Part shown: positions 1 to 64,000 of the stretch, one piece after another
Layout: the number at the start of each line of letters is the position of its first letter
Position numbering within the stretch: position 1 is the stretch's first letter
NCBI GenBank assembly: GCA_965655095.1
Contig: OZ296655.1
Span: 18,724,001-18,788,000, forward strand
Length of the DNA: 64,000 nucleotides
Reading direction: 5' to 3'
DNA from: Haplodiscus bocki
Taxonomy: Eukaryota
Translations under genes and position numbers: made by a program
Notes under the pieces: model-generated
Seen by the model: only the letters and a program-made list of their open reading frames with translations
Database searches by the model: none
Told to the model about the DNA's origin: nothing

Positions 1-3000
1 TTTTTCTGAACCAGAAAACGGATTAAGCGTTAGTTGAGGTTGAGCCTTGAATAAAGATTTAAAATTAAGGTTAAGCTAAGTTAAGAGGTTTAAAGATTAG
101 GTTAGTTTAGGTTGAAATGAAAAAAAGAAAAACGAAAACTGAAAACTATGCGATAAGAAATTATCGTGGAAGAAGAAAAACTACTTTATGATATAAATTG
201 TTAAATTTCACAAGAAAATTTCTCGAAAAAATCAAAAGAGTTGCTGCAGAATGTTCTTTGAAGAGTTTTTCAATCAGTTTTTTGTAAAAACCGTGGAAAG
301 ATTAACAGATGAAGAAGAAACGAAGATGACAACTAGTGTCACCTATCCAAGAAAACTATTTCAAAATTTCGGAGTTGTTTACAACTCAATTTTTATAAAA
401 GGAAAGTTCCAAAACTTTCAGATCAAGAAAATTAATTGAAACAATGTTAAAGTTAGTGTGATCGAAAGAAAAACAAGTTTGAAAGCGATAAGTTGAAAGA
501 AAAGGGCGTTGCAAGCTAAATGAAAGCAATTGAGTCGAATTGAAACGATCAAAACATCATAAAATTTACTACATCAAAACTGGCTTTTAACTCACCAACA
601 CCACTGACTGTTCGTGATTGGATTGAAACATCACGTCAAACATCTGAATGAAAATTGAAATCCCAATGTCGTGTCGTCGTCTTGTCCAAACTGAACTTCA
701 ATTGAACATCAATGAAAGAAATTCGTAATAGCAGTGTTGAATTGCGACTGTTTGCGACTCAATGTTGCTGTTCCACAATCAATGCAAATTTCCTCCAGAA
801 AAGTTTTTACAATCCAAGCATTGAAATGAAGTGTCCAATGTTTCTGAGACTTTTGTCCAAAACACACAGCAGATAATTTGGAAGTATTTAGCAAAATTTC
901 AATGATACTGCCGATCCTTCTCTTGTTTTAGTTTTGCAGTCTTGTAGATGTGGAACTGGACTTCAGCTGGGAACTTGATCTGGACATGGATGATGTGGCT
1001 GGGTTTGGTGGATGACGTGAAGGGATCGCAGCGGGTGGTTGGTATGGAGCACAAGCGGGCTTTTCAGCCCAAAAAGGATAGTTCTTCTCTGTATTGCATC
1101 TTGGATTGTTTCCGAACTGTCACCAAGTTTTAAACTCTTATTTCAGGTGTTGTTGAATGTACTTTCACTATTGGAGACAGCAGTTTATTGGCGAGCGGAC
1201 AAGAATCTTGGATGCATGGATCACAATCCTTTTGGGTTAGTTGAGAGAACCTTTTCAATATTTCAATTATTATTCTTCTGAGCTGTTGATTTTGAGATCA
1301 GCTCTCATCAATATAAAATAAGCATTGTGAACAAATATTTAAGATAGTTTTAAAATGCTAAAATGGTTTAATGTTTATTAAAATGTCAGGGAATTCTGAG
1401 TCTAAGTTTCAAGTTCATCTGTCCTCAACTAAGGCAATGTTTCTGTACATGACACGCACCGACTAACGGAGTCTTCAACAAGCAGAAACAAGCAGACTCA
1501 GGGTTGTCAACCGTATCACTACGCAGAAAATACTCAGAAAGGAACAAAAAAATCGTAGAAGAGCAGTTTGCGACGATTTTTCTAAAATTCTCACGAAAAT
1601 GAAATTTAGTTTGCAAGAGACTAAATTTCGCCTAGCTTCAAAGTGAAAATTCGAAGATGAAAATCGCAGAAAGCTGCAGTTTTGAACATGTTCTTTTGCA
1701 ACTCGTTTCGACTGCGATGTAGCAAACAAAAACTATTTTGGTGGGATAAATACTCACGAAAATGCGAGAAGATATGAATTTTTCGATGTTTTCCTTAACC
1801 TTTTCCGTCAAATTTATCCTGAAAAAAAAACATAAAACTCCCGGCAATAAATCAACCGCGGGAGGTTTTAGTGTTCAGTCAATTAGATAGCAATGGTAAA
1901 CCATAGCAGCAGCTAGGGCCTTGAAAAACGCGATAAAAAACAATTCAGCATTTTCAACTGAAAGCATGGATGCTTGTTTGAACATAAAGAACGTTCAGTT
2001 CGCCAGTGGGTTACAAGTACAGTTGCCAAGTTTTATAAACGCATAAAGCAAATGCCGGAAATATGAAGCCTCAACGTTGTTTTACCTAAAATTTTAGTAA
2101 AGGAAAGCATGAGGCTGTAATCACAAATTTCCCGAACTATTTTGAGAAAATCAGATTGATTCGACTAGGAAGACAGGAGTAAATGGGCGTCAAGCTTGGA
2201 AAACTCCAGATTCGTCGACAGCCGCAAAAATGAGACGGGAGGAAAGGAAAAACAATAAACGAGCAGCGCCGCAAAACAGTTCGATTCGCCATGCTAAACT
2301 CGCCTAAAAGAATCGGCATCAAAACTCGGGAATATGAAAAAGGAGAAGTGACGTGGAGAGAAACAACAACTCTGAAAACGCGTGACTTCTACTACTCCCT
2401 GAAACTATAGCCTCCTATGGGCTGAAGGAAAAGGTACAGGAAGTCAAGAATCAGTTCGCAGAGTATTTATTTTAATATCAGAAGAATGGAATATTTTTAT
2501 TATAGAAGTTTTCAGAAGATGTTGTCTATTGAAATCACAAAAAAAATCGTAAAGAAGGTTAAAGGCAACAATAACAACTGACCGACTTCTCCATCTGCTT
2601 AAATATCCTTAACAATGCGAATGTTGAGCAAACTCGCCCTTATATGGAAAATATATGGTTTCAGTTATCTGATCCGTAGAAACCCGAGGGATAGCTGGCC
2701 CTTTTATTGTGATATACTCACTGTCGAAACCCGAGCGATTTTTCGAACGCTGTCGAACTCGACAACCTGATTTTAAGGGTTGTCACATTAATTTTTTTGA
2801 CCGCTCGTTAATTACTCAATTTTAAATATTTAAACAGGAATTTTATATTGTTACCGTTTAAAAAAGAAGTCAGCCTCAATGCACAATAACAAAAAAAAAC
2901 AACAAAGCATGGGCCAGCGAGAAAAAAGCAGCAGCCGTAAACAGAAACGAAGTTGTGGTGTTTTCATTGTTCTTGAAGCTGATAACATCTTCTACAGCTT

Positions 3001-4797
3001 GGCATCTCTCACAAGCATACACTTTCCGGGCGTCACGGTCTGTAAGAATGCATTGTGCTCATTGTAGCCGGAAAAACCCCTCCTAACACAAAAAAACACA
3101 GGATTGGATGAGAACACGCAATTGAAACACGAAAACTTTAACTGAGGTTGATGAAACTATTGACAATTTCGTGCATGATTGGAGCATATGGAACAAAAGA
3201 ATAAATTACAGCGTTAAACGGACCTGATGTCAGGGCCAATGAAACTGAAGCCACTTACAGAAAAAGAAAGTTTCAACGAAGACAGCAATTTGGTCAAAAA
3301 AATGGTTGCATAGGTTGAAGCCAGAAAAAGCACGAACTGCAACCACACATGCTGAAAATGTGGAGCTTGAAAATATCCCACCGAAAAAATGATTACTATT
3401 GAGAATATTTGGGAAGATTCAAGTTCCAGAAATATTTAAAAACCTCAAGAAACTGAGCTTCGCTCAAGCTGAATTGCATCAAGTGAGAATTGCAATTGAA
3501 ACGACCCTAGAGGTACGAGAAAATTTAAGAAGTCTGGAATGAATTCAGAAAAATTTGAGAAAATAGCCTTTTAACTGCAAAAACAAAAACCTACGGAACA
3601 CCTATTTAAACCAAATTAACCCTCAAAAGCAACTGAACAAAACACCAAAAAATATTACAAAAAACCTGAAAATCATTACCCCTGAAAACATGAAAAATCA
3701 GCATACATTTTTGAAGCCAAGCGCCTCTAGCCATATTTTCAAATTTCAAAAGTAACCTACCTAAAAACAAAATAATGACGTAATTTCCTATGAGGACAGC
3801 TTTACATCCACATACAAATAATGCTCCCTTCACAGACTAAACGCAAATACGTTCTTACTAATGTGTAGAAAAGAAATACGCAATTCGCGCAGCAAACATC
3901 GCTTTTCGAGGGAGCCTGTTTAGGACATACACACACGTTTTATAAGTGGTAAAAATCAACCAAACCAAAAAAGAATAGGTTTCATTTTCACTGCAGAAAA
4001 GATGTCCGCGCAGCGACCATTACATCATTACTCTTCGAGAGAGATTGCTCAATAGTAAAATGCATATATAGATATACAACCAGTCTAAATTCGACTGCTA
4101 TAGCCTATTGGTAATGTCATTGACTAAAGTCAGGGCCGCTAGCGGTCGAAGTGTTTGTGGTTGTCTTACCAACGTCCCACTGTCTTTGAAGACTTCGCTG
4201 CAGGAAGGAAATGTGAGTCAGTCCATTCGAAATAATTCATTTGATAAAGTGAGAATTTCGCGATGAACGCTTTGTTGGAGAGACTCGAAACAGTGAAACT
4301 ACACTAGTTAGCCAATGAAAGTTTCAAAAAACTGAAATGACAGGTAAAAGAATTGTTACCTATAATTCAAGAAAAAACTTTTCGCAGGCTTCCGTTGAAC
4401 TCAGGTTGAAAAAAAACCTCCAAAAACTCTGAAAAACTTTTTCAAACAATGAAGTCCTTGAAAAATGATGTACAAAACTCGTAGAATTTGTAACCTTACA
4501 ATTGAAAGAACAATAGTTCTTGGTATTCTAAACAAAAAATTCATAGGAGAGTTTTCACTGTAATGTTTGTGATAGAATTGTAAGAACTGCTGACCAACCT
4601 GATCAACGAGAAGCTCAAATTTGAAGCAACATTAAATGACTGAAGCTAAAAATACAAGAAGAGTTTTTTTGACTGTGTGTTTTGTCAACTTTTTGAAAAA
4701 ATTTTTGATGAAAGAAAGAAAGACTTTGTTTTCCACATGCGCGGCTCAAATGACACATACACTTGAAAGAAGAAATATCCTGCATATGCACATGTAG

Positions 4798-4817
4798 AGG
4801 ACCCTCTATAAGGTCCT
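4798..4817 (-). other. 3' UTR stem-loop of the LINE
   Basis: AGGACC-ctctataa-GGTCCT, a perfect 6 bp stem about 80 nt from the microsatellite tail, as expected for CR1/L2-type 3' recognition. Confidence 0.45.
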
Positions 4818-4871
4818 AACCTTTTCGAGAGGAACCGAAAGCTCCAAAGCTATGTAGCAGCATTTGTTAGT

Positions 4872-7750
4872 TTAGTTTCTCAGACTTCGAAATATGAGTT
4901 CGGCTAGTGTCTCAGGGCAGCTGCTGTTTTTTGCTTCTCTTACCTTATGAATTAGTTGGTTTTCTGACCATTGAAGTATGTTATCGGTAGAGTAACAATT
5001 TGTGATGAAGTAATTTAATACTTTTGAACCGCGGTTTTTTATAGACTGCTCTTCTCGCAAGTTCGAAGTACGAAGATGGTAAAAGGCACCGCTACTTACA
5101 CTCCTCGTTTCATGAACCTTGAAGCGTGTCTTATAGAAGCTGTTAAGAAAATAGGACCAGTTTTCTCCGCGCACTAATTTAAGACAGAATTTAAGAAGCT
5201 CCATAGCGTACACCTCGAACACATTTGAAAATCCATTTTGAAAGAACAGTTCTCGACTAGGGTGAAATTGCGGCTTAATGTGAATTATTCTGAGTACTTT
5301 TTTTTGAATGATGTAAATGGGGTTCAATTGGTGTCTTGATGTACAACCATAAACCAACAAACCCTATATGATGATTGGTTCGATATATGTTTGGTAATAC
5401 TTCAATAAAGTTCCGCTGGGTACGTAATGTCTCAGTCGAGCTTTGACGGACAAATGCTTTGAAAGTTTTTTTCACTACGTCTTTGATATGGGAGTGAAAC
5501 GAGAGTTTAGCATCAATATGATTCCCCAAATACTTTTCACTTTCGTCATTCACTAAATTTACACCCATAAACTGAACAATAAAAGTATAGTTGAATTGCA
5601 GCATTTGTGTTTTCGGAATGTTGAGAGCTAGCTTTTTTAAATTCCTTCATGATGGAACATTCATTAGTTCTTTGATGAGACACGAGGTTAATGATTCCTT
5701 TTTAGAGTATATCAAGTTTGCGTCATCAGCGAAAAGATACGTGGTCACATTTGGGCAACATTTAGGAAAGTCAATTATGTAAATAATAAAGAGTAAAGGC
5801 CCTAGTAACGAGCCCTGTGAATCACCACACTTGATCGGCCCGAAGTTTGACCATTTATCGTTTACAAATACAGCCTGTTTCCTGTTTCTTAGTTATGATT
5901 AAAACCATTTATTCACAATTCCCCTGACACCGCATTGTGACAGTTTTTCCAATAATCTGTAATGATTAATGGTACCAAAAACTTTTCGAAGATCTAGCAT
6001 AAAACTGGTAAATTCTTCATCGGTGCCTGATCGTATGTTCTCAGTGATCGCTATTAGCGCATCCACAGTTGAATGCTTAGATCTGAATCCAAATTGCTTC
6101 TCACAAAGCATGTCGTTTTTGTCGAGGATTTTGATTAGACGATTGTACATGATTTTCTCAAGTACTTTACTCAAAACTGGTAGTGAAGAAATTGATCTCT
6201 AAATATCAACATCGGTTTTATTTCGAAATTTAAATAGTGGAATTACTTCGGCATTTTTCAGACAGTCTGGAAACTCGCCGTGACTAATTGTTTGACTTAT
6301 TAACTTTTGTAGATATGGGACTATAGCCAGAACAGATATCTTCAAAACCTCAGCAGAAAGTTCATCAACGCCGGATGCTTTGCCAATTTTAAGATTGGCA
6401 ATTGAACGAGGATTTCGTCTAGTGATGTTGGGTATAAATACATGCTAGTCAAAGTACGCTCCGATTGCATTTCTTCAACCGACATTGCAGATATGGATCT
6501 GGAGACACGTTAACCCTGTGAAGCAAATCTTTGATTTGAAAAGTCTGCTAGATTGTCTTCTCGAATGACTACATTGTGTTCCGGTTCAATGATGCGAACT
6601 CCATCCTTGGTTACATTCCTTCCAGATAATTTATTTAATTCCCTGTAAAACCACCTGGATTGTTTCATTTTACTCTCGAACTTTCTGTTTTAGAAATTAT
6701 ATTTCTCACTTTATATCAAGCAATTTGTATAATTTCTCGAGGCAGTATACCTTAGTTTGTTTGCCGATGTTGTGTTTGGAAGATATTGCTTCACATAAGT
6801 ATCACGAAGTAGAATTTGATTTTTAATCTTTTTGCTATACCAAGGTACAATGTTTTCTTTTTGGACGAATTGCTTTTCAACAGTAAAACTGACGGTGGTT
6901 TCGTTTATCGCATGAGTCAAAAGAGAAAAATTAACATTCACGTCTGAAGCAAATGGGGTGTGTAACAATCTTTCATCATGAAGACTACGCAGATAAAGCA
7001 CTCTTGAAACTTCGTTGGTTGAAAAACTAATCAATTTTACTTGAGTTAAGACTTTCTGCTCTTCTGTTCGACAGTATGGTATTATCACTTTCGTTGCATA
7101 ATGATCTGTTATAGTTGGATGTATTACATCATATGTATTTTGCAAATTATTATTGTGAAACACACGGTCTAGAAAAGTTTTCGATACCGGAGTAACACGG
7201 GTTGGCTTTGCTATATGTTGGGTAAAGCTACTCAATAGCGTTGATTCGATATAATTGTTCAGAATGATATTGGTTTCAAGCAAATTGATATTCATATCCA
7301 CAACAATATAATATGGGTGCTTGGAATTTGCTAAAACCGAAGACCATGTAGACATTTTTGTACGAGAGTTAGCTTATTACAAGATGGCTAGTTATACACA
7401 CATGCAACCATAAAACGGTTTTTTGACGCATTTGTAAATTTCACTGCAACTGCAGGTAAGCTCTCGTGAAATTCAACAACCTGATAGTGAAGCGATTTAT
7501 TTACACAAATCCCAGCACCACTGTTTCTATTAAATCCTGCGAGCGAAATCAATCTGCGATACTCCGGTATCTCAGACAGACTCAACGTAGAGTCATCTGA
7601 CGGCCACGTTTCTGTCAAACGTATAACAGACGTCTTGTTTAAATTTTGATCTTCAGTAAACATCATTAGTTCGTCAAAATGATTTTCGAGCGGTCGAACC
7701 TTCATATGAAAATTCCAATCAGTACCTTCTACTTCTTGTTTTTTAATATT
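4872..7750 (-). pseudogene. LINE ORF2: AP endonuclease plus reverse transcriptase, disrupted
   Basis: APE motifs LTETW, DMNINLL, PTRVT..SKTFLD and ITDHY. RT motifs SKVLEK, QFGFRSKHSTVDAL, LDLRKVFGTINH, QGSLLGPLLFIIYI, FADDA, KYLG and VYGCT..QKKVLRII. Confidence 0.93.
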
Positions 7751-7761
7751 ACGACGGTACT

Positions 7762-8525
7762 CTACTGAAAATTTAGTTTATCAGCACATACACGTATGAA
7801 AAAACCCGGATCCCATTTGTATAATTCATGCAATGTATGAAAAACAACTTTATCTTTATTGGTTTGGTACACGATTAATTTCTCATTGATCATGTTTGCA
7901 GCTTTGACATCCGGTTTTTCTTTGAGCGATTTTAGAAGACGCGCCCTCAAGTGAGTGATATCATCCTTGATTTAAATAGGACTACCTGAATGATGTCGCA
8001 AACCACTTTTCTTTTTCATCAATGCCAGTTTTGTTTCTCTCCGGACAAACTTCACAGTTTTAGGTTTACCTGATTGTCCTATTGCAGGGAGACGATTGCA
8101 TACACTAACATTACTCTCACAAATTTCAACACCTGTTCCTTTCACCACATCCACAACCTGCTGATACACATTCTCTCCTGTTTGATCTTCCACACCGAAT
8201 ATCTTGACATTTTCTCTTCGTCCGCATTGTTCATTGGCAACCGATAAAACAAATTTGAGAGCCTAGTCTCTTCTACTTTTGAATCACCATGAGCTTCCTT
8301 CCGCAACTTTTCAACTTCCGTAAAGGCACAGTAACCACAAAAAGAGGATCGCTCAGTGAAATTTTTTGGCAGTCGTGTAAGGAGCCACACTGGTACCCAT
8401 GCCACACATCCATTTCCATCTTGACCAGGTCTACTACACTCTATCAAGTGATTCTTGCCCTCTTCATCAGTGAACACTTCGTCTGATACACTAGTTTTCA
8501 TTTGCGTCACCTTCTTTCGTGGCAT
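7762..8525 (-). pseudogene. LINE ORF1 (Cys-rich PHD-like N-terminus, coiled coil, L1-type RRM and CTD), frameshifted
   Basis: IECS...CVAW...FCGYC; NVKIFGVEDQTGENVYQQVVDV...VSVCNRLP...VKFVRRETK...IKDDITHLRARLL. Pieces are ORFs 8142-8576, 7972-8193 and 7762-7950. Confidence 0.8.
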
Positions 8526-8949
8526 CACAATATGAAATTGTTTAATAAGTTTATCACAACAATTAGGCTGCAACAATGAGGGTGATCACTAAACTTTCGA
8601 AAACCATAATTTTTTTAGTTGATAAAAACATCTGGAGAGACATAATCTAGGTCTTGAAGGGGATAAGAATTGCGATTTTTGACTATAAAAGTTTGAAGAA
8701 GATGATAATGAACCAGATTACAATGTTCAATGTTCATCATTGAAAATTTTACTTATTGACGATGATGAAGACTTTTAAGCTGTAGTTTTTTCATCAAGAT
8801 GGTAAGGTTAATGATAAAGAAAATTAACAACCTGGAACCGTGTTCCATATACAAAAAACTGAACAATCATTGCAACTGAAATTATATTCATCAAATGGAG
8901 AATTAAGCTCCTAAAACTTGACGTTTGCAATATTAAACTTCAAATCAAG

Positions 8950-11900
8950 ATGACAGGAGGAAAACCAACAGGCATCTTGCAGTATTTAGAGAAAACTATT
9001 GGCGACTTTGTGAAAAAAATATTGATTTTAGCTTATGAGAAAGCTCAATTAGAATCCGTTAATACAAACAAAATTAATGTCGAAGCGTCAAACATGTGAG
9101 AAATGTATAAATGTCAAAAGTAAATCTTCTCATTTTAAATGTTTCGCTCAAAAAAGAAAAATTTTATTCTATAATAGAAAAACACGTTACTGATGAAAAT
9201 ATTTATTTGTTGATCCAGATGTTTAACGTAGATAGCATAATAGAAGGTGCTATTGGAGATTGAATGCAAAATTTTATGCAATTATGTAGAAATATGACTG
9301 TGAATACAAAGTACATCTTGCTAGAGAAGAAGAAGGAGAAGACGCAGCTTTTTTTAACAATAGCCAACAAATATTAAATTTATATGACCCAATGGATGAG
9401 CAGAAACATTCTTTCTTTATAATCCATGAAAATGAACAGAGAGAAAGTGGCTTTAGTTTTGATAGTGTAATAAAAATTGGAATGAAACTTTACAGATATA
9501 ATGATATAGGTGTGTCTACTTATTGTATAATACTTGAACCATGTTGTCATTCAAAATGAATTGCAAACCATCACTTTGCAGAAGATAATTTTTGTTTCAT
9601 ACGGTGAATTTTAGCGTCTTTAGATTACATAGATACACATCGTGAGCAAGTTTAACTTCTAAAGAGAAACTTTGCGGAAATTAATGTAGAAAACATGTAA
9701 TTCCCACTAAAAAATTAAAATCTACAAAAATTCGAGAAGCTACTACACCTTAAAAACATTTTTTTTTGAATTACCAACTTTTAATTATTTTGTATCCGTA
9801 TTTTTTAACATAAGCTGTTATGATGAAAAAAAGATCTACTCTTTTACAGAAACCATTTTTTTGTTACATAATTTACATCTTCCTGTAACAGAACGAATAA
9901 GTATACAAATGTGTGAAGAAGATGTTTAAATACAATTGAAAGCAAATCTCATTATGGAAACCACAAGACAAGATATATTGAACACAAGATTAGTAACATA
10001 TCTCACTTTAATCCAAATAAAAAGATAGTTTTTTGATTTTTTCAAGAAGTGGTCCTACCAAAATTGGTAATGCTGAGTTTAAGTGTAAGAACATAGCAGT
10101 AGAGGACCTTCATCAAAAGACTTTGTTTCGAATAAAAATAGAAGGAGTAGCATATAACATAAGAAAAAAATATGAATCGCGATGCTATAAGATTGACGAA
10201 AAATTTTGAAAATAGTGAATCTTTTGGAGAAATTTGTGTTGAAACACTGGGAATGAAATATCAGACCTTGAGTGAAATAGGAAGCATTATTTTCTAAATA
10301 AACTTTGATACAATACGTCATTGTGATTTTAATGGAAGTAAATGTTCGTCATGTGAAAAAGTTTCTAAAATTGAAAACCGTGGCTCAGAGAGCCACACTA
10401 CTTCAGGGGAAGAAAACAATCCAGTTGTTTAAAATCACTGTCAATTGACAGGCAAAATCAGAGGATTAGAAGATAACAAACGTAACCTAAAGTCACAAAA
10501 GAATTCTGCTTCCTTTGTACCAATATTTTCTGTACGTTTTCCGGATATGATTACCGTCTACGCTTTCAAAAACAAATATTTATAGCCACTGAAAAAAAAA
10601 TGAAAAAGAAGAAGTTGACAATTTAAAAAAATCATCAGAAAACTAATTGTCTGTGAACAAGATGTTTGAATTTCATAGAATCGTAAAGTTTTTTGAACCC
10701 TGAATCAGAAGAACGATCCACAACAAAAGAATCAGTCCCAACAATAGATGCAAAATTTTTATGAAGGATGAGTTGTTTAAAACAAAAATAGCCTACCCAA
10801 AAGAAAGTTCAATTTACTCAGCCGTTTCAGGAGATATTGAACCTAAAAAGGAAGATTTTTTTCGAGTTTAAAAAAATTTACCTCAAATGATGAAGAAACT
10901 ACGAAAACACAGACATTAACTGAAAACTATAGTATCATCATAGGAAAAGAACCTACAATGGGGTATCTGAATAATGAATTACTTTTATAAACGATAGTGT
11001 TTCAAATTTATAAAATCACATGAAAGCCTGCATATGGTTTCAATCCATTTTAATCCTATAGTCAGCGTAGTTTTATATGGAAAAATGGTCCAAAAAAGGA
11101 GTAGATTTGAAAAAATATCACAAACAAAAATCTCAGAAAAAAACTCGATAAAACAATTGAAGATGGCCAAGCATTGATCATGGAAAAACGTTAAGTAAAA
11201 CGGGATTAAACAAGAAAAATACTATTCTGGGATATTAAGAATTTAATTGGAAAAAGTCTGCGTCCTTTTCTACCAACACGATCTATAATTGAAATTGAAG
11301 TCAATGAATAAAAAAATTATAAATATTAAAATCATTTTTTGATCCTAAAGACCACCATAAAAACGGATATTTTTCACTGTGATTTGGAATTCCAGCCAAA
11401 AATACAAAAACAACTGAAGTTTCCCCATTTTGTCCGGAGAAAAAAACAATCAAAATAAACACTCTTTCAGTGTGTAGGCTTGAAAAAAATCATTAGAAAA
11501 GGAACCCAAAGGCAAATTGGTTATGGATCGAACAAAAAAAACAAAAGTTTTTGTTGCATTATACAGATGTAAGTTTACATAAAAAGCATGGAAACAAAAT
11601 TACAAAACTACACGCTGTTTATCACTTTAAGTACTCACTCATTGTGGAAAAAATACCAAATATTACGCAGATCAAGGAGTTAAAGCAGAAACCAAATTTG
11701 AAAAAGATTTTCACAGACTAACATTTAGTGGTTTGAACGGAAAATTAACGAAAAAAAAAATAAAAATGGGAAAACTTTGATCCCATAGATCAAACGGATC
11801 TACAAAAAAAATTGACAACCTAAAATAACATTTACTGATAAACTTGGCGAAAAAGAAAGATTTAGTTTTTATTCTTCCCGTAGAAAAACTGTTATTTTCA

Positions 11901-12440
11901 CGAAACTCACTGTTGTTGGATTTTTTTTGTTAGAACTGTCGAAATTATTATTGTATTTCTGGTATCATTGTGACATACTCCGTATTTTTAGAGAAAAAAA
12001 TGTAAAGTTAAATTTTAAGGATACAATAATATTTGTAACTTCAATTACTGAATTTAAAAGTTTAGTTCACGATTTGAAAAAGTTTAGTAAAAATTTAGAC
12101 ATTAGTGAAAAAGATCAATGACATGAACTATTTTTGAAAGAGATCATGAAAGTTTTAGGATAGATGATACTTGAATCAACTCCAGAAATTGAAACGGATG
12201 ACGCAGTGTTTTTTAGGAGTAAAAAATTTTTTGGAAAAAACTCCCAAAATCTTTCGAATGAAAACAAAACGGAGTACAAACTTTTAAAAAATACACATTA
12301 AAAGATTTTAAAACATGCCTAGAAAACAACGAAAATGTGTATGGAGGTAGGTATTGTTTCAAAAGAAAGAAACATGCGTTTCCATTGATAAAATAGCCAG
12401 GGCAGCTTTAATCACATTTGAAGACAAAAGATGTTAAATG
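8950..12440 (+). pseudogene. Protein-primed DNA polymerase B of Polinton #1, heavily degraded
   Basis: Manual translation gives ESGFSFD, DNFCFIR*ILASL, NHCQLTGKIRGLE..K.NL, SGYDY-like Exo II, motif A remnant ILFWDIKNLIG, motif B remnant FHRLTFSGLNGK, VG...LELSKLLLY, motif C remnant LNFKDTII, and a C-terminal ALITFEDKR. Confidence 0.85.
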
Positions 12441-12539
12441 AATGCACCATTAATATGCTTTTAATAATATTACACCAAGATATTTTTTAATACTGCTATG
12501 AGTATTAAAAAAAATTTAAGACTATGGAAGTGTGCCATG

Positions 12540-13410
12540 GTTTCAGTGTCATTGTCGATATGAAGTTGATGCCTTGAATGGCTAAGGGAACCACCAGTGA
12601 TTAAGAAAAAATTTTGCTAAAAACCCAAAAAAATCACGGTACTAACAAAACTGATGTAAATTGCATAGATGATACTTAGAGCATGGACCGATTAGACCTG
12701 AATCAATATCGTTCAAAAACTAAAAAAAAAATAACAGATTGTTTCGCCTTTGTGATTGATTTTTTCCTGAAATTTGAATGGACACAACAATTAACGAAGA
12801 CTCAGACATTACAAGATTCATTTGAGAATATCCTTAAATCTTCAAAAAGATCGTCAAATATAAATTAAATCGTTGATGGAAAAGAACTTAAAAACACTTC
12901 TACCGATTTCCCTAGGAAAAACAAAATTAGAAGATAAAGTCGCTTTTCATCAGAGTGAGCTATTTTGATTAAAGTTTCAAATAAAATAATACAGATCTTC
13001 CTATGAAACCAGTATTCAAGAAACGAAATGCTAGTTGGATTGATGGAATTTTTCCGGCCAAAACACAATTTACTAATTAAAAAAATTCTTTAACTACATT
13101 AACAGCAATTCAAGCACCTTTCAAAAAACCGAAAGATGTGTTTACCAAAAGTTAAGAGACAAAAGTAGGAAAACAAAATTAAAGCTTTTATTAGGAGAAG
13201 TAGTTACAAATGCAGACACGAAACTGCAGTTTTTCTGAAGACAAACCAACAAATCGTCACCTAAATTGCACTCAATTACAAAAGTTCTCAATGATACGAT
13301 AAAAACTTATCAAATAAAAAAGTCGCTTGAAAAATATGCCGAAACTTTGTTGAAGAAGTTGGAAATAACAATGGAGGAAAATGGGAATACTAAAGAAAAA
13401 ATGAAACTGA
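12540..13410 (+). pseudogene. Retroviral-like (c-)integrase of Polinton #1
   Basis: IDDT*SMDRLDL...VIDFFLKFEWT...QTLQDSFENILKSSKR...IVDGKEL. The C-terminus (ITKVLNDTIKTYQI...EKYAETLLKKLEITMEEN) is homologous to the 45574 ORF. Confidence 0.85.
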
Positions 13411-14420
13411 AACAAATCGAAATGTTTATGACCATCACTATTGTTCGATTACAATTTTTTAGTCAAGAGAAATGCGTAGCTAAAGTACCAACTGGAAAAT
13501 AAGGTACGGGTTTAGTACTAAATTTGGAGTCTGTTTCCACATTTTGAGGACTAAACAAAAGGTTTTCGTAACAGATGTCAGAAATGTACCAATCAAAATT
13601 AGCATTTTTTCTGAACTAATTTGGGGAAAAATCAAGTTGAAGACTATTAACTATTGCCAATTACATAAAAAAGATATAAACTCCCATAAGGCTTGACAAT
13701 AAGTATGAATAGCTCAATCTGAACTTATACCCATTTAAAGAAATCGTTTTGCTCCAGTAATACTTTGAGAAAAGAGAATAAAAGGTCTATGAAAAAACCC
13801 AGTATCTCAATTGTCAAAATTTATTCTTTTTTCATTTTTAAAGCCTACTATAACATTTATCGGGCCATCAATTCCGCTTTCATCTCCCAAAATAGGAAAT
13901 CAAGTATTTTGAGCATGTACATCTTTTACAAAAACAAATCTTGCAATGTAGAACAAATTGTATGTGCTCCGGAAACATGGTGGTCTTTCAATAATGTTTG
14001 TTCAGTAACTTTTGAGGCGTAATAAAGTACATACCAACTATTATCTTTTAATGTAACAATTGCTCCAGGTTTTTATTCCGGCTAAAATATGATGAAAAAC
14101 TTTTCTATTACTATTTTTATCTCAATTATTTTATATCCCAAACTATAGGTAGCAGTTTCTTGACGATCTGCAAAGTCAAATTTATCTTTATGAAAAATCT
14201 TAAATTAAGAGTTTCCTTTTGCAGGAGCTTCCTTGTAAATATGCGAAAAAGTCATCCTTTCTGCTAGACTATGATGAAAGCCAATAGACTAGTCATCACT
14301 ATTTTTACTGCTTGGTTTTAATTTGTACTATAAACAAACAAAATGATCCTTAGTGACAGTTTCAAATTCTTTTTCATTACTAAAGTTTAATTTGAATTGA
14401 ATAAAAAAGCAATTGTTCCG
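13410..14420 (-). pseudogene. Major capsid protein (double jelly-roll) of Polinton #1
   Basis: Minus-strand remnants YKLKPSSKNSDD*SIGFH and C-terminal NSDGHKHFDL match MCP motifs YKMLSSSRDSDDLSIDF and SSDGQRQFDLI at 45862-47148. Confidence 0.75.
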
Positions 14421-14890
14421 AAACATACAAAACTTGATTCTGGTTGTTTTCTCCATCTACCACCACGATTAGTTATATCATCAAACATTTTCCTGGAGAC
14501 AAACTACCTTTCATTAAAAATACTGAATGTTTTTTTGGCTTACGAACAAAACTTTGTGAAATATCTTCAATCATGGTAGCTGAATTGAAGGTGGTTTATC
14601 GAAGAAAACCGCACTTAAATATATCTATGTCAAACTTTCCATTTTAATTGAACCATTTTGTTAATAAAAGCCTAAATTTTTTCGAAATTTTTTGTTTTGG
14701 GTAGTGCTTTTGATTTCAAGTAATGTATCAAAAATAGCGCCATTTTCACCATTAGAATTATTACTATCATTCCCACAATGTTTTTTCTCTAAAATACAAC
14801 GTTATCTATCACGGAATTAATCTGGGTCTCCGAAAGAAAAATTTTTGGGACCTGAAGCTGGAATGGATAGAAATTCATGAAAATCAGTTG

Positions 14891-15580
14891 CTACTGCGAA
14901 TCCATCGAAATTGTCTTCAACAATTTTAGGTGTTTATTTCTCTGGAAAAAAATCAGTATATAGATATCACTGTACAACAGTCCGACCTGTATTAGAATTA
15001 TTACCACGTCGAAATCAATAAAATTCAGATCTTTGAAAGGTTTTTGTAGAATTTGCCCGTCCACTGAATTTATAATTTTGAAATTTGGATTTGCTAACAA
15101 TCCTAAAAAGTCAGCTTCTAATTCTCGCCTAATATAAGGGCCAATTTCCTTGACTCTTTCTATTTTCAATTTTACCAGGCGTTCCAGTACCAGTTTAAAA
15201 AAATTTACGACCAGAGTTTTTATCGTGTAAAATCTACACAAACTGGTGTTTTTTACAGTCAAAAATTCTAATAATTCATCATAAATATCACCACTAAAAT
15301 GGTTTTGATGAATTGCTAATTTGAACGATGGATAGAAAGATGATATATTTGCTTGATTCATTGCTTAATGTGGTTTTGTTGTAGCTTCAGTATCTTTAAA
15401 CGATTCCTTACTTCTATGTGCAATAGATTATGTGAAGGTCTTAAAAATAACTTCAGCGTCCTGACGAAAAACATGTTTACCTAAATTTTCTTGTAAACGA
15501 ACTTTTTGTACTTTAAATATTAATTCACCAAAACTTCTCAAGTCATGAAGTTCCCTTTTATTTTCAATTGAAAATAAAAT
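14891..15580 (-). pseudogene. Polinton conserved uncharacterised protein between ATPase and MCP
   Basis: ELIFKVQKVRLQENLGKHVFRQDAEVIFK is homologous to the 47732-47986 ORF (LKVKQIRLVEKLGKQGFRYDIKKIFE), and it occupies the same gene position. Confidence 0.6.
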
Positions 15581-15589
15581 TGATTAAGA

Positions 15590-16150
15590 TTTCTGAAATG
15601 GATTTGTTTTTGGTACACACTCGATAAAAGATTCATTGCTCTCAACATTTATATAATAGTTGCCTTCATTTTTCTTTTCCAAAGTATCAGTTTGATGATA
15701 AATATAATCTTCATGATTCCATGGATCTCTTCAAACATCTTTATATTCGTCACATTTCATATCAAACCAAGCTGCTTCCCCATCAATGTTATCTACATGT
15801 TTCACAGTTTGCTTGCGGAAACATTTTTTGTTCTTGATTTTCCTATGTGTTCTTTTAGGCAAGTCAAAAAAAGATTCTGATAAAATTTAATTATTTATAG
15901 TTTTAACCTTCCTCTTTTGAAACATGGATCAATTGGGTTCCGATTTTTTTTCCGGTTGATCATCAAAAACCACATAACCACATTCGTATTCCTTGGTCTC
16001 GTTAACTCCTTTTTCAGTATTAAAACCAAAAAAACACTGTTCAGATCATCTCGTAATAACAGAAACATCTCATAACGAAGAGTTTCAGTTTTCCATTAGA
16101 AGGTAATTTTTACCAGAAGGTGATGGCCCCATTCAAAGCCCTGTTGATTG
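15590..16150 (-). pseudogene. A32/FtsK-like DNA packaging ATPase of Polinton #1
   Basis: Walker A GPSPSGKN, Walker B YVVFDD, IDPCFKRGR and SFFDLPKRT. The C-terminus is homologous to 48005-48250. Confidence 0.85.
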
Positions 16151-16479
16151 GGAAAAAACTCTTCTCACATTTTTGTTTTGTTTACCAGTTTCTCCTACAA
16201 AAAACACTACGAACCTGACATTGGAATTCTTTCTGTAAACCAGATTTAGACCTATTTTTCTTCTTAGAAAAATCGTTTTCTTTTTAGATTTTCTTGCATG
16301 TTTTACGAGAAAAATCAAATTTGATAGTATAGAAAAGAGGTCTGGTAAATTCTCTCGGAAAAAACTTCTCAGAAAACTCCTCGAAAATTGTTTCTTTGAA
16401 AAACATAGATTTTTTCAAAGTGTACGAGAAAATATTCCAATTCAACTGTAATTTTAAAAACGAATCTTTTTTGTTTCTT

Positions 16480-16900
16480 TTATTTTGTTTTGTAAATCAA
16501 GTACATAATGTCCTTTGTCCTTACCATATCAATACCAATATCCTACAAACAATTTCTATTAAAATTGTCAGAAGAGATCATAGTTTGTGGAGCTTTTCCA
16601 GGAAGTTTTTCTTTAAGTTTCTTCCAAAACTATTTCATATCTTACTTCCTTACTAGTTTTCATTCCACAAGCAGTTCCAGTTGATAATGGTTTAAACATC
16701 AAACTAATTCCCGTTTGACATCAAGCAGATAAGTTGGCTGAAGTAGATGTTGTGGCAGAAATAACACTTGTGTCAACTGATTTTAATATTGTGGCCAGCA
16801 TTTTAAAGTCTTTTTTGTTTCTTTATTGGTTCCTAGCTTTCTTCTTCACAGTAGGTAACCCGTCATATAAAATAATTTTTTAACTTAATGAAAATATTTT
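16480..16900 (-). pseudogene. Polinton accessory protein with hydrophobic hairpin (putative membrane protein)
   Basis: FKMLATILKSVDTSVISATTSTSANLS...TGISLMFKPLSTGTACGM: a small-residue hydrophobic hairpin flanked by basic helices. Confidence 0.45.
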
Positions 16901-17019
16901 TTGTTTCAATTTTTATGTAGCTCTCTTCAATGTATGTAATGAAGTCTGGAAGTGCAGACGGATATAACTTTATTGTACACGTTTATTCATCTCTAAAAGT
17001 TGACTTTATACTCACAGCT

Positions 17020-17330
17020 ATACAAGTTTTTGAAGGTATAACCCTTTCCCCGTGTGATAAAAACTTATTACATCCAGAAATGTAGATGAAGCTACCGTAC
17101 GTTATTCAAATACTCCTGCAGTATCGAGTTTTGCTCCAATCTCCAATGCTCTTGCAGGTTATCTCATTACAGTTTCAGCTAGTTCCTTATCTGCTATAGC
17201 GGAAAAACTTCTGTCTGATTTTTTTTGAAAAATCTTTTTAACCTTTTGCTTGTTTGGTTATATCTTTAACTAACATTGACTTACTCCGAATACTTGAAGC
17301 AAACTAACCAGTCAATTTTTTTTTGCCCAT
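17020..17330 (-). pseudogene. Small basic amphipathic virion-type protein ending ...FYHTGKGLYL
   Basis: PARALEIGAKLDTAG...FLDVISFYHTGKGLYLQKLV. The GKGL resembles an adenain-type cleavage site. Confidence 0.45.
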
Positions 17331-17444
17331 TTCAATTTTAGCACTTTCTATACTTAGTGTACTTCTATAAGGTTGACCACTGGGGCAACTTGAAAAAGTC
17401 CTAAATTAACCTTGGAACATCTTTTGGAATACAAAATGAAAAAA

Positions 17445-19640
17445 TTGTTTTGTAACAATAAAGTAGAAGTCATAGTTTCACCAATAAAACCGACTCTACT
17501 ATTTCTCTCTTCTTCCAAAAAAATTGTGATAATACTTGAACTGGATTTTTTTTTAATATAAAGGTTTAGGTTCACAAACTTTTTAAAAATCTGGCGGCTA
17601 ATCAAAAGCAAAAACAAAAATTTGAGGTTGTCTCACACCATTCACAACACTTCCTCTAATACGTTGAATTTCCAAGTTAACCTTATCACATGAAAACGTA
17701 ACTACAATTTTTTTAATATCCTGAATATTAGTGAAATTTATTTTCCCAGTTCGGATAAAGTCATACTATCACGCTGAAGAAGATTTTTCAACCAACCATA
17801 AAACTTTACTCGCTTCTAAATTTGTTCGCATAGGTTTATGACTTACAAAAAAGTTAACCTCAATTTTCTGAAAAGTTCAAAAGGCTTTATTATTTCTTAC
17901 ATTCCCGGTTCTAGTTCTCATTAAAAAGAATGAGAACCTTTCAATTTTCGAACGTTATTGGTGTCTTTTTCATCAAATCGTTTTGTTCCAAGGAAATTTT
18001 CAAACTCTCGAAAAACACAATGATTGTCTTCACCTGAATTGTTTTCATAGGTGATATTACTTTCGTCATCGTTGATAAAAGTTTGCTCTCTTTCCGTTAC
18101 TTTCATCAAAATTTACATCAAGTTCATGTTTTTCTGCTTTCCTTCTTTGTCTCTTTTATATAATATTAGTTTTAATTTGTCATTATTGTCTTTACCTAGG
18201 TAAATTTTACTACTTTTTTCATCTTTATCGAAAAGTATATAACTATTCAAAACAATTTTTTCATCTCTATCCTTTGCATCATGAAATCGAAACAAGTTAT
18301 CTTCAATTGTTAAGGTAAAAATGGAAATAAAAACTTAAAAAATGATCAGCCCTATCAACCAGTCTCATTCTGATTCTAGTGATTTGCTAGAAAGAATGTT
18401 CTTTTTGATTTATTAATTATATTTTCCAAAATTTCAAAGATGTCCTGTGCTCTCGTTAGATTTTGTTCAATTTTCGTCTAGTATTTTTAGCAATTGAAAG
18501 TTGCAAAGCTTCAAACTTATCTTTTGAAGTAACTGTTTTCAAATCCTTATTTATGAATTAAAAACATAATAGAGTAAAAACTTTGTGTTTCGATTTTAAT
18601 CCAAAAAATCAATGAAGGTCAGATTTTCAAGTCTGAACTCAACAGCGTTGTTGTTATTATCTTCTAGAGAGCAATTTATCTTATTGTCTTCATTTTTATT
18701 TTTTATAAAACTTATCCTTTGGTCTTTCTAATATTTTATGTCCAAGTTCAACGTTTAGGGCAAAACAAAACAGATAGAACGCCTAATGCCGCTTACAACA
18801 CTTCAGTTAATACAATCACATTTCAAATCATTCTTGTCAATTGCGGTAAAAATAATCGAAATATCACCTTTATGAGTATAGTTAGATTTTGTAAACTGAT
18901 GTGGAGAAAATCCAATTATTGTAAGGAAAAGGGAACTGTTATAATTTTCCAAATCCGTTTTTTTAATGTGTTTTTTGTCATGATTGTTTTCTATATATTT
19001 TTGTCAGCTTTAACGGTTGAAAAATGAGAAAGACCTTCAAAGTTTCCGATTCTTTTTTAACCTTTTCTTAGTATTGACCAACATTGTGTATTTGACTCAA
19101 AATAGGTTTTGACTAAGATTTCCGAGAACTTCTGCTAAGGTTATATTCATTCTGTATTTCATATCTTCAAAGTCTTCATAAAATTCATCTTTTATTAATT
19201 TCAATGAATTCTTTTTCGGGAGATCATATTCAAGATCAGGTAAAATATAATAAAGTGGATCTCCTAAAAGAATCTCGTTTTAATATTTTTTGAAATCGTT
19301 TCTCTGGAGCGATTCCTCCTTTGGACGGTTCTAATTGTTTGCTTTGTTATCAAATTTCTTGCAATTAGGTAGTATACTTTGTTGATTCCAGTAATATCAT
19401 CAGATTATTCAGGAGAAAAATTGTAGTTTTTTTGCTTTTCTGTGTTTTAATAAAATTAGAGATAAATATTTCTAATTTAGTCACTCCCGTATTCCGATTT
19501 TCTTCTTCTAGTTGTAATGGTCTACTAAATGAAAATGTTTCCTTTGATCTATTTAATTATTATTCTAAAGTCTCGTATGGTCTTGATTTTGTTTGTACAA
19601 TTAAGGGGTTGGTAGTCCTTTTGATTGTTTTTTATAACTC
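17445..19640 (-). pseudogene. Minor capsid protein (penton, single jelly-roll) with a large internal insertion
   Basis: N-terminus LIVQTKSRPYETLE..LNRSKETFSFSRPLQL at ~19500-19640. C-terminus DKVNL...GSVVNGVRQPQIFVFAFD*PP...ITIFLEEE...VGFIGETMTSTLLL at ~17450-17700. Confidence 0.7.
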
Positions 19641-19879
19641 TTCTGGTTTGTTTAGGTTCAACTATAAACTTGAAATCTTCTAGCAGATAATTTATCTAGA
19701 AAAATTTTCCAAATTTTTTACTTTGTTTTTTGTGTGTTTTCACGTTTGACTTTGTTTTCCTTCACTATTCCATCTGGCGGGTGAAAATTATTCTTGTCTG
19801 CTGGTGGGTATTTCAAATTGTTACCAATTTCCATTTTTCTTTTTGTCAGTATTTGTAATTTTGTAATAATAATAAAGCT

Positions 19880-20190
19880 GATTTACAGTTTTTTTGCAGT
19901 TTTCAATGAAGTAAACGTTATATAAACAAGAAGCAGGACAATATTTGACATTTCCGCCCATCTTAGGTTCAGGAAAAGAACAAGTATCATTCCGTTTAAT
20001 GAAAAAACTTTGGTGGTGGACAACCAGAAGAATCGAAAAGTTTATTTTGTGTGTGTCACGAAATATGCGCCTTCAGTTGGATGAACACTAACAACGCCCT
20101 CTAATGTTGAGAAAATACTTTCTCTCTTTGAAAAAAGTTGTACTTAATCCGATTTTTTATTGTAAGTCTTTTGTTTTTATATTTATTGTT
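19880..20190 (-). pseudogene. Adenain-like cysteine maturation protease
   Basis: EGVVSVHPTEGAYFV...FDSSGCPPPKFFIKRN...KYCPASCLYNVY follows the degenerate GTHW / YFDSYG / Q..CxxxCLY pattern. Confidence 0.75.
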
Positions 20191-21199
20191 GCTTGAAATT
20201 TCAAAACAGATTTTTCAACAGTTTCAGGAAACGCTAATGTCTTTAACATTTATCTATCTCTAATTCTCCCATCTTTTTTTCAATTAGAGGATATAATCCA
20301 TTAGGAATTCTTCTTTTTCATCAGATTCATGGAGTAGACCTATATTATACGGATCTTGTTTTGTAGTTTTAACAGTAACATCTAAAAAGTTATTGTGTTT
20401 TAACTGTGAATTGCTTAGGGACTTATGAAACGCTACTGAAAGTGCTTCAAGTTTCTCACTTATGGAAATTTTAGCTTTTCTCAATTAATTATTCTCATAT
20501 ATTTTTTTATTCTTCTTATGTTTTCAAAGTTTTTTTCTATAAAAATTGGTTTTCATTGTAGAAAATCGCTGTGCGAACAACTTGCTTCGGGAAAATGTTT
20601 TTTTTTGCCCTGTTATTGTGAATAACTTCCTTTTTAAATCAGCCAACTTTTATATGGCAATTTTTTTCCCGGAAACATCCTATTAAGGTCGTTTTCTACT
20701 AGGTTTGTCATATTTCATATAAATCATTTAATGTTTATTCATCATCTCGATAAATGTTTTCATTACTCCGATAATATAATTGGCTCCTTTTTCATTCCTT
20801 CCTTTTTTTTCTTTTTTTTTCAAAGAACTAGGGATGAAAAAATCATTCTATTAAAAATTAGAACTTTTTGTTGCGGTTGGGTTGATTTTTGTCATAGTTT
20901 TCACAGACTATTGTTTAGGTAGCTTCAATTAATTTCAGTGACATTTCCTACTTTTGCCAGTGGTACACATTAGTTTTATTAGGATGCATCATTGTTAATT
21001 TTGGGGTGCAATCATTGACCGGATTCTATTTTGAACCACAAGTTGTACAATTCATGAAGTCCAGTTATGTAAAAAAAAGATTTAATCGAAGTGATTTTTT
21101 TCCATTTTTTTTTATTATTCAACTTCGCTTTTGGATTCCTAATCTTAATTATCACTAACAAAATCATCTTGATCATGGAATTGAAACACAAAAAATCCA

Positions 21200-22448
21200 T
21201 CTTCGGCATCACTTAGTATTCGATTATTGTCAAAAAATTGTTGCATTCATGAACTAAGAGCACTATAATTTTGTTCAAAAAAACCTTCTTCACAAATTTC
21301 AAAAAAATCACAACAATTATCCCGTTTAAGACTTTTATTACATCTCTCCACATCAACATCATATCTTTAGTATTTAGTTTTATGGCTGTCTAAAAGCCCA
21401 TGATGAACCCTATTGTAAAATTTAACAAAAAGTTGACAAAACACACAAAATTAAAAGTTATCTTTTTTACATCCGTCATATATTGTTTTCTTTTGTGTTC
21501 GCTTTTCAAACGGTCGCGTTTGTCGACTTTTTTTACATTTTCATCGAAAACATTACAATAAAAATTCGCTAAATTACATTCTTTTTGTTATTTTAAACAC
21601 CATTAAGTATTATTCGTCCCATTGTAAAGTTACAAATGTTACAAGTTAATCACTTCACTTGTTTAGCACATTATACTTTGGAAAGATTTGCCAACTTTTT
21701 CAAAAGTATTTATCGGTTGTAATTTAATTTGAATTTAACGGAAGCTCGCGAAAAATTATCATCAGATTTGTTGATAAAAATTTTTTCACCTGTCCACTCA
21801 GTTTTTCAAAAACTTCACCGGCCAACTAGTTTAATTTCACGCTTTCAAGTGTAGCCAAATTAGCATTTCTGGCAATGCTCCCCCTTTATTAAATTAATTC
21901 TTTCGATCGGACTGACTCAGAATTCTATGTTGTAGCAAGCGCGTCAAAGACAGTGGGGCGTTGGTAAGACAACCACAAACACTTCGACAGCGAGTGGCCT
22001 CAACTTTAGTCAATGACATTACCACCAGACTATAGCAGGCGAACTTAAAATGGTTGTCAATGTATATATGCATTTTACTCTTGAACAAGCTCGATCGAAA
22101 ATAATGGTCGCTGCGCGAACGGTGTCTTTCTTTGCTACACATTAGTAAGCTCGTATATGTGTTAAGTCTAAAAAGGAAGCAATAGTTGTATGTGAATGTA
22201 AAGCAGTCAATATAGGAAAATACAACGTCATTATTTTGTTTTTAGGTTCGTATTAAAAGTTGAAAATACGGCTAGGGACGCGTGGTTGGGCATTAAAAAT
22301 GTATGCTATTTTATAATGTTTTCAGGGGTGGATTTTATTTCGATTGATTTTTGTTGTTTGTTTGGTAGGTTTTGTTGATTTTGGGGGTTAATTTGGTTTA
22401 AATAGATGCTTCGAAGATTTTTGTCCCCGTAATCAAAAGTCTCATTTA
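21200..22448 (-). repeat. Right terminal inverted repeat of Polinton #1
   Basis: Reverse complement is colinear with 3560-4710 and 8575-8760. It is clearly diverged, with many substitutions and indels. Confidence 0.88.
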
Positions 22449-22449
22449 T

Positions 22450-25330
22450 TGACAACAGATGCAACCAAAACATTTAATTTTTATGTCAGAGGCGACTGAT
22501 ACAAAGGGTAAAAAAATCGACGGAGTGCAAACCAGCCAACATAACAAAGAGCAAATTGAGCCTATTTGTGAGTTGCCGATAGCTTGAGTTTTTCTCGGGC
22601 TTGAAACTTACGTGGAACAAGCAAAAGCCCAATAGAACTAAAAACAACAAACTAAATTAGTTCCAGGAAGCTGGTTATCACTTGCAGCTCGACTTGGCAC
22701 TATTTTGATGGTTATAACATAGAAAAACTAAATTTGACCCCTCAGAATAAAAACAGAAAGTGCTGTTCCACAACAATGAGGACATTTCCAAGGTGTTTCA
22801 AAGAATTGGATTCTTTTCGCTGAAAAAAACGAGATGATGTTTACGTCTATCCAAAGAAACTAATTTCCGTCTCTGGAACGCCTTTTTGAGAGATATAATA
22901 CATTAGCTCAAAAAATCCGTTGTGTTAGAAGACATTAAGTTTTTAGATATAAATTGGTAACAAAAGGTCACAAACCAAGACGAGAGTAAAAGAATAACAC
23001 CACTTTCTAGATGCTTCCTAAAGATTGTTCAGTCATTCGACCAGAATTGCATGAAGCTGCGACGCTAAACTTTTGGGACAGCTAAAACCTAAAAGCGCTT
23101 GCTAAGCTGCTAATTTTATCAGTGTTCAGAGAAACAGTACATGCCACCTCTAGCAAAGGCCAATCAGGCCTAACTAAAAGCCACTTTCGACATGGGGACT
23201 GTCAGTCGAGCAACAACGCCGTTGAACTACTGCAACAAAAACTACTCAGCTCGTCGTGTTGACAATAATGTGATCAATTTCTTCGGAAAGTTTTGAACAA
23301 TTCAACAAAAGCGCATTAAATTCAAAGGAGGACTGCTAATTGCGACGGAAAATTTGAAAAATCGCCTCAACAGTCTGGCAAATATCGTTGCGCAATCAAA
23401 TGATTCAGTTTTTGAAAAGAAGAAGTAGCAAAAACTTCAGCAGATACAAGACGGTACAAAAAAACAGAGACTAGACTTTGTTGTGTGTGAAACAATGTCC
23501 AGAAGTTAACACAAAAATTTACCTTCACAAAGAAACGAAGAATTTTGGAGTTGCATTAATTCATGGTCTAAATTGTTCCGGAGACGCAAGAAAGAATTAA
23601 AAGTGACTGACACACAAGCGACCTTGGATCATAGCAACAGCGCAAGCAGAAAACAAAAAAAGAAGGAAAAAACAAGCTGTAGCAACCTTCTCCAGCTCAT
23701 TCTTCCAAAGGAAACCTGTAGCGTTGAAGATGTCTCAAAAAACGGAAAACCGCAGACTTCATTTGGTTTGAATTTTGTTCAACAGACAACCGTTTCCGAG
23801 GTCAAAACAATAAACCCACAAAACTAATGGGACCAGATAAACTGTTTAATCTGATCATGAATGAAAGAAGCAAAGTAAAATTTTCGCTATGTACCAGGTT
23901 ATCTGGATGACGGCGACACCCTCTTCAAAAAAACTGGCTCACAGAACGGATATATTTCAAAAATCCAAAGTGTTGATCCAAGCAACCACAAGCCTTTGAA
24001 GTTGAATTCGGTTTTGTTCAAACAATGAAGAAAAAACTTATAAAACGTAAGTGAGACTTCCTAAAACCAAAAAAATTACATCTAACCAACATGTTGGATT
24101 TGAAGCCGTTTGCTCCAGCTTTTGGCTACAGCTTTTGATCTAACTGCAGGACTGGAAGTTAGAATCAGATGCAATCAATGAATTAGACGTCATATATTTT
24201 GATTTCAGAAAGGTTTTTGAATGTACCCACATAACTGATTGGTAAGAACAAAAACTAGACAAGAGGTGCCAAGTAGAAAAACGATTCAGAATTTGCATTC
24301 GTGTCAAACTAGATAGAGTAAACGGGTGACAGTGAATCAAAACCTTCCTCGTTGAAAATCCCTTGTCATTGGGGCGCCACAAAGATTGGTCGTTGGACTG
24401 TGCTTTGCATTCCCTCAATGAAAGAATGCGTAACATCCAAATTGTACTTCTTTGCAGATGAACCAAAACGTTTCACCTAGAGTATGAAAGCAGAAAAGGC
24501 AAAAAATTTCCGAACGGCAGATAACAACCATCAGTTTGGTTTGAAGAATATTTACCTTAGTTTAATTCATCGAAGTCTCAAAAAAACCGCTCTGATGGTA
24601 GCAGCAAAAAATTTAGGCAGAACTAACTCTTTGGATAGTAAAATCACATTCCAGGCAACCAGAAATAAGAAGGATTTGGAAGAATGTTTGAATCCAAACT
24701 CTTGGTGGGCAATTAAATAGCCAAGGGGACCAAATAAGGGAATAAAATGGTCGCAATTTTCAGCCAAAATTTTGTAAACATTACCAAGAACATCATGGCA
24801 ACGCTCTAGGAGGATTTGCTGGGCCATGACATCCGCAGTACCAAGGCAGACTGAGAAATTGTCATTGAAAAAGAAAGGTTAGCGATTGAAAGGGTAGAAG
24901 TGTGAGGAACCGCTCTGATAAGTAGAAAGACTGAGAAAAATGGAATGTTCTGAGAGACTGCAAGCATTGAAGCCGCCTACTAAAGAGTAAAGAATTTGAT
25001 TTGGACGCGTCATAAAAGTATCCAAAATTTTGAACATTTTTTTACCCTGCAATTTCTAACAGAATGTAAATTACAAACGATAGATTCACCGGCGGAAACT
25101 CTTACAAACTCAAAGTTATAGAGTCGGGAAGGAAAAAGTAACAGAAGAACACTTTTGATCATCGCATCGATAAGTGACTGGAACTCATTACTTGAAGCTG
25201 TAATATTTAACAAAAATGTCACCAGAAATAAAAACATGCTGGATAAACACAGAAGGAGAAAATTGTACAATGCAAGTTCCTCCAAAGTACATGGTCATCA
25301 AAAAATTGAATTGCTTGATAGAGGCCAGAC
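22450..25330 (+). mobile_element. Degraded CR1-like LINE ORF2 (APE-RT)
   Basis: RT remnants ELDVIYFDFRKVFE (~24180), GAPQRLVVGL (GVPQGSVLGP) and FFADEPK (FADDTK). CR1-type end SDWNSLLEAVI...KNMLDKH at ~25170-25250. The 5' boundary is uncertain. Confidence 0.8.
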
Positions 25331-25589
25331 GGACTGCAGCTTCGAAATCAATCTGTGTAGATGTATACCTCTGTGAATCCCACGAATGACACGTGTAAAG
25401 GACGCTTGAATTCGAAAACTTTCGTTTGTTTGCTTTAAAGAAGAACCCACCTAAATGCACTAAAAATCAACAATTTTCACAATGAACGACGTTGATGATA
25501 TATTCCGTCGACGATAGGGCTGGAAGTGGCTCGAAAATGAAAATGCTGAGAACTCCAAAAAACATTTAGAGACCTTAGCGAGCAAGAGA

Positions 25590-26460
25590 TCCCAGTCTCG
25601 GATCAGAAAACACAACATTGGACAAAAACTGGTGATATTAAAGCTGCTGATCTCTACGTGTTCAGAGGAACTTTTTGAAAGTTTTACGTAAAGAGTTCTC
25701 GAAATGAAAGCGTTCCGAGTATTTGAGCAAAAAATAGCTCTTGTTCTCAATGAACACTTCTACGTTTTCAAAGGAAGATTTTGACGAAAAATTGTTGTTT
25801 TGAAAAATTTCAAGAGCTTGGAGTTTTTCGGACTTCTAGAGAAAAAATTTTGGTAGGTGTTCTCAAAGTTAATTTTTTCGAATCCAGGGGTTTCTTTTGA
25901 ACGGAATAGTAACCTGCCTGATTTTCTCAGAAATAGACTATAAGTGTCTGGAGGAACGTATGTAGCAAGTAGCAATAAGAAACTGAAAAAAATAAGGAGT
26001 CTAGATTTTTCGGACTTCAATTCAAGTTTTTTTTTGCTGTTGGAAAACTGCACAGTATATGTCACCAGAGGAAAATTTTGAGCCTCGAAAAAAGTCTTCC
26101 ATTTTATAAGTTGTTTTTTTCTGTCCTTTTGGAATTGGACTAAAATTTTCAGCTGGTGTTGTCAAAACTATCTTCTCATTTGCCGGAGGAAGATATTGAG
26201 CTAAAGAATAATTTTATATGAAAAAATGTAGAACTCTAGCTTCTGAGAAACTGAGCAAACATTTTTCAGCTGTTTTTAACAGAACTCCATCCAGGTGCCC
26301 AGACTATCATTTTGGGAAATACATTTTTTCCTCCTGAAAGTGCTGTCTCGTAAACAAAGGACCAGCTGCGCGAAATTTTTGAAAAAGTTTAAGTATTCAT
26401 GTTTTTTTTTCGGATTTTGGGCAAAAAACGTTGATTCAGATTTGCAACATGTTTTTACTA
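25590..26460. repeat. Degenerate tandem satellite, unit roughly 110-120 bp
   Basis: Recurring ttttcggac..., tgagcaaa and ctacgtg/tcagaggaa..ttttgag modules, with gaggaa/aaggaa cores near 25665, 25771, 25950, 26068 and 26187. Confidence 0.55.
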
Positions 26461-26464
26461 CAGT

Positions 26465-27140
26465 GGACCTGGACAAAAGCAAGAAACAAGCTAAAAATAG
26501 AAACAAGCGAAAACAAAAACAAGTAAAAGCAATAAATATTCTTGTTTCGATTTGTATATACTTTTGTTATTTAATATCACCCTGGCCCCGTATTTCAAGT
26601 TCCAGTTAGACAATCTTGTTTCGTTTTGTTTATAGGTTGTTGTTCAATATCACGCGTTCCCGCATAGCTAGCGTCAATTATCAAAATTTTCGTTAATAAA
26701 AAAATCATACTTCTAAGCTACAGAAATCATAACCTTTTGAACCGCGAAGTTTCTAAAGTTCAGTCAGCACTCCCATTCTTCCTTTTGGAAACTTTCCAGT
26801 CCCAAAAATCTCATCTCTCCAAACCTTGTGAAATTTCAATTTGTACTCACTTTACTTCGGACTACTAGTTATGTAAGCGAACATTTTATTTTATCTAATA
26901 TTTCAAATTAATATTATTACAGGGATCTTTCATTCAGAACAATCCCAAAAAAAACAAACAGAATACCTATCTAAAACAAACGTCTTCGTATCCGAACTAT
27001 TGAAAAAAAATGAAAACTCAAAACTCTTGTCGCCAAATTGGCATTTTTGTCACGGTTGTTAAATTGATGACAGGAGTGGGATTGTTTTAAAAGTTTTTTC
27101 TAGTCTGGCAAGACCGTAGTTTTCCAAAAACTGCCTGAAG
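26465..27140 (+). repeat. 5' LTR (portion alignable to the 3' LTR; 5'-truncated, may extend to ~28142)
   Basis: ggacctggaca.aagcaagaaa...tttgtatata...ccagttagaca...tcatacttctaagct...aagttcagtcagcactc...ttttgtcacggttgtt is repeated at 38958-39640. Confidence 0.85.
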
Positions 27141-28353
27141 ACATTAAGATCTCTTTCCCCGGACTTGTGCTGCGCTAGCACTAGTTGGTGCTCCACTAGC
27201 GATAGCGAAAACCAATTTAGACGGTAGATAGGGCCCATAAGTAAGCAAACTCAAATGAGCACGGGCAGTTAGGCATTCGGTTTCCTTAAATGTCTCTTCA
27301 AAAACAGTGAGTTCAAACTTTTTACTAGATTTTAACCACAGCATCGAACTGAAAGTCTAATTTAACGTAGTTTCATTTATTCGTCTTTGATTTTAAACAA
27401 TTGTAACCCCAAGACTTTTTCTTTTTCTAACTTTTTCAATTTTTTTCGAGAACTTTGTCCATGCTTCATAATCATACTAACCAATATCTTTGTATGTCCT
27501 AAACCCCAACCGACCGGTTGACTCTCCGCCACGTTATTTCCGGAACAACTTCTAAAGGACACATCTCGATAGCGCATCCGTCTGTTTAAGTGCCTTTTTT
27601 TGCTTTCTCCATGTTGTTTCTCTTACTTCTGTTAGTGCTAGGACACGCCTTCATTCCCCTGCAGTTGGAAAATGTAGCTGCTAGCTGTGCCAGCACACCA
27701 TCGACATCTTCATGGTTTTCCTAGAAAGAAAAGCAAAATTTTCACTGCTTTCACCACCGCCGCTGAATGTTTGACTTTGTCTTTACCTCTTATTTGAAAA
27801 CGTCATCTGCAAGCCAGCCCCCATTAAAGTAACCGTTTTTTGCAAATTGAGAAGTTTGGACTTGTTCAACATCTCCAGGCGTACCCAGAACAAGATTATT
27901 GACTGACACCGTACTATTCATTTCTGTCTTTGAATCTCTTGCAACGCCACGATAGCCAGCACACAACTAACATTCTCAGCCATAAAAATTCTAGCATAAA
28001 ACAGCCTTCGCGCGTCCATCCGAAATCTTTGTTCTGTTTTTGATTCGCTAAAGAGTGGGTGGAAAACTTACACAGTATTGATGCAAAATCTTAGAATTTT
28101 GTACCCCTGGGTGTGGAATAACAGAAGTCTAACGGTGAAACATTTTGAAGTTCGAATCAAACTCTTCATAAAAATTGGGAATCAAGGTATTTTTCTAATT
28201 CTTTCGTCCCCCACGACGTTGTCTGTGGGAACTTTCGTTCTTTTAGCATCACCATTAACCAATCTACCATAGAGCCTACTTGTGATCACCTGCTATCACT
28301 GCCATGTGGTTCAATACAGATTTCCTGTCAAGTATCACCCCTAAAACAACAAA

Positions 28354-30168
28354 ATGCCCTTCTACGACCATCCTGAATTCTTCCTACACCAAAAGTTTGA
28401 AGAAGTTCACTCCCATTATCATTTTTCGGGCCCAACAAACACGTTGAAGTACACTTCAAAACAGTTGACAAGTACTATTGCAAAAACACAATCGGAAATT
28501 TTTTACAAGCGTTGAGCCAAAATTTGAGCGTTCAAGCTTACAATTTTGCTTACATCAACAAAATTGTCTGGAACGGTAATGGAGACCCCATCAAATTTTT
28601 TGCCTATAATTTCCGAGAGTTTCCTTCTCATGATTTTCACCGCGAAATTTTTCCACATACTCCCAATTGGTTACGTCTTTATTCGTGCTTAGCTGATTAC
28701 AGGCATTTGTATAAAGACAAACTTGTAAACGAGCACATGTTTGGAGAGCTAAAAGACCAACTTTCTATTAATCAAACTCAAAATCACAGTAAAAACTACG
28801 CCAGAATGACTGACGTTTACAGTTAAATGGAAACCTTGGCTGACCAATCAGCAGCAGGAAAGGGAAATTGAGCCGCTCCAACTCAGAAAAATGCTTCTTT
28901 TGGATCTCACTAGACCCGATAAGTCAACACTGGAACCTCAATGGGACCACTTTTCTCCACAATTCTTGGACCTGAAGCTAAGCCATTTCCACCCATGGTT
29001 GTTTATCCCGGATCATTTGCCAGCAGCACAGTCACAATTCCTTCCTGCCTCAAGCCTGAATAGCTTACCGGTTCCGGAGACTTCAAGGATTACCTCCAGG
29101 AGTTCAATACTACAGCGAAGCTGTCCAGCTGGTGCTCGTTGAAACGGGATCATCGTTTCTAAAATTGTGCTCTACGATTACTAGAAAACAACCTACTTTT
29201 TTTCACATTTTTGTCCCCCAAACAGCAAAACCTTTACAACCTGCTCGTCGATGTTTTCACGCAGAACTACAAAACTGAAGTCGATACTTTAAAAGCACGA
29301 TTAAAAGCTGCAAAACACCGACCGGGACAAGATATCGCCACGTTCCGACGTAGCATCCCCACTCTAACAGGACGCGCTTGTCGTGCGCACCCTCATCTAA
29401 TTGATGAAAATGTTCACACTGGTTTCATTGAGGGTTTAAAAAACTCCATATTGCGCTGGGAATTGAGAAAAACAAAACCGTCGACGGACGATGAAACCTT
29501 AGCTTGGATATTGAGCTCGACTCATTCCTGGCTTTGGAGCGTCAAAACAAGGCTCCACTTTTTATCCAGTAACCAATATATTTAACCAAGTCGCAGCAAA
29601 CAGTTCTCAGAAAAACACCGTCGACGAACTGCTCCTAACACTACGTGACGAAATCAAAAATTTGAAGTCCCTGAATATTCGGAGAGAAGCTTCTGGTGAT
29701 CGAGACCGTCAACAGTACAGCTCGAACGACCAAAATTGAAACAAGACTGATTCCAGCGATCGAAGACGAAAACGATGCAACTCTAACGGAAGAAATGGAC
29801 TCCAAGAAATTTGTGATAACGGGAAACGTCGTAACTCGAGAAACCGAAATGGTAGCTCAAATTCTCAGTCAGTTTGATTCTAAGAGGACCGCGTTCGTAA
29901 ACAGCAAGACAATCGATCACTGAACAGCGACCAGCGACATTTCCGCAACAGCCCACCACAGAACAACAACGGGACATCGAGGCAGACCAAGAACAATTTA
30001 AGCAACAGAAATTCTACTGTTAGCAACTTCAGAAGCCATAATCAGGAATGTTGGCACTGTATGGGCAAGAACCATGCCTCTAATGAACGTAAGACTTGTT
30101 TCAACTGCCTTCGAGTTGGCCATTTCCGACGAGAGTGCTTAGCCCCAAGAGCCAACAAAAAAAACTGA
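28354..30168 (+). pseudogene. gag: Gypsy Gag with long N-terminal extension, capsid domain and two zinc knuckles
   Basis: LKPE*LTGSGDFKDYLQEFNTTAKLSSW...ALRL...LKARLKAAKHRPGQDIATF...FIEGL...LRWELRKTKP. Knuckles CWHCMGKNHASNER (last C lost) and CFNCLRVGHFRREC at ~30048-30140. Confidence 0.88.
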
Positions 30169-30199
30169 AACTGTCATCGCGAAAGGGCTTTGGCGCAGA

Positions 30200-33100
30200 T
30201 GTGAACGCCTCATGTACATAAAAAGCTGTTGCACTGAATTCAATACTTAAGTCTCGTAGTGTCTTCGTAGAATTGACGACTTTTCACAGAATTGTGGAAG
30301 CAGTGTGCAACTCTGGAGCAAGTGTGTCTTTTCTGAGCCCTGAGATATACAGTGACCTGAAAAAGACTCAATAGTTTGCTCTAGAAACTACCACGCGGCA
30401 TCTGAGAGCTGCCAATGGCCTCTCAATGGCCATGGGAGAATCATAAAAGTCCCTGTTCACCTGGGAAACAAGCTTTTTCACAATGAAATTCGGGTGTCAT
30501 AAAACTCACAAGCGGATTGGTTTTTGGGGTTGGACTTTCTGGAAGGTCAATAGTGTGACCCATTGTTTTCAAGAAGGGAGCTGATATTGGCTCAACCCAA
30601 TCCGTTCACTTTTACCATAAAAATTTGCATTTGATAGCGATGCCGTGTTCCGACTTATTGTCACCGAAACCGTTCAAGTGCCAGCAGGCTATGCAAAACT
30701 TTTTTAAGCTCTTTTTCTAAATTGAAGGTAACCAACTTTCCATCTAAACGGTGGCTTTGAGCCATTCGAAAAAATTTAGGCCATTCAGGACGTCTCAATC
30801 CCAAATATATCAGTTGAATTTTCTCGAGACGCAATCTCCATAGTTTTCAATAACACGACAAGACCCGACATTAATATGTTCAAAAAGATTTATTTGGGTT
30901 CCTCACTAGTTGTAATTGGAGACTGTTTGAACAACAATAGCACAGCGTGAGGCAATGAAAACATCTCATGCAAGCAACAAGCCCACTCCCAGTCAAAAAG
31001 GAAACAAGAAATAACAATTTGCAAACGTTGGTAAACTCAGTTGATTCCGGCATCAAAGCGAAGTACTCCCGACAGTTCACAGATCTAGTTCAAGAATTTG
31101 ATAGCGTCTTCTCGTCCACTGAATGAGTTTTGGGTCATTGCCATGCCACTGCGCATCGCATCGAGATCTAGCCCGGATCAAACCCAGTCAAAATTCCGAA
31201 TAGACTAATGCCTCTCCACTACAAAGACGATATTCAATCAAAAAATGACGTGTTCCTGGAAAAGGACTTGATATCGCCTTGTCATAGCCCTTATAGTTCC
31301 TCCAGCCATGTTAGTGCCAAACAAGAAAGGAAAACTTGACCTCGTCATTGGCTACCACCAACCTAGAAGAAAACAGTCAAATCTAGTCGGCCGATGCCAA
31401 CTATTGAAGAGACCTCTGATAAATTGGAAAGCGGCACGTACTTTTCAACAATAGATATTTCTACTGGATTGTATCAGGTGCCATTGGACAAGGAAATTCA
31501 AGATTACACTGGCTTCAGCACACCCGTCGGCTCCCTTAAGTGGCTTCGAAGGCCAGGGGGCCTCACAGGTAGCCCTAATATCTTCCACAGCCCCATAGAA
31601 CATTTTTTTCAAGTCTCACAAGGAAGACTTGTGTTTGATATCTTAATGACTGTATCAATTTTGTAAAGACCGCGGAAGGGCACATCTCTTGTCTAATCCA
31701 AGTTTTCCAACGTTTTTCCGAGGCAAATCTCAAAATAAGTTCATCAAAAGGTTCATTTTTTCAATGCAAAGTTCAGTTCCTTGGCCGCGTTGTGAGTGAG
31801 AATGGCTTCCAAGTGGATGCCGACAAAATCACAGCTGTTCTTGAATTCCCAGTGCCAAAAAACCAACTTAAATGAAGTCTTTTTTAGGTTTGGCATCCTA
31901 CTACCGACGTTATGTCAAGGTTTTGCTTCCATTGTCCGACCTTTACACAAAGCTAGTGAAACGTCATGCGCCTTTCAGTGGACAGACGAAGCGCACATTG
32001 CGTTCGATTTTTAGAAGACAAGTTTGACTACCACTCCATTTTTGGCATTTCCTTCGCTCCAAAAACCAAGCATCCTACACACAGACGCAATCCATATTGC
32101 TATGGGAGCGGTGTTGGTAGAAGAGCATGATAGTTGCGAACGCATCAACTGCTATTTTCCAAAGGTACTTTCGGAATCTCAAACCAACTCGGCAACACGC
32201 TGTGGAAGTTTGTGATTTGTGACCTTTATGCGACACTTTCGCCACTACTTTGTCAAGCGTCTTTTCACAGTAGTCACAGACTATCGCGCACTGCCATGGC
32301 TGCACAGTTTCGAGGGACCAGATGGCATAACAACGCGTTGGCTGAAAAAGTTAGCTCCTTTCGACTACGCAGTGAAACACCGACCGGGAAAGTTAATTGG
32401 TCATGCAGATGGTCTATTCAATATCCCTCCCGCGATGAATACAGTAGCAGAATTTTTCCCAGAATCTGATCCACAGTTTTGTTCTGGTGTTCACGCTCCA
32501 CGCAACTCACTCGACGTCAGCCATGATACCGATCATAGACACGTTACCTGACGAACAAAGAAACCCAGATCATCTTTCTGTTCCTGCAAAAAATTCTCGA
32601 TAGGACGAAGTAAATTGAAACTAGCGAGAAGTGGTAGAAAACATCTTTGACTCCAAAGATTTAATAGCCCACTGTGTTAGCTGACTTTAAAATGTCAGCC
32701 AGTATTCCCAGACAAATTCGTCGCAACTACTTTTTACCTACCCCATTATTCTTGACTACACTCTCCATCTGGCCCCCGTGGTTATCCGACTCAAAGCGGT
32801 ACATTTACCAACTCACAACCAAGCAAAATTTCTTCATTAAGCACACATTTGGTACCCCGCGGGCCTCTCTGGGGCGTTTGTGCGGCCACGCCAATCAAAA
32901 TGACGTCCAATGAATCAACTTGCCATGCATTGGATCGGGTCTTGATAAACTTGATTGGAGCAAGGTGCGATAATTGACAGATGAGACGTTTCGAACCTCC
33001 CTTGTCCAGATAAAAGTTTTTACGAAACCCGGCGTCAAGTATGACGACAACACTTTTGAATAGCTGAGCGACAGCCACGCCTTGTTGAAAGCACAAGAAG

Positions 33101-34911
33101 CAGACTAGGTTCTGCATCGCCTTCGAAAATTGGTTCGGGAGAGACATCTCCCTAAGAACAACGAAATGCAGGTACTCCAGCGTTTGGGTTGGCAGCCTCA
33201 TAACCGATCACAGGAGTTGTACCTGAAAGAAAACGTTTTGTGCCGAAAATTTGAGTCCCTCGACGGTAGTCAGTCGTACTTCTATGAGATCATACCTCGG
33301 TCCCTAGTTCCTCAAGTTCTGATTTTATTACATAGTTCACCGGCAGCAGGTCACCTGGGCGCGCACAAAGTGAGCAACATAGTTCGCCAGCGTTAATAGT
33401 GGCCTGGATTCTAGGAAGATGTTAAAAAGTTCCATCGATGTTGTGATGTGTGCCAAAAACGATCAAGTCCGCCGAAGACGTTTTGCCATTCTTTAATTGA
33501 CTGGAAAATCAGTTACCTTTTTAATCACATTGATTTGATTTTCAAGGACAGATTCTTAGTTTTAACGGTATTCAGTTTGTCATTTTGATTCGCGATCACT
33601 TCACGAAACGCTGGGAAGTGATACCGTTCCCAGATCAACAGGCACTAACCACTGCAAACGCGCTTTTGGAACACTGGTTTTGAAGACTTGGCTGTCACTA
33701 TAGCATTCACACTGACCAATAGCGAAAATTTGAATCCCAGCTCTTTCAACAGTTGATGAGACTGTTTCGAATTGAAAAATGCACACAACCTTCTTCCATC
33801 CTCAGTCCAATTCAGTCATCGAAGGCTTGAACCGCACGTTCTTGATTATGCCCACCAAGAGCATTGACAAAAAGCAAGCCCAGTGGTCGTACTTTTTACC
33901 TTTCGTCTTGATGACATATCGTTCCTCGGTGCATGAGTCCACCGGTTATACTATCAATTTCCTTGCACTCAGTCATCAGTTCTTCTTTCTTCTCCATGTG
34001 ATGTACCCTTCCCCAGAAACCAACAAGCCAACGGACGTAAACAAACATGTGATGCAAAAGCAAGCTGTTTTCCACACAATTTTCAAGCCTAATTAATGTA
34101 ACACTACCACTCAACAGAAACGTAGATATGCTTTATAAAACAAAAACGTTCAAGGTCCAACATTTCGCGAAGGAGTTTACATCCTGTTTCATTATACCGT
34201 TACAGTAATAGGGGAAAGTCTCAAACTCTTCAATCCCTGGAGAGCTTTTTGCAGGAGGCTGAAATGTATCATAGATGTGAACTACAAAAATGAAGATGTG
34301 AGCACTCAAAAACAATTGAGTGATCCCAATGGTCGGTTGAAGCTTTATCACGGACAACCTCTTAGTCCACCTAGCATACCCGATTGTCAACCTGCCAACA
34401 GCAAAGTCCTCACACGGCCACCTTTGAGGCCCATTAATCTTGATTGTTGTGTTGTAACCTTGCCGCCCCAGTCTTTCTCAGCGTGCCGCGAACACGCCTA
34501 ACACCTTTCCCAACACACCGTTCACCACCATCGAGCCCTGCTGTTTCGGTGACTTCTCCTTTACTTCCGTCAATGACTCCCAGGTCATTCCCCGATTCCT
34601 TCAATGCTTCCACAATCCCGTCAGATTCAGCGTCCCCACCCAATCCTTTCTCTTATAAACCAACTCTAGTTCCGGACTTTGATCAGCAACCGCACTTTCC
34701 CGAGCGTACGCCCTCTTCTCGATCATATGTTGTCCCCTCCCCAGTTGACACCATCATCCAGAAGGCTGCGCGGCAACTTCAAGAGGCTAATCAAATGCTA
34801 CCTCTTCCTCCCGCACATTCTCCACGGCAAAACCTTACCCACCAACGCAAGGCGGAGCCACTCTACAAGGTTCGTCTACCCGGCGATCTCACTAACCTTC
34901 TGTCTTTATAG
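30200..34911 (+). pseudogene. pol: Gypsy Pol: protease, RT, RNase H, macrodomain, integrase, Pro/Ser-rich tail
   Basis: PR VCNSGAS (DSGA-like). RT SPYSS..., MPTIEE..YFSTIDISTGLYQV..TGFSTP, VQFLG, FLGLASYYRRY. RH LHTDA..IAMGAVL, HFRHYF..FTVVTDYRALPWL, HRPGK..GHADGL. INT LHSSPAAGHLG...CDVCQ, HPQSNSVIEGLNRT, YRSSVHESTGYT. Confidence 0.95.
32628..33030 (+). pseudogene. TARG1/OARD1/DarG-type (Poa1p-like) macrodomain within Pol
   Basis: EVVENIFDSKDLIAHCVS/ADFKMSASIPRQIRRNY...RYIYQLTTKQNFFIKHTFGTPRASLGRLCGHANQNDVQ*INLPCIGSGLDKLDWSKVR*LTDETF...IKVF follows the TARG1 pattern AHCIS.D..MGAGIA / RYIYYLITK / SMPRIGCGLDRLQW. Confidence 0.88.
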
Positions 34912-37230
34912 AAATCCAGGAAACCGAAACGCCATTGTTTTTTTGTAACACGCATCAGCATTCTGTCAAAGCCAGTGGTCAGTACCGAGTTATTTCCCGG
35001 TAATCTGCTTCTTCAAGAGCCTTCATTTCGCAAGACGTCTACAGCCCCGTTCTCACTGCTTCTTTCCTACGCCCTGTAATCTCGCAGATGTGCCGTTCGC
35101 CACCCATTGGAGCAATCCTGTGGACAAACGACTGTTTAGGAAAGGTGCCGAGTTTGTTTTTAAGTACCAAGCAGTGATGTCAGAGAGTGAGAGCAGGGTT
35201 CGTGTGTTTTCACCGTTCCTCAAGATTTCCGAGATCAATTTGACCAACGCTTATACAATTCTTCAAACACGAGGCCATACCGACTCAATGACTGGCAGGG
35301 CTACAGTCAAACTGTCGATCAGAGCGCATGGGTAACTTATATGACCAATTTTTTGACCAGCTGGATCAGAAATTTTCCCTGATACAAAAGAAGGTCAAAG
35401 CTGCACACACATCAAAATTGCTCGGTGGAGTTGGCAGCGTCCTTCTTTCTATCTCCCGCTAAACCTAAGCATAGCACTGATCGTAGTGAACGTGCAATGG
35501 GACTAACAGCAGCGGCCAAAAGACTGTTTCTTGGAAATCCACTCAAAAACGCTGCATGTTCAGCAATCTCCATTTTTAATCTTCTCACCGACAGCAAGGA
35601 GCTATAATCAAATACTGACCACGTCATGGGATCTTAGAAACAATTTCAAGTTGTCTTGAAAAAATTGCTGACAAGGAACACTGAGAAAGTTTTACTCTGG
35701 GAAATGAAATTAAACAAACAATGGAAAATGTACAGAAAAAACAACGGAATTAGTTGGCTGTCAATTGAGTTCCTTCAAACAGAGCTCTTTGAAATGAAAT
35801 GCGTAATTGCTGCATTGTCCGTACGCAATGTTGACCTCAGAGAGATTATGATTTTCAAGCAACAGATCTTTGACTAGGTGGATCGTTTGGGAATCCTGTA
35901 TGTACACATCAAAAGCTACCGAGCCGCTTTTTATGTATACAAAATTGCGCCCTTTTTCACAATTTCGTCACTTGCAGCTGGCTTTCCTTCGCAACAGTCA
36001 CTTCAGCCCTCAATTTTTCTTCCCTTCTCAGTTGGCTACCATAGTGAACGATCTCGCCAAAGACAAGATCATGAGAGTCCAAAACCTTTCCATGCGATTC
36101 GTGTCAGCCACGAAGCCATTTAATTTGACGTTAAATTGGTCTTAGAAATCGCCCTTCTCTCTCAAGCTATCTTCGTTGTCCTCGAATTTCTGATGAACTC
36201 CAAGGAGCCCATCAATGTCCATCAAGCAACCCCCATTTACCAACCTAACCAGGCTGGAGATACGGCTTCCTTGTACCAGTTTCCGAAAGTTTTTTTGCTG
36301 CCTCCCCTGACAACTCCCTCCCATTCCGCTGAACTGAGTGCTTCTAGCTTTCATCAAAGCTCAGGAAACGACCGTATTAAATTTTGTCGTCAATGTTTTT
36401 CCACTACGACTGACGAAACACATCTTTGTCTGCCTTCCTTGTATCATAAATATAACATTCTTCGCCCTTCGTCTTTGTAGAATTGGGTCCGTTCTCCTAC
36501 TGGAGGCCCCTCGAGCCTTCTTTTTAGTTGATGGCATGTACCCTAAAATTCAAATGAAATATTATAGTGGTACTGGTTCCCCTGTTTTTACCTTATCTCG
36601 TATAGCTTGCCTCGTCCGAACCAGCTGCCCCAGCACATTCTCGTTCAACCAAGGCGATTGGAAATCGTCCCTGATATCAATTTTTGCAAGACCATTCCGC
36701 AGCCTTTTGGTTGCCTCCACTCGGCTCATACCATCCCCCGAACAGGTATTTAGACATGATCCCGAGGTTACTCACAAATTTCACACGTTTTCTGTTGCTG
36801 AAGCCTGTCAATTCGTCCTCAGTAGTGTCCGATTTGAATGACCTGAATTTTTTAACCTTGGAATCATGGCTAGTGAAACGCTTGCTGACATCACTCGACC
36901 TATTGCACAGAACTACTCATCTATCTCTTCAGCTACATCAGCCGCTCTGTCATCCTACCTCCCAACCGGCACAGGAGTCTGTTTCTTCTCATCTCCATCA
37001 CCCTCTCCATCCTGACGTTTTTCATCAGTTTCACGCTTTTTTGCTGACAATGGCGGCGGTTCTTCGTGCACCCAAACGTTTCTTCAGTCCCACCTCAGGT
37101 CGACATTTGCAAATTGTGGACGGCACTCCTTCCACCGCCAAGGATTTTCTTTTCCATACCTTTCTGTTTGAAATTCCAGGTTTTTCAGGCACTTGCGCAG
37201 GCAGCCCTACAACAAAAACCCTCTGAAACT
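34912..37230 (+). pseudogene. env: Envelope-like class I fusion glycoprotein (F-protein-like), disrupted
   Basis: RSER (RxxR) followed by a hydrophobic Ala/Gly segment AMGLTAAA..LFLGNPLKNAACSAISIFNL, a helical heptad region, a Cys-rich region (IKFCRQCFSTTTDETHLCLPSLY...LRLCRIGSVLL.EAPRAFFLVDGMY...ACLVRTSCPST), and a hydrophobic SILTFFISFTLFC near 37010-37046. It lies between pol and the 3' LTR. Confidence 0.78.
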
Positions 37231-37871
37231 CTCAATGACGCTCTTTCTTCAACGCTCCCCAATGAGAACCCCCTTCTTCTATTAAACTTTCTAACCCTAG
37301 TCCTTTCTTGAATCGTGTGTTCCTTTCTGGTAGTGCTCTTATTTACACTGAAACCTCTAGTTGAAAACGTCACCTTTCTAAACTCCTTCCTCATCAACCC
37401 TTTTCTCTACTTCTTGCCAGCAGCTTTTTTATGCCCTTCCGACGCGTTTTCGCGTTCTCGATGCTCAGCGTTGCCCACCCACTGGTTCCCCTTACCTGCG
37501 TTCCCAGCCGGTTGCCGTGCCATTCATGCAGACGGTTTTCAGCACTTCAACCCACATTTTTCCGTGTTCACCTCAGAGTCCTTATGACGATTTCCCTTCC
37601 TGACATACTTCTCCGTATGAAAATTGCATTACTTGCTCTTTTTTATGTCCTATTTACTATTAATTTGTTGAAGGTATTTTGTCGGTGTGGTCGTTCTTTG
37701 TTTCGAGTCCTCCTTCAGCTTCTTCAAACGTCAGCCTGCGGTTCGCCAGGATGTCCTCACGAGTTCTGGTCGCGTTCACGCTGTTGCCGTAAACGACCAC
37801 GCTTCTTAGTTGAAACCCTCCGATGCCATGTCACTTACATTTCCCCTCAGCCTGACACCGTCTAATCACAG

Positions 37872-38831
37872 AATGTCAACACACCTAATCGACCGTTCAA
37901 GCGTTGCCTTCGCCAAATCGGGTTGTTCCCACCTCCTACTGCAGACTGCCCAGATTCTGTTGACCTGCCCTCCAGCAACTGTTTTTGTCCTGAAACTCTT
38001 CCTCCTTCTGTGTTACCGACGTCGAGGTGATTTCTATGCAGACTGTTGCAGAGGTTATGGACGTGTCTGTCCAGGCGGACATCGACGGAACAACAGCTCA
38101 GAACGCATGGGCTAATCTTACTAAGGACTTTTCGTCAGTTAACCAACTTGACACAGCTTTACAGGAAGCCCATCGGGGAACCGAAGTCTAATATGACTTG
38201 TACGTTGAATCTGACAAAGTCTTAACTGCTGCTCGTGCCTCCATTGAAAAGCTGATCACGGAACTTCGACAGCTGCGCGCTTCCTTGCAAGACCTAAAAA
38301 CTGCTCATATCAGTCTCATTAAAGATTGTCTCGATAAACTTGAGGAGATGAGCTCTCTGCGGACTCGGATGAGCCAGGCAGACAACTTACAGATCAAAGT
38401 GCTGAGCAAAATGCTGCACACAAGTCTTCTACCCCTGCCCACTGACCTGTCTGCTGCTTCCACTCCAGATGATACTCTCTATCATTGTCTCTGTTGTAAT
38501 CCCTCAGCGGACACAGCCACAAAAACCCACCATGCCAACACCTTCATACGCCGCGTGCACCCTGACAAGACCGGTTCCTAGAAAAATCCGCCGGTTGGTG
38601 CTGCGTCCTTCCTCATACCCTTCCTCACCAACATTAAAAAAGTTCTCAGAAAAAAACCTTTCGCGCAGTCTATGACCACTGTAGGTTGACCATTTTGCAG
38701 GAGCTACTCGACGATCCTCTGTGTTGCCTCTTGTGCACGCCTACTTATGCGAACGGGTTTCCAAGTAAGCAGGGACGTTGCGAGTATCCCCATTTTTTAG
38801 GCTCATTTCCAGCTCCTGAATGGCTCCGTTA
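37872..38831 (+). pseudogene. Accessory ORF4: coiled coil plus DnaJ-type J-domain
   Basis: Heptad helix SIEKLITELRQLRASLQDLKTAH...LDKLEEMSSL, then DTLYHCLCCNPSADTATKTHHANTFIRRVHPDKTGS*...FLTNIKKVL. After a frameshift in an A-run it continues FRAVYDHC. Confidence 0.72.
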
Positions 38832-38881
38832 GTTCCCTCCGTCAGCGTTCTTGCCTCATAGGTACCTTTTCAGGTTCCACC

Positions 38882-38901
38882 GGGGGGGGGGGGGGGGGGG
38901 G
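38882..38901 (+). other. Polypurine tract (G20)
   Basis: Run of G immediately 5' of the 3' LTR. Confidence 0.75.
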
Positions 38902-39713
38902 AAGCAAACATTGCTGATTGAACGGAAGCAGTCTCAAGTGGAGGGAGTCAATAAAACGGACCTGGACAGAAGCAAGAAATCAGCTAAAACAGAAACAAGC
39001 AAACACAAAAACAAGTAAAAACAAAAAGCATTTTTGTTTCAATTTGTATATACCTTTGTTATTTAATTTCACCTCGGCCCCGTGTTTCAAGTGCCAGTTA
39101 GACATTTTGGTTTCGTTTTGTTCATAATTTGTTGTTCAATATCAGCCGTCTCTGCATAGATAGCATCAATTATCTGTTATTCTATGTTCTTGAAATCTTT
39201 ACGGTAGCATTCTTGACAAAAGTTCTCATACTTGTTCCCCGCACCCAGTAACTTGAAAATAATTGTTTAAACAAGAAAGATCATACTTCTAAGCTGGAAA
39301 AACCATAGCCATTGGAACAACGAAGTTTGTGAAGTTCAGTCAGCACTCTCATCTTTTTTTGTAAACCTTCTTCTTCCTATCAAATAAATCTCATCTCCTC
39401 AACTCTTGTGAAGTTTCAATTTGTACTCTCCGTCGAACTAGTAATAATATAAGACAACAATATTATTTTACGTATGTTTTCAATTCAACCTTAAAACGCA
39501 GATATTTTATTTAAAACAATCTCAAGTGAAAAATAAAGAAAACCTATCTAAAACAACCATCCTGGGATCCAAAATATTGAAAAAATTGAAAACTCAAAAT
39601 TCTTCTTGCCAAGTTGGAATTTTTGTCACGGTTGTTGAATTACCATGCCTCATGGTTTCAAAATTTAAGAAACAGGGGATATTTAGTTCCACTTGCCACA
39701 AGACCTGCCTGAA
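38902..39713 (+). repeat. 3' LTR
   Basis: Starts right after the poly-G tract. It is a direct repeat of 26465-27140 with an extra ~80 bp at ~39175-39255. Confidence 0.85.
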
Positions 39714-40329
39714 ACAATACAAAAAAACGGTGATAAAATTAAACTAAAAATGACGCAGTTGACGCTGCCATTTTTGGTCAACGAGAGGAAAAAATTCTTT
39801 TTACTGAATTGAGGATTTTGGTTTCCTAAAGACTTACGCCAGATAACAAGAACTGATTTTTATGGGACTTATTTCATTGGCGATCCTGAGAAATTGTCTT
39901 CCTAGAACTTAGAAACTCTTCAGAAGAATTTGTTTCTTTACCATAAGATTGAACCAACACGTTTATTCAATAGGCATTGAAATCAAATATTGAAAGTGAC
40001 AGACACTCCAATACAATCTTTTATAAAAAAGCAGAAGCACAGTTCCTGGTCATTACCGAGAAAAATACATCCGCTGATTTGAAAAAAAGCAAACTATGTC
40101 AAGTAAGAAAGACAACCTGGTCTCGATTGCGTTTTTTGTTAGGTCGCTCTGATTTAGGATTTCAAATTCCAAGAGAAGGGTCAGAAGCAATGTCCCTCGG
40201 GTTTGCAGAACCAGAAGCCTTCGCTTACTTCACCAAGCTCTGGTTGTTGCAAAAAAATAGAACACAAACTTCGAGTTTGGATCAATGAAATTTTGAAATA
40301 CATTTTTTTCAGATCAGTGGAACCCTGTT

Positions 40330-40620
40330 GTCTTGTCTAAATCTTGTTTATTGTCTTGTTTACACTATCAAAACACGGAGATGATTCTTGAGAAAAATAG
40401 CCATTCTCAATGTTAATACGTTGTAAAGGGTGTAATTTCTTAGAGAATGTCGATGTAATTTGGTACTGTAAAAACTGGGGAGCTGCCAACTTCTGAGTGT
40501 AATCAGTAGATGAGGGGCATCTTGACTGTATATGAAATGTGAACAAAAACGGAGTAGAAGGTACTTGAAACATCGAAAATTTTGACGCAAAATCAACCTC
40601 CTACCTCCTTGATACATAGA
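40330..40620 (-). mobile_element. Possible 3' fragment of a LINE
   Basis: KLAAPQF/YSTKLHRHSLRNYTLYNVL resembles the extreme RT C-terminus, followed by a short (AACAAGAC)-like repeated tail. Confidence 0.3.
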
Positions 40621-40640
40621 CGTGCAAAATCCCCCAACTT

Positions 40641-40830
40641 CTAAATATTATACTATATTGCGGATACACGACTGGCTTCCCTTCGGTCAGCCACTCATGT
40701 ATCCGACGATATGGCCGTTCCCTTCGCTTCGCTCCGGTCACTTATATTATTGTTCAGCTCTATCGAGCCTCACCTTTTTTGACTCGCTTCTACGAAGCTC
40801 GTAGGATGCTCGACTAACGTCTCGCATAAT
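40641..40830. other. GC-rich hairpin cluster, probable terminus of Polinton #2
   Basis: ggatacacgactggct...agccactcatgtatcc (14/16 complementary), atgc-tc-gac-taac-gtc-tc-gcat, and cttcgcttcgctc motifs in an otherwise AT-rich context. Confidence 0.55.
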
Positions 40831-41833
40831 AAACAACATCTACCTATAACATACTTATGTTTAGTGATGTACACATAACCATAATCGTAATCGGTGGAAT
40901 AATTTTTCTCAGACATAACAACATATAATTCCACATTTATGTGAACGTAGAAAAAAAGAAAAAATTACACCGTCGCTTTTATGTTCCACTGAACAACCAC
41001 TACACTTGCACATTCCAATGAGCGTCAACTTGTTTCACTTTTTTTAAAGAAATTTTTTGACGCTTAATGGAATAATGTGGAATTTATGAAATTGTCCAGT
41101 GAGTTTTTGTCTTTGCGTGACTGAAAATACATGGTGACTGCTACATAGTTTTTTAAGGATATCTCCGTGAATATTTACCCGATTAATGTCAAATAAAAAC
41201 TGGTGTGAACTTAATTGAATTAAGAAGTTTGTTTCGAGAAAAAAGTTGAAAAAAATTGAACTTACCATCTTAACAGGGCAAAAACTAGACTTACCATCTT
41301 ACCATGGTATACTCAGAGCTTGTCGGTCTCAAATAAAAACGAAAACTCATAATTTATTTAGTCTACCCTGAAAGTTTGAGCTTCATATCTATGATACATT
41401 TTGAGACAACCAATTTTGAAAAAGTTCAAAGGGTTAAAACATAAATAAAAACCACTCAAGTGGAAATTTTTTTCATTTTCCGTTTAGACTTTCCCACGGT
41501 CGCTTAAACATGTGAAAGTTACGAAATCAACGAAGTTTTGAGCTACAGAAAAGTTTAATATATAGTTGAAAACGTCTTGAAAAAAGCTGTTCAATGATAG
41601 TTTTTTTCGAAAACGTCGGCTGAATTCATTACCATCGAAATCCTGAATGTAACCTCAAACATGCTTTGTCAATGAAACATTTTTAGTAGCAGTGGAGCAT
41701 TATATATCTTTAGAAAGGTCTTGAAAAGGGTAATTTAATGCTAATGTTTTCAAAATTTTTTACCATATCATTTTTCATCAATATGAATTTCTTTTTTAAT
41801 CATCCAATTACGAATTGCAAAATGAAAAAGATT

Positions 41834-42085
41834 TTATAAATCAAAACAATGAGTTTTTACATATTCGGGATTTTGAGATAGTATTTTAAAAATTTGTCTA
41901 TGCATTGTTGGTATAGGAAATTTTAGATAATAACGTATATTTACATTTGATAGATTACTATAAATTTTTATTGTCAGTTTATTTATTTGATTAAATATAA
42001 AACTTTTTGTCGAGGAGTTTTTAGTTTTCTTTTTTTCATTCAAGTTCGTGAATTTGTCAGCTATTGTTAAATTAAATATATCCAT
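41834..42085 (-). pseudogene. Polinton accessory ORF downstream of pPolB (copy A)
   Basis: 83 aa ORF duplicated at 48820-49071; function unknown. Confidence 0.45.
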
Positions 42086-42358
42086 ATTACCATTATTTTT
42101 AAGTTGAATATCCTATACACATTTATATTGAAATGTATGAAAATATTTTTTTATAACAGTCTCTAAGACAAATATCAATTATAGAATCTTTTTTCTGAAC
42201 GAGTGGTTTAATAACTTCATATTCTTTGACAACGGTTAACTGGTTTTCGTTCATTATAACATTCATGTATTGAAGAGGAATATATTTTAAAAAAACTTTT
42301 CAACAAAACATAATAAAATTGAACTTGTATTTAGATAGTTTTTTATAAATAAACCATC

Positions 42359-45250
42359 CTATTCTTCAAAATAAAGAAGCATATGACCAAATTCATTAGG
42401 AGCTTCTCGTTTTAATAAATATAAATAGCTTCAATTTCTATAATTTGATTTTTACATTTTGTATATAAATTTTTATCCTTACATTCATTACAAAATCTCA
42501 TTTTCGTTGGTTTAACAACTCCATTATTAAATGATTTTTTCCAACTTTTAGGTAACCTAGCTGATATTTTTTTGCCTTCTATCATTTCAAATATTGAGAT
42601 CGATTAAATAATCGTTTACTATCGTTGAAGTCTTTGAAGGTCATGTGTTGTTGATTAATACCAATTTCGTAAATAGTGAAACAATATTTTGTGTCAGGAG
42701 CAAGGAATAAACCGTAAAAGATGCTTCCTGTTTCGTATTCTTTTTTACCATGGCATAACTTCTTACCAACTAAATTTACTTTACCTAACACATCCCAATG
42801 TTTTTTTTCTATATACACACTATCCGTATCTCCATAATAAATACTATTATTATAAAGTCCGTTGATTTCTCTGATAAAATTATTCAATATTCGTTCACTT
42901 TTACTTAATATAAAAGCCCGTATTCGATTTGGTATTATATTTTTCATATCATTGTCACCATCTAAACCATCGTCTTTCTAAAATTTCAATATAAAGATTC
43001 CATTTGGTGTTTTTCAATAACCTAACACATTTTCATCGTACTCTGTTCCCATCCAATGTTGTGATTTACAATTATATAATTCATCTATGTCTCTGCGTAT
43101 TTGAACTCCGTAAAGACTGTTCATCATTAGTTTAACTAAACTTTTCATCAAAAAGTATTTTCGTCTTTAAATTTTTTTCGTAAAGCAAACATTTTTTCTA
43201 TAACTTTTGTAAAAGGCGATATTCTAAAGATTTCTCAAAAAATAACTCCTCCGTAAATTCGAATTACTTTACCTCCAACTTTCGCAATTTCTTGACTATC
43301 AACTGATGTTAATGTGTCATTAATTTTTTTATTTTTCATGCGATTAACTTCGATATTTTTATCTTTTTCTTTAACTGGTAAAACTTGAAATATAAGATCA
43401 GGAGGATTGTAATGTTTTAGTTTTAATATAGCAGATTCATTACCATCTTGGTTAAAAATTTGATTGTTAAAAGCTTTCACATAAACATTGTTCATATGAT
43501 GTTTAATAGCAAATCCAGTTTCTTTTTTAGGACACAGCGAGTTTTCATCCCACATAGCAGAAGGATATAAGGAGGTAGCATCAAAGTCCATCATAAAATC
43601 AGAAAGATTCGGTTTTTTTATTTTTTTGTGTATTGGTAGTTTTTTGAGTTTGTACTTGATATAATTATTCCTTACTTTTTTGTTGATATCTCTATAGTCA
43701 TCAAATTAGGATTCATATTCGTCTTCTATTTTCTTTCTATGTTCATTTGAATATTCAAAAAGTTTATCCAAATCTCGCATGTATTGCCATTAATGTTAAT
43801 GTTAAAATCTTGTGACATAATATTAGATACTTCATCTGAATTAAATGAGCTATAATATTGATGTAAAGCTGCACGTCTACCAACTTTTATGCTTTGTCTT
43901 ACAAAATGAGACAGAAATTCATCGTTATAAGTATAGATTGGTTCACCGTTTTCATCTCTTAAACTAATAAAATATTTATTCGCTAAAGAAGGTAGTGTTA
44001 AACTATTTTTCATACCAACTCCTGTTAATTACTCCATTCCCTTTGAATCTCTAGCATGAGCGAAAGCAGTTGATAAAACGCCGTTCTTAAGATAGGGTAA
44101 CCATTCACTTTCTTTCATTTCCCAAGTGTCCTCATTAATTTCATCATGTTTTAATTCTTTTTAGGTTGATCTTTCTTGTAATTCATATTTTTTTCGTTTT
44201 TTCTAAGAATCTTTACTATATAATATGCCGCATCTGAAATGAACATACTGAGGGATCTTTTTGTTTTGCTCTACATTACCGTTGAATATTTTAAGAGATA
44301 CAAATCCTGATCCGTTTTTAATCAAACTAACAACTGTTCTCCATTGAGGTAATCTATTAAAAAAACATAACTATCAAATCCTGATCATTTATGGGCAAGT
44401 AAGTAGAAACTATATTTAACAATGTTTTTTTAATTCTTTCGGTCCTCCTTTGAATTGTAAAACGTAATCTAACATTTCGTTAATATTATATAATCCTTTA
44501 AAAACATTACAATCTTTCTTACATTTAGTCATTTTCTTTTTCTGATATATCTCGATTGTATTCACCTGAAATTTTACTTAGTTAATGTATACAATTAGGA
44601 TAAGGAACACATTTTAAATTATTAAAAGTTTCTGTATCATAAACAACCATGTTAGTTATTTGAGATTGAACTTGTTTAGGTTTGTTTTCGTATTTAATAA
44701 AACTTTTAACATGTTTATCAGATATAACATTATCAACAACTTTAAAATTTGGATATAACTCGTTTTCTATTGCCTTATTAAAAATAATATTGTTTGATTT
44801 CCGAATTAAGCAGAAATGATTATTATTTATTTTTATTGCTATATTTCTTTCTGGAATATGTGTAGGCCATACTTCTTTACCGTTAAAATAACCAATGTTG
44901 ATATTGTATTTTCTACAGACTGGTTGACTTCTAGCAGATGCCAGTACATTAGATCTTCTTTGTTCAATTAAACTAAAAGTTAAAAAAAGTTCTGTATAAT
45001 CTTTACCAGTTAGATAAATGATACACTTTTTATAAAACGATTATCACTTGTAGGAATACAACAGTTGTTAACTAAATATTCAACAATGTCTTATCTGAAA
45101 TCCGTACCTCTACCATATTCAGATCTGTTTACTTATTGAATTCAGATGTGTTTATTTTAAACAGCTATTCTGTAAAAAGAACATCTTCACTATCGTAACC
45201 ACCTTTATCTATAGCATTAAAACAAGTTTCGAAATCATCGACATTTTCAA
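42359..45250 (-). pseudogene. pPolB of Polinton #2, copy A
   Basis: Exo I VVYDTETF, Exo III PYLKNG, motif A DFDATSLYPSAM, motif B LVKLMMNSLYG, motif C YYGDTDS. Confidence 0.95.
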
Positions 45251-45254
45251 ACCT

Positions 45255-45865
45255 ATTTAAAAAAAACTTTTTTCGAAAAAAACTCCTAAAACCTCGAATA
45301 AGAAAACACATTTAATCGAAACAGATCGAGAAAAGGATTTTTTTATAAATATTTTTTTCAAAAATTCCCATAAAACAAAAACATTAAACATTATTCTAGA
45401 AATTCTTAGAAGCTGTTTTTGCAGAATGTTTTAACCGTACCCTGAAAGATTTTCTTAAACCACCTGTTTTTGAACCAGGTGATGCTAACTGGATTGATGA
45501 ATTAGCCACAATAACAAAACAGTATAATAATTGAGTACAAACTTCTACTAAGTTAAATCCACTACAAGCTTCTTTGAAAACGAACGAAAGATTTGTTTAT
45601 CAAAATTTATTAGACGAACGAAAGAAAATAGAACCAAAGTTTCATGTAAACAACCGCGTTCGAGTTGGTGCTTTGCGAAAAACGTTCTCAAAATCGGAGA
45701 CGACAAGTAGGACTTATAAATTAAATAAAACTAGTGAAGTTATTAATGATACACTACCGAGTTACGGCATTGATAATTTACCAGAAAAATATAACGAAGC
45801 CTCATTGAAAAAGACAGAATAAACAATGAAAGAGAATGATACCATCATGAAAAAGTTAAACTTAA
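45255..45865 (+). pseudogene. 5'-truncated integrase, copy A
   Basis: HLIETDREKDF, AVFAECFNRTLKDFLK, NWIDEL..ITKQYNN, RKTFSKSETT. Confidence 0.88.
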
Positions 45866-47148
45866 ATTAAGTCAAATTGTCTTTGACCATCACTACTGAC
45901 AGACACTATATTATTCGTTGATAAAAGAGCATATCCGATTAAAAATGTTGCTGCTGGAACGGCTGGTCTGAAATCAAATCTTACTTTTATAAGTTGAGCA
46001 GAAATATAATCTTGATGATGACTTATATCAAAAACATATACATTATAACCAGGGTTACCATCTGGATAAAGATTAGAAGTTACAAAATCTTTTTGCGTAA
46101 TATAGGTTTTTGAAGCATTACCTTTATCTAGATGTCTAAAACAGGAAACAATTTCTCCATATGCTTGTGAATATTTTTCAAAAACATAACTACAATTTTT
46201 TCCTGCATCCGAAAGCTTTACGTTGCCAATGACACATTGAGCATTTACTACACTTGGTTTACGAAATGTATCATTTTTCTGATGTTGTTGATTAATTTGA
46301 TCTCTTTGCATAAATCCTACTATTACATAAAATGGTATATCAACACCATCTCCAAAGCCCAGCTCAAATGTCCAATCATTTTCAGTAGTTACATCTTTCA
46401 TATAAGATGATCTTTTAACATATGACAATTCAGTTGGAGCTTTAGATACAATATGTCCTAACATTAAATTTTGATTTGACATACCCATAATATACTGCGG
46501 AAAGTACCAACTGAAGTCTTCTATAATAACTCTTCCAGCCAAAGCAAGATTTGCTTCAATGTCAATTCCTGCCCGATGATTTAATACAAGATTATTACTT
46601 TTTCTTTGAAATGTTAGCTTATAACCCAAACCATGAGTGCAATTATCTTGCTGTTCTGCAAAACCAAAAACATCTTTTCAATAAAGTCTAACATGGTTAT
46701 TTCATTCAGTTGTTTTGTTATTAGTCAATTCTCTTTCTCGAACTTCATTACTAGTGCGAAAATCGATTGATAAATCGTCACTATCTCTGCTACTTGATAA
46801 CATTTTGTACATTAAACAAATAACAGGAGCATTGTCTACATCCTCTATTTCCTTTCCACTTGAGCTTGTCAGTCTGTATTTATTAAATAAGGCAGTAGGT
46901 CCTAGGTTAACAAACTTTATATGATCATTATCTGCAGATCGAGCATGCGGACCAGCTTTATGACTTATATTAAAATCTAAATCAAGATTACTATCTTTCA
47001 ATGAAACAGCACTATAATCTCTAAGTCTATCAATAAAAACATGACTCTTGTCTCCATTTACAAGAGTTAACGAAGGTGGAGTATATCTAATATAATCACA
47101 TTTGAGAGTGGGTCTTTAACAGCAAGTTTTTGTGATATGTTAAACATT
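45862..47148 (-). pseudogene. Major capsid protein, copy A
   Basis: LKCDYIRYTPPSL...FVNLGPTALFNKYRLTSSSGKEIE...FGFAEQQDNCTHGLGYKLT...IPFYVIVGFMQRD...YSQAYGEI...GYNVYVFDI...SSDGQRQFDLI. Confidence 0.85.
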
Positions 47149-47237
47149 TATAAAAGTAAAAAAACTTCTGTTCTGTTATGTTATATAAGATTAAAATTTT
47201 TAAAGATTTTTTTGTGCTGAGTTGGATTCATGCATTT

Positions 47238-47990
47238 TTATTCTAATAAATTATCACTTATAGCAACCATTTCTTCCTTATTTGTCTTTGAATACTTTCC
47301 AGTTTGTTTCTCCTTCAATAATAATCCTAATCTATCACATAATTCATTTGGATTTTCTGAAAGGAAAAAGGTTTTTAACCCAGATGCGAGTAGAGCTACT
47401 TTAATATAATAGATTTTCCAGACGTTTTCATCTCTAAGACTTTCAACTTTTGCATGTATATCAAAATGCATTTTATCCAAGAAATTAGTAAATTATTTCG
47501 CATCAAGTGAATGTGTTTTATTAAAATCGTAATCAGTTATCATTGAAAGAATATCTCCTTGTAACGTGAAAACTACACCACTGGCTGTAAAATTTAGCTT
47601 ATCATCGTATAAGGCACTTTTTTTCTATCCAGTTTGTAATCATTCCGGTCACCACTATCAAGATCGTCTAACAATCGAAATTAACTCGTATTTTTTGGTA
47701 CTAAGAATTTTGCTATAAGTCTAATCAAACTCTAATAAATTACTTCACTTTTATTCATCAACTCCAAAGTTTCAACGTTTTTATTTGATTCATCCAACTT
47801 CTCATTTGCTTTTATATTGGATTTGGTCTCCTCAAGTAATTTTTGATTTGTGTCTGTTAATATTTTTGTAATCCTTTCGAATATTTTTTTTATATCATAA
47901 CGAAAACCTTGTTTACCTAATTTTTCAACTAATCTAATTTGTTTTACTTTTAACTTGAGATCATCTAATTCTTCCAAGTTTTTCAATTCA
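47238..47990 (-). pseudogene. Polinton conserved uncharacterised protein, copy A
   Basis: ORFs 47732-47986 and 47238-47480 (FLSENPNELCDRLGLLLKEKQTG). Homologous to 14891-15580. Confidence 0.65.
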
Positions 47991-48004
47991 TCTTTACTTT
48001 TAAT

Positions 48005-48287
48005 TCAAACTATCATATTTATATCAGTAAACCAGAAAGGTTTCGTCTCAGGAGTACATCCATTAGAAGTATTTTTTTTACCATTTCTGATAGTATATAT
48101 ACCCTCTCCTATTTTAGCAAATCTGTTTTTTTGTAAAAAATCATAATCATTTGACCAAGCTTTACGACAGAGTTTTTTCCATGTTTCTAAATTCATATCT
48201 AATCCTGCTCTATCATGAATTAATAGTATGATATCTCTTAGAGTTTGCATAAATGAAATTTTTATAGTAGAATTATTACGAATAGGG
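48005..48287 (-). pseudogene. C-terminal fragment of packaging ATPase, cut by the tandem junction
   Basis: IRNNSTIKISFMQTLRD...AGLDMNLETWKKLCRKAWSNDYDFL, homologous to the C-terminus of 15590-16150. Confidence 0.8.
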
Positions 48288-48819
48288 TACCATGGTATAC
48301 TCGAAGCTTGTCGGTCTCAATTAAAAACTAAATCTCAAAATTTAATTAGTCTACCCTGAAAGTTTGAGCTTCATATCTATCATAGATTTTGAGACAACCA
48401 ATTTTGAAAAAGTTCAAAGGGTTAAAACGTAAATAAAAACCACTCAAGTGGAAATTTTTTCATTTTCCGTTTAGACTTTCCCACGGTCGCTTAAACATGT
48501 GAAAGTTACGAAATCAACGAAGTTTTGAGCTACAGAAAAGTTTAATATATAGTTGAAAACGTCTTGAAAAAAGCTGTTCAATGATAGTTTTTTCGAAAAC
48601 GTCGGCTGGATTCATTACCATCGAAATCCTGAATGTAACCTCAAACATGCTTTGTCAATGAAACATTTTTAGTAGCAGTGGAGCATTATATATCTTTAGA
48701 AAGGTCTTGAAAAGGGTAATTTAATGCTAATGTTTTCAAAATTTTTTACCATATCATTTTTCATCAATATGAATTTCTTTTTTAATCATCCAATTACGAA
48801 TTGCAAAATGAAAAAGATT

Positions 48820-49071
48820 TTATAAATCAAAACAATGAGTTTTTACATATTCGGGATTTTGAGATAGTATTTTAAAAATTTGTGTATGCATTGTTGGTAT
48901 AGGAAATTTTAGATTATAACGTATATTTACATTTGATAGATTACTATAAATTTTTATTGTCAGTTTATTTATTTGATTAAATATAAAACTTTTTGTCGAG
49001 GAGTTTTTAGTTTTCTTTTTTTCATTCAACTTCGTGAATTTGTCAGCTATTGTTAAATTAAATATATCCAT
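48820..49071 (-). pseudogene. Polinton accessory ORF (copy B)
   Basis: Nearly identical to 41834-42085. Confidence 0.45.
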
Positions 49072-49346
49072 ATTACCATTATTTTTAAGTTGAATATCCT
49101 ATACACATTTATATTGAAATGTATGAAAATATTTTTTTATAACAGTCTCTAAGACAAATATCAATTATAGAATCTTTTTTCTGAACGAGTGGTTTAATAA
49201 CTTCATATTCTTTGACAACGGTTAACTGGTTTTCGTTCATTATAACATTCATGTATTGAAGAGGAATATTTTTTTAAAAAAATATTTTCAATAAAACATA
49301 TCAAAATTGAACTTGTATTTAGATAGTTTATTATAAATAAACCATC

Positions 49347-52255
49347 CTATTCTTTAAAATAAGGAAGCATATGACCAAATTCATTTGGAGCCTTTCGTAT
49401 TAAAAAATTTAATTTAGCTTCAAATTCTCTAATTTCGTTAATTTGATTCTTACATTTTGTACAAAAAGTTTTATCTTTGAATTCATTACAAAATCTCATT
49501 TTCGTTGGTTTAACAACTCCATTATTTAATGAGTTTTTCCAACTTTTAGGTGACCTAGCTGATATGTTTTTACCTTCTATCATTTCAAACATTGAGATCG
49601 ATTAATTAATCGTTTACTATCGTTAAAGTCTTTGAAGGTCATGTGTTGTTGAATAATACCAATTTCGTAAATAGTGAAACAATATTTTGTGTCAGCAGCA
49701 AGGAATAAACCGTAAAAGATGTCTCCTGCTTCGTTATCATTTTTTCCATGGCATAATTTTTACTACCAACTACCTTTGCTTTACCTAAAACATCCCAATG
49801 TTTTTTTTCTATATACACACTGTCGGTTTCTCCAAAATAAATACTATTATTATAAAATTAGCTGATTTCTCTGATAAAATTAATCTCTATTCGTTCACTT
49901 TTACTTGATATAAAAGCCCATATTTGAATTGGTAATTTATTTTTTATAGCATTATCACCATTTAAACCATCGTCTTTTCCAAAATTCAATATAAGAATTC
50001 CATTTGGTGTTTTTCAATAATCTAACAAGTTTTCATCGTACTCTGTTTCCATGCAATGTTATGATTTACATTTATAAAACTCATCTATGTCTCTGCGTAT
50101 TTGAACTCCGTAAAGACTGTTCATCATGAGTTTAACAAAACTTTTCATCAAATAGTATTTTCGTCTTTAAATCTCATTCGTAAAGCAAACATTTTTTCTA
50201 TAACTTTTGTAAAAGGCGATATTCTAAAGATTTCTCATAAAATAACTCCTCCGTAAATTCGAATTACTTTAACTCCAACTTCCGCAATTTCTTGACTATC
50301 AACTGTTGTTAATTTGTCGTTAATTTTTCCATTTTTCTTGCGATTAACTTCGATATTTTTATCTTTTTCTTTAACTGGTAAAACTTGAAATATAAGATCA
50401 AGAGGATTGTAGTATCTTAGTTTTAATATAGCAGATTCATTACCATCTCGGTTAAAAATTTGATTGTTAAATGCTTTCAAATAAACATTGTTCATATGAA
50501 ATTTAATAGCAAATACAGTTTCTTTTTTAGGATACACTGAGTTTTCATCCCACATAGCAGAAAGATATAAGGACGTAGCATCAAAATCCATCATAACATC
50601 AGAAAGATTCGGTTTTTCTTATATTTTATGTATTGGTAGTTTTTTGAGTTTGTACTTGATATAATTAGTTCTTACTTCTTTGTTGATATCTCTATAGTCA
50701 TCAAACTAGAATTCATATTCGTGTTCTATTTCTTTCCATGTTCATTTGAATATTCAAAAAGTTTATCCAAAATCTCGCATATATTGCCATTAATGTTAAT
50801 GTTAAAATCTTGCGACATAAGGTTAAATAATTCATCTGAAATAAATGAGCTATATTATTGGTGTAAAGCTGAACATCTACCACCTTTTATGCTTTTTCTT
50901 ACAAAATGACTCAGAAATTCATCGTTATAAGTATAGATTGGTTCATAGTTTTCATCTCCTAAACTAATAAAATATTTATTCGCTAAAGAAGGTAATGTTA
51001 AACTACTTTTCATACCAACTCCTGTTAATTCCTCCATTCCCTTTGAATCTCTAGCGTAAGAGAAAGCAGTTGATGAAACGTCGTTCTTAAGATAGGGTAA
51101 CCATTAATTTCCTTTCCTTTCCCAAGTGTCCCCATAAATTTCATCATGTCCTAATTCTTTTTAGGTTGATCTTTCTTGTAATTCATAACTTTTTCGTTTT
51201 TTCTAAAAGTCTTTACTATATAAAAATCCGCATCTGAAATGAACATATTGAGGGATCTTTTTGCTTTGCTCTACATAACCGATGAATATTTTAAGAGGTA
51301 CAAATCCTGATCCGTTTTTAATCAAATTAACAACTGTTCTCCATTGAGGTAACTTATTTAGAAAAACATAAGTATCAAATCCTGATCCTTTATGAGCAAG
51401 TAAGTAGAAACTATATTTAACAATTTTTTTTTAATTTTTTCGGTTCGCCTTTGAATTGTAAAACGTAACCTATCATTTCGTTAATATTATATAATCCTTT
51501 AAAAACATTAGAATCTTTCTTACATTTAGTCATTTTCTTTTTCTGATATAACTCGATTGTATTCACCTGAAATTTTCCTTAGTTTATGTATGCAATTAGG
51601 ATAAGGAACACATTTTAAATTATTAAAAGTTTCTGTATCATAAACAACCATGTTAGTTATTTGAGATTGAACTTGTTTAGGTTTGTATTCGTATTTAATA
51701 AAACTTTTAACATGTTTATCAGATATAACATTATCAACAACTTTGAAATTTGGATTTAACTCGTTTTCTATTGCCTTATTAAAAATAATATTATTTGATT
51801 TCCGAATTAAGTAGAAATGATTATTATGTATTTTTAAGGCTATATTTCTTTCTGGAATATGTGTAGGCCATACTTCTTTACCGTTAAAATAACCAATGTT
51901 GATATTGTATTTTCTACAGAATGGTTGACTTCTAGCAGATGCCAGTACATTAGATCTTTTTTGTTCAATGAAACTAAAAGTTAAAAAATGTTCTGTACAA
52001 TCTTTACCAGTTACATAATTGATACACTTTTTATAAAACAATTATCACTTGTAGGAATATAACAGTTGTTAAATATATAATCAACAATGTCTTGTCTGAA
52101 ATCTGTACCTCTACCATTTTGAGATCTGTTTATTTATTGAATTCAGATGTGTTTAATTTAAACAGCCATTCTGTAAAAAGAACATCTTCACTATCGTAAC
52201 CACCATTATCTATAGCATTAAAACAAGTTTCGAAATCATCGACATCTTCAAACAT
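49347..52255 (-). pseudogene. pPolB of Polinton #2, copy B
   Basis: VVYDTETF, LAHKGSGFDTY, PYLKNDV, DFDATSLYLSAM, KLMMNSLYG, YFGETDS. Confidence 0.93.
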
Positions 52256-52257
52256 TT

Positions 52258-52868
52258 TTTAAATAAAAAACTCTTTCGAACAAACTCCTAAAACTCCAAA
52301 AAGAAAACCACATTTAATCGAAACAGATCAAGACAAGGATTTTTTTTATAATTATTTTTTTCAAAATTTCCCAAATAACAAAAACATTAAACATTATTCT
52401 AGAAATTCTTAGAAGCTGTTTTTGCAGAACGTTTTAACCGTACCCTGAAAGATTTTCTTAAACCACCTGTTTTTGAACCAGGTGATGCTAACTGGATTGA
52501 TGAATTAGCCACAATAACAAAACAGTATAATAATTGAGTACAAACTTCTACTAAGTTAAATCCACTACAAGCTTCTTTGAAAACGAACGAAAGATTTGTT
52601 TATCAAAATTTATTAGACGAACGAAAGAAAATAGAACCAAAGTTTCATGTAAACAACCGCGTTCGAGTTGGTGCTTTGCGAAAAACGTTCTCAAAATCGG
52701 AGACGACAAGTAGGACTTATAAATTAAATAAAACTAGTGAAGTTATTAATGATACACTACCGAGTTACGGCATTGATAATTTACCAGAAAAATATAACGA
52801 AGCCTCATTGAAAAAGACAGAATAAACAATGAAAGAGAATGATACCATCATGAAAAAGTTAAACTTAA
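52258..52868 (+). pseudogene. 5'-truncated integrase, copy B
   Basis: KRKPHLIETDQDKDF, AVFAERFNRTLKD. The 52577 ORF is identical in translation to the 45574 ORF. Confidence 0.88.
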
Positions 52869-53963
52869 ATTAAGTCAAATTGTCTTTGACCATCACTACT
52901 GACAGACACTATATTATTCGTTGATAAAAGAGCATATCCGATTAAAAATGTTGCTGCTGGAACGGCTGGTCTGAAATCAAATCTTACTTTGATAGGTTGA
53001 GCAGAAATATAATCTTGATGATGACGCATATCAAAAACACATACATTATAACCAGGATTACCACCTGGATAACTACTAGAAGTTACAAAATCTTTTTGTG
53101 TAATATCTGGTTTTGAAGTATTACCTTTAGCTAGATGTCTAAAACAGGAAACAATTTCTCCATATGCTTGTGAACATTTTTCAATAGCATAACTACAATT
53201 TTTTCCTGCATCTGGAAACTTTTCATTGCCAATGACACATTGAGCATTTACTAAACTTGGTTTATGAAATGTATCATTTTTCCGATGTTGTTGATTGAAT
53301 TGATCTCTTTGAATAAATCTTACTATTACATAAAGTGGTATATCAACACCATCTCCAACACACAGCTCAAAAGTTCAATTTTTTTCAGTAGTTACATCTT
53401 TCATATAAGATGATCTTTTAACACATGACAATTCAGTTGGAGCTTTAGATACAATATGTCCTAACATTAAATTTTGATTTGACATACTCGGAGTATAGTG
53501 CGGAAAGTACCAACTGAGGTCTTCTATAATAACTCTTCCAGCCAAAGCAAGATTTGCTTCAATGTCAATTCCTGCCCCATGACTTAATACAAGATTATTA
53601 CTTTTTCTTTGAAATGTTGTTTTATAACCCAAACCATGAGTGCAATTATCTTGCTGTTCTGCAAAACCAAAAACGTCTTTTAAATAAATTCTAACATGGT
53701 TATTTCCTTCAGTTGTTTTGTTATTAGTCAATTCTCTTTCTCGAACTTCATTACTAGTGAGAAAACCGATTGATAAATCGTCACTATCTCTGCTACTTGA
53801 TAATATTTTCTACATTAAACAAATAACAAGAGCATTGTCTACATCCTCTATTTCCTTTCCACTTGAGCTTGTCAATCCGTACTTATTAAATAAGGCAATA
53901 GGTCCTAGGTTAACAAGCTTTCTATGATCATTATCTGCAGATCGAGGATGGGCACCAGCTCTA
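52865..53963 (-). pseudogene. Major capsid protein, copy B (N-terminus lost at the junction)
   Basis: ORF 53375-53731 and flanks are homologous to the copy A MCP. Confidence 0.85.
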
Positions 53964-54575
53964 TCGAGCAATTTCTTCGAGAATTTAGTGTTGTAACGAA
54001 TTGAGTCAATTTGTGAATGTACTTGTCTCCATTGTCTTCCATGTAACGGTAAAGTATATTTTTCAGGGATCGTAATGTAAGTTCAGCAAATGCAGCTTTA
54101 GTCTCACTCATTGTAGAGTAAATTTGTATTCCTTCAGCTTTGCATAATTTTTTAAGCTCTCCAGCAAATTCTGTTCCCTTGTCAACCCAAACTTTTTTGG
54201 GTCGATTATTTTTTTGTAAACATAGTCAAAAACGCACGAACAGTTTCCTTGGAATTTTTTGTTTTCATTCCTTTTGCATCTACAGTTCTATCAAACAGGT
54301 CTTGGCGAACTAGAAGATACTTTACACCGTTATTATCTTTGGCTGGTTTATCAACGTAAGCCAAGTCCTTGCACCAAGTTTCATTTTTGAATCTAGCAAA
54401 AGCTTTCATGCGCTTGAAACTACATGAGGCAAGAGTAAATTTTGTATAAGAATGTTTTGAATGCAAAATTTGTCTCACCTTTGGTACTCACAGATTGCTA
54501 GCTTTCACTAAGTTGCGCACAGGCCCATAAGCAGCACCACCCTGTGTGTACAGCCTCTGCAACTTTTGAAGTTCA
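53964..54575 (-). pseudogene. Integrase of element #3 (C-terminus truncated)
   Basis: LYTQGGAAYG...ETWCKDLAYVDK..KDNNGVKYLLVRQDLFDR...RPKKVWVDKGTEFAG...IYSTMSETKAAFAELTLRSLKNILYRY. Confidence 0.93.
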
Positions 54576-54982
54576 GATTTTGAAAGGGACCCAGTTTCCT
54601 TTCTCTTTAGCTGTGGCATTCTGATTCAGAATCGGAGTCGGACATATACCAGCAGCGTCAACTAAAGTAAAGTAAATGTTTGGAACGTCTGCGTTCTTAC
54701 GACGCAGTTGTTGAGCAAAGTCCGACAGGAAAATTCCAATTTCTACACCATCCAAAATTAAAGTTTCTGAATTTGAGAGTTTGATACGTGGAAAAGATAA
54801 AATTTTGTCTACTAAAGAGTCTGCTTTGGAAAATAATTTCTTGTTTATCTCTTCTTTAAGTGAATCAATTTGGTACGTGGGATTTTGTGAAGGTTGATAC
54901 TTTGGAAGTTCCTGCTTTGTAACTGACTGAGTAATCAAACTTTTGTTGTACACAGAAGCAGGAACGAGAACGGACTGGTCTA
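54573..54982 (-). CDS. Uncharacterised Polinton/adintovirus protein upstream of integrase
   Basis: 126 aa open frame with natural composition, in a tightly packed same-strand gene array. Confidence 0.6.
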
Positions 54983-54984
54983 TA

Positions 54985-55277
54985 TCAAAACAAGTGGTTA
55001 ATGACGGGAGGAGTAATAACTTTAATGAGCTGTAACCCTTTTTTGGACGCCAAAATGTCTCTTCTTTGTTTACAAGTTGTACGTTTTAGAGACAATAGTC
55101 GAACGTCGCTTTGAAATTTTACCACTTGATGTTTTTTATGCTTTGCAAGTTTCGTTTGAGCAGATTTATTATGCATTCGCAAAGAAACCGGATAAACTCT
55201 TTTGGGCAAGACTGAAGGAAAAGACTTTTGCATTTGTGGGAAATTTATTGGAAGTAGAGAGATTTTCTGTGTTCATC
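54985..55277 (-). pseudogene. Small basic protein (CECIINLL...KRTT.KQRRDILASKKGL), putative virion core or membrane-active protein
   Basis: Frameshifted reading EFIRFLCECIINLLKRNLQ...RRDILASKKGLQLIKVITPPVINHL. It lies between ATPase and integrase. Confidence 0.55.
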
Positions 55278-55301
55278 GTCCGAACTTTTCGACTGTTTCA
55301 G

Positions 55302-55930
55302 TCAATCCGGTATGTAAAATTTTGAGGGAATGGATCCGGTGTTTGTACAATAACGTAAGCGATCGTCTGTGCGTTGTGACAAATCAATCAACAAATGACC
55401 AAAGGGAACAGACGTTGCATCTCGATACCAGTCAACTAGTTCTGAACCAACACCCAACTGTGTGCTGAGGGTACTTACTTGCCTTACGTCACGGGGAGAC
55501 TTGAAGAGAACAGTGTGAGTGTTTTGTAACTCAACGTCCCTTTCCAGTTTGCTCTGGTGAAAAAGGTTGTGTTTAATGTAGATTGTGCTCAGACCCCGAT
55601 GTCTCCCAGCGGTGGCAAGGTCAACAAAGGTCTTTGAATTGCAAATCTCTTCACAGGAGTCTTCAAAAACTAACAAGCACTTTGTACCGTTGTTTTTTAA
55701 CGAATCAATAAATTCAAAGATTACTCCACGAACAAACTCAAGATTTTCAATTTCCTTTTGCATAACCTCGTAAAGAGGTTGGGAATGTTGTTTAAAAAAA
55801 GAAATTTTTGTCAAACTTTGGTTGAAATGTTCCATTTTTGAGCCAATTTTAAAAAAACTGCGGTTTTCCAGTTTCTGAAGCACCAACCAATGAAATAAAG
55901 ACTCGATTTTTTGTAGAAATTATCTATTCG
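55302..55930 (-). pseudogene. A32/FtsK-like packaging ATPase of element #3
   Basis: Walker A remnant ISLVGASETGKP (alternate frame), Walker B LLVFEDS, TAGRHRGLSTIYIKHNLF, LFKSPRD, PFGHLLIDL. Confidence 0.92.
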
Positions 55931-56299
55931 TAATCTTGGCGAGGGTAAAATGTATCCTGCCGCACTGCACAAAACTCCAACCCAAACAGTCGATTCCTCA
56001 CAAGTTTTTGAAAGGTGAATTCTCCAAAAGTAACCAAAGAAGATTAACAAAATGACAAAAGTTGGGAGAAAAACACAATGAGCGATCTGGAACAGGTTTG
56101 TCCGAAACAGGCCCAAGATTTCCTTTCTTGATTGTTGTCGTCAAAGACAATTGTACCTAGATTAATATTTTCTTCTTGATCAGTCATCTGTTTCGTAAGC
56201 TCAACTTCCAAAAATGAATGCTATGGAAAAAAGTCATGTCGAGTTGAAAGAATTAAATTAGTATTGTAAAGACAAATACAATAAACACGTACAAATTTT

Positions 56300-56762
56300 A
56301 CAAATATTGCATAGCCCAGTCTCCATACACCTTTACTTTCCTCTCGTCACAGTGAAGCCTTGTTTTGTGTCAGAAATTGTAACTAGAGCAGATCCACGAA
56401 TTGTCCGTTCTGACAATATTTTGAATTTTCCGGCAACCATAGTCATCCAAATTTTCTACATTTCGTCCAAGAAGATTGAGAAGATTGGTCAACAGTCTAC
56501 ACTTTTCGAGCCCTTTAGCAAACACTTCTGCATTCATTAACCTTATGTCCTAAAAGACAACAAACAGCTTCTCATAATCCAGCTTTCCACTACTCCACGC
56601 ATTTCCATGCAGATGACTTGTGTTCCATGTCGTCTGTTTATTAGGGGTAAAAGACTTTGGTGGACCAAATGAAAACCCTTGTACAGAACCATCAATATAA
56701 GGTCCCAGTTCTTTAAGTATGTTTCTCTCAATTAGCTCTATATCTAGTACAATGCAAGACAT
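56300..56762 (-). pseudogene. DEDDh/DnaQ-like 3'-5' exonuclease-fold protein
   Basis: IVLDIE...KELG...HG.AWSSG..DY...FAKGLEK...ENLDDYGC...WICSSY...HC, read through two stop codons. Confidence 0.7.
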
Positions 56763-56768
56763 ACTCTT

Positions 56769-57194
56769 TCAAAAATCAACAGAATTGTAAAAGGAGGGCA
56801 GAAAGATTTTTACGCAAAGGCAAAAGAGTAATCCAGTCACGTGACCAAGCAAACATGAATTTGGTCCTCGTCCAATCATGTAACAGTAACCAGGTCTTTT
56901 GCCACTATGTGCCCGCACTGCTCCAGCTGCATCATGTAGTATTGCGTGTAGTCTAAATATTTTGAAATGACGAAATAATAATTCCAAGTACGAGTTCCCA
57001 TAACCAATGGTTTCACCAAATTTAAATCTTTGGTCCATCTCACGTAGAGAAAATCTTGAATCCCAACAGAAACCTGCACTTAGAAATAGGTTTTTGCGAA
57101 GACTATTATGTGCAAATGACAATTTCAATCCCAGGTACAATCGAAAAATGCTCATAAGGAAGAGAACATCCATTCTTGACAGAGTTTGCTTCAA
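56769..57194 (-). CDS. Phospholipase A2-like protein (parvovirus VP1u / adintovirus PLA2X-like)
   Basis: IGYGNS loop followed by RLHAILHDAAG (HD dyad) and a hydrophobic C-terminus; intact 141 aa ORF. Confidence 0.62.
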   Translation of the reverse strand: MKQTLSRMDVLFLMSIFRLYLGLKLSFAHNSLRKNLFLSAGFCWDSRFSLREMDQRFKFGETIGYGNSYLELLFRHFKIFRLHAILHDAAGAVRAHSGKRPGYCYMIGRGPNSCLLGHVTGLLFCLCVKIFLPSFYNSVDF

Positions 57195-57619
57195 TTATGA
57201 ACAGTTGTTTCATCCAGTACAATGCACCCCTTGTAGAATATGTCAATGTAGCTCAAGAGATAGACTTGTCTTGCCAGAAGTGACTGGTATTCTGACAATT
57301 TCAGATCAAGTTCATTATCTTTGAGGTATAAATTATTTCGGTAACGGTACACGACAATATTCATTTTGTCTGTATCCGTCTGGAAGTTCACACATACTTT
57401 TCTCCAACCATTATATATTGTCCCTTTTACGCAAGATACATCTTTTTTGGAATCAGTCTTTTCAATGTCTGGCAATTGTTGCTTTTCAACTACAGTCAAG
57501 GTAAGTTTTTTTTCGGGAAAAGTTTTTGGAGTTGAAAGTAAAACATGATAAAGTCCCAATTTTGTTTTTAACTTGAAAAAGAGGTTTCTATTATCTCCAA
57601 TGTTCCAACTCATCTTCAC
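57191..57619 (-). CDS. Putative PC4/Whirly-like ssDNA-binding protein
   Basis: RKVCVNF...NIVVYRYRNNLYLKDNELDLKLSEYQSLL gives a beta-strands-plus-helix pattern shared with neighbouring ORFs. Confidence 0.4.
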   Translation of the reverse strand: MKMSWNIGDNRNLFFKLKTKLGLYHVLLSTPKTFPEKKLTLTVVEKQQLPDIEKTDSKKDVSCVKGTIYNGWRKVCVNFQTDTDKMNIVVYRYRNNLYLKDNELDLKLSEYQSLLARQVYLLSYIDIFYKGCIVLDETTVHN

Positions 57620-57699
57620 TCGATTAGAAAAATAATGATAAAGAGTAAACAGATGAAATTACTTTTTCTAAAACATTACAAATAGGTTGATTAGCAATG

Positions 57700-58243
57700 A
57701 CTTTATCAAATACAGAATTCATTACATCAAGTAAAAAGATAAATTCTTCAATTTTTAATTCACATAGACAACTTGTTGAAATTTCTCGTCCACCTTCTTC
57801 CTTACAAACAATCGGACTTCAGCATAAGAACTCTCAGGCTTGTCCACATTGTACCGCAGCAGAGTCACACAAATCTTTCTGTTTGTTCGGTCCACTACGT
57901 CAACTACCTTGTGAGCCAGTTTGAGTTGTTCATCCATGTCTCTGGACTTTGTAGGTATCAGCACTGGGGTCAAATTTTCCTCTCTAGCAAATTTTTCCGC
58001 TGCATTGACCAGCTGATTCCTCAATCTCATAAACTGGTTGAAATCTGCTTCTCCCATTGTAAGATTTTTGACCAGTCGGAACTCTTTCTTGTCAACTTTC
58101 CTGAATACTTTGAGATTTACATCCAAGTAGTTGCAATCGTTTTTGGACCAATAAAATGGTCCAAATCTGTCTTGACATTTGCCAGAGTCCACATAGTTGG
58201 CACAAGTTAGCTTGTCCAAAGAAGCAGTACTGTTATAAGCCAT
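57700..58243 (-). CDS. Putative tandem PC4-like ssDNA-binding protein (premature stop near the end)
   Basis: Two units: YLDVNLKVFRK..KKEFRLVKNLTMGEADFNQFMRL and RKICVTLLRY...YAEVRLFVRKK..EKFQQVVYVN. Confidence 0.5.
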
Positions 58244-58350
58244 GCGTGAACGAGATAGAATGCTGGTAGCTGAAAGAAGTGATTTGTTTTTGTAAAAAAA
58301 AGTTAAAGAATGATTTTTAGCTGCATCTCGTTACTTATATACGCATGTCT

Positions 58351-58451
58351 TTTGGTCATTGTCACGTGACTTGTCCATATAAGGAGATTCTCTCCTTTTT
58401 TGGACATTGTCACGTAAAATTTCCATATATGGAACCTCTTTCCTTTTTTGG
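58351..58451. promoter_or_regulatory. Divergent promoter with two 48 bp direct repeats, each containing TGTCACGT and a CArG box
   Basis: cattgtcacgt at 58357 and 58405; CCATATAAGG at 58375 and CCATATATGG at 58423. It lies between head-to-head ORFs. Confidence 0.6.
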
Positions 58452-58495
58452 TAGGTTTGTACAAAAAGTAATAGTATCTTGTTTTTCAGATTAAT

Positions 58496-59044
58496 TTGTT
58501 CAGAAAACGACGCAACAGAAAGGTGCTTCAGCTGATAGCAGCTGTAATGTTACAATTGATTCCTAGCTTTTATACAAATTCTTCAAAAAACAGCCTCTTT
58601 ATTTCTGCAAACACTTATGAAAAATATATTGTGAGTAAAGAATACTGTATTGCTGGCCACGATGACAAAATGTGTTTCCTGCCCAATTGCAGATATCACA
58701 TTATTCTAATAGGCATCATTGAAGGGTTGCTACAGAAACTGGATGCATTCTGTTTCAACTACCAACATGTGGACATTTTGTATACAGTTTTCAAGTACCG
58801 CTTCAGTGACAAAATTGTTCTCAAGAGTGGAAAACTCTTTGATAATTTGCAGAGGGCAGTTCATTTTAACCAGCAAAACATAGGAGTGGACAGAATGCCC
58901 AGCATCGCGAAAAAAAGACTTTTGAGGAAAAAGTTCAAAATGCTTTTGTTGAGCTCCTTCCAAAAGACCAAATCGACGCAAACTAGCGGATCAGTGTTTG
59001 CAGACAGAATTGATCAAGTTAAAAGGACTAAATTTGAATTATAA
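58496..59044 (+). CDS. Uncharacterised element #3 protein
   Basis: 182 aa open frame, divergent from the minus-strand array; start codon uncertain. Confidence 0.45.
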   Translation: MFRKRRNRKVLQLIAAVMLQLIPSFYTNSSKNSLFISANTYEKYIVSKEYCIAGHDDKMCFLPNCRYHIILIGIIEGLLQKLDAFCFNYQHVDILYTVFKYRFSDKIVLKSGKLFDNLQRAVHFNQQNIGVDRMPSIAKKRLLRKKFKMLLLSSFQKTKSTQTSGSVFADRIDQVKRTKFEL

Positions 59045-59377
59045 CTGATATAAATTGTAGATTGTTTTCTAGACGGTCGCGGTAATTATACTAGTAATTT
59101 AGTATCTTTTCAATCAAAATCTTTCTAATCCAACCATTTTCTGATTTCCAGAGAGATTTGTATAAATCAATTGGTAGTGCAAATGGTATAGTCCACACAC
59201 CCATCAAGAACCCAAGTTCCATAAAGAAAGCAATAACCAAAAAGGTAGTACCAAACGTGAGACAAACACATGCCACACACTCGTAAAAAACCGTTTTAAC
59301 ACAACCCATCGTCATTTTCCAGCAAGTTGTTCTTTGATGTTGGTAGCACTTTGATAATATTTCACCCAGAATCCGAA

Positions 59378-59775
59378 AAGCAGATTTTGAAAAAAAAAGT
59401 AAACATCGTGTCAAATTTTAGGATAAAAAAATTACAAGGCGTCAGATTTTGGATTGAAAAAAAACAACGCGTTAGATTTTGAATTAAAATTTTTTCGACA
59501 TGTCAGATTTTGCAAAATACTGTTTACACTCAAAATTCAAGTTTTGGTTCACTTTACTCCGTGAAAACGACATATTTTACATCTTTTGCGCTTTTTTTAA
59601 AAGCATAATTTTGTATTGAAAACTTCAATACGTGTCAAATTTTGAATTGAAAAAAATACAACGCGTCAGATTTTGACTATAAAAAACTATAACGCGTCAG
59701 ATTTGAAATAAACTTTTCGTCTTGTCAGATTTTCAATAAAAAACTTAACAACGTGTCAGATTTCGAATTAAAATT
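59378..59775. repeat. Tandem array of ~30-31 bp units with GTCAGATTTT core
   Basis: Cores at about 59410, 59441, 59471 and 59502, then 59634, 59665, 59696, 59724 and 59755. Confidence 0.85.
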
Positions 59776-60137
59776 TTCATTCTTAAATTCTAGCCTAGGC
59801 CCACCACATGTACTTTTCACATCGTTTTCCTCCATGTATTCATGTACAGTTACAGCCTACAATATTTTCGTCAACTAGATAATAGCATTCCATTCGCCAC
59901 CGTTCAAACAATACTTTTTGTACTCTTTTCGCAAGGACTTTCACTTTTGATTTGGCTATGGTGTCTCACTTTGTTCTCAGTTTGGGCTTGATATATGCAA
60001 AAACTTGCGGCTACTAGTAAATTTAATGATATCGATACTAAAATTGCTTTTGTCTCACACATGTGTGACTAGTTTTTGAAAAAGTTTATGGTAAAATGAA
60101 ACACGTTAATTATATCAAAACACAAACACAGTAATAC

Positions 60138-60601
60138 TTAATGAAACAAATTTCTAAAATTATATTCGGGTACATTTTCCATTCGTGCTCCAAAAGCGCG
60201 ACTTCTCTGCAACCTGGGAGGTTCCGTGGGTCTGACAGNNNNNNNNNNNNNNNNNNNNNNNNNNNNNNNNNNNNNNNNNNNNNNNNNNNNNNNNNNNNNN
60301 NNNNNNNNNNNNNNNNNNNNNNNNNNNNNNNNNNNNNNNNNNNNNNNNNNNNNNNNNNNNNNNNNNNNNNNNNNNNNNNNNNNNNNNNNNNNNTCCTCTT
60401 CATCCAACACAATGGGGTTTTCAGCTGATCCATCGCCCATCAATAAATCGTCAAATGTTTTGGAGAAAAGGGGTTGTCTATGCCTGGTCTGAACACTGCG
60501 TCCATGTCCAACTGTGAATTTTCCCAGTTGAACTCTATATCCTCGAGATCGGACACTTGATAGTTACTGGTCTTTAGCCCCCACACTGGAGAGTAATTCA
60601 T
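60138..60601 (-). pseudogene. Acidic, probably disordered protein spanning the assembly gap
   Basis: MNYSPVWGL...SDLEDIEFNWENSQLDMDAVF...GDGSAENPIVLDEE[gap]VRPTEPPRLQRSRAFG. Confidence 0.45.
60239..60393. other. Assembly gap (155 N)
   Basis: Run of N. Confidence 0.99.
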
Positions 60602-61032
60602 CTCTCATTTCAAATGTTCCTTGTTGGTTGGCAGTAATTGGAACTTGCGCTAGATGATTGTTCAAAAAGTCTTGTCTTTGAGACAACAGCAATTGCCAGG
60701 CTGCCAGGGGTATTTGTTGTCAGCTGATTGTTAAATTTTGGTCGATATCATTTACTGCAATAGTAACAGAGTCGGGACCAAAATCGAGAGTCCACTGGAT
60801 TCCGTCGTTGGAGACTTAGAAGATCGTGATTTTCTGTAAGTTGAAAATAATTTGAAAAAAGTTGACTGGTTGAGTCTAGATTGAAATGGAATAAAATGAT
60901 TCAAAAGTTTAAAATGTGGCTCAAATCATCAGCCAGTAGGAAACGGATACGTTTATTCCATATTTGGACTCGATTTGTCTTTTTCTGGTTCAAGTTCGGA
61001 TGTGCTTGGTTGTGATTGGCGGAGACATTTCT

Positions 61033-61845
61033 TCAAAAATGGAGATGGTTTTCCTTTTCGTAATCGCGACTCGTCTTTCTGGCAAAGCAATGTGTACCGT
61101 CACCGCCAAGCAACATAATTGTCAGTTTTTGCTCCTCAAAAGGAATATTCAAAACGTTGCAGCAGGTTTTGCACTTTTTACAGTCGTACAAACTAGTCGT
61201 TTTATTGGTTGAAACGTAAACACATTTTTCATTTCTACATGTTGGACAATACACATCTCCGATAGTCTCTCGTACTTCGTTGTCCACACACAATCCTTTC
61301 TTTCTATATTTGGTTGATTGAAATGGGACATTAAGTAATAGTTGTTTCTTGGGTACCAAGTTCATCTTTTTCTAGCAAAGGAAAAGCGTATTTTGTCTGT
61401 TTGTGTCGTCTTTACGTGCTCTTGTAACATAAAAGGAACTTTGTGAACAAAACCAGGCTCCACACTTTCCACAAGCATGAATGGATCTCGGAGTTGTTAC
61501 ATTACCCCCAATAGATTCTCATTTCTCTCTGTTGGAACAATACTTGCCAGGAGAATAGACATCTCCAATAACATGTTGAACTGATTTTGGGCTCTCTTCA
61601 AAAACGTAGACCCCTTGACCAAGCGACAAGAAAAAGGAATTTGTTTGATCTTCAAAAAGAAAATTGCGCACCTGGCACACAGACCCACATTGCGGGCATT
61701 GATAATCGCCTCTGCCGAGATATTGAAAAGTCTTTTTGTGCAGGCATATTCTACCTGAACACTTTGTATTTAGACATAACACGTCCCCAATGAGATTAAT
61801 AGTGCTATTGTCATTGCCACAATCAGGGGTGAAGGCGCTACTCAT
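61033..61845 (-). pseudogene. Cys-rich Zn-ribbon protein(s); two related units, possibly one frameshifted gene
   Basis: IGDVLCLNTKC...YQCPQCGSVC and IGDVYCPTCRN...YDCKKCKTCC share an IGDV.C..C...Y.C..C motif. Confidence 0.55.
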
Positions 61846-62465
61846 TGTAATTGCTCCCGATTATTTCACACTTGTTTAGAACGTAATATTGGTTCCTGTA
61901 GAGATGGTGAATTTCACGATGGTTAAGGTTGACAATTTCTGTAAGAATAAATTGATTGCCGTGTAATTCAAACATTTTGAGAGAAAATTCACAAGAATTG
62001 TTGTTTCCAGATCTGAATGATAAACGAATTTGTCTATTGGGATGTTCAATGATATCGTTACAGTGATGAGCAAAGAGATAGTCTTTTGACTCTGTAGATC
62101 CAACCTCAACTTTGGGCTTCGGTAGGGGAATCTGTATGCACTTGCTAGCTGGATCAAAAGTTTTGAGAAAATCGCGCAGATTGTCGACCAAACAAGTGAG
62201 TTCTCTTTTGGAGATATTCACTTCTTCTTGGAGGATATAGCGTTGCTGTGTCTTTAAATCTCAAAACTGGAACAACTTGATTGCAAATGATTTTTTGTTG
62301 AAGCCTCTGCTAACTCGCACTATTCGATGCTGGGACTGGGAAATGTCAAAAATGTTGTGGTAAAAATAACTATCTACGTCAGTTTCGTCCAAAAACTCAT
62401 CTGGTATTTCTTCGTAAAATGAATAAAGTTTGCACAAACTGGGAATTCATTTTTTGACAGACATC
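61838..62465 (-). pseudogene. Putative tandem PC4/PUR-like protein
   Basis: FAIKLFQF*DLKTQQRYILQEEVNISKRELTCLVDNL and RQIRLSF...FSLKMFELHGNQFILTEIVNLNHREIHHL. Confidence 0.45.
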
Positions 62466-62782
62466 AACTTTCTATAGTTAGTAACTTTTGCAAAATGAAT
62501 TTATCGGTAAATAATATGCGGATTTTGAATTTCAATGATAATAATTTTAACCAATCAGATTCAAATAATTCTCTTTGGATAATTATATATGAAGCCGTGG
62601 TTTAGTGGTTAAATGCTTTGATTGGTTCACTGCAAGAACTAACGTTGATAACTTCTCGAATCGGAAGCTTTTAACCACTACACTACACAATCTGAGCAAA
62701 ATTCAATATTTGCTCTGTATATGGACATCTTTTTGATTGACAATTGGGACCTAAATAAAAGAGATGAACAAAATAAATTTCC

Positions 62783-62920
62783 CAGACAAGCTGTCTCTAT
62801 ATCAGGGAAAATTGTTCCACTTGAGTTATTTTATCAGACAAGCTGTCGCCTCATCGAGGGAATTTGTTCCACTTGAATAGTTTGCTCAGACACGCTGTCT
62901 GGAATTGTTAACCCACTTGA
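62783..62920. repeat. Three 52 bp direct repeats upstream of pPolB
   Basis: cagacaagctgtc...ttgttccacttga units start at 62783, 62835 and 62887. Confidence 0.8.
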
Positions 62921-63031
62921 AGATTTGAAGGTTTTCACAGAAAAGCGGTATCATCCCTTTAATTAGACTTTCATTGTTATATATACGGCTTTCAAGATGA
63001 AAGAGAATGATTGATAGCTGATGCGGTATTT

Positions 63032-63079
63032 CCTTTTCTGGTTAGTCTTGCCTTTTATGGTTGCTCTTCCCTTTTATGG
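63032..63079 (+). promoter_or_regulatory. CArG-box triplet at 19 bp spacing upstream of pPolB
   Basis: CCTTTTCTGG (63032, one mismatch), CCTTTTATGG (63051), CCTTTTATGG (63070). Confidence 0.55.
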
Positions 63080-63214
63080 AAATTTCCGTAAATGGGGAAA
63101 AAAGGTTAAAAATACTTGCTACAAATTTTTCGCCATTATTTCGTTTGCATTGCTACCGTCAAGTCGCTTCAATCTTTACGTTTGTTTCAGACTATTTTGT
63201 TAAACTCCTTTTAT

Positions 63215-64000
63215 AGAAATGCTCAAATCGAAACGAGAAAGTTACATGTGAGATTTGTGGTACCCATACTACAAACCTTAATCTTGCCCGTCACAAGAAG
63301 AGATGTTCAGTTGGAACACTGTTTTGCACCCAATGTCCCAATTTCTCCACAAAATCCCAAAGCGATCTGAATTACCACATTGCTAAGAAGCACAGTGCAC
63401 CAAAACCTGATATAACCTTCAAGTGTGAACTTTGCTTCTAAGAGTTTCCAGGATTTTACGCTTTACGTCAACATAGAAACACTCAACACGGAATTCAGGT
63501 CGGATCACGGACGAGAGATGTAGATGTGGAACATATAGTGGGAGATGTTGAGGATCACAGCTTGAGAGAAGAGTTGCGTTCCTGTTAACATTTCTTGGTG
63601 GATTCAGAACTTGAAAAAGCGATACACAAAGTATTCAATTACGCAGTGGAAGCTCTCAACGAAACAATGGTGAACGAGAAAGTTGATCATTTTTTCAACA
63701 ATTTGAAATGTGCAGCAAAAATGAATCTGGCTTTTGGCTTCATTTTAAAAAATTTTGAAAACGGAGGGCTCAGATATTTTTACGCACACAAAAACAATAC
63801 CCTGCTGGATCGATCCAAACTTGTGTGCACCCATGACGACTTGGCAAAGTTGAAAAACTTTCTCAACAAAACTGACGTCAGAGAGTCTTGTAGCCGAGAA
63901 AGAATGAAAACAAAGTGGAGGTTCTACAAGTTGACAAACTTAACTGTATTTGCTGCTTTATTCAGAGACATACCTATAGGGTGCAAGGACGCAGTCTTAC
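63215..64000 (+). pseudogene. N-terminus of element #3 pPolB with three C2H2-type zinc fingers
   Basis: VTCEICG...LARHKKRC; LFCTQCPNFSTKSQSDLNYHIAKKH; FKCELCF*EFPGFYALRQHRNTQH. Then KMNLAFGFILKN...RYFYAHKNNTLL...ERMKTKWRF..LTNLTVFAAL..IPIGC. Two in-frame stops; the polymerase core is expected beyond the window. Confidence 0.78.

Follow-up and report, generated by a model that had tools for sequence, protein, structure and literature searches.

It is established that RNA viruses use ADP-ribose-erasing macrodomains as a counter-defence. In human TARG1, K84 acts as the nucleophile and D125 as the hydrolytic residue, both residues additionally lining the ribose pocket (PMC6397177), and G43 is required for the binding of ADP-ribose (PMC5928194). 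The enzyme strips ADP-ribose off acidic residues and off the 5'/3' phosphates of DNA and RNA, thymidine-linked ADP-ribose being the product of bacterial DarT (PMC8053099), and it reverses the DNA ADP-ribosylation made by PARP1 (PMC11102865). No description of a macrodomain in a Ty3/gypsy Pol was found among the best literature matches, subscription journals, Repbase and GyDB being outside the coverage, and a word search of the available text of PMC9503650, PMC10221186, PMC6397177 and 10.1101/2021.11.30.470311 retrieved no retrotransposon macrodomain.

The present locus carries a TARG1-type macrodomain in the Pol of a Ty3/gypsy element that has an env-like gene; the copy is broken here. From sequence and a structural model, the reading that is somewhat favoured for the intact copies is that of an ADP-ribose eraser which would shield the element from PARP marking by the host.

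The decayed element and its macrodomain copy

The window, which is the whole 64-kb stretch of DNA analysed, holds a decayed element of ∼13 kb with LTR remnants, a primer-binding site and a series of ORFs that all contain frameshifts, namely gag, pol, one that is env-like and ORF4. Its features are as follows.

26465..27063, + strand: 5' LTR (alignable part), decayed; aligned to the 3' LTR, its 3' end being the LTR end of intact relatives
27065..27082, + strand: primer-binding site, against the 3' end of host tRNA-Leu(CAG), one mismatch here; from the sequence
28938..30165, + strand: gag with zinc knuckle, broken; tblastn against intact Gag (E 3e-86, with frame changes) and zf-CCHC
30105..32452, + strand: pol (protease, RT, RNase H), broken; Pfam and tblastn against intact copies
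32625..33021, + strand: TARG1-type macrodomain in Pol; three-frame translation, PDB alignment and published TARG1 pattern
32821..32823, + strand: Lys codon (LTTK), aligning to TARG1 K84; PDB alignment
32944..32946, + strand: Asp codon (GSGLD), aligning to TARG1 D125; PDB alignment
33070..34483, + strand: pol (short pre-integrase segment and integrase), broken; Pfam and tblastn against intact copies
35084..37154, + strand: env-like gene, broken; tblastn against intact ORF3
37699..38647, + strand: ORF4, broken; coiled coil and weak DnaJ-like match in intact copies
38881..38903, + strand: purine (G) run ahead of the 3' LTR, likely the polypurine tract by its position
38958..39640, + strand: 3' LTR (alignable part), decayed; aligned to the 5' LTR

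The two LTRs align to each other in two blocks (85% and 76%). Elsewhere in the window, a 7-kb tandem duplication (88-99% identical) with decayed ORFs occupies 41300-59000, where the ORF motifs presumably recall a B-family DNA polymerase and a packaging ATPase, possibly of a Polinton/adintovirus-like relic. Inverted repeat arms, ∼75% complementary and 17-19 kb apart, lie at 3560-4446 and 21687-22447, and ORF fragments at 4872-7373 (−) have motifs which we take to be LINE-like.

The macrodomain is spread over two frames by three-frame translation, 32625-32681 (N-terminal strand and 'AHCV' motif) and 32683-33021 (the remainder), with one frameshift near 32680 and the stops TGA at 32911-32913 and TAA at 32971-32973. 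When translated with X placed at the breaks, it matched only human TARG1/C6orf130 in the PDB (five sequences at E≤1, the best at 7.6e-9), and it contains the published TARG1 pattern TKx(30,35)Px[IL]GxGxD. The preliminary description, which had followed the whole pattern across one frameshift and two stops, is thereby confirmed; the catalytic Lys and Asp that it considered retained do align to K84 and D125, a numbering derived from the TARG1 PDB alignment. The position it gave, within Pol with RNase H on one side and integrase on the other, is borne out by the Pfam flanks, which are RNase H at 32219-32362 upstream and, downstream, the zinc finger of integrase at 33292-33393. On the broken copy, Pfam Macro alone is too weak, falling below its cut-off (E 0.03-0.05); the 81-aa open ORF had no match in Pfam. 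The TARG1 Gly43 position is occupied by Ser in this copy. As Pol is also broken by several frameshifts, the window copy is a relic.

Intact relatives, class of the domain and selection

The host genome (1.5 Gb) is likely an animal's, judging from its gene content. The domain search there gave 4904 candidates, and among the 150 that were scored, ∼40 lie within open frames longer than 1500 aa by hand count. The LTR pairs are 99.1-100% identical in nine of the ten elements fetched, and 4-bp target-site duplications are readable in eight of the nine with LTR pairs; near-identical LTRs together with these duplications indicate recent movement of this group, family A. Its intact Pol is a single frame in the order PR-RT-RH-macro-short segment-integrase. 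Gag, the PR-RT-RH-IN order, LTRs, primer-binding site and target-site duplication make family A a member of Ty3/gypsy (Metaviridae). LTRs usually end in TG...CA; those of family A end in TG...AA or TA...AA (L031:1207 to L032:3933 and relatives), with 4-bp duplications.

The primer-binding site of family A is complementary to host tRNA-Leu(CAG), and two of the three scanned host loci that terminate with the complementary motif are tRNA-Leu(CAG). This motif, from the likely family A primer, has 526 matches across the genome and also occurs in a large tandem array of ∼424 bp period (G000:C1 from 161.09 Mb on).

The intact ORF3 of ∼800 aa matches Baculo_F in one copy (E 1.4e-4, 21.1 bits against a cut-off of 24.1) and a torovirin spike in another (E 1.6e-4), a third copy having none; it carries a basic RGKR site followed by a hydrophobic stretch. 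These features weakly suggest that ORF3 is env-like. A conserved ORF4 after env has a coiled coil and a weak DnaJ-like match at E 0.003 (window 37699-38647; L032:2104-3189; L040:3164-3952), Atlas returning no usable match for it. One copy has a further open frame of 263 aa, with no Pfam match.

The intact domain matches human TARG1 with an E value of 2.4e-24 and about 35% identity. In the comparison of its AlphaFold model (pLDDT 91.8) by Foldseek, TARG1 occupies ranks 1-8 (TM about 0.82, E down to 4.4e-13), followed by DarG. By pattern, pocket residues and closest fold, the domain of family A is a TARG1-type macrodomain. Of the label TARG1/DarG used previously, the first half stands and the second is loose, DarG membership being rejected: the DarG model NF048014 scored 43 bits against a cut-off of 250, over profile positions 69-146 of 338 only, and TARG1 outranks DarG in both sequence and structure.

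Besides the window, the equivalents of K84, D125, G121, G123, H32, S35, I44 and T83 are present in 29/29 family A loci and those of G43 and C33 in 28/29, these loci belonging to three subfamilies and being mostly near-copies; the full pattern occurs in all 30 when the window is included. The preliminary description had made its case depend on a macrodomain match and on conservation of the catalytic pair among copies, and both were found, K84 and D125 being kept at every one of the 29 loci. Among 22 database relatives, the Lys is kept in 21 and the Asp in 19; the diverged P0011, P0019 and P0022 have lost pocket residues and fail the full pattern.

The dN/dS across family copies, also proposed there, was calculated by the pairwise Nei-Gojobori method for 10 pairs from eight natural intact ORFs. 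For the four within-subfamily pairs whose dS exceeds 0.2, the values of the domain are 0.06-0.13, three more within-subfamily pairs being little informative (dS 0.05-0.07). Between the three subfamilies synonymous sites are saturated, and identity is 64-70% for the domain, 59-66% for the protease and 17-27% for the linker. Purifying selection is thus established for a domain of conserved fold, position and pocket residues in a recently active family.

Distribution among Pol proteins and the insect bridge domain

A second family of the same genome, family B, is 26% identical to family A in RT-RH and carries the domain after the integrase, in a Pol of 1923 aa with an env-like ORF downstream. Its loci keep the Lys in 20/20, the Asp in 19/20 and the full TARG1 pattern in 18/20. 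A conserved reverse-strand ORF of ∼370 aa lies between its pol and env (L072:1549-2664 (−)), and one copy of it had no match in Pfam at 1e-4 or NCBIfam at 0.1. Fragments of the family B macrodomain also form a tandem array with a period of ∼1.43 kb (G000:C12:67.75-67.80 Mb, L083).

When 1.84 billion representatives were searched with a profile, 5223 matched at E≤0.001, and a domain scan of the 49 longer proteins among the best 150 of these revealed retroelement domains in 7. RT-RH-macro is found in the sawfly Athalia rosae (P0138) and in P0163, and RH-macro in a Gmr1-type Pol of the snail Nucella lapillus (P0176), whose cluster member P0326 has the integrase before RT. Integrase-macro is found in P0127 and P0096, and protease-macro in P0036, which was rejected as a member of family A (best identity 46%, macro part only). 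The Pol of P0120 ends, at residues 1174-1513, with integrase, a TARG1-type macrodomain and a Tpt1/KptA RNA 2'-phosphotransferase, a writer fold and an eraser fold thus lying within one polyprotein. Others among the macro proteins scanned are fusions with DNA ligase III, PNKP, BRCT, HMG, NADAR or SLOG. Some of the macro-bearing Pol proteins had already been flagged Macro by automatic annotation.

The succession of macro and Tpt1/KptA in P0120 would suit a role in RNA-end housekeeping rather than against PARPs, in which the domain clears ADP-ribose-1''-phosphate or ADP-ribose caps left by the repair of cleaved primer tRNA or genomic RNA ends. Fish ERVs have CNPase or macro ORFs (PMC4977317), Macro/2H/KptA of RNA-virus polyproteins have been proposed as RNA-end processors (PMC9503650), and the NADAR of an Ectocarpus Gypsy Pol has likewise been proposed for RNA ends (PMC12477816). 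Tpt1 occurs, however, in just one macro-bearing Pol among those examined, and the Pfam scan of intact copies found neither 2H nor Tpt1 in the ORFs of family A, so that such a role is highly doubtful.

In a quick tree of 83 rows, the domains of family A, family B and insects form separate groups on an unresolved backbone. AU tests (36 rows) did not reject a single clade, whether for A and B (p 0.745) or for the whole set of 16 retroelement domains (p 0.698). Both a single capture with later shuffling and several captures stand as readings of the sequences; independent captures cannot be taken as demonstrated at p values of 0.70-0.75 for a single origin.

The bridge domain of insect Pol proteins matches TARG1 in sequence and fold; structural model comparison places the macrodomain over the entire bridge, and no RNase H stands among the listed structural matches of the model. 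In the domain adjoining the integrase, the G123 position is Gly in 16/108 and the K84 position is Lys in 57 of 72 aligned. The full TARG1 pattern was found in 3 of 121 insect-type proteins, where the copy bearing it is either a separate upstream one or the only one, and with the GxGxD loop lost the bridge domain was rejected as an active TARG1. The decayed sawfly domain, used in a region search, retrieved three proteins only.

Most insect-type elements have lost the phosphate-binding loop and would keep the domain in a non-catalytic role. Since the fold persists where the full pattern survives in so few, a retroelement can need a macrodomain without catalysis; that the fold outlives catalysis in these relics counts against a purely enzymatic account. 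The captured fold could be retained for spacing or for binding RNA, any catalysis being a by-product, as the insect-type copies without the loop suggest. For RNA binding, TARG1 does not depend on its ADP-ribose pocket (PMC5928194), and coronavirus Mac2/Mac3 are non-catalytic binders (PMC6397177). For families A and B this explanation is improbable, the pocket residues being near-invariant although overall domain identity falls to 52-70%.

The 'pseudo-RNase H' of insect errantivirus Pol has been interpreted as the product of an RNase H duplication (Chary and Hayashi, eLife 2026, PMC13524379); a word search of the main text of that paper finds neither 'macro' nor 'ADP'. It occupies the same position as the macrodomain, between RNase H and integrase, and the tandem (A-D-D) layout described there equals that of the two-macro sawfly Pol, the pseudo-plus-mini (A-D-B) layout being that of family A. 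Position and group thus make it likely that this domain, which defines the insect errantivirus lineage and had been taken for an RNase H duplicated in parallel with vertebrate retroviruses, is a decayed macrodomain.

Host PARPs, proposed function and known systems

In the host genome, 31 matches to the PARP family model were found. The 12 loci inspected comprise seven SF1 helicase-PARP fusions, two WWE-PARPs, two ankyrin-PARPs and one with a PARP match only. In at least seven long open frames, an SF1 helicase of ZNFX1-like type is joined with a single PARP domain or with two:

L100-L103, L105, L108, L109 (G000 C12, C11, C2, C3, C5): helicase-PARP fusions; Pfam scan

Three of the seven have a ZNFX1 domain match. 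The three helicase-PARP domains examined whole keep H-Y-E-like motifs, which we take to be the PARP triad. By their sequence, the fusions are candidate RNA-sensing ADP-ribosyltransferases, and ZNFX1 itself is an antiviral RNA helicase (10.1101/2025.09.05.674436). They are linked to the retroelement domain by co-occurrence only.

In the proposed mechanism, host mono-PARPs, for example the helicase-PARP fusions, would ADP-ribosylate element RNA, cDNA end phosphates or acidic residues of Gag/Pol. The Lys/Asp pair would take the tag off as in TARG1, allowing reverse transcription or integration to proceed. These substrates are plausible because TARG1 acts on acidic residues and on DNA/RNA end phosphates. 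In an animal, acidic residues of proteins and the end phosphates of RNA/DNA are more plausible substrates than thymidine-linked ADP-ribose. Host ADP-ribosylation of an LTR element was not found in the literature searched. The domain would be made and packaged as a part of Pol, presumably on the integrase side, as its linker to RNase H is long and variable and ∼17 residues separate it from the pre-integrase segment.

The C-terminal end of integrase is the chromodomain site, and the domain adjoins the integrase in family A and the insect group, and C-terminally in family B, P0120 and P0127. It might hence bind (poly-)ADP-ribosylated chromatin and steer the integration complex as chromovirus chromodomains do; PAR recruits TARG1 to DNA damage (PMC5928194), and chromatin readers have been captured repeatedly by Gypsy integrases (PMC12477816). 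Since K84 and D125 also line the ribose pocket, their conservation agrees with a binder no less than with an enzyme. Tethering is nevertheless unlikely, as the snail Gmr1-type domain lies behind RNase H, far from the integrase, that of P0036 lies behind the protease, and a pure reader would have less need of the conserved catalytic pair.

A wider proposal can be put forward tentatively: the Pol of animal Ty3/gypsy elements would have long and repeatedly included a TARG1-type eraser as a module. It would be catalytic in families A and B as well as in some elements of snails and insects, and the 'pseudo-RNase H' of insect errantiviruses would be its fossil. Animals would then police retroelements by ADP-ribosylation, for instance through ZNFX1-like helicase-PARP sensors, in an undescribed layer beside piRNA. 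An eraser in Pol and a decayed copy beside the insect-type integrase would, if this is true, point to an overlooked anti-retroelement host defence. A domain with apparently intact catalytic residues, under selection in recently active LTR elements, reduces the question whether retrotransposons are restricted by animal PARPs to one small protein and makes it testable.

Human TARG1 (OARD1, C6orf130; 4J5Q, 4J5R, 4J5S; ALC1-like class) shares with the element domain the fold, HCxS, G43/I44, T83/K84 and GxGxD125; TARG1 is, however, a free cellular enzyme, whereas the element domain is part of a retroelement polyprotein and known from sequence and model. The bacterial DarG macrodomain (5M31, 5M3E) belongs to the same class and forms the second-best structural group; it differs in its partial profile match, and the element has no DarT partner. 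The nsP3/Mac1 domains of alpha-, corona- and hepeviruses are also ADP-ribose hydrolases inside a viral polyprotein, suggesting a counter-PARP role by analogy, but they are of another macrodomain clade (PMC6397177), in RNA viruses that do not reverse-transcribe. Macrodomains also occur in the env-bearing, reverse-transcribing epsilon-like ERVs of fish (Basta et al. 2009, cited in PMC4977317), as an additional ORF in Retroviridae (PMC4977317), unlike the present domain inside a Ty3/gypsy Pol. The NADAR of Ectocarpus (PMC12477816) is likewise an ADP-ribose-processing domain within a Gypsy Pol, but it has an unrelated fold, is N-terminal in Pol and belongs to a brown alga.

Follow-up and report, generated by a model that had tools for sequence, protein, structure and literature searches.

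The question raised by this locus is whether a 64,000-nucleotide stretch of Haplodiscus bocki DNA (the window) holds an envelope gene of the class I fusion type, as an earlier note had proposed, and to which kind of element such a gene would belong. The region is very probably the decayed third open reading frame (env) of an env-carrying Ty3/gypsy element that falls under the operational term 'ancient errantivirus' used by Chary and Hayashi (eLife 2026; PMC13524379). The features concerned are collected in Table 1.

Table 1. Features of the element and of its env pseudogene, in window coordinates.
Feature	Position	Strand	Remarks
5' LTR	26455-27064	+	about 610 bp, ends approximate; direct repeat with 38948-39640
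Primer-binding-site-like sequence, probably tRNA-Leu	27065-27083	+	directly after 5' LTR
141-aa stop-to-stop frame upstream of gag	28401-28826	+	no Pfam match at E 0.5
gag, broken	28830-30170	+	capsid-like region and CCHC zinc knuckle
pol reverse transcriptase and Ty3/gypsy-type RNase H, broken	31373-32521	+	
TARG1/OARD1 (C6orf130)-like macrodomain in pol, broken	32650-33030	+	between RNase H and integrase
pol integrase, H2C2 zinc finger and core, broken	33292-33979	+	Integrase_H2C2 E 1.9e-14; rve E 0.0042; tblastn with P0165
F-type env pseudogene	about 35030-37360	+	444/711 aligned residues identical to P0001, 415/738 to P0002; parts: signal-peptide remnant, F2, cleavage site, fusion peptide, heptad repeat, Cys-rich beta region, TM, cytoplasmic tail
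Furin-type cleavage site, minimal RxxR in this copy	35482-35493	+	aligns with R-x-K/R-R of relatives
Fusion-peptide region, degenerate in this copy	35494-35550	+	10/19 aligned residues identical to P0001
Heptad-repeat region, broken by stops and frameshifts	35587-35934	+	71/113 residues identical to P0001
Transmembrane (TM) segment	36974-37047	+	17/24 residues identical to P0001
ORF4, broken: coiled coil, then possible J-domain	37693-38808	+	5 relatives at 59-68% identity, tblastn mapping
Polypurine-tract-like stretch	38936-38947	+	purine-rich, directly before 3' repeat; inferred from position
3' LTR	38948-39640	+	about 690 bp; holds 84-bp segment missing in 5' copy

The element is about 13.2 kb long (about 26455-39640) and shows the order LTR-gag-pol-env-ORF4-LTR, with all parts on one strand. 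Its terminal repeats are 81% identical over 600 columns (K2P 0.22), and no target-site duplication was recognised at the element ends. The primer-binding-site-like sequence presumably shares a longer resemblance with the 3' arm of Leu tRNA. Its 12-nt reverse complement differs at 3 positions from the nearest Leu tRNA ends in the eLife supplement (PMC13524379), and for this reason the tRNA-Leu assignment is weak. ORF4 relative P0164 aligns across 38829-38978 and runs into the 3' repeat, which implies that another copy has the identical ORF4-LTR junction. This junction, together with the positions of the primer-binding site and polypurine tract, identifies the repeats at 26.5 kb and 39 kb as the LTRs of this element.

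Within gag, the gypsy polyprotein P0165 matches 29049-29513 (tblastn, E 5e-6), and Pfam places zf-CCHC at 30091-30138 (E 0.0038). The pol region matches RVT_1 in two frames (E 5e-6 and 8e-5), RT_RNaseH_2 (E 3e-16) and RT_RNaseH (E 1e-13), and its RT/RNase H part aligns with P0165 at E 8e-40 (tblastn); a homolog search with a frame covering part of RT returned three distant polyproteins. The protease region gave no Pfam match, and roughly 80 residues before the integrase zinc finger gave no significant alignment to P0165. The env homology starts about 1 kb past the integrase core match, on the same strand and within the LTR pair, and the GC content of env and the element interior is 0.44-0.45 against 0.32-0.33 in the flanks. 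Every ORF of this element copy is interrupted, and no gene of the host was identified within the window. Judged by sequence, the LTRs with primer-binding site and polypurine tract, the gag, and the RT-RNase H-integrase order with gypsy-type domains assign the element to the Ty3/gypsy LTR retrotransposons.

The gene was originally placed at 34912-37230. No ORF spans that interval; the env homology overlaps it and is shifted at both ends. Frameshift-aware alignment to the intact database relative P0001 gives 62% identity over 711 residues. The homology to relatives begins at 35084-35087, and a degraded stretch resembling a signal peptide lies near 35035 (a weak match, E 0.14); none of the N-termini of four relatives matches 34912-35030 significantly. 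At the other end the homology continues beyond 37230, to 37278 (P0001) or 37361 (P0002). Measured against P0001, there are six stops (35605, 35635, 35875, 36121, 36839 and 37045) and 14 frameshifts, all within 35312-37169, while P0002 gives 15 frameshifts; the disabling lesions number about 20. The longest pieces between stops measure 118-183 aa, a search for an in-frame ATG for env found none in this copy, and Pfam returned zero matches on the three forward frames of the region. Eight of the 13 cysteines of P0001 are retained. This env copy makes no protein.

An RxxR motif by itself is uninformative here, since 11 of them occur across the three forward frames of 34912-37230. The one singled out in the earlier note reads R-S-E-R and is followed by a Gly/Ala-rich hydrophobic stretch. 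Its codons align exactly on R-S-K-R of P0001 (3/4 identical), and the same position is R-x-K/R-R before a hydrophobic peptide in all 8 close full-length relatives; R-x-K/R-R is also present in 10 of 12 distant ones. A hydrophobic 19-residue peak (at least 1.5) directly follows the cleavage site in 7/8 close relatives. Likewise, a hydrophobic signal at period 3.4-3.7 was beaten by none of 300 shuffles in each of five relatives, and the predicted model of P0002 has a long helix (235-322) after the fusion peptide. The TM-like stretch of the copy reaches a Kyte-Doolittle 19-residue mean of 2.3 at 36979, the maximum over all three frames, and a matching C-terminal peak is found in 20/20 full-length relatives, the TM calls being hydropathy calls throughout. 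The N-terminus is hydrophobic in 5/8 close relatives, and the other three start further downstream. The proposed order of RxxR site, fusion peptide, heptad region, Cys-rich domain and TM segment is borne out by the alignment to P0001.

The evidence for the F-type class comes from intact relatives, not from the decayed copy. Nine intact proteins match at E 3e-91 to 5e-45, and 964 proteins match at E up to 1e-3 in a representative library. Five of the nine closest clusters have 33-141 member sequences, and the relatives form an identity ladder from about 70% down to 21%. A quick env tree (24 rows, no outgroup, long-branch warning) sets a close clade, 10 sequences strong, apart from more distant groups and does not speak to the origin of env. 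The intact relatives probably also lie in gypsy elements.

A 38-relative profile matched the 'fusion protein' 9W4C/9W4D in PDB at E 7e-8, with the next match at 0.0036; an 8-sequence profile matched no PDB sequence below E 0.01. The entries 9W4C/9W4D, which we guess to be baculovirus F, are absent among the Foldseek PDB matches listed for the P0002 model. The top ESM Atlas matches of P0002 are Baculo_F and Fusion_gly clusters (0.94-0.95), at a recognition score of 1533, under the guide value of 2300; one cluster with 46% PF07253 stands at rank 20 (0.92). Pfam Baculo_F was matched in just 2/26 relatives at E 0.0019, below the Pfam cut-off, and Fusion_gly in 0/26. The Gypsy env model PF07253 was matched in 0/9 close relatives (E up to 1) and 0/17 distant ones (E up to 0.01). 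Torovirus spike matches over the heptad region of the relatives (E 1e-4 to 1e-2, below cut-off) were read as non-specific, and the other Pfam matches were mostly coiled-coil noise.

Predicted structure points the same way. The P0002 model has pLDDT 76.3 and pTM 0.62, with pLDDT below 50 at residues 155-254 (the fusion peptide/HRA part). Foldseek against PDB gave 194 matches at E up to 0.001 (best 4e-7); 41 of the 41 listed are paramyxo/pneumovirus F, at TM-scores of 0.16-0.25 by query length. VIA superposition gave Z 8.4 with RSV F (374 aligned, rmsd 16.1) and Z 8.1 with Nipah F (288 aligned, rmsd 5.3), and in a wide search independent of Foldseek the top seven rows were F proteins, none with Z of at least 8. 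The structural scores are moderate overall (Z 6.5-8.4), and the top matches are all F proteins. Sequence profile, language-model features and predicted fold therefore agree on the proposed likeness to paramyxovirus F and baculovirus F, and a class I F-type architecture is supported for the intact relatives; the fold comparison suggested for a repaired protein was made with P0002 in its place. Compared with paramyxovirus/pneumovirus F, the predicted fold and the order F2-cleavage-fusion peptide-HRA-TM are alike, but identity is 6-14%, the ectodomain exceeds theirs by about 150 aa and includes a further helical segment ahead of the TM, and the gene is borne by a retroelement.

Contrary to what the earlier note had implied, the arrangement itself is not new, since gag-pol-env elements with F-type Env have been published for many animal phyla. 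Chary and Hayashi surveyed 1,512 env-carrying Ty3/gypsy elements, including non-insect F-type env (PMC13524379). As to the suggestion that the env may have an origin independent of insect errantiviruses, in the published tree the ancient F-type Env stands apart from the insect F-type Env, yet the authors infer a shared ancient pool and not independent capture (PMC13524379). The operational errantivirus of that survey, with an F-type env downstream of Ty3/gypsy pol within LTRs, describes this element, while its rule of intact ORFs leaves this dead copy outside. By description, the likeness covers gag-pol-env between LTRs, a Ty3/gypsy-type pol, similar size, a probable Leu primer-binding site, and an Env with signal region, furin site, fusion peptide and TM. 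Different here are the TARG1-like macrodomain that follows RNase H in the RNase H-integrase bridge and the ORF that follows env. The ancient group is marked by RNase H and a 'mini' domain in that bridge.

Other published elements are comparable. Insect errantiviruses (gypsy, ZAM, Idefix) and baculovirus F share the F-type class I fusogen, with weak Baculo_F similarity and structural similarity to baculovirus F models; however, PF07253 was unmatched in 26 relatives, and the insect bridge is a pseudo-RNase H. The available passages on Oikopleura Tor3b/Tor4b describe gypsy elements from outside the insects with a membrane-bound Env cut by furin, a glycoprotein whose products have sizes in line with cleavage, and for Tor4b a gap between pol and env as seen here; unlike the present copy, the Tor elements are active and expressed (PMC4402516). 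Likewise, the bdelloid rotifer TelKA, in the part of the report available, is an LTR element with a paramyxovirus-F-like Env carrying RXXR, fusion peptide, coiled coil, cysteines and TM, though of about 600 aa against about 780 aa in the present Env family (PMC5408684). This env is a new, dead member of a published kind of element.

The macrodomain and the post-env ORF4 are more unusual than the env. In a phmmer search of PDB, 5/5 matches of the macrodomain are OARD1/C6orf130 (best E 9.4e-11), covering residues 47-125 of a 127-aa read-through whose N-terminal part is frameshifted; Pfam Macro matches at E 0.039. Sequence homology thus assigns it to the TARG1/OARD1-like type. Gypsy polyproteins of fish and other animals in databases may often carry this type of macrodomain, in which case its novelty would drop. 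The literature searched on macrodomains and gypsy/LTR elements gave no description of one in gypsy elements. Macro domains are reported as extra ORFs of fish epsilon-like ERVs in the available text of one study (PMC4977317), and passages of 10.1101/2021.11.30.470311, PMC7050489, PMC4695847 and PMC12440569 contained nothing relevant. LTR elements are known to capture varied extra ORFs (dUTPase, GDSL, DEDDy), with 0 occurrences of 'macro' in the accessible part of that report (PMC5408684). The term also has 0 occurrences in the main text of the eLife survey as available, the figures of which show unnamed bridge outlier domains (PMC13524379).

A J-domain in ORF4 is possible and serves as a lead only. 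The top three ESM Atlas matches are DnaJ clusters (0.89-0.90; recognition 3076, 149 shared features), and the HPD motif is exact in the window copy alone among five aligned sequences. The model (pLDDT 51) has four helices at 93-161; Foldseek reached the Sis1 J-domain at E 6 at best, which is non-significant, and the other fold search was dominated by the coiled coil. Pfam and PDB sequence searches gave no DnaJ match for ORF4, and no description of a J-domain in gypsy elements was found in the literature searched. A wider reading, which we regard as tentative and rather doubtful, is that the element represents an undescribed enveloped gypsy lineage with a deep-branching F-type Env, a TARG1-like ADP-ribose hydrolase in Pol and a coiled-coil J-domain protein (kinds of cargo typical of true viruses), in a host phylum unsampled by the 1,512-element survey. 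The macrodomain would then counter PARP-based defence or strip ADP-ribose from element cDNA or proteins, and the J-domain protein would recruit host Hsp70 for particle assembly or uncoating.

As the env of an errantivirus-like element, the gene in functional members would encode a type I membrane glycoprotein, some 780 aa in length, that has the F fold of paramyxoviruses, pneumoviruses and baculoviruses. The signal peptide would deliver Env into the ER, where it may trimerise, and a furin-like protease would cleave it after R-x-K/R-R. The N-terminal piece would then comprise about 140-165 aa and the C-terminal one about 610-630 aa, the latter beginning with the hydrophobic fusion peptide. Upon triggering, the heptad region would extend to a long coiled coil, the peptide would enter the target membrane, and refolding would fuse the membranes. 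Such fusion would carry Gag-Pol particles from cell to cell, most plausibly from soma to germ line. Relatives 26-52% different from P0002 retain the full ORF, cleavage site, peptide, cysteines and TM, a pattern suggesting that env in diverged intact relatives has been selected for its function. That the ancestor formed infectious enveloped particles, as had been proposed, may reasonably be inferred, since cleavage site, fusion peptide and TM are conserved across these relatives.

It could be argued instead that the F fold was kept in a family that is no longer infectious, with env serving receptor interference or particle trafficking, or merely carried along. According to the survey discussion, transmission of such elements is unknown outside Drosophila (PMC13524379), and among the best 150 library matches 128 are below 600 aa with at least 35% identity to P0001, which is consistent with many decayed copies. 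However, the diverged full-length relatives all keep cleavage site, fusion peptide, heptads and TM, and the closest clusters are populous, so this loss of infectivity is considered unlikely.

It is far less probable that the gene is an endogenous non-retroviral fragment, a chu-like or baculo-like glycoprotein that lies inside this one element by chance or as a recent capture. The best BFVD matches of the P0002 model are indeed fusion glycoproteins from chu-like RNA viruses and baculoviruses (E 4e-19 to 1e-13), and of those few members of the top ESM Atlas clusters that have a record, 50-83% are viral; but those structural matches are just 10-15% identical, the gene sits in the canonical env position between LTRs with the strand and GC of pol, and its relatives form an identity ladder. 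Very improbable, too, is a lokiretrovirus/Odin-type or BEL/Pao element in place of Ty3/gypsy. In the available text on lokiretroviruses, their Env is also paramyxo/pneumovirus F-like with an RXKR site and some have an extra SMC-like (coiled-coil) gene, comparable to the coiled coil of ORF4; yet they are reported as vertebrate elements, sister to retroviruses (PMC7947760). Here pol matches the Pfam models for RNase H of the Ty3/gypsy type and for H2C2 integrase, neither a Pao-specific nor a retroviral RNase H model is among its matches, and a macrodomain rather than a second RNase H follows RNase H. A domesticated, syncytin-like host fusogen, for which the intact ORFs of some relatives might speak, has next to no likelihood and is refuted for this copy by its lesions, the lack of any start found and the equally decayed element.

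The env of this decayed errantivirus-like element adds one example to a class on record from most animal phyla and by itself alters the picture very little. Its value lies in leading to a family of intact, multi-member Env clusters with an F-type protein that Pfam hardly recognises, and this bears on the sharing of class I fusogens between retroelements, baculoviruses and negative-strand RNA viruses. Should active members carry the macrodomain and the J-domain-like ORF as standard parts, this would be an invertebrate LTR element equipped like an exogenous virus, with cargo for counter-defence and for recruiting chaperones, and a defensive role of ADP-ribosylation against LTR elements would become directly testable.

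The region 34912..37230, described in the earlier note as an Env-like class I fusion protein, has no open frame across it (its longest pieces uninterrupted by stops measure 118-183 aa), and Pfam found no match in its three window frames. A single frame (35431-36519, stops written as X) used as the query recovered, among 2,431 candidates, nine proteins of 664-784 aa (E 3e-91 to 5e-45), all unnamed, five of which sit in clusters of 33-141 members. In a frameshift-aware alignment, 444 of 711 residues are identical to the intact relative P0001 (35087-37278); the reading is interrupted by six in-frame stops (35605, 35635, 35875, 36121, 36839 and 37045) and, from 35312 to 37169, by 14 frameshifts. 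For P0002, another intact relative, 415 of 738 residues are identical, with 15 frameshifts, and the alignment reaches 37361. No in-frame ATG was found in 34850-35110, where the single ATG is out of frame. Judged from these alignments, stops, frameshifts and the misplaced ATG, the copy is a pseudogene extending over about 35030-37360. The gene is present as noted earlier, but its limits differ and it has no open frame.

Direct reading of the sequence gives R-S-E-R at 35482-35493, followed by a Gly/Ala-rich hydrophobic stretch. As RxxR occurs 11 times in the three forward frames of 34912-37230, the motif evidence first offered for a cleavage site required support from outside. This was provided by the alignment, in which RSER falls exactly on the R-x-K/R-R site of the relatives. 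With a profile built from eight relatives, 964 proteins lie within E 1e-3, of which 612 pass 1e-10 and 271 pass 1e-30; the best 150 of the 964 comprise 128 fragments of <600 aa and 2 longer proteins, all with at least 35% identity to P0001, and 20 more distant proteins (21-35%). The anatomy was followed in 20 full-length relatives (8 close, 12 distant; P0006 and shorter matches were excluded), with signal-peptide-like and TM-like segments called from hydropathy. R-x-K/R-R lies within residues 90-230 in 8/8 close and 10/12 distant relatives, usually immediately ahead of a hydrophobic peak, and a C-terminal TM-like peak is present in all 20, which carry 12-17 cysteines each. The N-terminus is hydrophobic in five of the eight close relatives, the remaining three starting further downstream. 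The heptad periodicity of the 115 residues past the fusion peptide was reached by 0 of 300 shuffles in each of five relatives. The proposed order of cleavage site, fusion peptide, heptads and TM segment is therefore seen in full-length relatives.

Pfam is nearly blind to this family, Baculo_F reaching E 0.0019, under the cut-off, in 2 of 26 relatives. However, a 38-sequence profile searched against PDB matched the 'fusion protein' entries 9W4C/9W4D (E 7e-8, profile positions 215-441), and Baculo_F and Fusion_gly clusters ranked top in the ESM Atlas (0.94-0.95; recognition score low, 1533). The AlphaFold2 model of P0002 (38-sequence alignment; mean pLDDT 76.3, pTM 0.62) has a confident beta-rich head and long helices, with pLDDT <50 across the fusion peptide and first heptads. 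Searched with Foldseek, this relative's model has 194 PDB matches within E 0.001 (best 4.4e-7), and among the matches listed 41/41 are paramyxo- or pneumovirus F, at TM-scores of just 0.16-0.25. Among predicted viral structures the glycoprotein of Hubei myriapoda virus 8 ranks first (E 4e-19). Other chu-like glycoproteins are also among the top matches, as are a protein from an abalone herpesvirus and the F proteins of baculoviruses (2.7e-16), all at 10-15% identity. VIA-align gave Z 8.4 with post-fusion RSV F (374 aligned, rmsd 16.1) and Z 8.1 with Nipah F (288 aligned, rmsd 5.3). An independent search of 48,161 chains placed F proteins in the top seven ranks (Z 6.5-7.5, none at Z 8), with foamy virus Env and coronavirus S2 below. 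These scores are singly moderate, yet four kinds of evidence agree on a predicted F fold, which the window copy would share through its 56-62% identity to the relatives; the F-type Env assignment was thus a sound one.

The abalone herpesvirus protein (BFVD A0A145VUZ2, uncharacterised, E 1.2e-16) suggests that a mollusc herpesvirus carries an F-type fusogen-like protein. Ranid herpesvirus proteins in BFVD also match the model (E about 1e-7).

The direct repeats on either side (81% identity over 600 columns, K2P 0.22) are taken as the LTRs of a 13.2-kb element because a PBS-like sequence lies directly 3' of the first, a purine run lies directly 5' of the second, and P0164, a relative of the last ORF (ORF4), aligns through the internal-repeat junction. 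The PBS-like sequence differs at 3/12 positions from the most similar of the listed Leu tRNA ends, and no target-site duplication was recognised at the element ends. The GC of the interior is 0.44 against 0.32-0.33 outside. The LTR divergence indicates an old insertion.

Features of the element and of its surroundings (window positions)
Feature	Position	Strand	Remarks
Non-LTR (LINE-like) remnant	~4870-8590	-	RVT_1 E 9e-12 at 5899-6198
Inverted repeat pair	3560-4704 and 21417-22447		70-77% alike, ~17-18 kb apart; may represent one dispersed repeat in two copies
LTRs	~26455-27064 and 38948-39640
Open stretch, 141 aa	28401-28826	+	between PBS and gag; no Pfam match; may be an accessory ORF or 5' part of gag
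gag with CCHC knuckle	inside element	+	broken
RT	inside element	+	broken
Gypsy-type RNase H	inside element	+	broken
Macrodomain-like segment	32650-33030	+	part of pol, flanked by RNase H and integrase
Integrase	inside element	+	broken
Proline-rich open stretch, 155 aa	34444-34911	+	downstream of integrase; probably the pol tail; its stop is the env start noted earlier
env	inside element, after integrase	+	broken
Hydrophobic open stretch, 166 aa	37365-37865	+	separates env from ORF4; no Pfam match
ORF4	37693-38808	+	downstream of env
Tandem duplication, ~5.7 kb	41300-46961 and 48288-53964		94% identity, spacing ~7.0 kb
Decayed ORFs	~42500-62300	mostly -	by eye like a Polinton/adintovirus-like element
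Degenerate tandem array, short	59384-59776		units ~30 nt
Gap of 155 N	near 60240-60390		

Pieces of the decayed ORFs carry what we take to be family B polymerase motifs and packaging-ATPase-like, integrase-like and capsid-like regions; Pfam gave no match at E 0.01 on ten such pieces.

The architecture of the element is already known, since F-like Env proteins on LTR elements appear in a published survey, in rotifer TelKA (PMC5408684) and in lokiretroviruses (PMC7947760). Chary and Hayashi describe 1,512 env-carrying Ty3/gypsy elements, all intact, from most animal phyla; in many of them the Env is F-type, and its furin site and fusion peptide are conserved. Their genome list lacks some phyla, including Xenacoelomorpha (PMC13524379). 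Whereas their elements are intact, the window env belongs to a dead copy of the same published kind. Ancient and insect F-type Env form separate clusters there, less clearly with viral homologues added, and an ancient acquisition was inferred. An env origin independent of insect errantiviruses, as raised in the earlier note, is conjectural. PF07253 matched 0 of 26 relatives of the window env, which fits a non-insect lineage; our quick tree of these relatives has no outgroup. The main text of the survey does not contain 'macro', its bridge outlier domains being unnamed and shown in figures.

Given the observed homology, motifs, layout and predicted fold, the ancestral env very probably encoded a class I fusogen for cell-to-cell spread of Gag-Pol particles. 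By analogy with known class I proteins and with Tor Env, a membrane glycoprotein reported to yield products of the sizes expected from cleavage (PMC4402516), it would enter the ER, assemble as a trimer, be cut by furin into pieces of ~140-165 aa and ~610-630 aa, and refold upon insertion of the fusion peptide, so serving particle spread. It is likely that the family made infectious particles.

The element carries further cargo. The segment between RNase H and integrase matches human OARD1/TARG1 structures (E 9.4e-11, 5/5 PDB matches), and macrodomains of this type occur in database gypsy proteins. ORF4, with five relatives at 59-68% identity, combines a coiled coil with a region whose spacing we take to be J-domain-like. 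DnaJ clusters ranked on top in the ESM Atlas for its relative P0162 (0.89-0.90), and a low-confidence model has four helices in that region. Pfam, PDB sequence and fold searches gave no significant match, and among five sequences the window copy alone has an exact HPD; a coiled-coil and J-domain protein is thus a lead. No description of a macrodomain or J-domain in gypsy elements was found in the literature searched, which covered few subscription papers or Repbase reports. The macrodomain and the possible J-domain ORF are the part of the element that deserves further attention.

Follow-up and report, generated by a model that had tools for sequence, protein, structure and literature searches.

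The window, by which we mean the whole 64,000-nucleotide stretch of Haplodiscus bocki DNA analysed here (1.5-Gb genome), contains at 26460–39640 a single decayed Ty3/gypsy LTR element (Table 1). The proteins of an open sister family align collinearly with its gag, pol and env and with a fourth gene downstream of env, ORF4 (tblastn), and the features of the Metaviridae are present, namely LTRs, a primer-binding site, a polypurine tract (PPT) and the PR-RT-RH-IN order. This copy is dead. A DNA search for its family gave 18 matches including the window copy, among which no young copy was seen; the others are only 69–80% identical, and the family is therefore old. The elements that carry ORF4 form a large, recently active group of env-bearing Ty3/gypsy elements, the young ones having LTRs that are 99–100% identical. 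The env of these relatives matches Baculo_F (E 1.8e-7 and 2.1e-4; above cut-off in locus L049), with one furin-type RxR/KR site in each of the six envs examined. A Macro domain lies between RNase H and integrase (~32640–33000 in the window), as it also does in the pol of loci L099, L053 and L055; PF01661 scored above cut-off in three of the four pols scanned.

Table 1. Features of the decayed element, in window coordinates
Feature	Position	Strand	Remarks
5′ LTR	26460..27063	+	ends approximate; 81% identical to 3′ LTR across 596 aligned nt
Predicted splice donor AT^GTAAG	26871..26879	+	~190 nt before 5′ LTR end; would give AU of ORF4 start codon
Primer-binding site	27064..27081	+	slightly decayed; presumably tRNA-Leu type; intact TGGTGACAGGAGTGGGAT form directly after 5′ LTR in young copies
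gag, broken	28938..30168	+	tblastn with sister gag; zf-CCHC zinc knuckle near 30090
pol, broken	30105..34929	+	PR-RT-RNase H-Macro-integrase; domain order taken from intact relatives
F-type env, broken	35084..37154	+	tblastn span; 49–62% to sister env
ORF4 splice acceptor position	37690..37707	+	damaged here; aligned to sister family
ORF4, whole gene, pseudogenised	37707..38832	+	four collinear tblastn blocks against open sister ORF4
KOW/Tudor/SH3-like N-terminal beta barrel	37738..37930	+	sister-domain model, pLDDT 86
Coiled coil, ~100 aa	38129..38432	+	helix 131–232 of sister model, mapped onto window
J-domain	38474..38710	+	HPD at 38558–38566
Cys tail (H/C)C...CxxC, predicted zinc site	38671..38829	+	motif in 10/10 families compared
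Likely polypurine tract	38936..38947	+	adjoins 3′ LTR
3′ LTR	38953..39640	+	ends approximate

Within ORF4, the motifs that the original prediction had named lie where it placed them. LYHCLCCNPSA...HPDK is in frame at 38192–38581, and NIKKVL follows in the same frame beyond the TAG at 38579. At the A-run at 38647–38659 the frame changes, matching the shift placed near 38650, and RAVYDHC is read in the new one. The gene is longer than was thought: instead of starting at 38198 it begins ~490 nt further upstream, and it carries more breaks, with stops at 37807, 38189 and 38579 and frame changes near 37800, at 38000–38020 and at the A-run. The PPT also had to be moved, as the G-run at 38882–38901 was rejected in favour of the purine tract that adjoins the 3′ LTR. 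Just 5′ of the PPT is a short hairpin (e.g. ATTGCG/CGCAAT, with a 3–4 nt loop), seen in families A, B, C, D, E, F, G, H and S and damaged in the window copy. The same type of hairpin follows ORF4 in L152, a locus from another dataset discussed below, and both sides of the stem are changed in family E and in L152.

The window sequence has no PF00226 match even at E≤1, so the reading of these motifs as a J-domain was made by eye; likewise, just one of ten open pieces from the window family gave a match to Pfam DnaJ, and this was sub-threshold. The identification nonetheless holds. A profile built on five intact ORF4s from other families scores the window frame at 54 bits (iE 5.6e-18), and that frame is 51% identical over 151 aa to the open sister-family ORF4, the model of which is a J fold. 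Hence the similarity is more than chance and the J-domain is real, although the window copy alone cannot show it. Of 15 distinct copies of the dead window family that align well, 4 keep the HPD and 11 have lost it, a count that leaves out L016 (the L015 copy), L017 (site uncovered) and L018 (distant, low score). Pairwise dN/dS in this family is 0.38–0.89, a much weaker constraint than in most young pairs, and this fits decay after insertion.

The expectation that the HPD would be conserved among copies, which fails in the dead family, is borne out in the young ones. Scoring the best 150 of 666 candidates in a genome search with PF00226 placed all of them above cut-off and many at identical scores, so element copies inflate the number of DnaJ genes counted in this genome. 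Around 14 of these matches, ten of the 10-kb stretches contained an HPD ORF downstream of pol or of an env-type ORF, or HPD ORFs in tandem; L057 and L064 proved to be fragments, and L063 a host gene of the TM2/J type. A window-family protein with NLD instead of HPD, used as query, returned 856 candidates, including the sister family (56%), whose frame is open over 362 codons. The HPD that this query lacks is present in 23 of 26 sister-family loci; it is also present in 25 of 26 other loci and in 10 of 11 loci of family A, the last a biased figure in that these loci were chosen by Pfam. Because sampling by env avoids selection on the J-domain, a distant env was also used as query, with the best 150 of 2852 candidates scored; the 30 highest rows were examined, together with 20 lower ones picked by hand. 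ORF4 lies behind env in all 50 of these loci, as expected of the genuine element gene that had been proposed, and a narrow pattern reads HPD in 40 of them, one further locus ending before the J-domain.

Across families, the HPD is found in nine of nine at 25–68% ORF4 identity, and in a five-family alignment H, P and D are invariant while most neighbouring residues vary. Within young families ORF4 is under purifying selection, with dN/dS of 0.05–0.11 in five of six pairs and 0.41 in the remaining pair (family B). Families A, B, C, D and E exceed the PF00226 gathering score of 27.8 (33–53 bits); S, F and H lie far below it (15–18 bits, E 0.003–0.03). Furthermore, a profile search of 1.84 billion representatives found relatives, one of which, P0146, matches the Haplodiscus bocki genome at only 21–34%. 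The P0146 locus, L152 (JAAUYE010209536.1), contains an env that is 46–50% identical to those described here, then a barrel, coil, HPD and Cys tail, so at least one further dataset has env and ORF4 in this order. H, P and D are kept there at 22–26% identity.

In a tree, 15 element J-domains lie on one side of a branch and 14 host J-domains on the other (support 100/98), a separation that is consistent with a single old capture, with no donor or root established. That ORF4 is a captured host gene or a neighbouring host DnaJ was rejected: it lies inside LTRs, is multi-copy and has its own side of the tree. An assembly artefact was likewise rejected, as contigs from other runs cover the sister element and a related locus occurs in another dataset. 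We regard it as almost certain that ORF4 is a real, selected and apparently unreported J-domain accessory gene. Two unusual arrangements were encountered among the loci. One is a tandem array at L061 (C10, ~69.55–69.58 Mb) with a 2.7-kb period, each unit of which contains a 5′-truncated family D ORF4; the other is a family A element at L049/L141 that is apparently a head-to-tail repeat sharing one LTR.

Structure prediction suggests that ORF4 is built, in order, from a KOW/Tudor-like barrel, a coiled coil, a J-domain and a Cys tail. For the sister ORF4, AF2 (36 rows; pLDDT 80.8, pTM 0.42) gives a beta barrel and, after a disordered linker rich in Pro, a helix of 100 residues followed by the J-domain and a tail, which agrees with the earlier placement of a coiled coil before the J-domain and a Cys-containing tail after it. 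The J-domain helices are modelled at pLDDT 87–93 and have the J fold that had been predicted. In a fold search (VIA) the best row for this domain had Z 8.1 (rmsd 3.8, 83 aa), and eight of the nine top rows were named J-domain proteins. The top Foldseek match is also a J-domain, but at E 0.025. PDB J-domains match the clade profile at E 1e-13, aided by its more canonical A and B rows. The tail motif, (H/C)CG...CxxC, is a predicted zinc site. No membrane segment is evident in ORF4, where no hydrophobic segment scores above 1.21, and a simple pattern finds a basic NLS-like cluster in just two of ten ORF4s.

It is worth considering whether this J fold still does what J folds do. The 14 residues before the HPD (helix II) contain 3–4 K/R in A, B, D, E and L152 and 1–2 in S, F, G, H and C, compared with 4–7 in eight host J-proteins. 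Judged by these counts, the basic face of helix II appears to be eroded in the window's clade, which counts against a plain co-chaperone. It is conceivable that, at least in this clade, stimulation of Hsp70 has been lost and the fold is retained to scaffold the zinc tail or to act as a decoy for Hsp70; the weak Pfam scores of S, F, G and H point the same way; we consider this improbable in view of the invariance of H, P and D in five families and their persistence in a locus as distant as L152. ORF4 probably does engage Hsp70.

Modelled alone, the sister barrel finds its best fold matches in Spt5/NusG KOW domains (Z 7.6, rmsd 2.2, 60 aa). KOW domains fill the top four rows (Z 7.1–7.6), with Tudor and BAH within 1 Z and SH3 rows close; a Z of 7.6 is within the range that common folds reach, the Foldseek E is just 0.05, and a sequence search of the barrel against PDB gave nothing significant. 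We call it only KOW/Tudor/SH3-like because the Tudor and BAH rows nearly tie with KOW. The presence of Tudor readers among these matches would suit a counter-defence gene, one that acts against a host complex such as the small-RNA loading machinery or a chromatin silencer and does so in trans on all copies and not on its own LTR. Such a role would also suit the faster divergence of ORF4 between families (25–68% identity, as against 49–99% for env and 72–100% for RT) and the company of the Macro domain in pol and, in some elements, a fifth ORF. However, selection within families is purifying and pairwise rates show no sign of positive selection. In addition, a typical Tudor cage needs more aromatic residues than the two nearly invariant ones of the barrel. 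We find counter-defence rather unlikely.

The manner in which ORF4 is likely expressed bears on its role. Most families have no Met ahead of the conserved barrel. Instead, a conserved splice acceptor heads ORF4, and the earlier intronless reading is probably wrong. Specifically, a pyrimidine-rich YAG acceptor in phase 2 lies 46–91 nt upstream of the barrel motif in all 24 loci examined, followed by G in 23, whereas acceptor-like sites in other phases occur in only some of them; the acceptor is intact in seven of the ten other window-family copies aligned there. At the other end, six families (S, E, B, F, G, H) have an AT^GT(A/G)AG donor that precedes the LTR end by 136–215 nt, and the 5′ LTR of the window has one as well. 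With a seventh family, in which the donor is 296 nt past the LTR end, it is present in seven of nine families. It is absent in A and D, and these have a Met of their own, at +1 in A (an ATG right behind the acceptor) and at +15 in D. Among the GT(A/G)AG sites in eight leaders, 10 of 17 are preceded by AT against a background of 0.07; since the families are related, the P value of this excess is not strict. Splicing would thus join an LTR exon ending in AU to an ORF4 exon starting with G and in doing so build the start codon, and from these conserved signals we predict that ORF4 is expressed from a spliced RNA.

Counting against this scheme, the equivalent acceptor in L152 is followed by an in-frame stop. 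No processed (spliced and re-inserted) copy was found among the best 40 of 113 and the best 40 of 121 candidates in two families. Four sequencing runs are DNA-like, with the flank covered and the element at many times the flank depth; none of the joints listed for them connects the LTR with ORF4, which speaks neither for nor against splicing. Contigs assembled from DNA also contain joints at L099:5036–5037, just before the env ORF, from 3621 and from 4387, with short sides of 23–25 nt; these are possibly deleted or spliced-and-reinserted copies.

Comparison of closely related elements is informative regarding function. Families A and B are 99–100% identical from U5 through env, yet their ORF4s are only 56% alike. 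Identity falls to 50–72% at the ORF4 acceptor and recovers only near the LTR end, such that the divergent block spans the acceptor through U3/R. Families F and H likewise share near-identical Gag-Pol-Env cores with ORF4s 68% alike, the change being more gradual than in A and B; these two are the only exchanges seen. It follows from the first that one Gag-Pol-Env works with ORF4s that are 56% alike, and that the promoter, donor and acceptor travel along with ORF4.

These exchanges speak against ORF4 being a dedicated co-chaperone of the particle that brings Hsp70 to Gag, to Env tails or to the RNP for assembly, priming or uncoating. That idea does have points in its favour: ORF4 accompanies env in all 50 loci sampled by env, phylogenies built for RT-RH, env and ORF4 across nine families recover the same supported groups, and a KOW-like barrel might recognise the genomic RNA, perhaps at the conserved pre-PPT hairpin. 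Nonetheless, most Ty3/gypsy elements manage with the J-proteins of the host, and here near-identical cores run with ORF4s only 56% (A/B) or 68% (F/H) alike; we hold it unlikely, though a little less so than counter-defence. The roles originally suggested, namely particle assembly or uncoating and interference with small-RNA loading, are possible but rank below a role in the element's own expression, because the exchange took in both ORF4 and U3 and left Gag and Env 99% identical. Here too there is a caveat: ORF4 and U3 are neighbours, and one crossover could transfer both with no functional link between them. Since adjacency alone could explain the exchange, it is moderate evidence for the own-expression role.

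Our preferred explanation, to which we assign a probability of roughly 0.45, is that the product of this conserved fourth gene, translated from a spliced RNA, recruits host Hsp70 to the promoter or nascent RNA of its own element and keeps that element expressed. The barrel, the zinc tail or both would find the target, the coiled coil would oligomerise ORF4, and the J-domain would trigger Hsp70 to remodel the bound complex in the manner of SV40 T antigen. As a result, a silencing or pausing complex might be released, or the RNP might be remodelled for export. The broader proposition, that ORF4 acts on the transcription or RNA of its own element, is a function we infer at slightly less than even odds. 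A more elaborate version, which we offer as speculation more likely wrong than right, is that these elements form a "complex" invertebrate retrovirus lineage paralleling the foamy viruses and lentiviruses, in which a spliced, LTR-matched trans-activator mimics the Spt5 KOW domain and its captured J-domain directs Hsp70 to polymerase that is paused or silenced on the element's own LTR. The pair of ORF4 and U3 would then be traded as a matched cassette, alongside the Macro domain and the fifth gene.

Retroelements borrow host chaperones, and in the literature searched, from which most subscription papers and Repbase annotations fell outside the scope, we found no report of a J-domain in any LTR element. 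Within that scope, an LTR element that encodes an Hsp70 handle of its own is apparently unreported. That the J-domain is kept across an env-bearing clade and in young copies points to an Hsp70-dependent step that limits the spread of retroelements and could be tested with one small protein. ORF4 also extends accessory-gene complexity to the invertebrate Metaviridae. In this last respect a comparison with foamy viruses is natural: their tas and bet genes, like ORF4, lie between env and the 3′ LTR and regulate the expression of their own element, although these viruses belong to the Retroviridae and the genes have no J-domain.

The elements described here are members of the env-bearing Ty3/gypsy elements, and they share the LTR-gag-pol-env layout and F-type env with the errantiviruses (Chary and Hayashi, PMC13524379; Senti et al., PMC12992720). 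They differ in having one or, in some cases, two further ORFs downstream of env, and in the Macro domain of their pol. The main text of PMC13524379 uses neither the word DnaJ nor J-domain, and DnaJ is likewise absent from seven of its supplements. In the springer subclade, the env start codon is made by splicing from an AU-dinucleotide exon (as described in the section of PMC12992720 that treats it); the elements of this study seem to use the AU^G device for ORF4. The CERV protein of the C. elegans element Cer1 is an accessory protein that is made from a spliced mRNA and acts on the element's own RNA, and it too has coiled-coil and Cys-rich parts (PMC10309623). The domains that the relevant part of that paper gives for it are H, M and G-protein-like ones, with no J-domain, and the likeness to ORF4 carries no claim of homology.

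With respect to the J-domain, a close parallel is found in the polyomavirus T antigens, in which a virus-encoded HPD J-domain is joined to targeting domains, as in ORF4; there the J-domain is N-terminal and the virus is a DNA virus, whereas in ORF4 it comes after the barrel and coil (PMC7356129, in the portion that covers these antigens). Baculovirus Bjdp and the DnaJs of giant viruses are also J-domains of DNA viruses, with fold matches to single domains only (E≥0.005). An internal J-domain tied to a targeting module, as in ORF4, occurs in class C (type III) J-proteins, including plant DNAJ1/2 with SUVH1/3 and SILENZIO, and such proteins tune transcription at methylated loci (PMC6711733 and PMC8616336, in the passages concerned). 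These are host genes, and the element J-domains, with no identifiable donor, lie apart from the host ones. By analogy, ORF4 most likely resembles CERV or the accessory genes of foamy viruses in where it lies and how it is expressed, and SV40 T antigen in its chemistry.

Some further observations concern neighbouring sequences. An additional ORF of ~200 aa with a basic C-terminus, ORF5, lies between ORF4 and the 3′ LTR in families F, G and H (L136:226–1017, L135:341–955, L134:7–918) and is absent in the window family and its sister. By eye we take it to be SGNH/GDSL-like; none of seven copies had a Pfam match, and a PDB sequence search gave nothing significant. GDSL ORFs have been described in rotifer LTR elements (PMC5408684, in its account of those elements). 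Elsewhere in the window, 41300–52640 contains an AT-rich 7-kb direct duplication with copies 75–99% alike. Long inverted repeats (~75%) at 3560–4446 and 21687–22447 surround ~17 kb in which the AT skew switches sign mid-way, and the whole is possibly a large DNA transposon.
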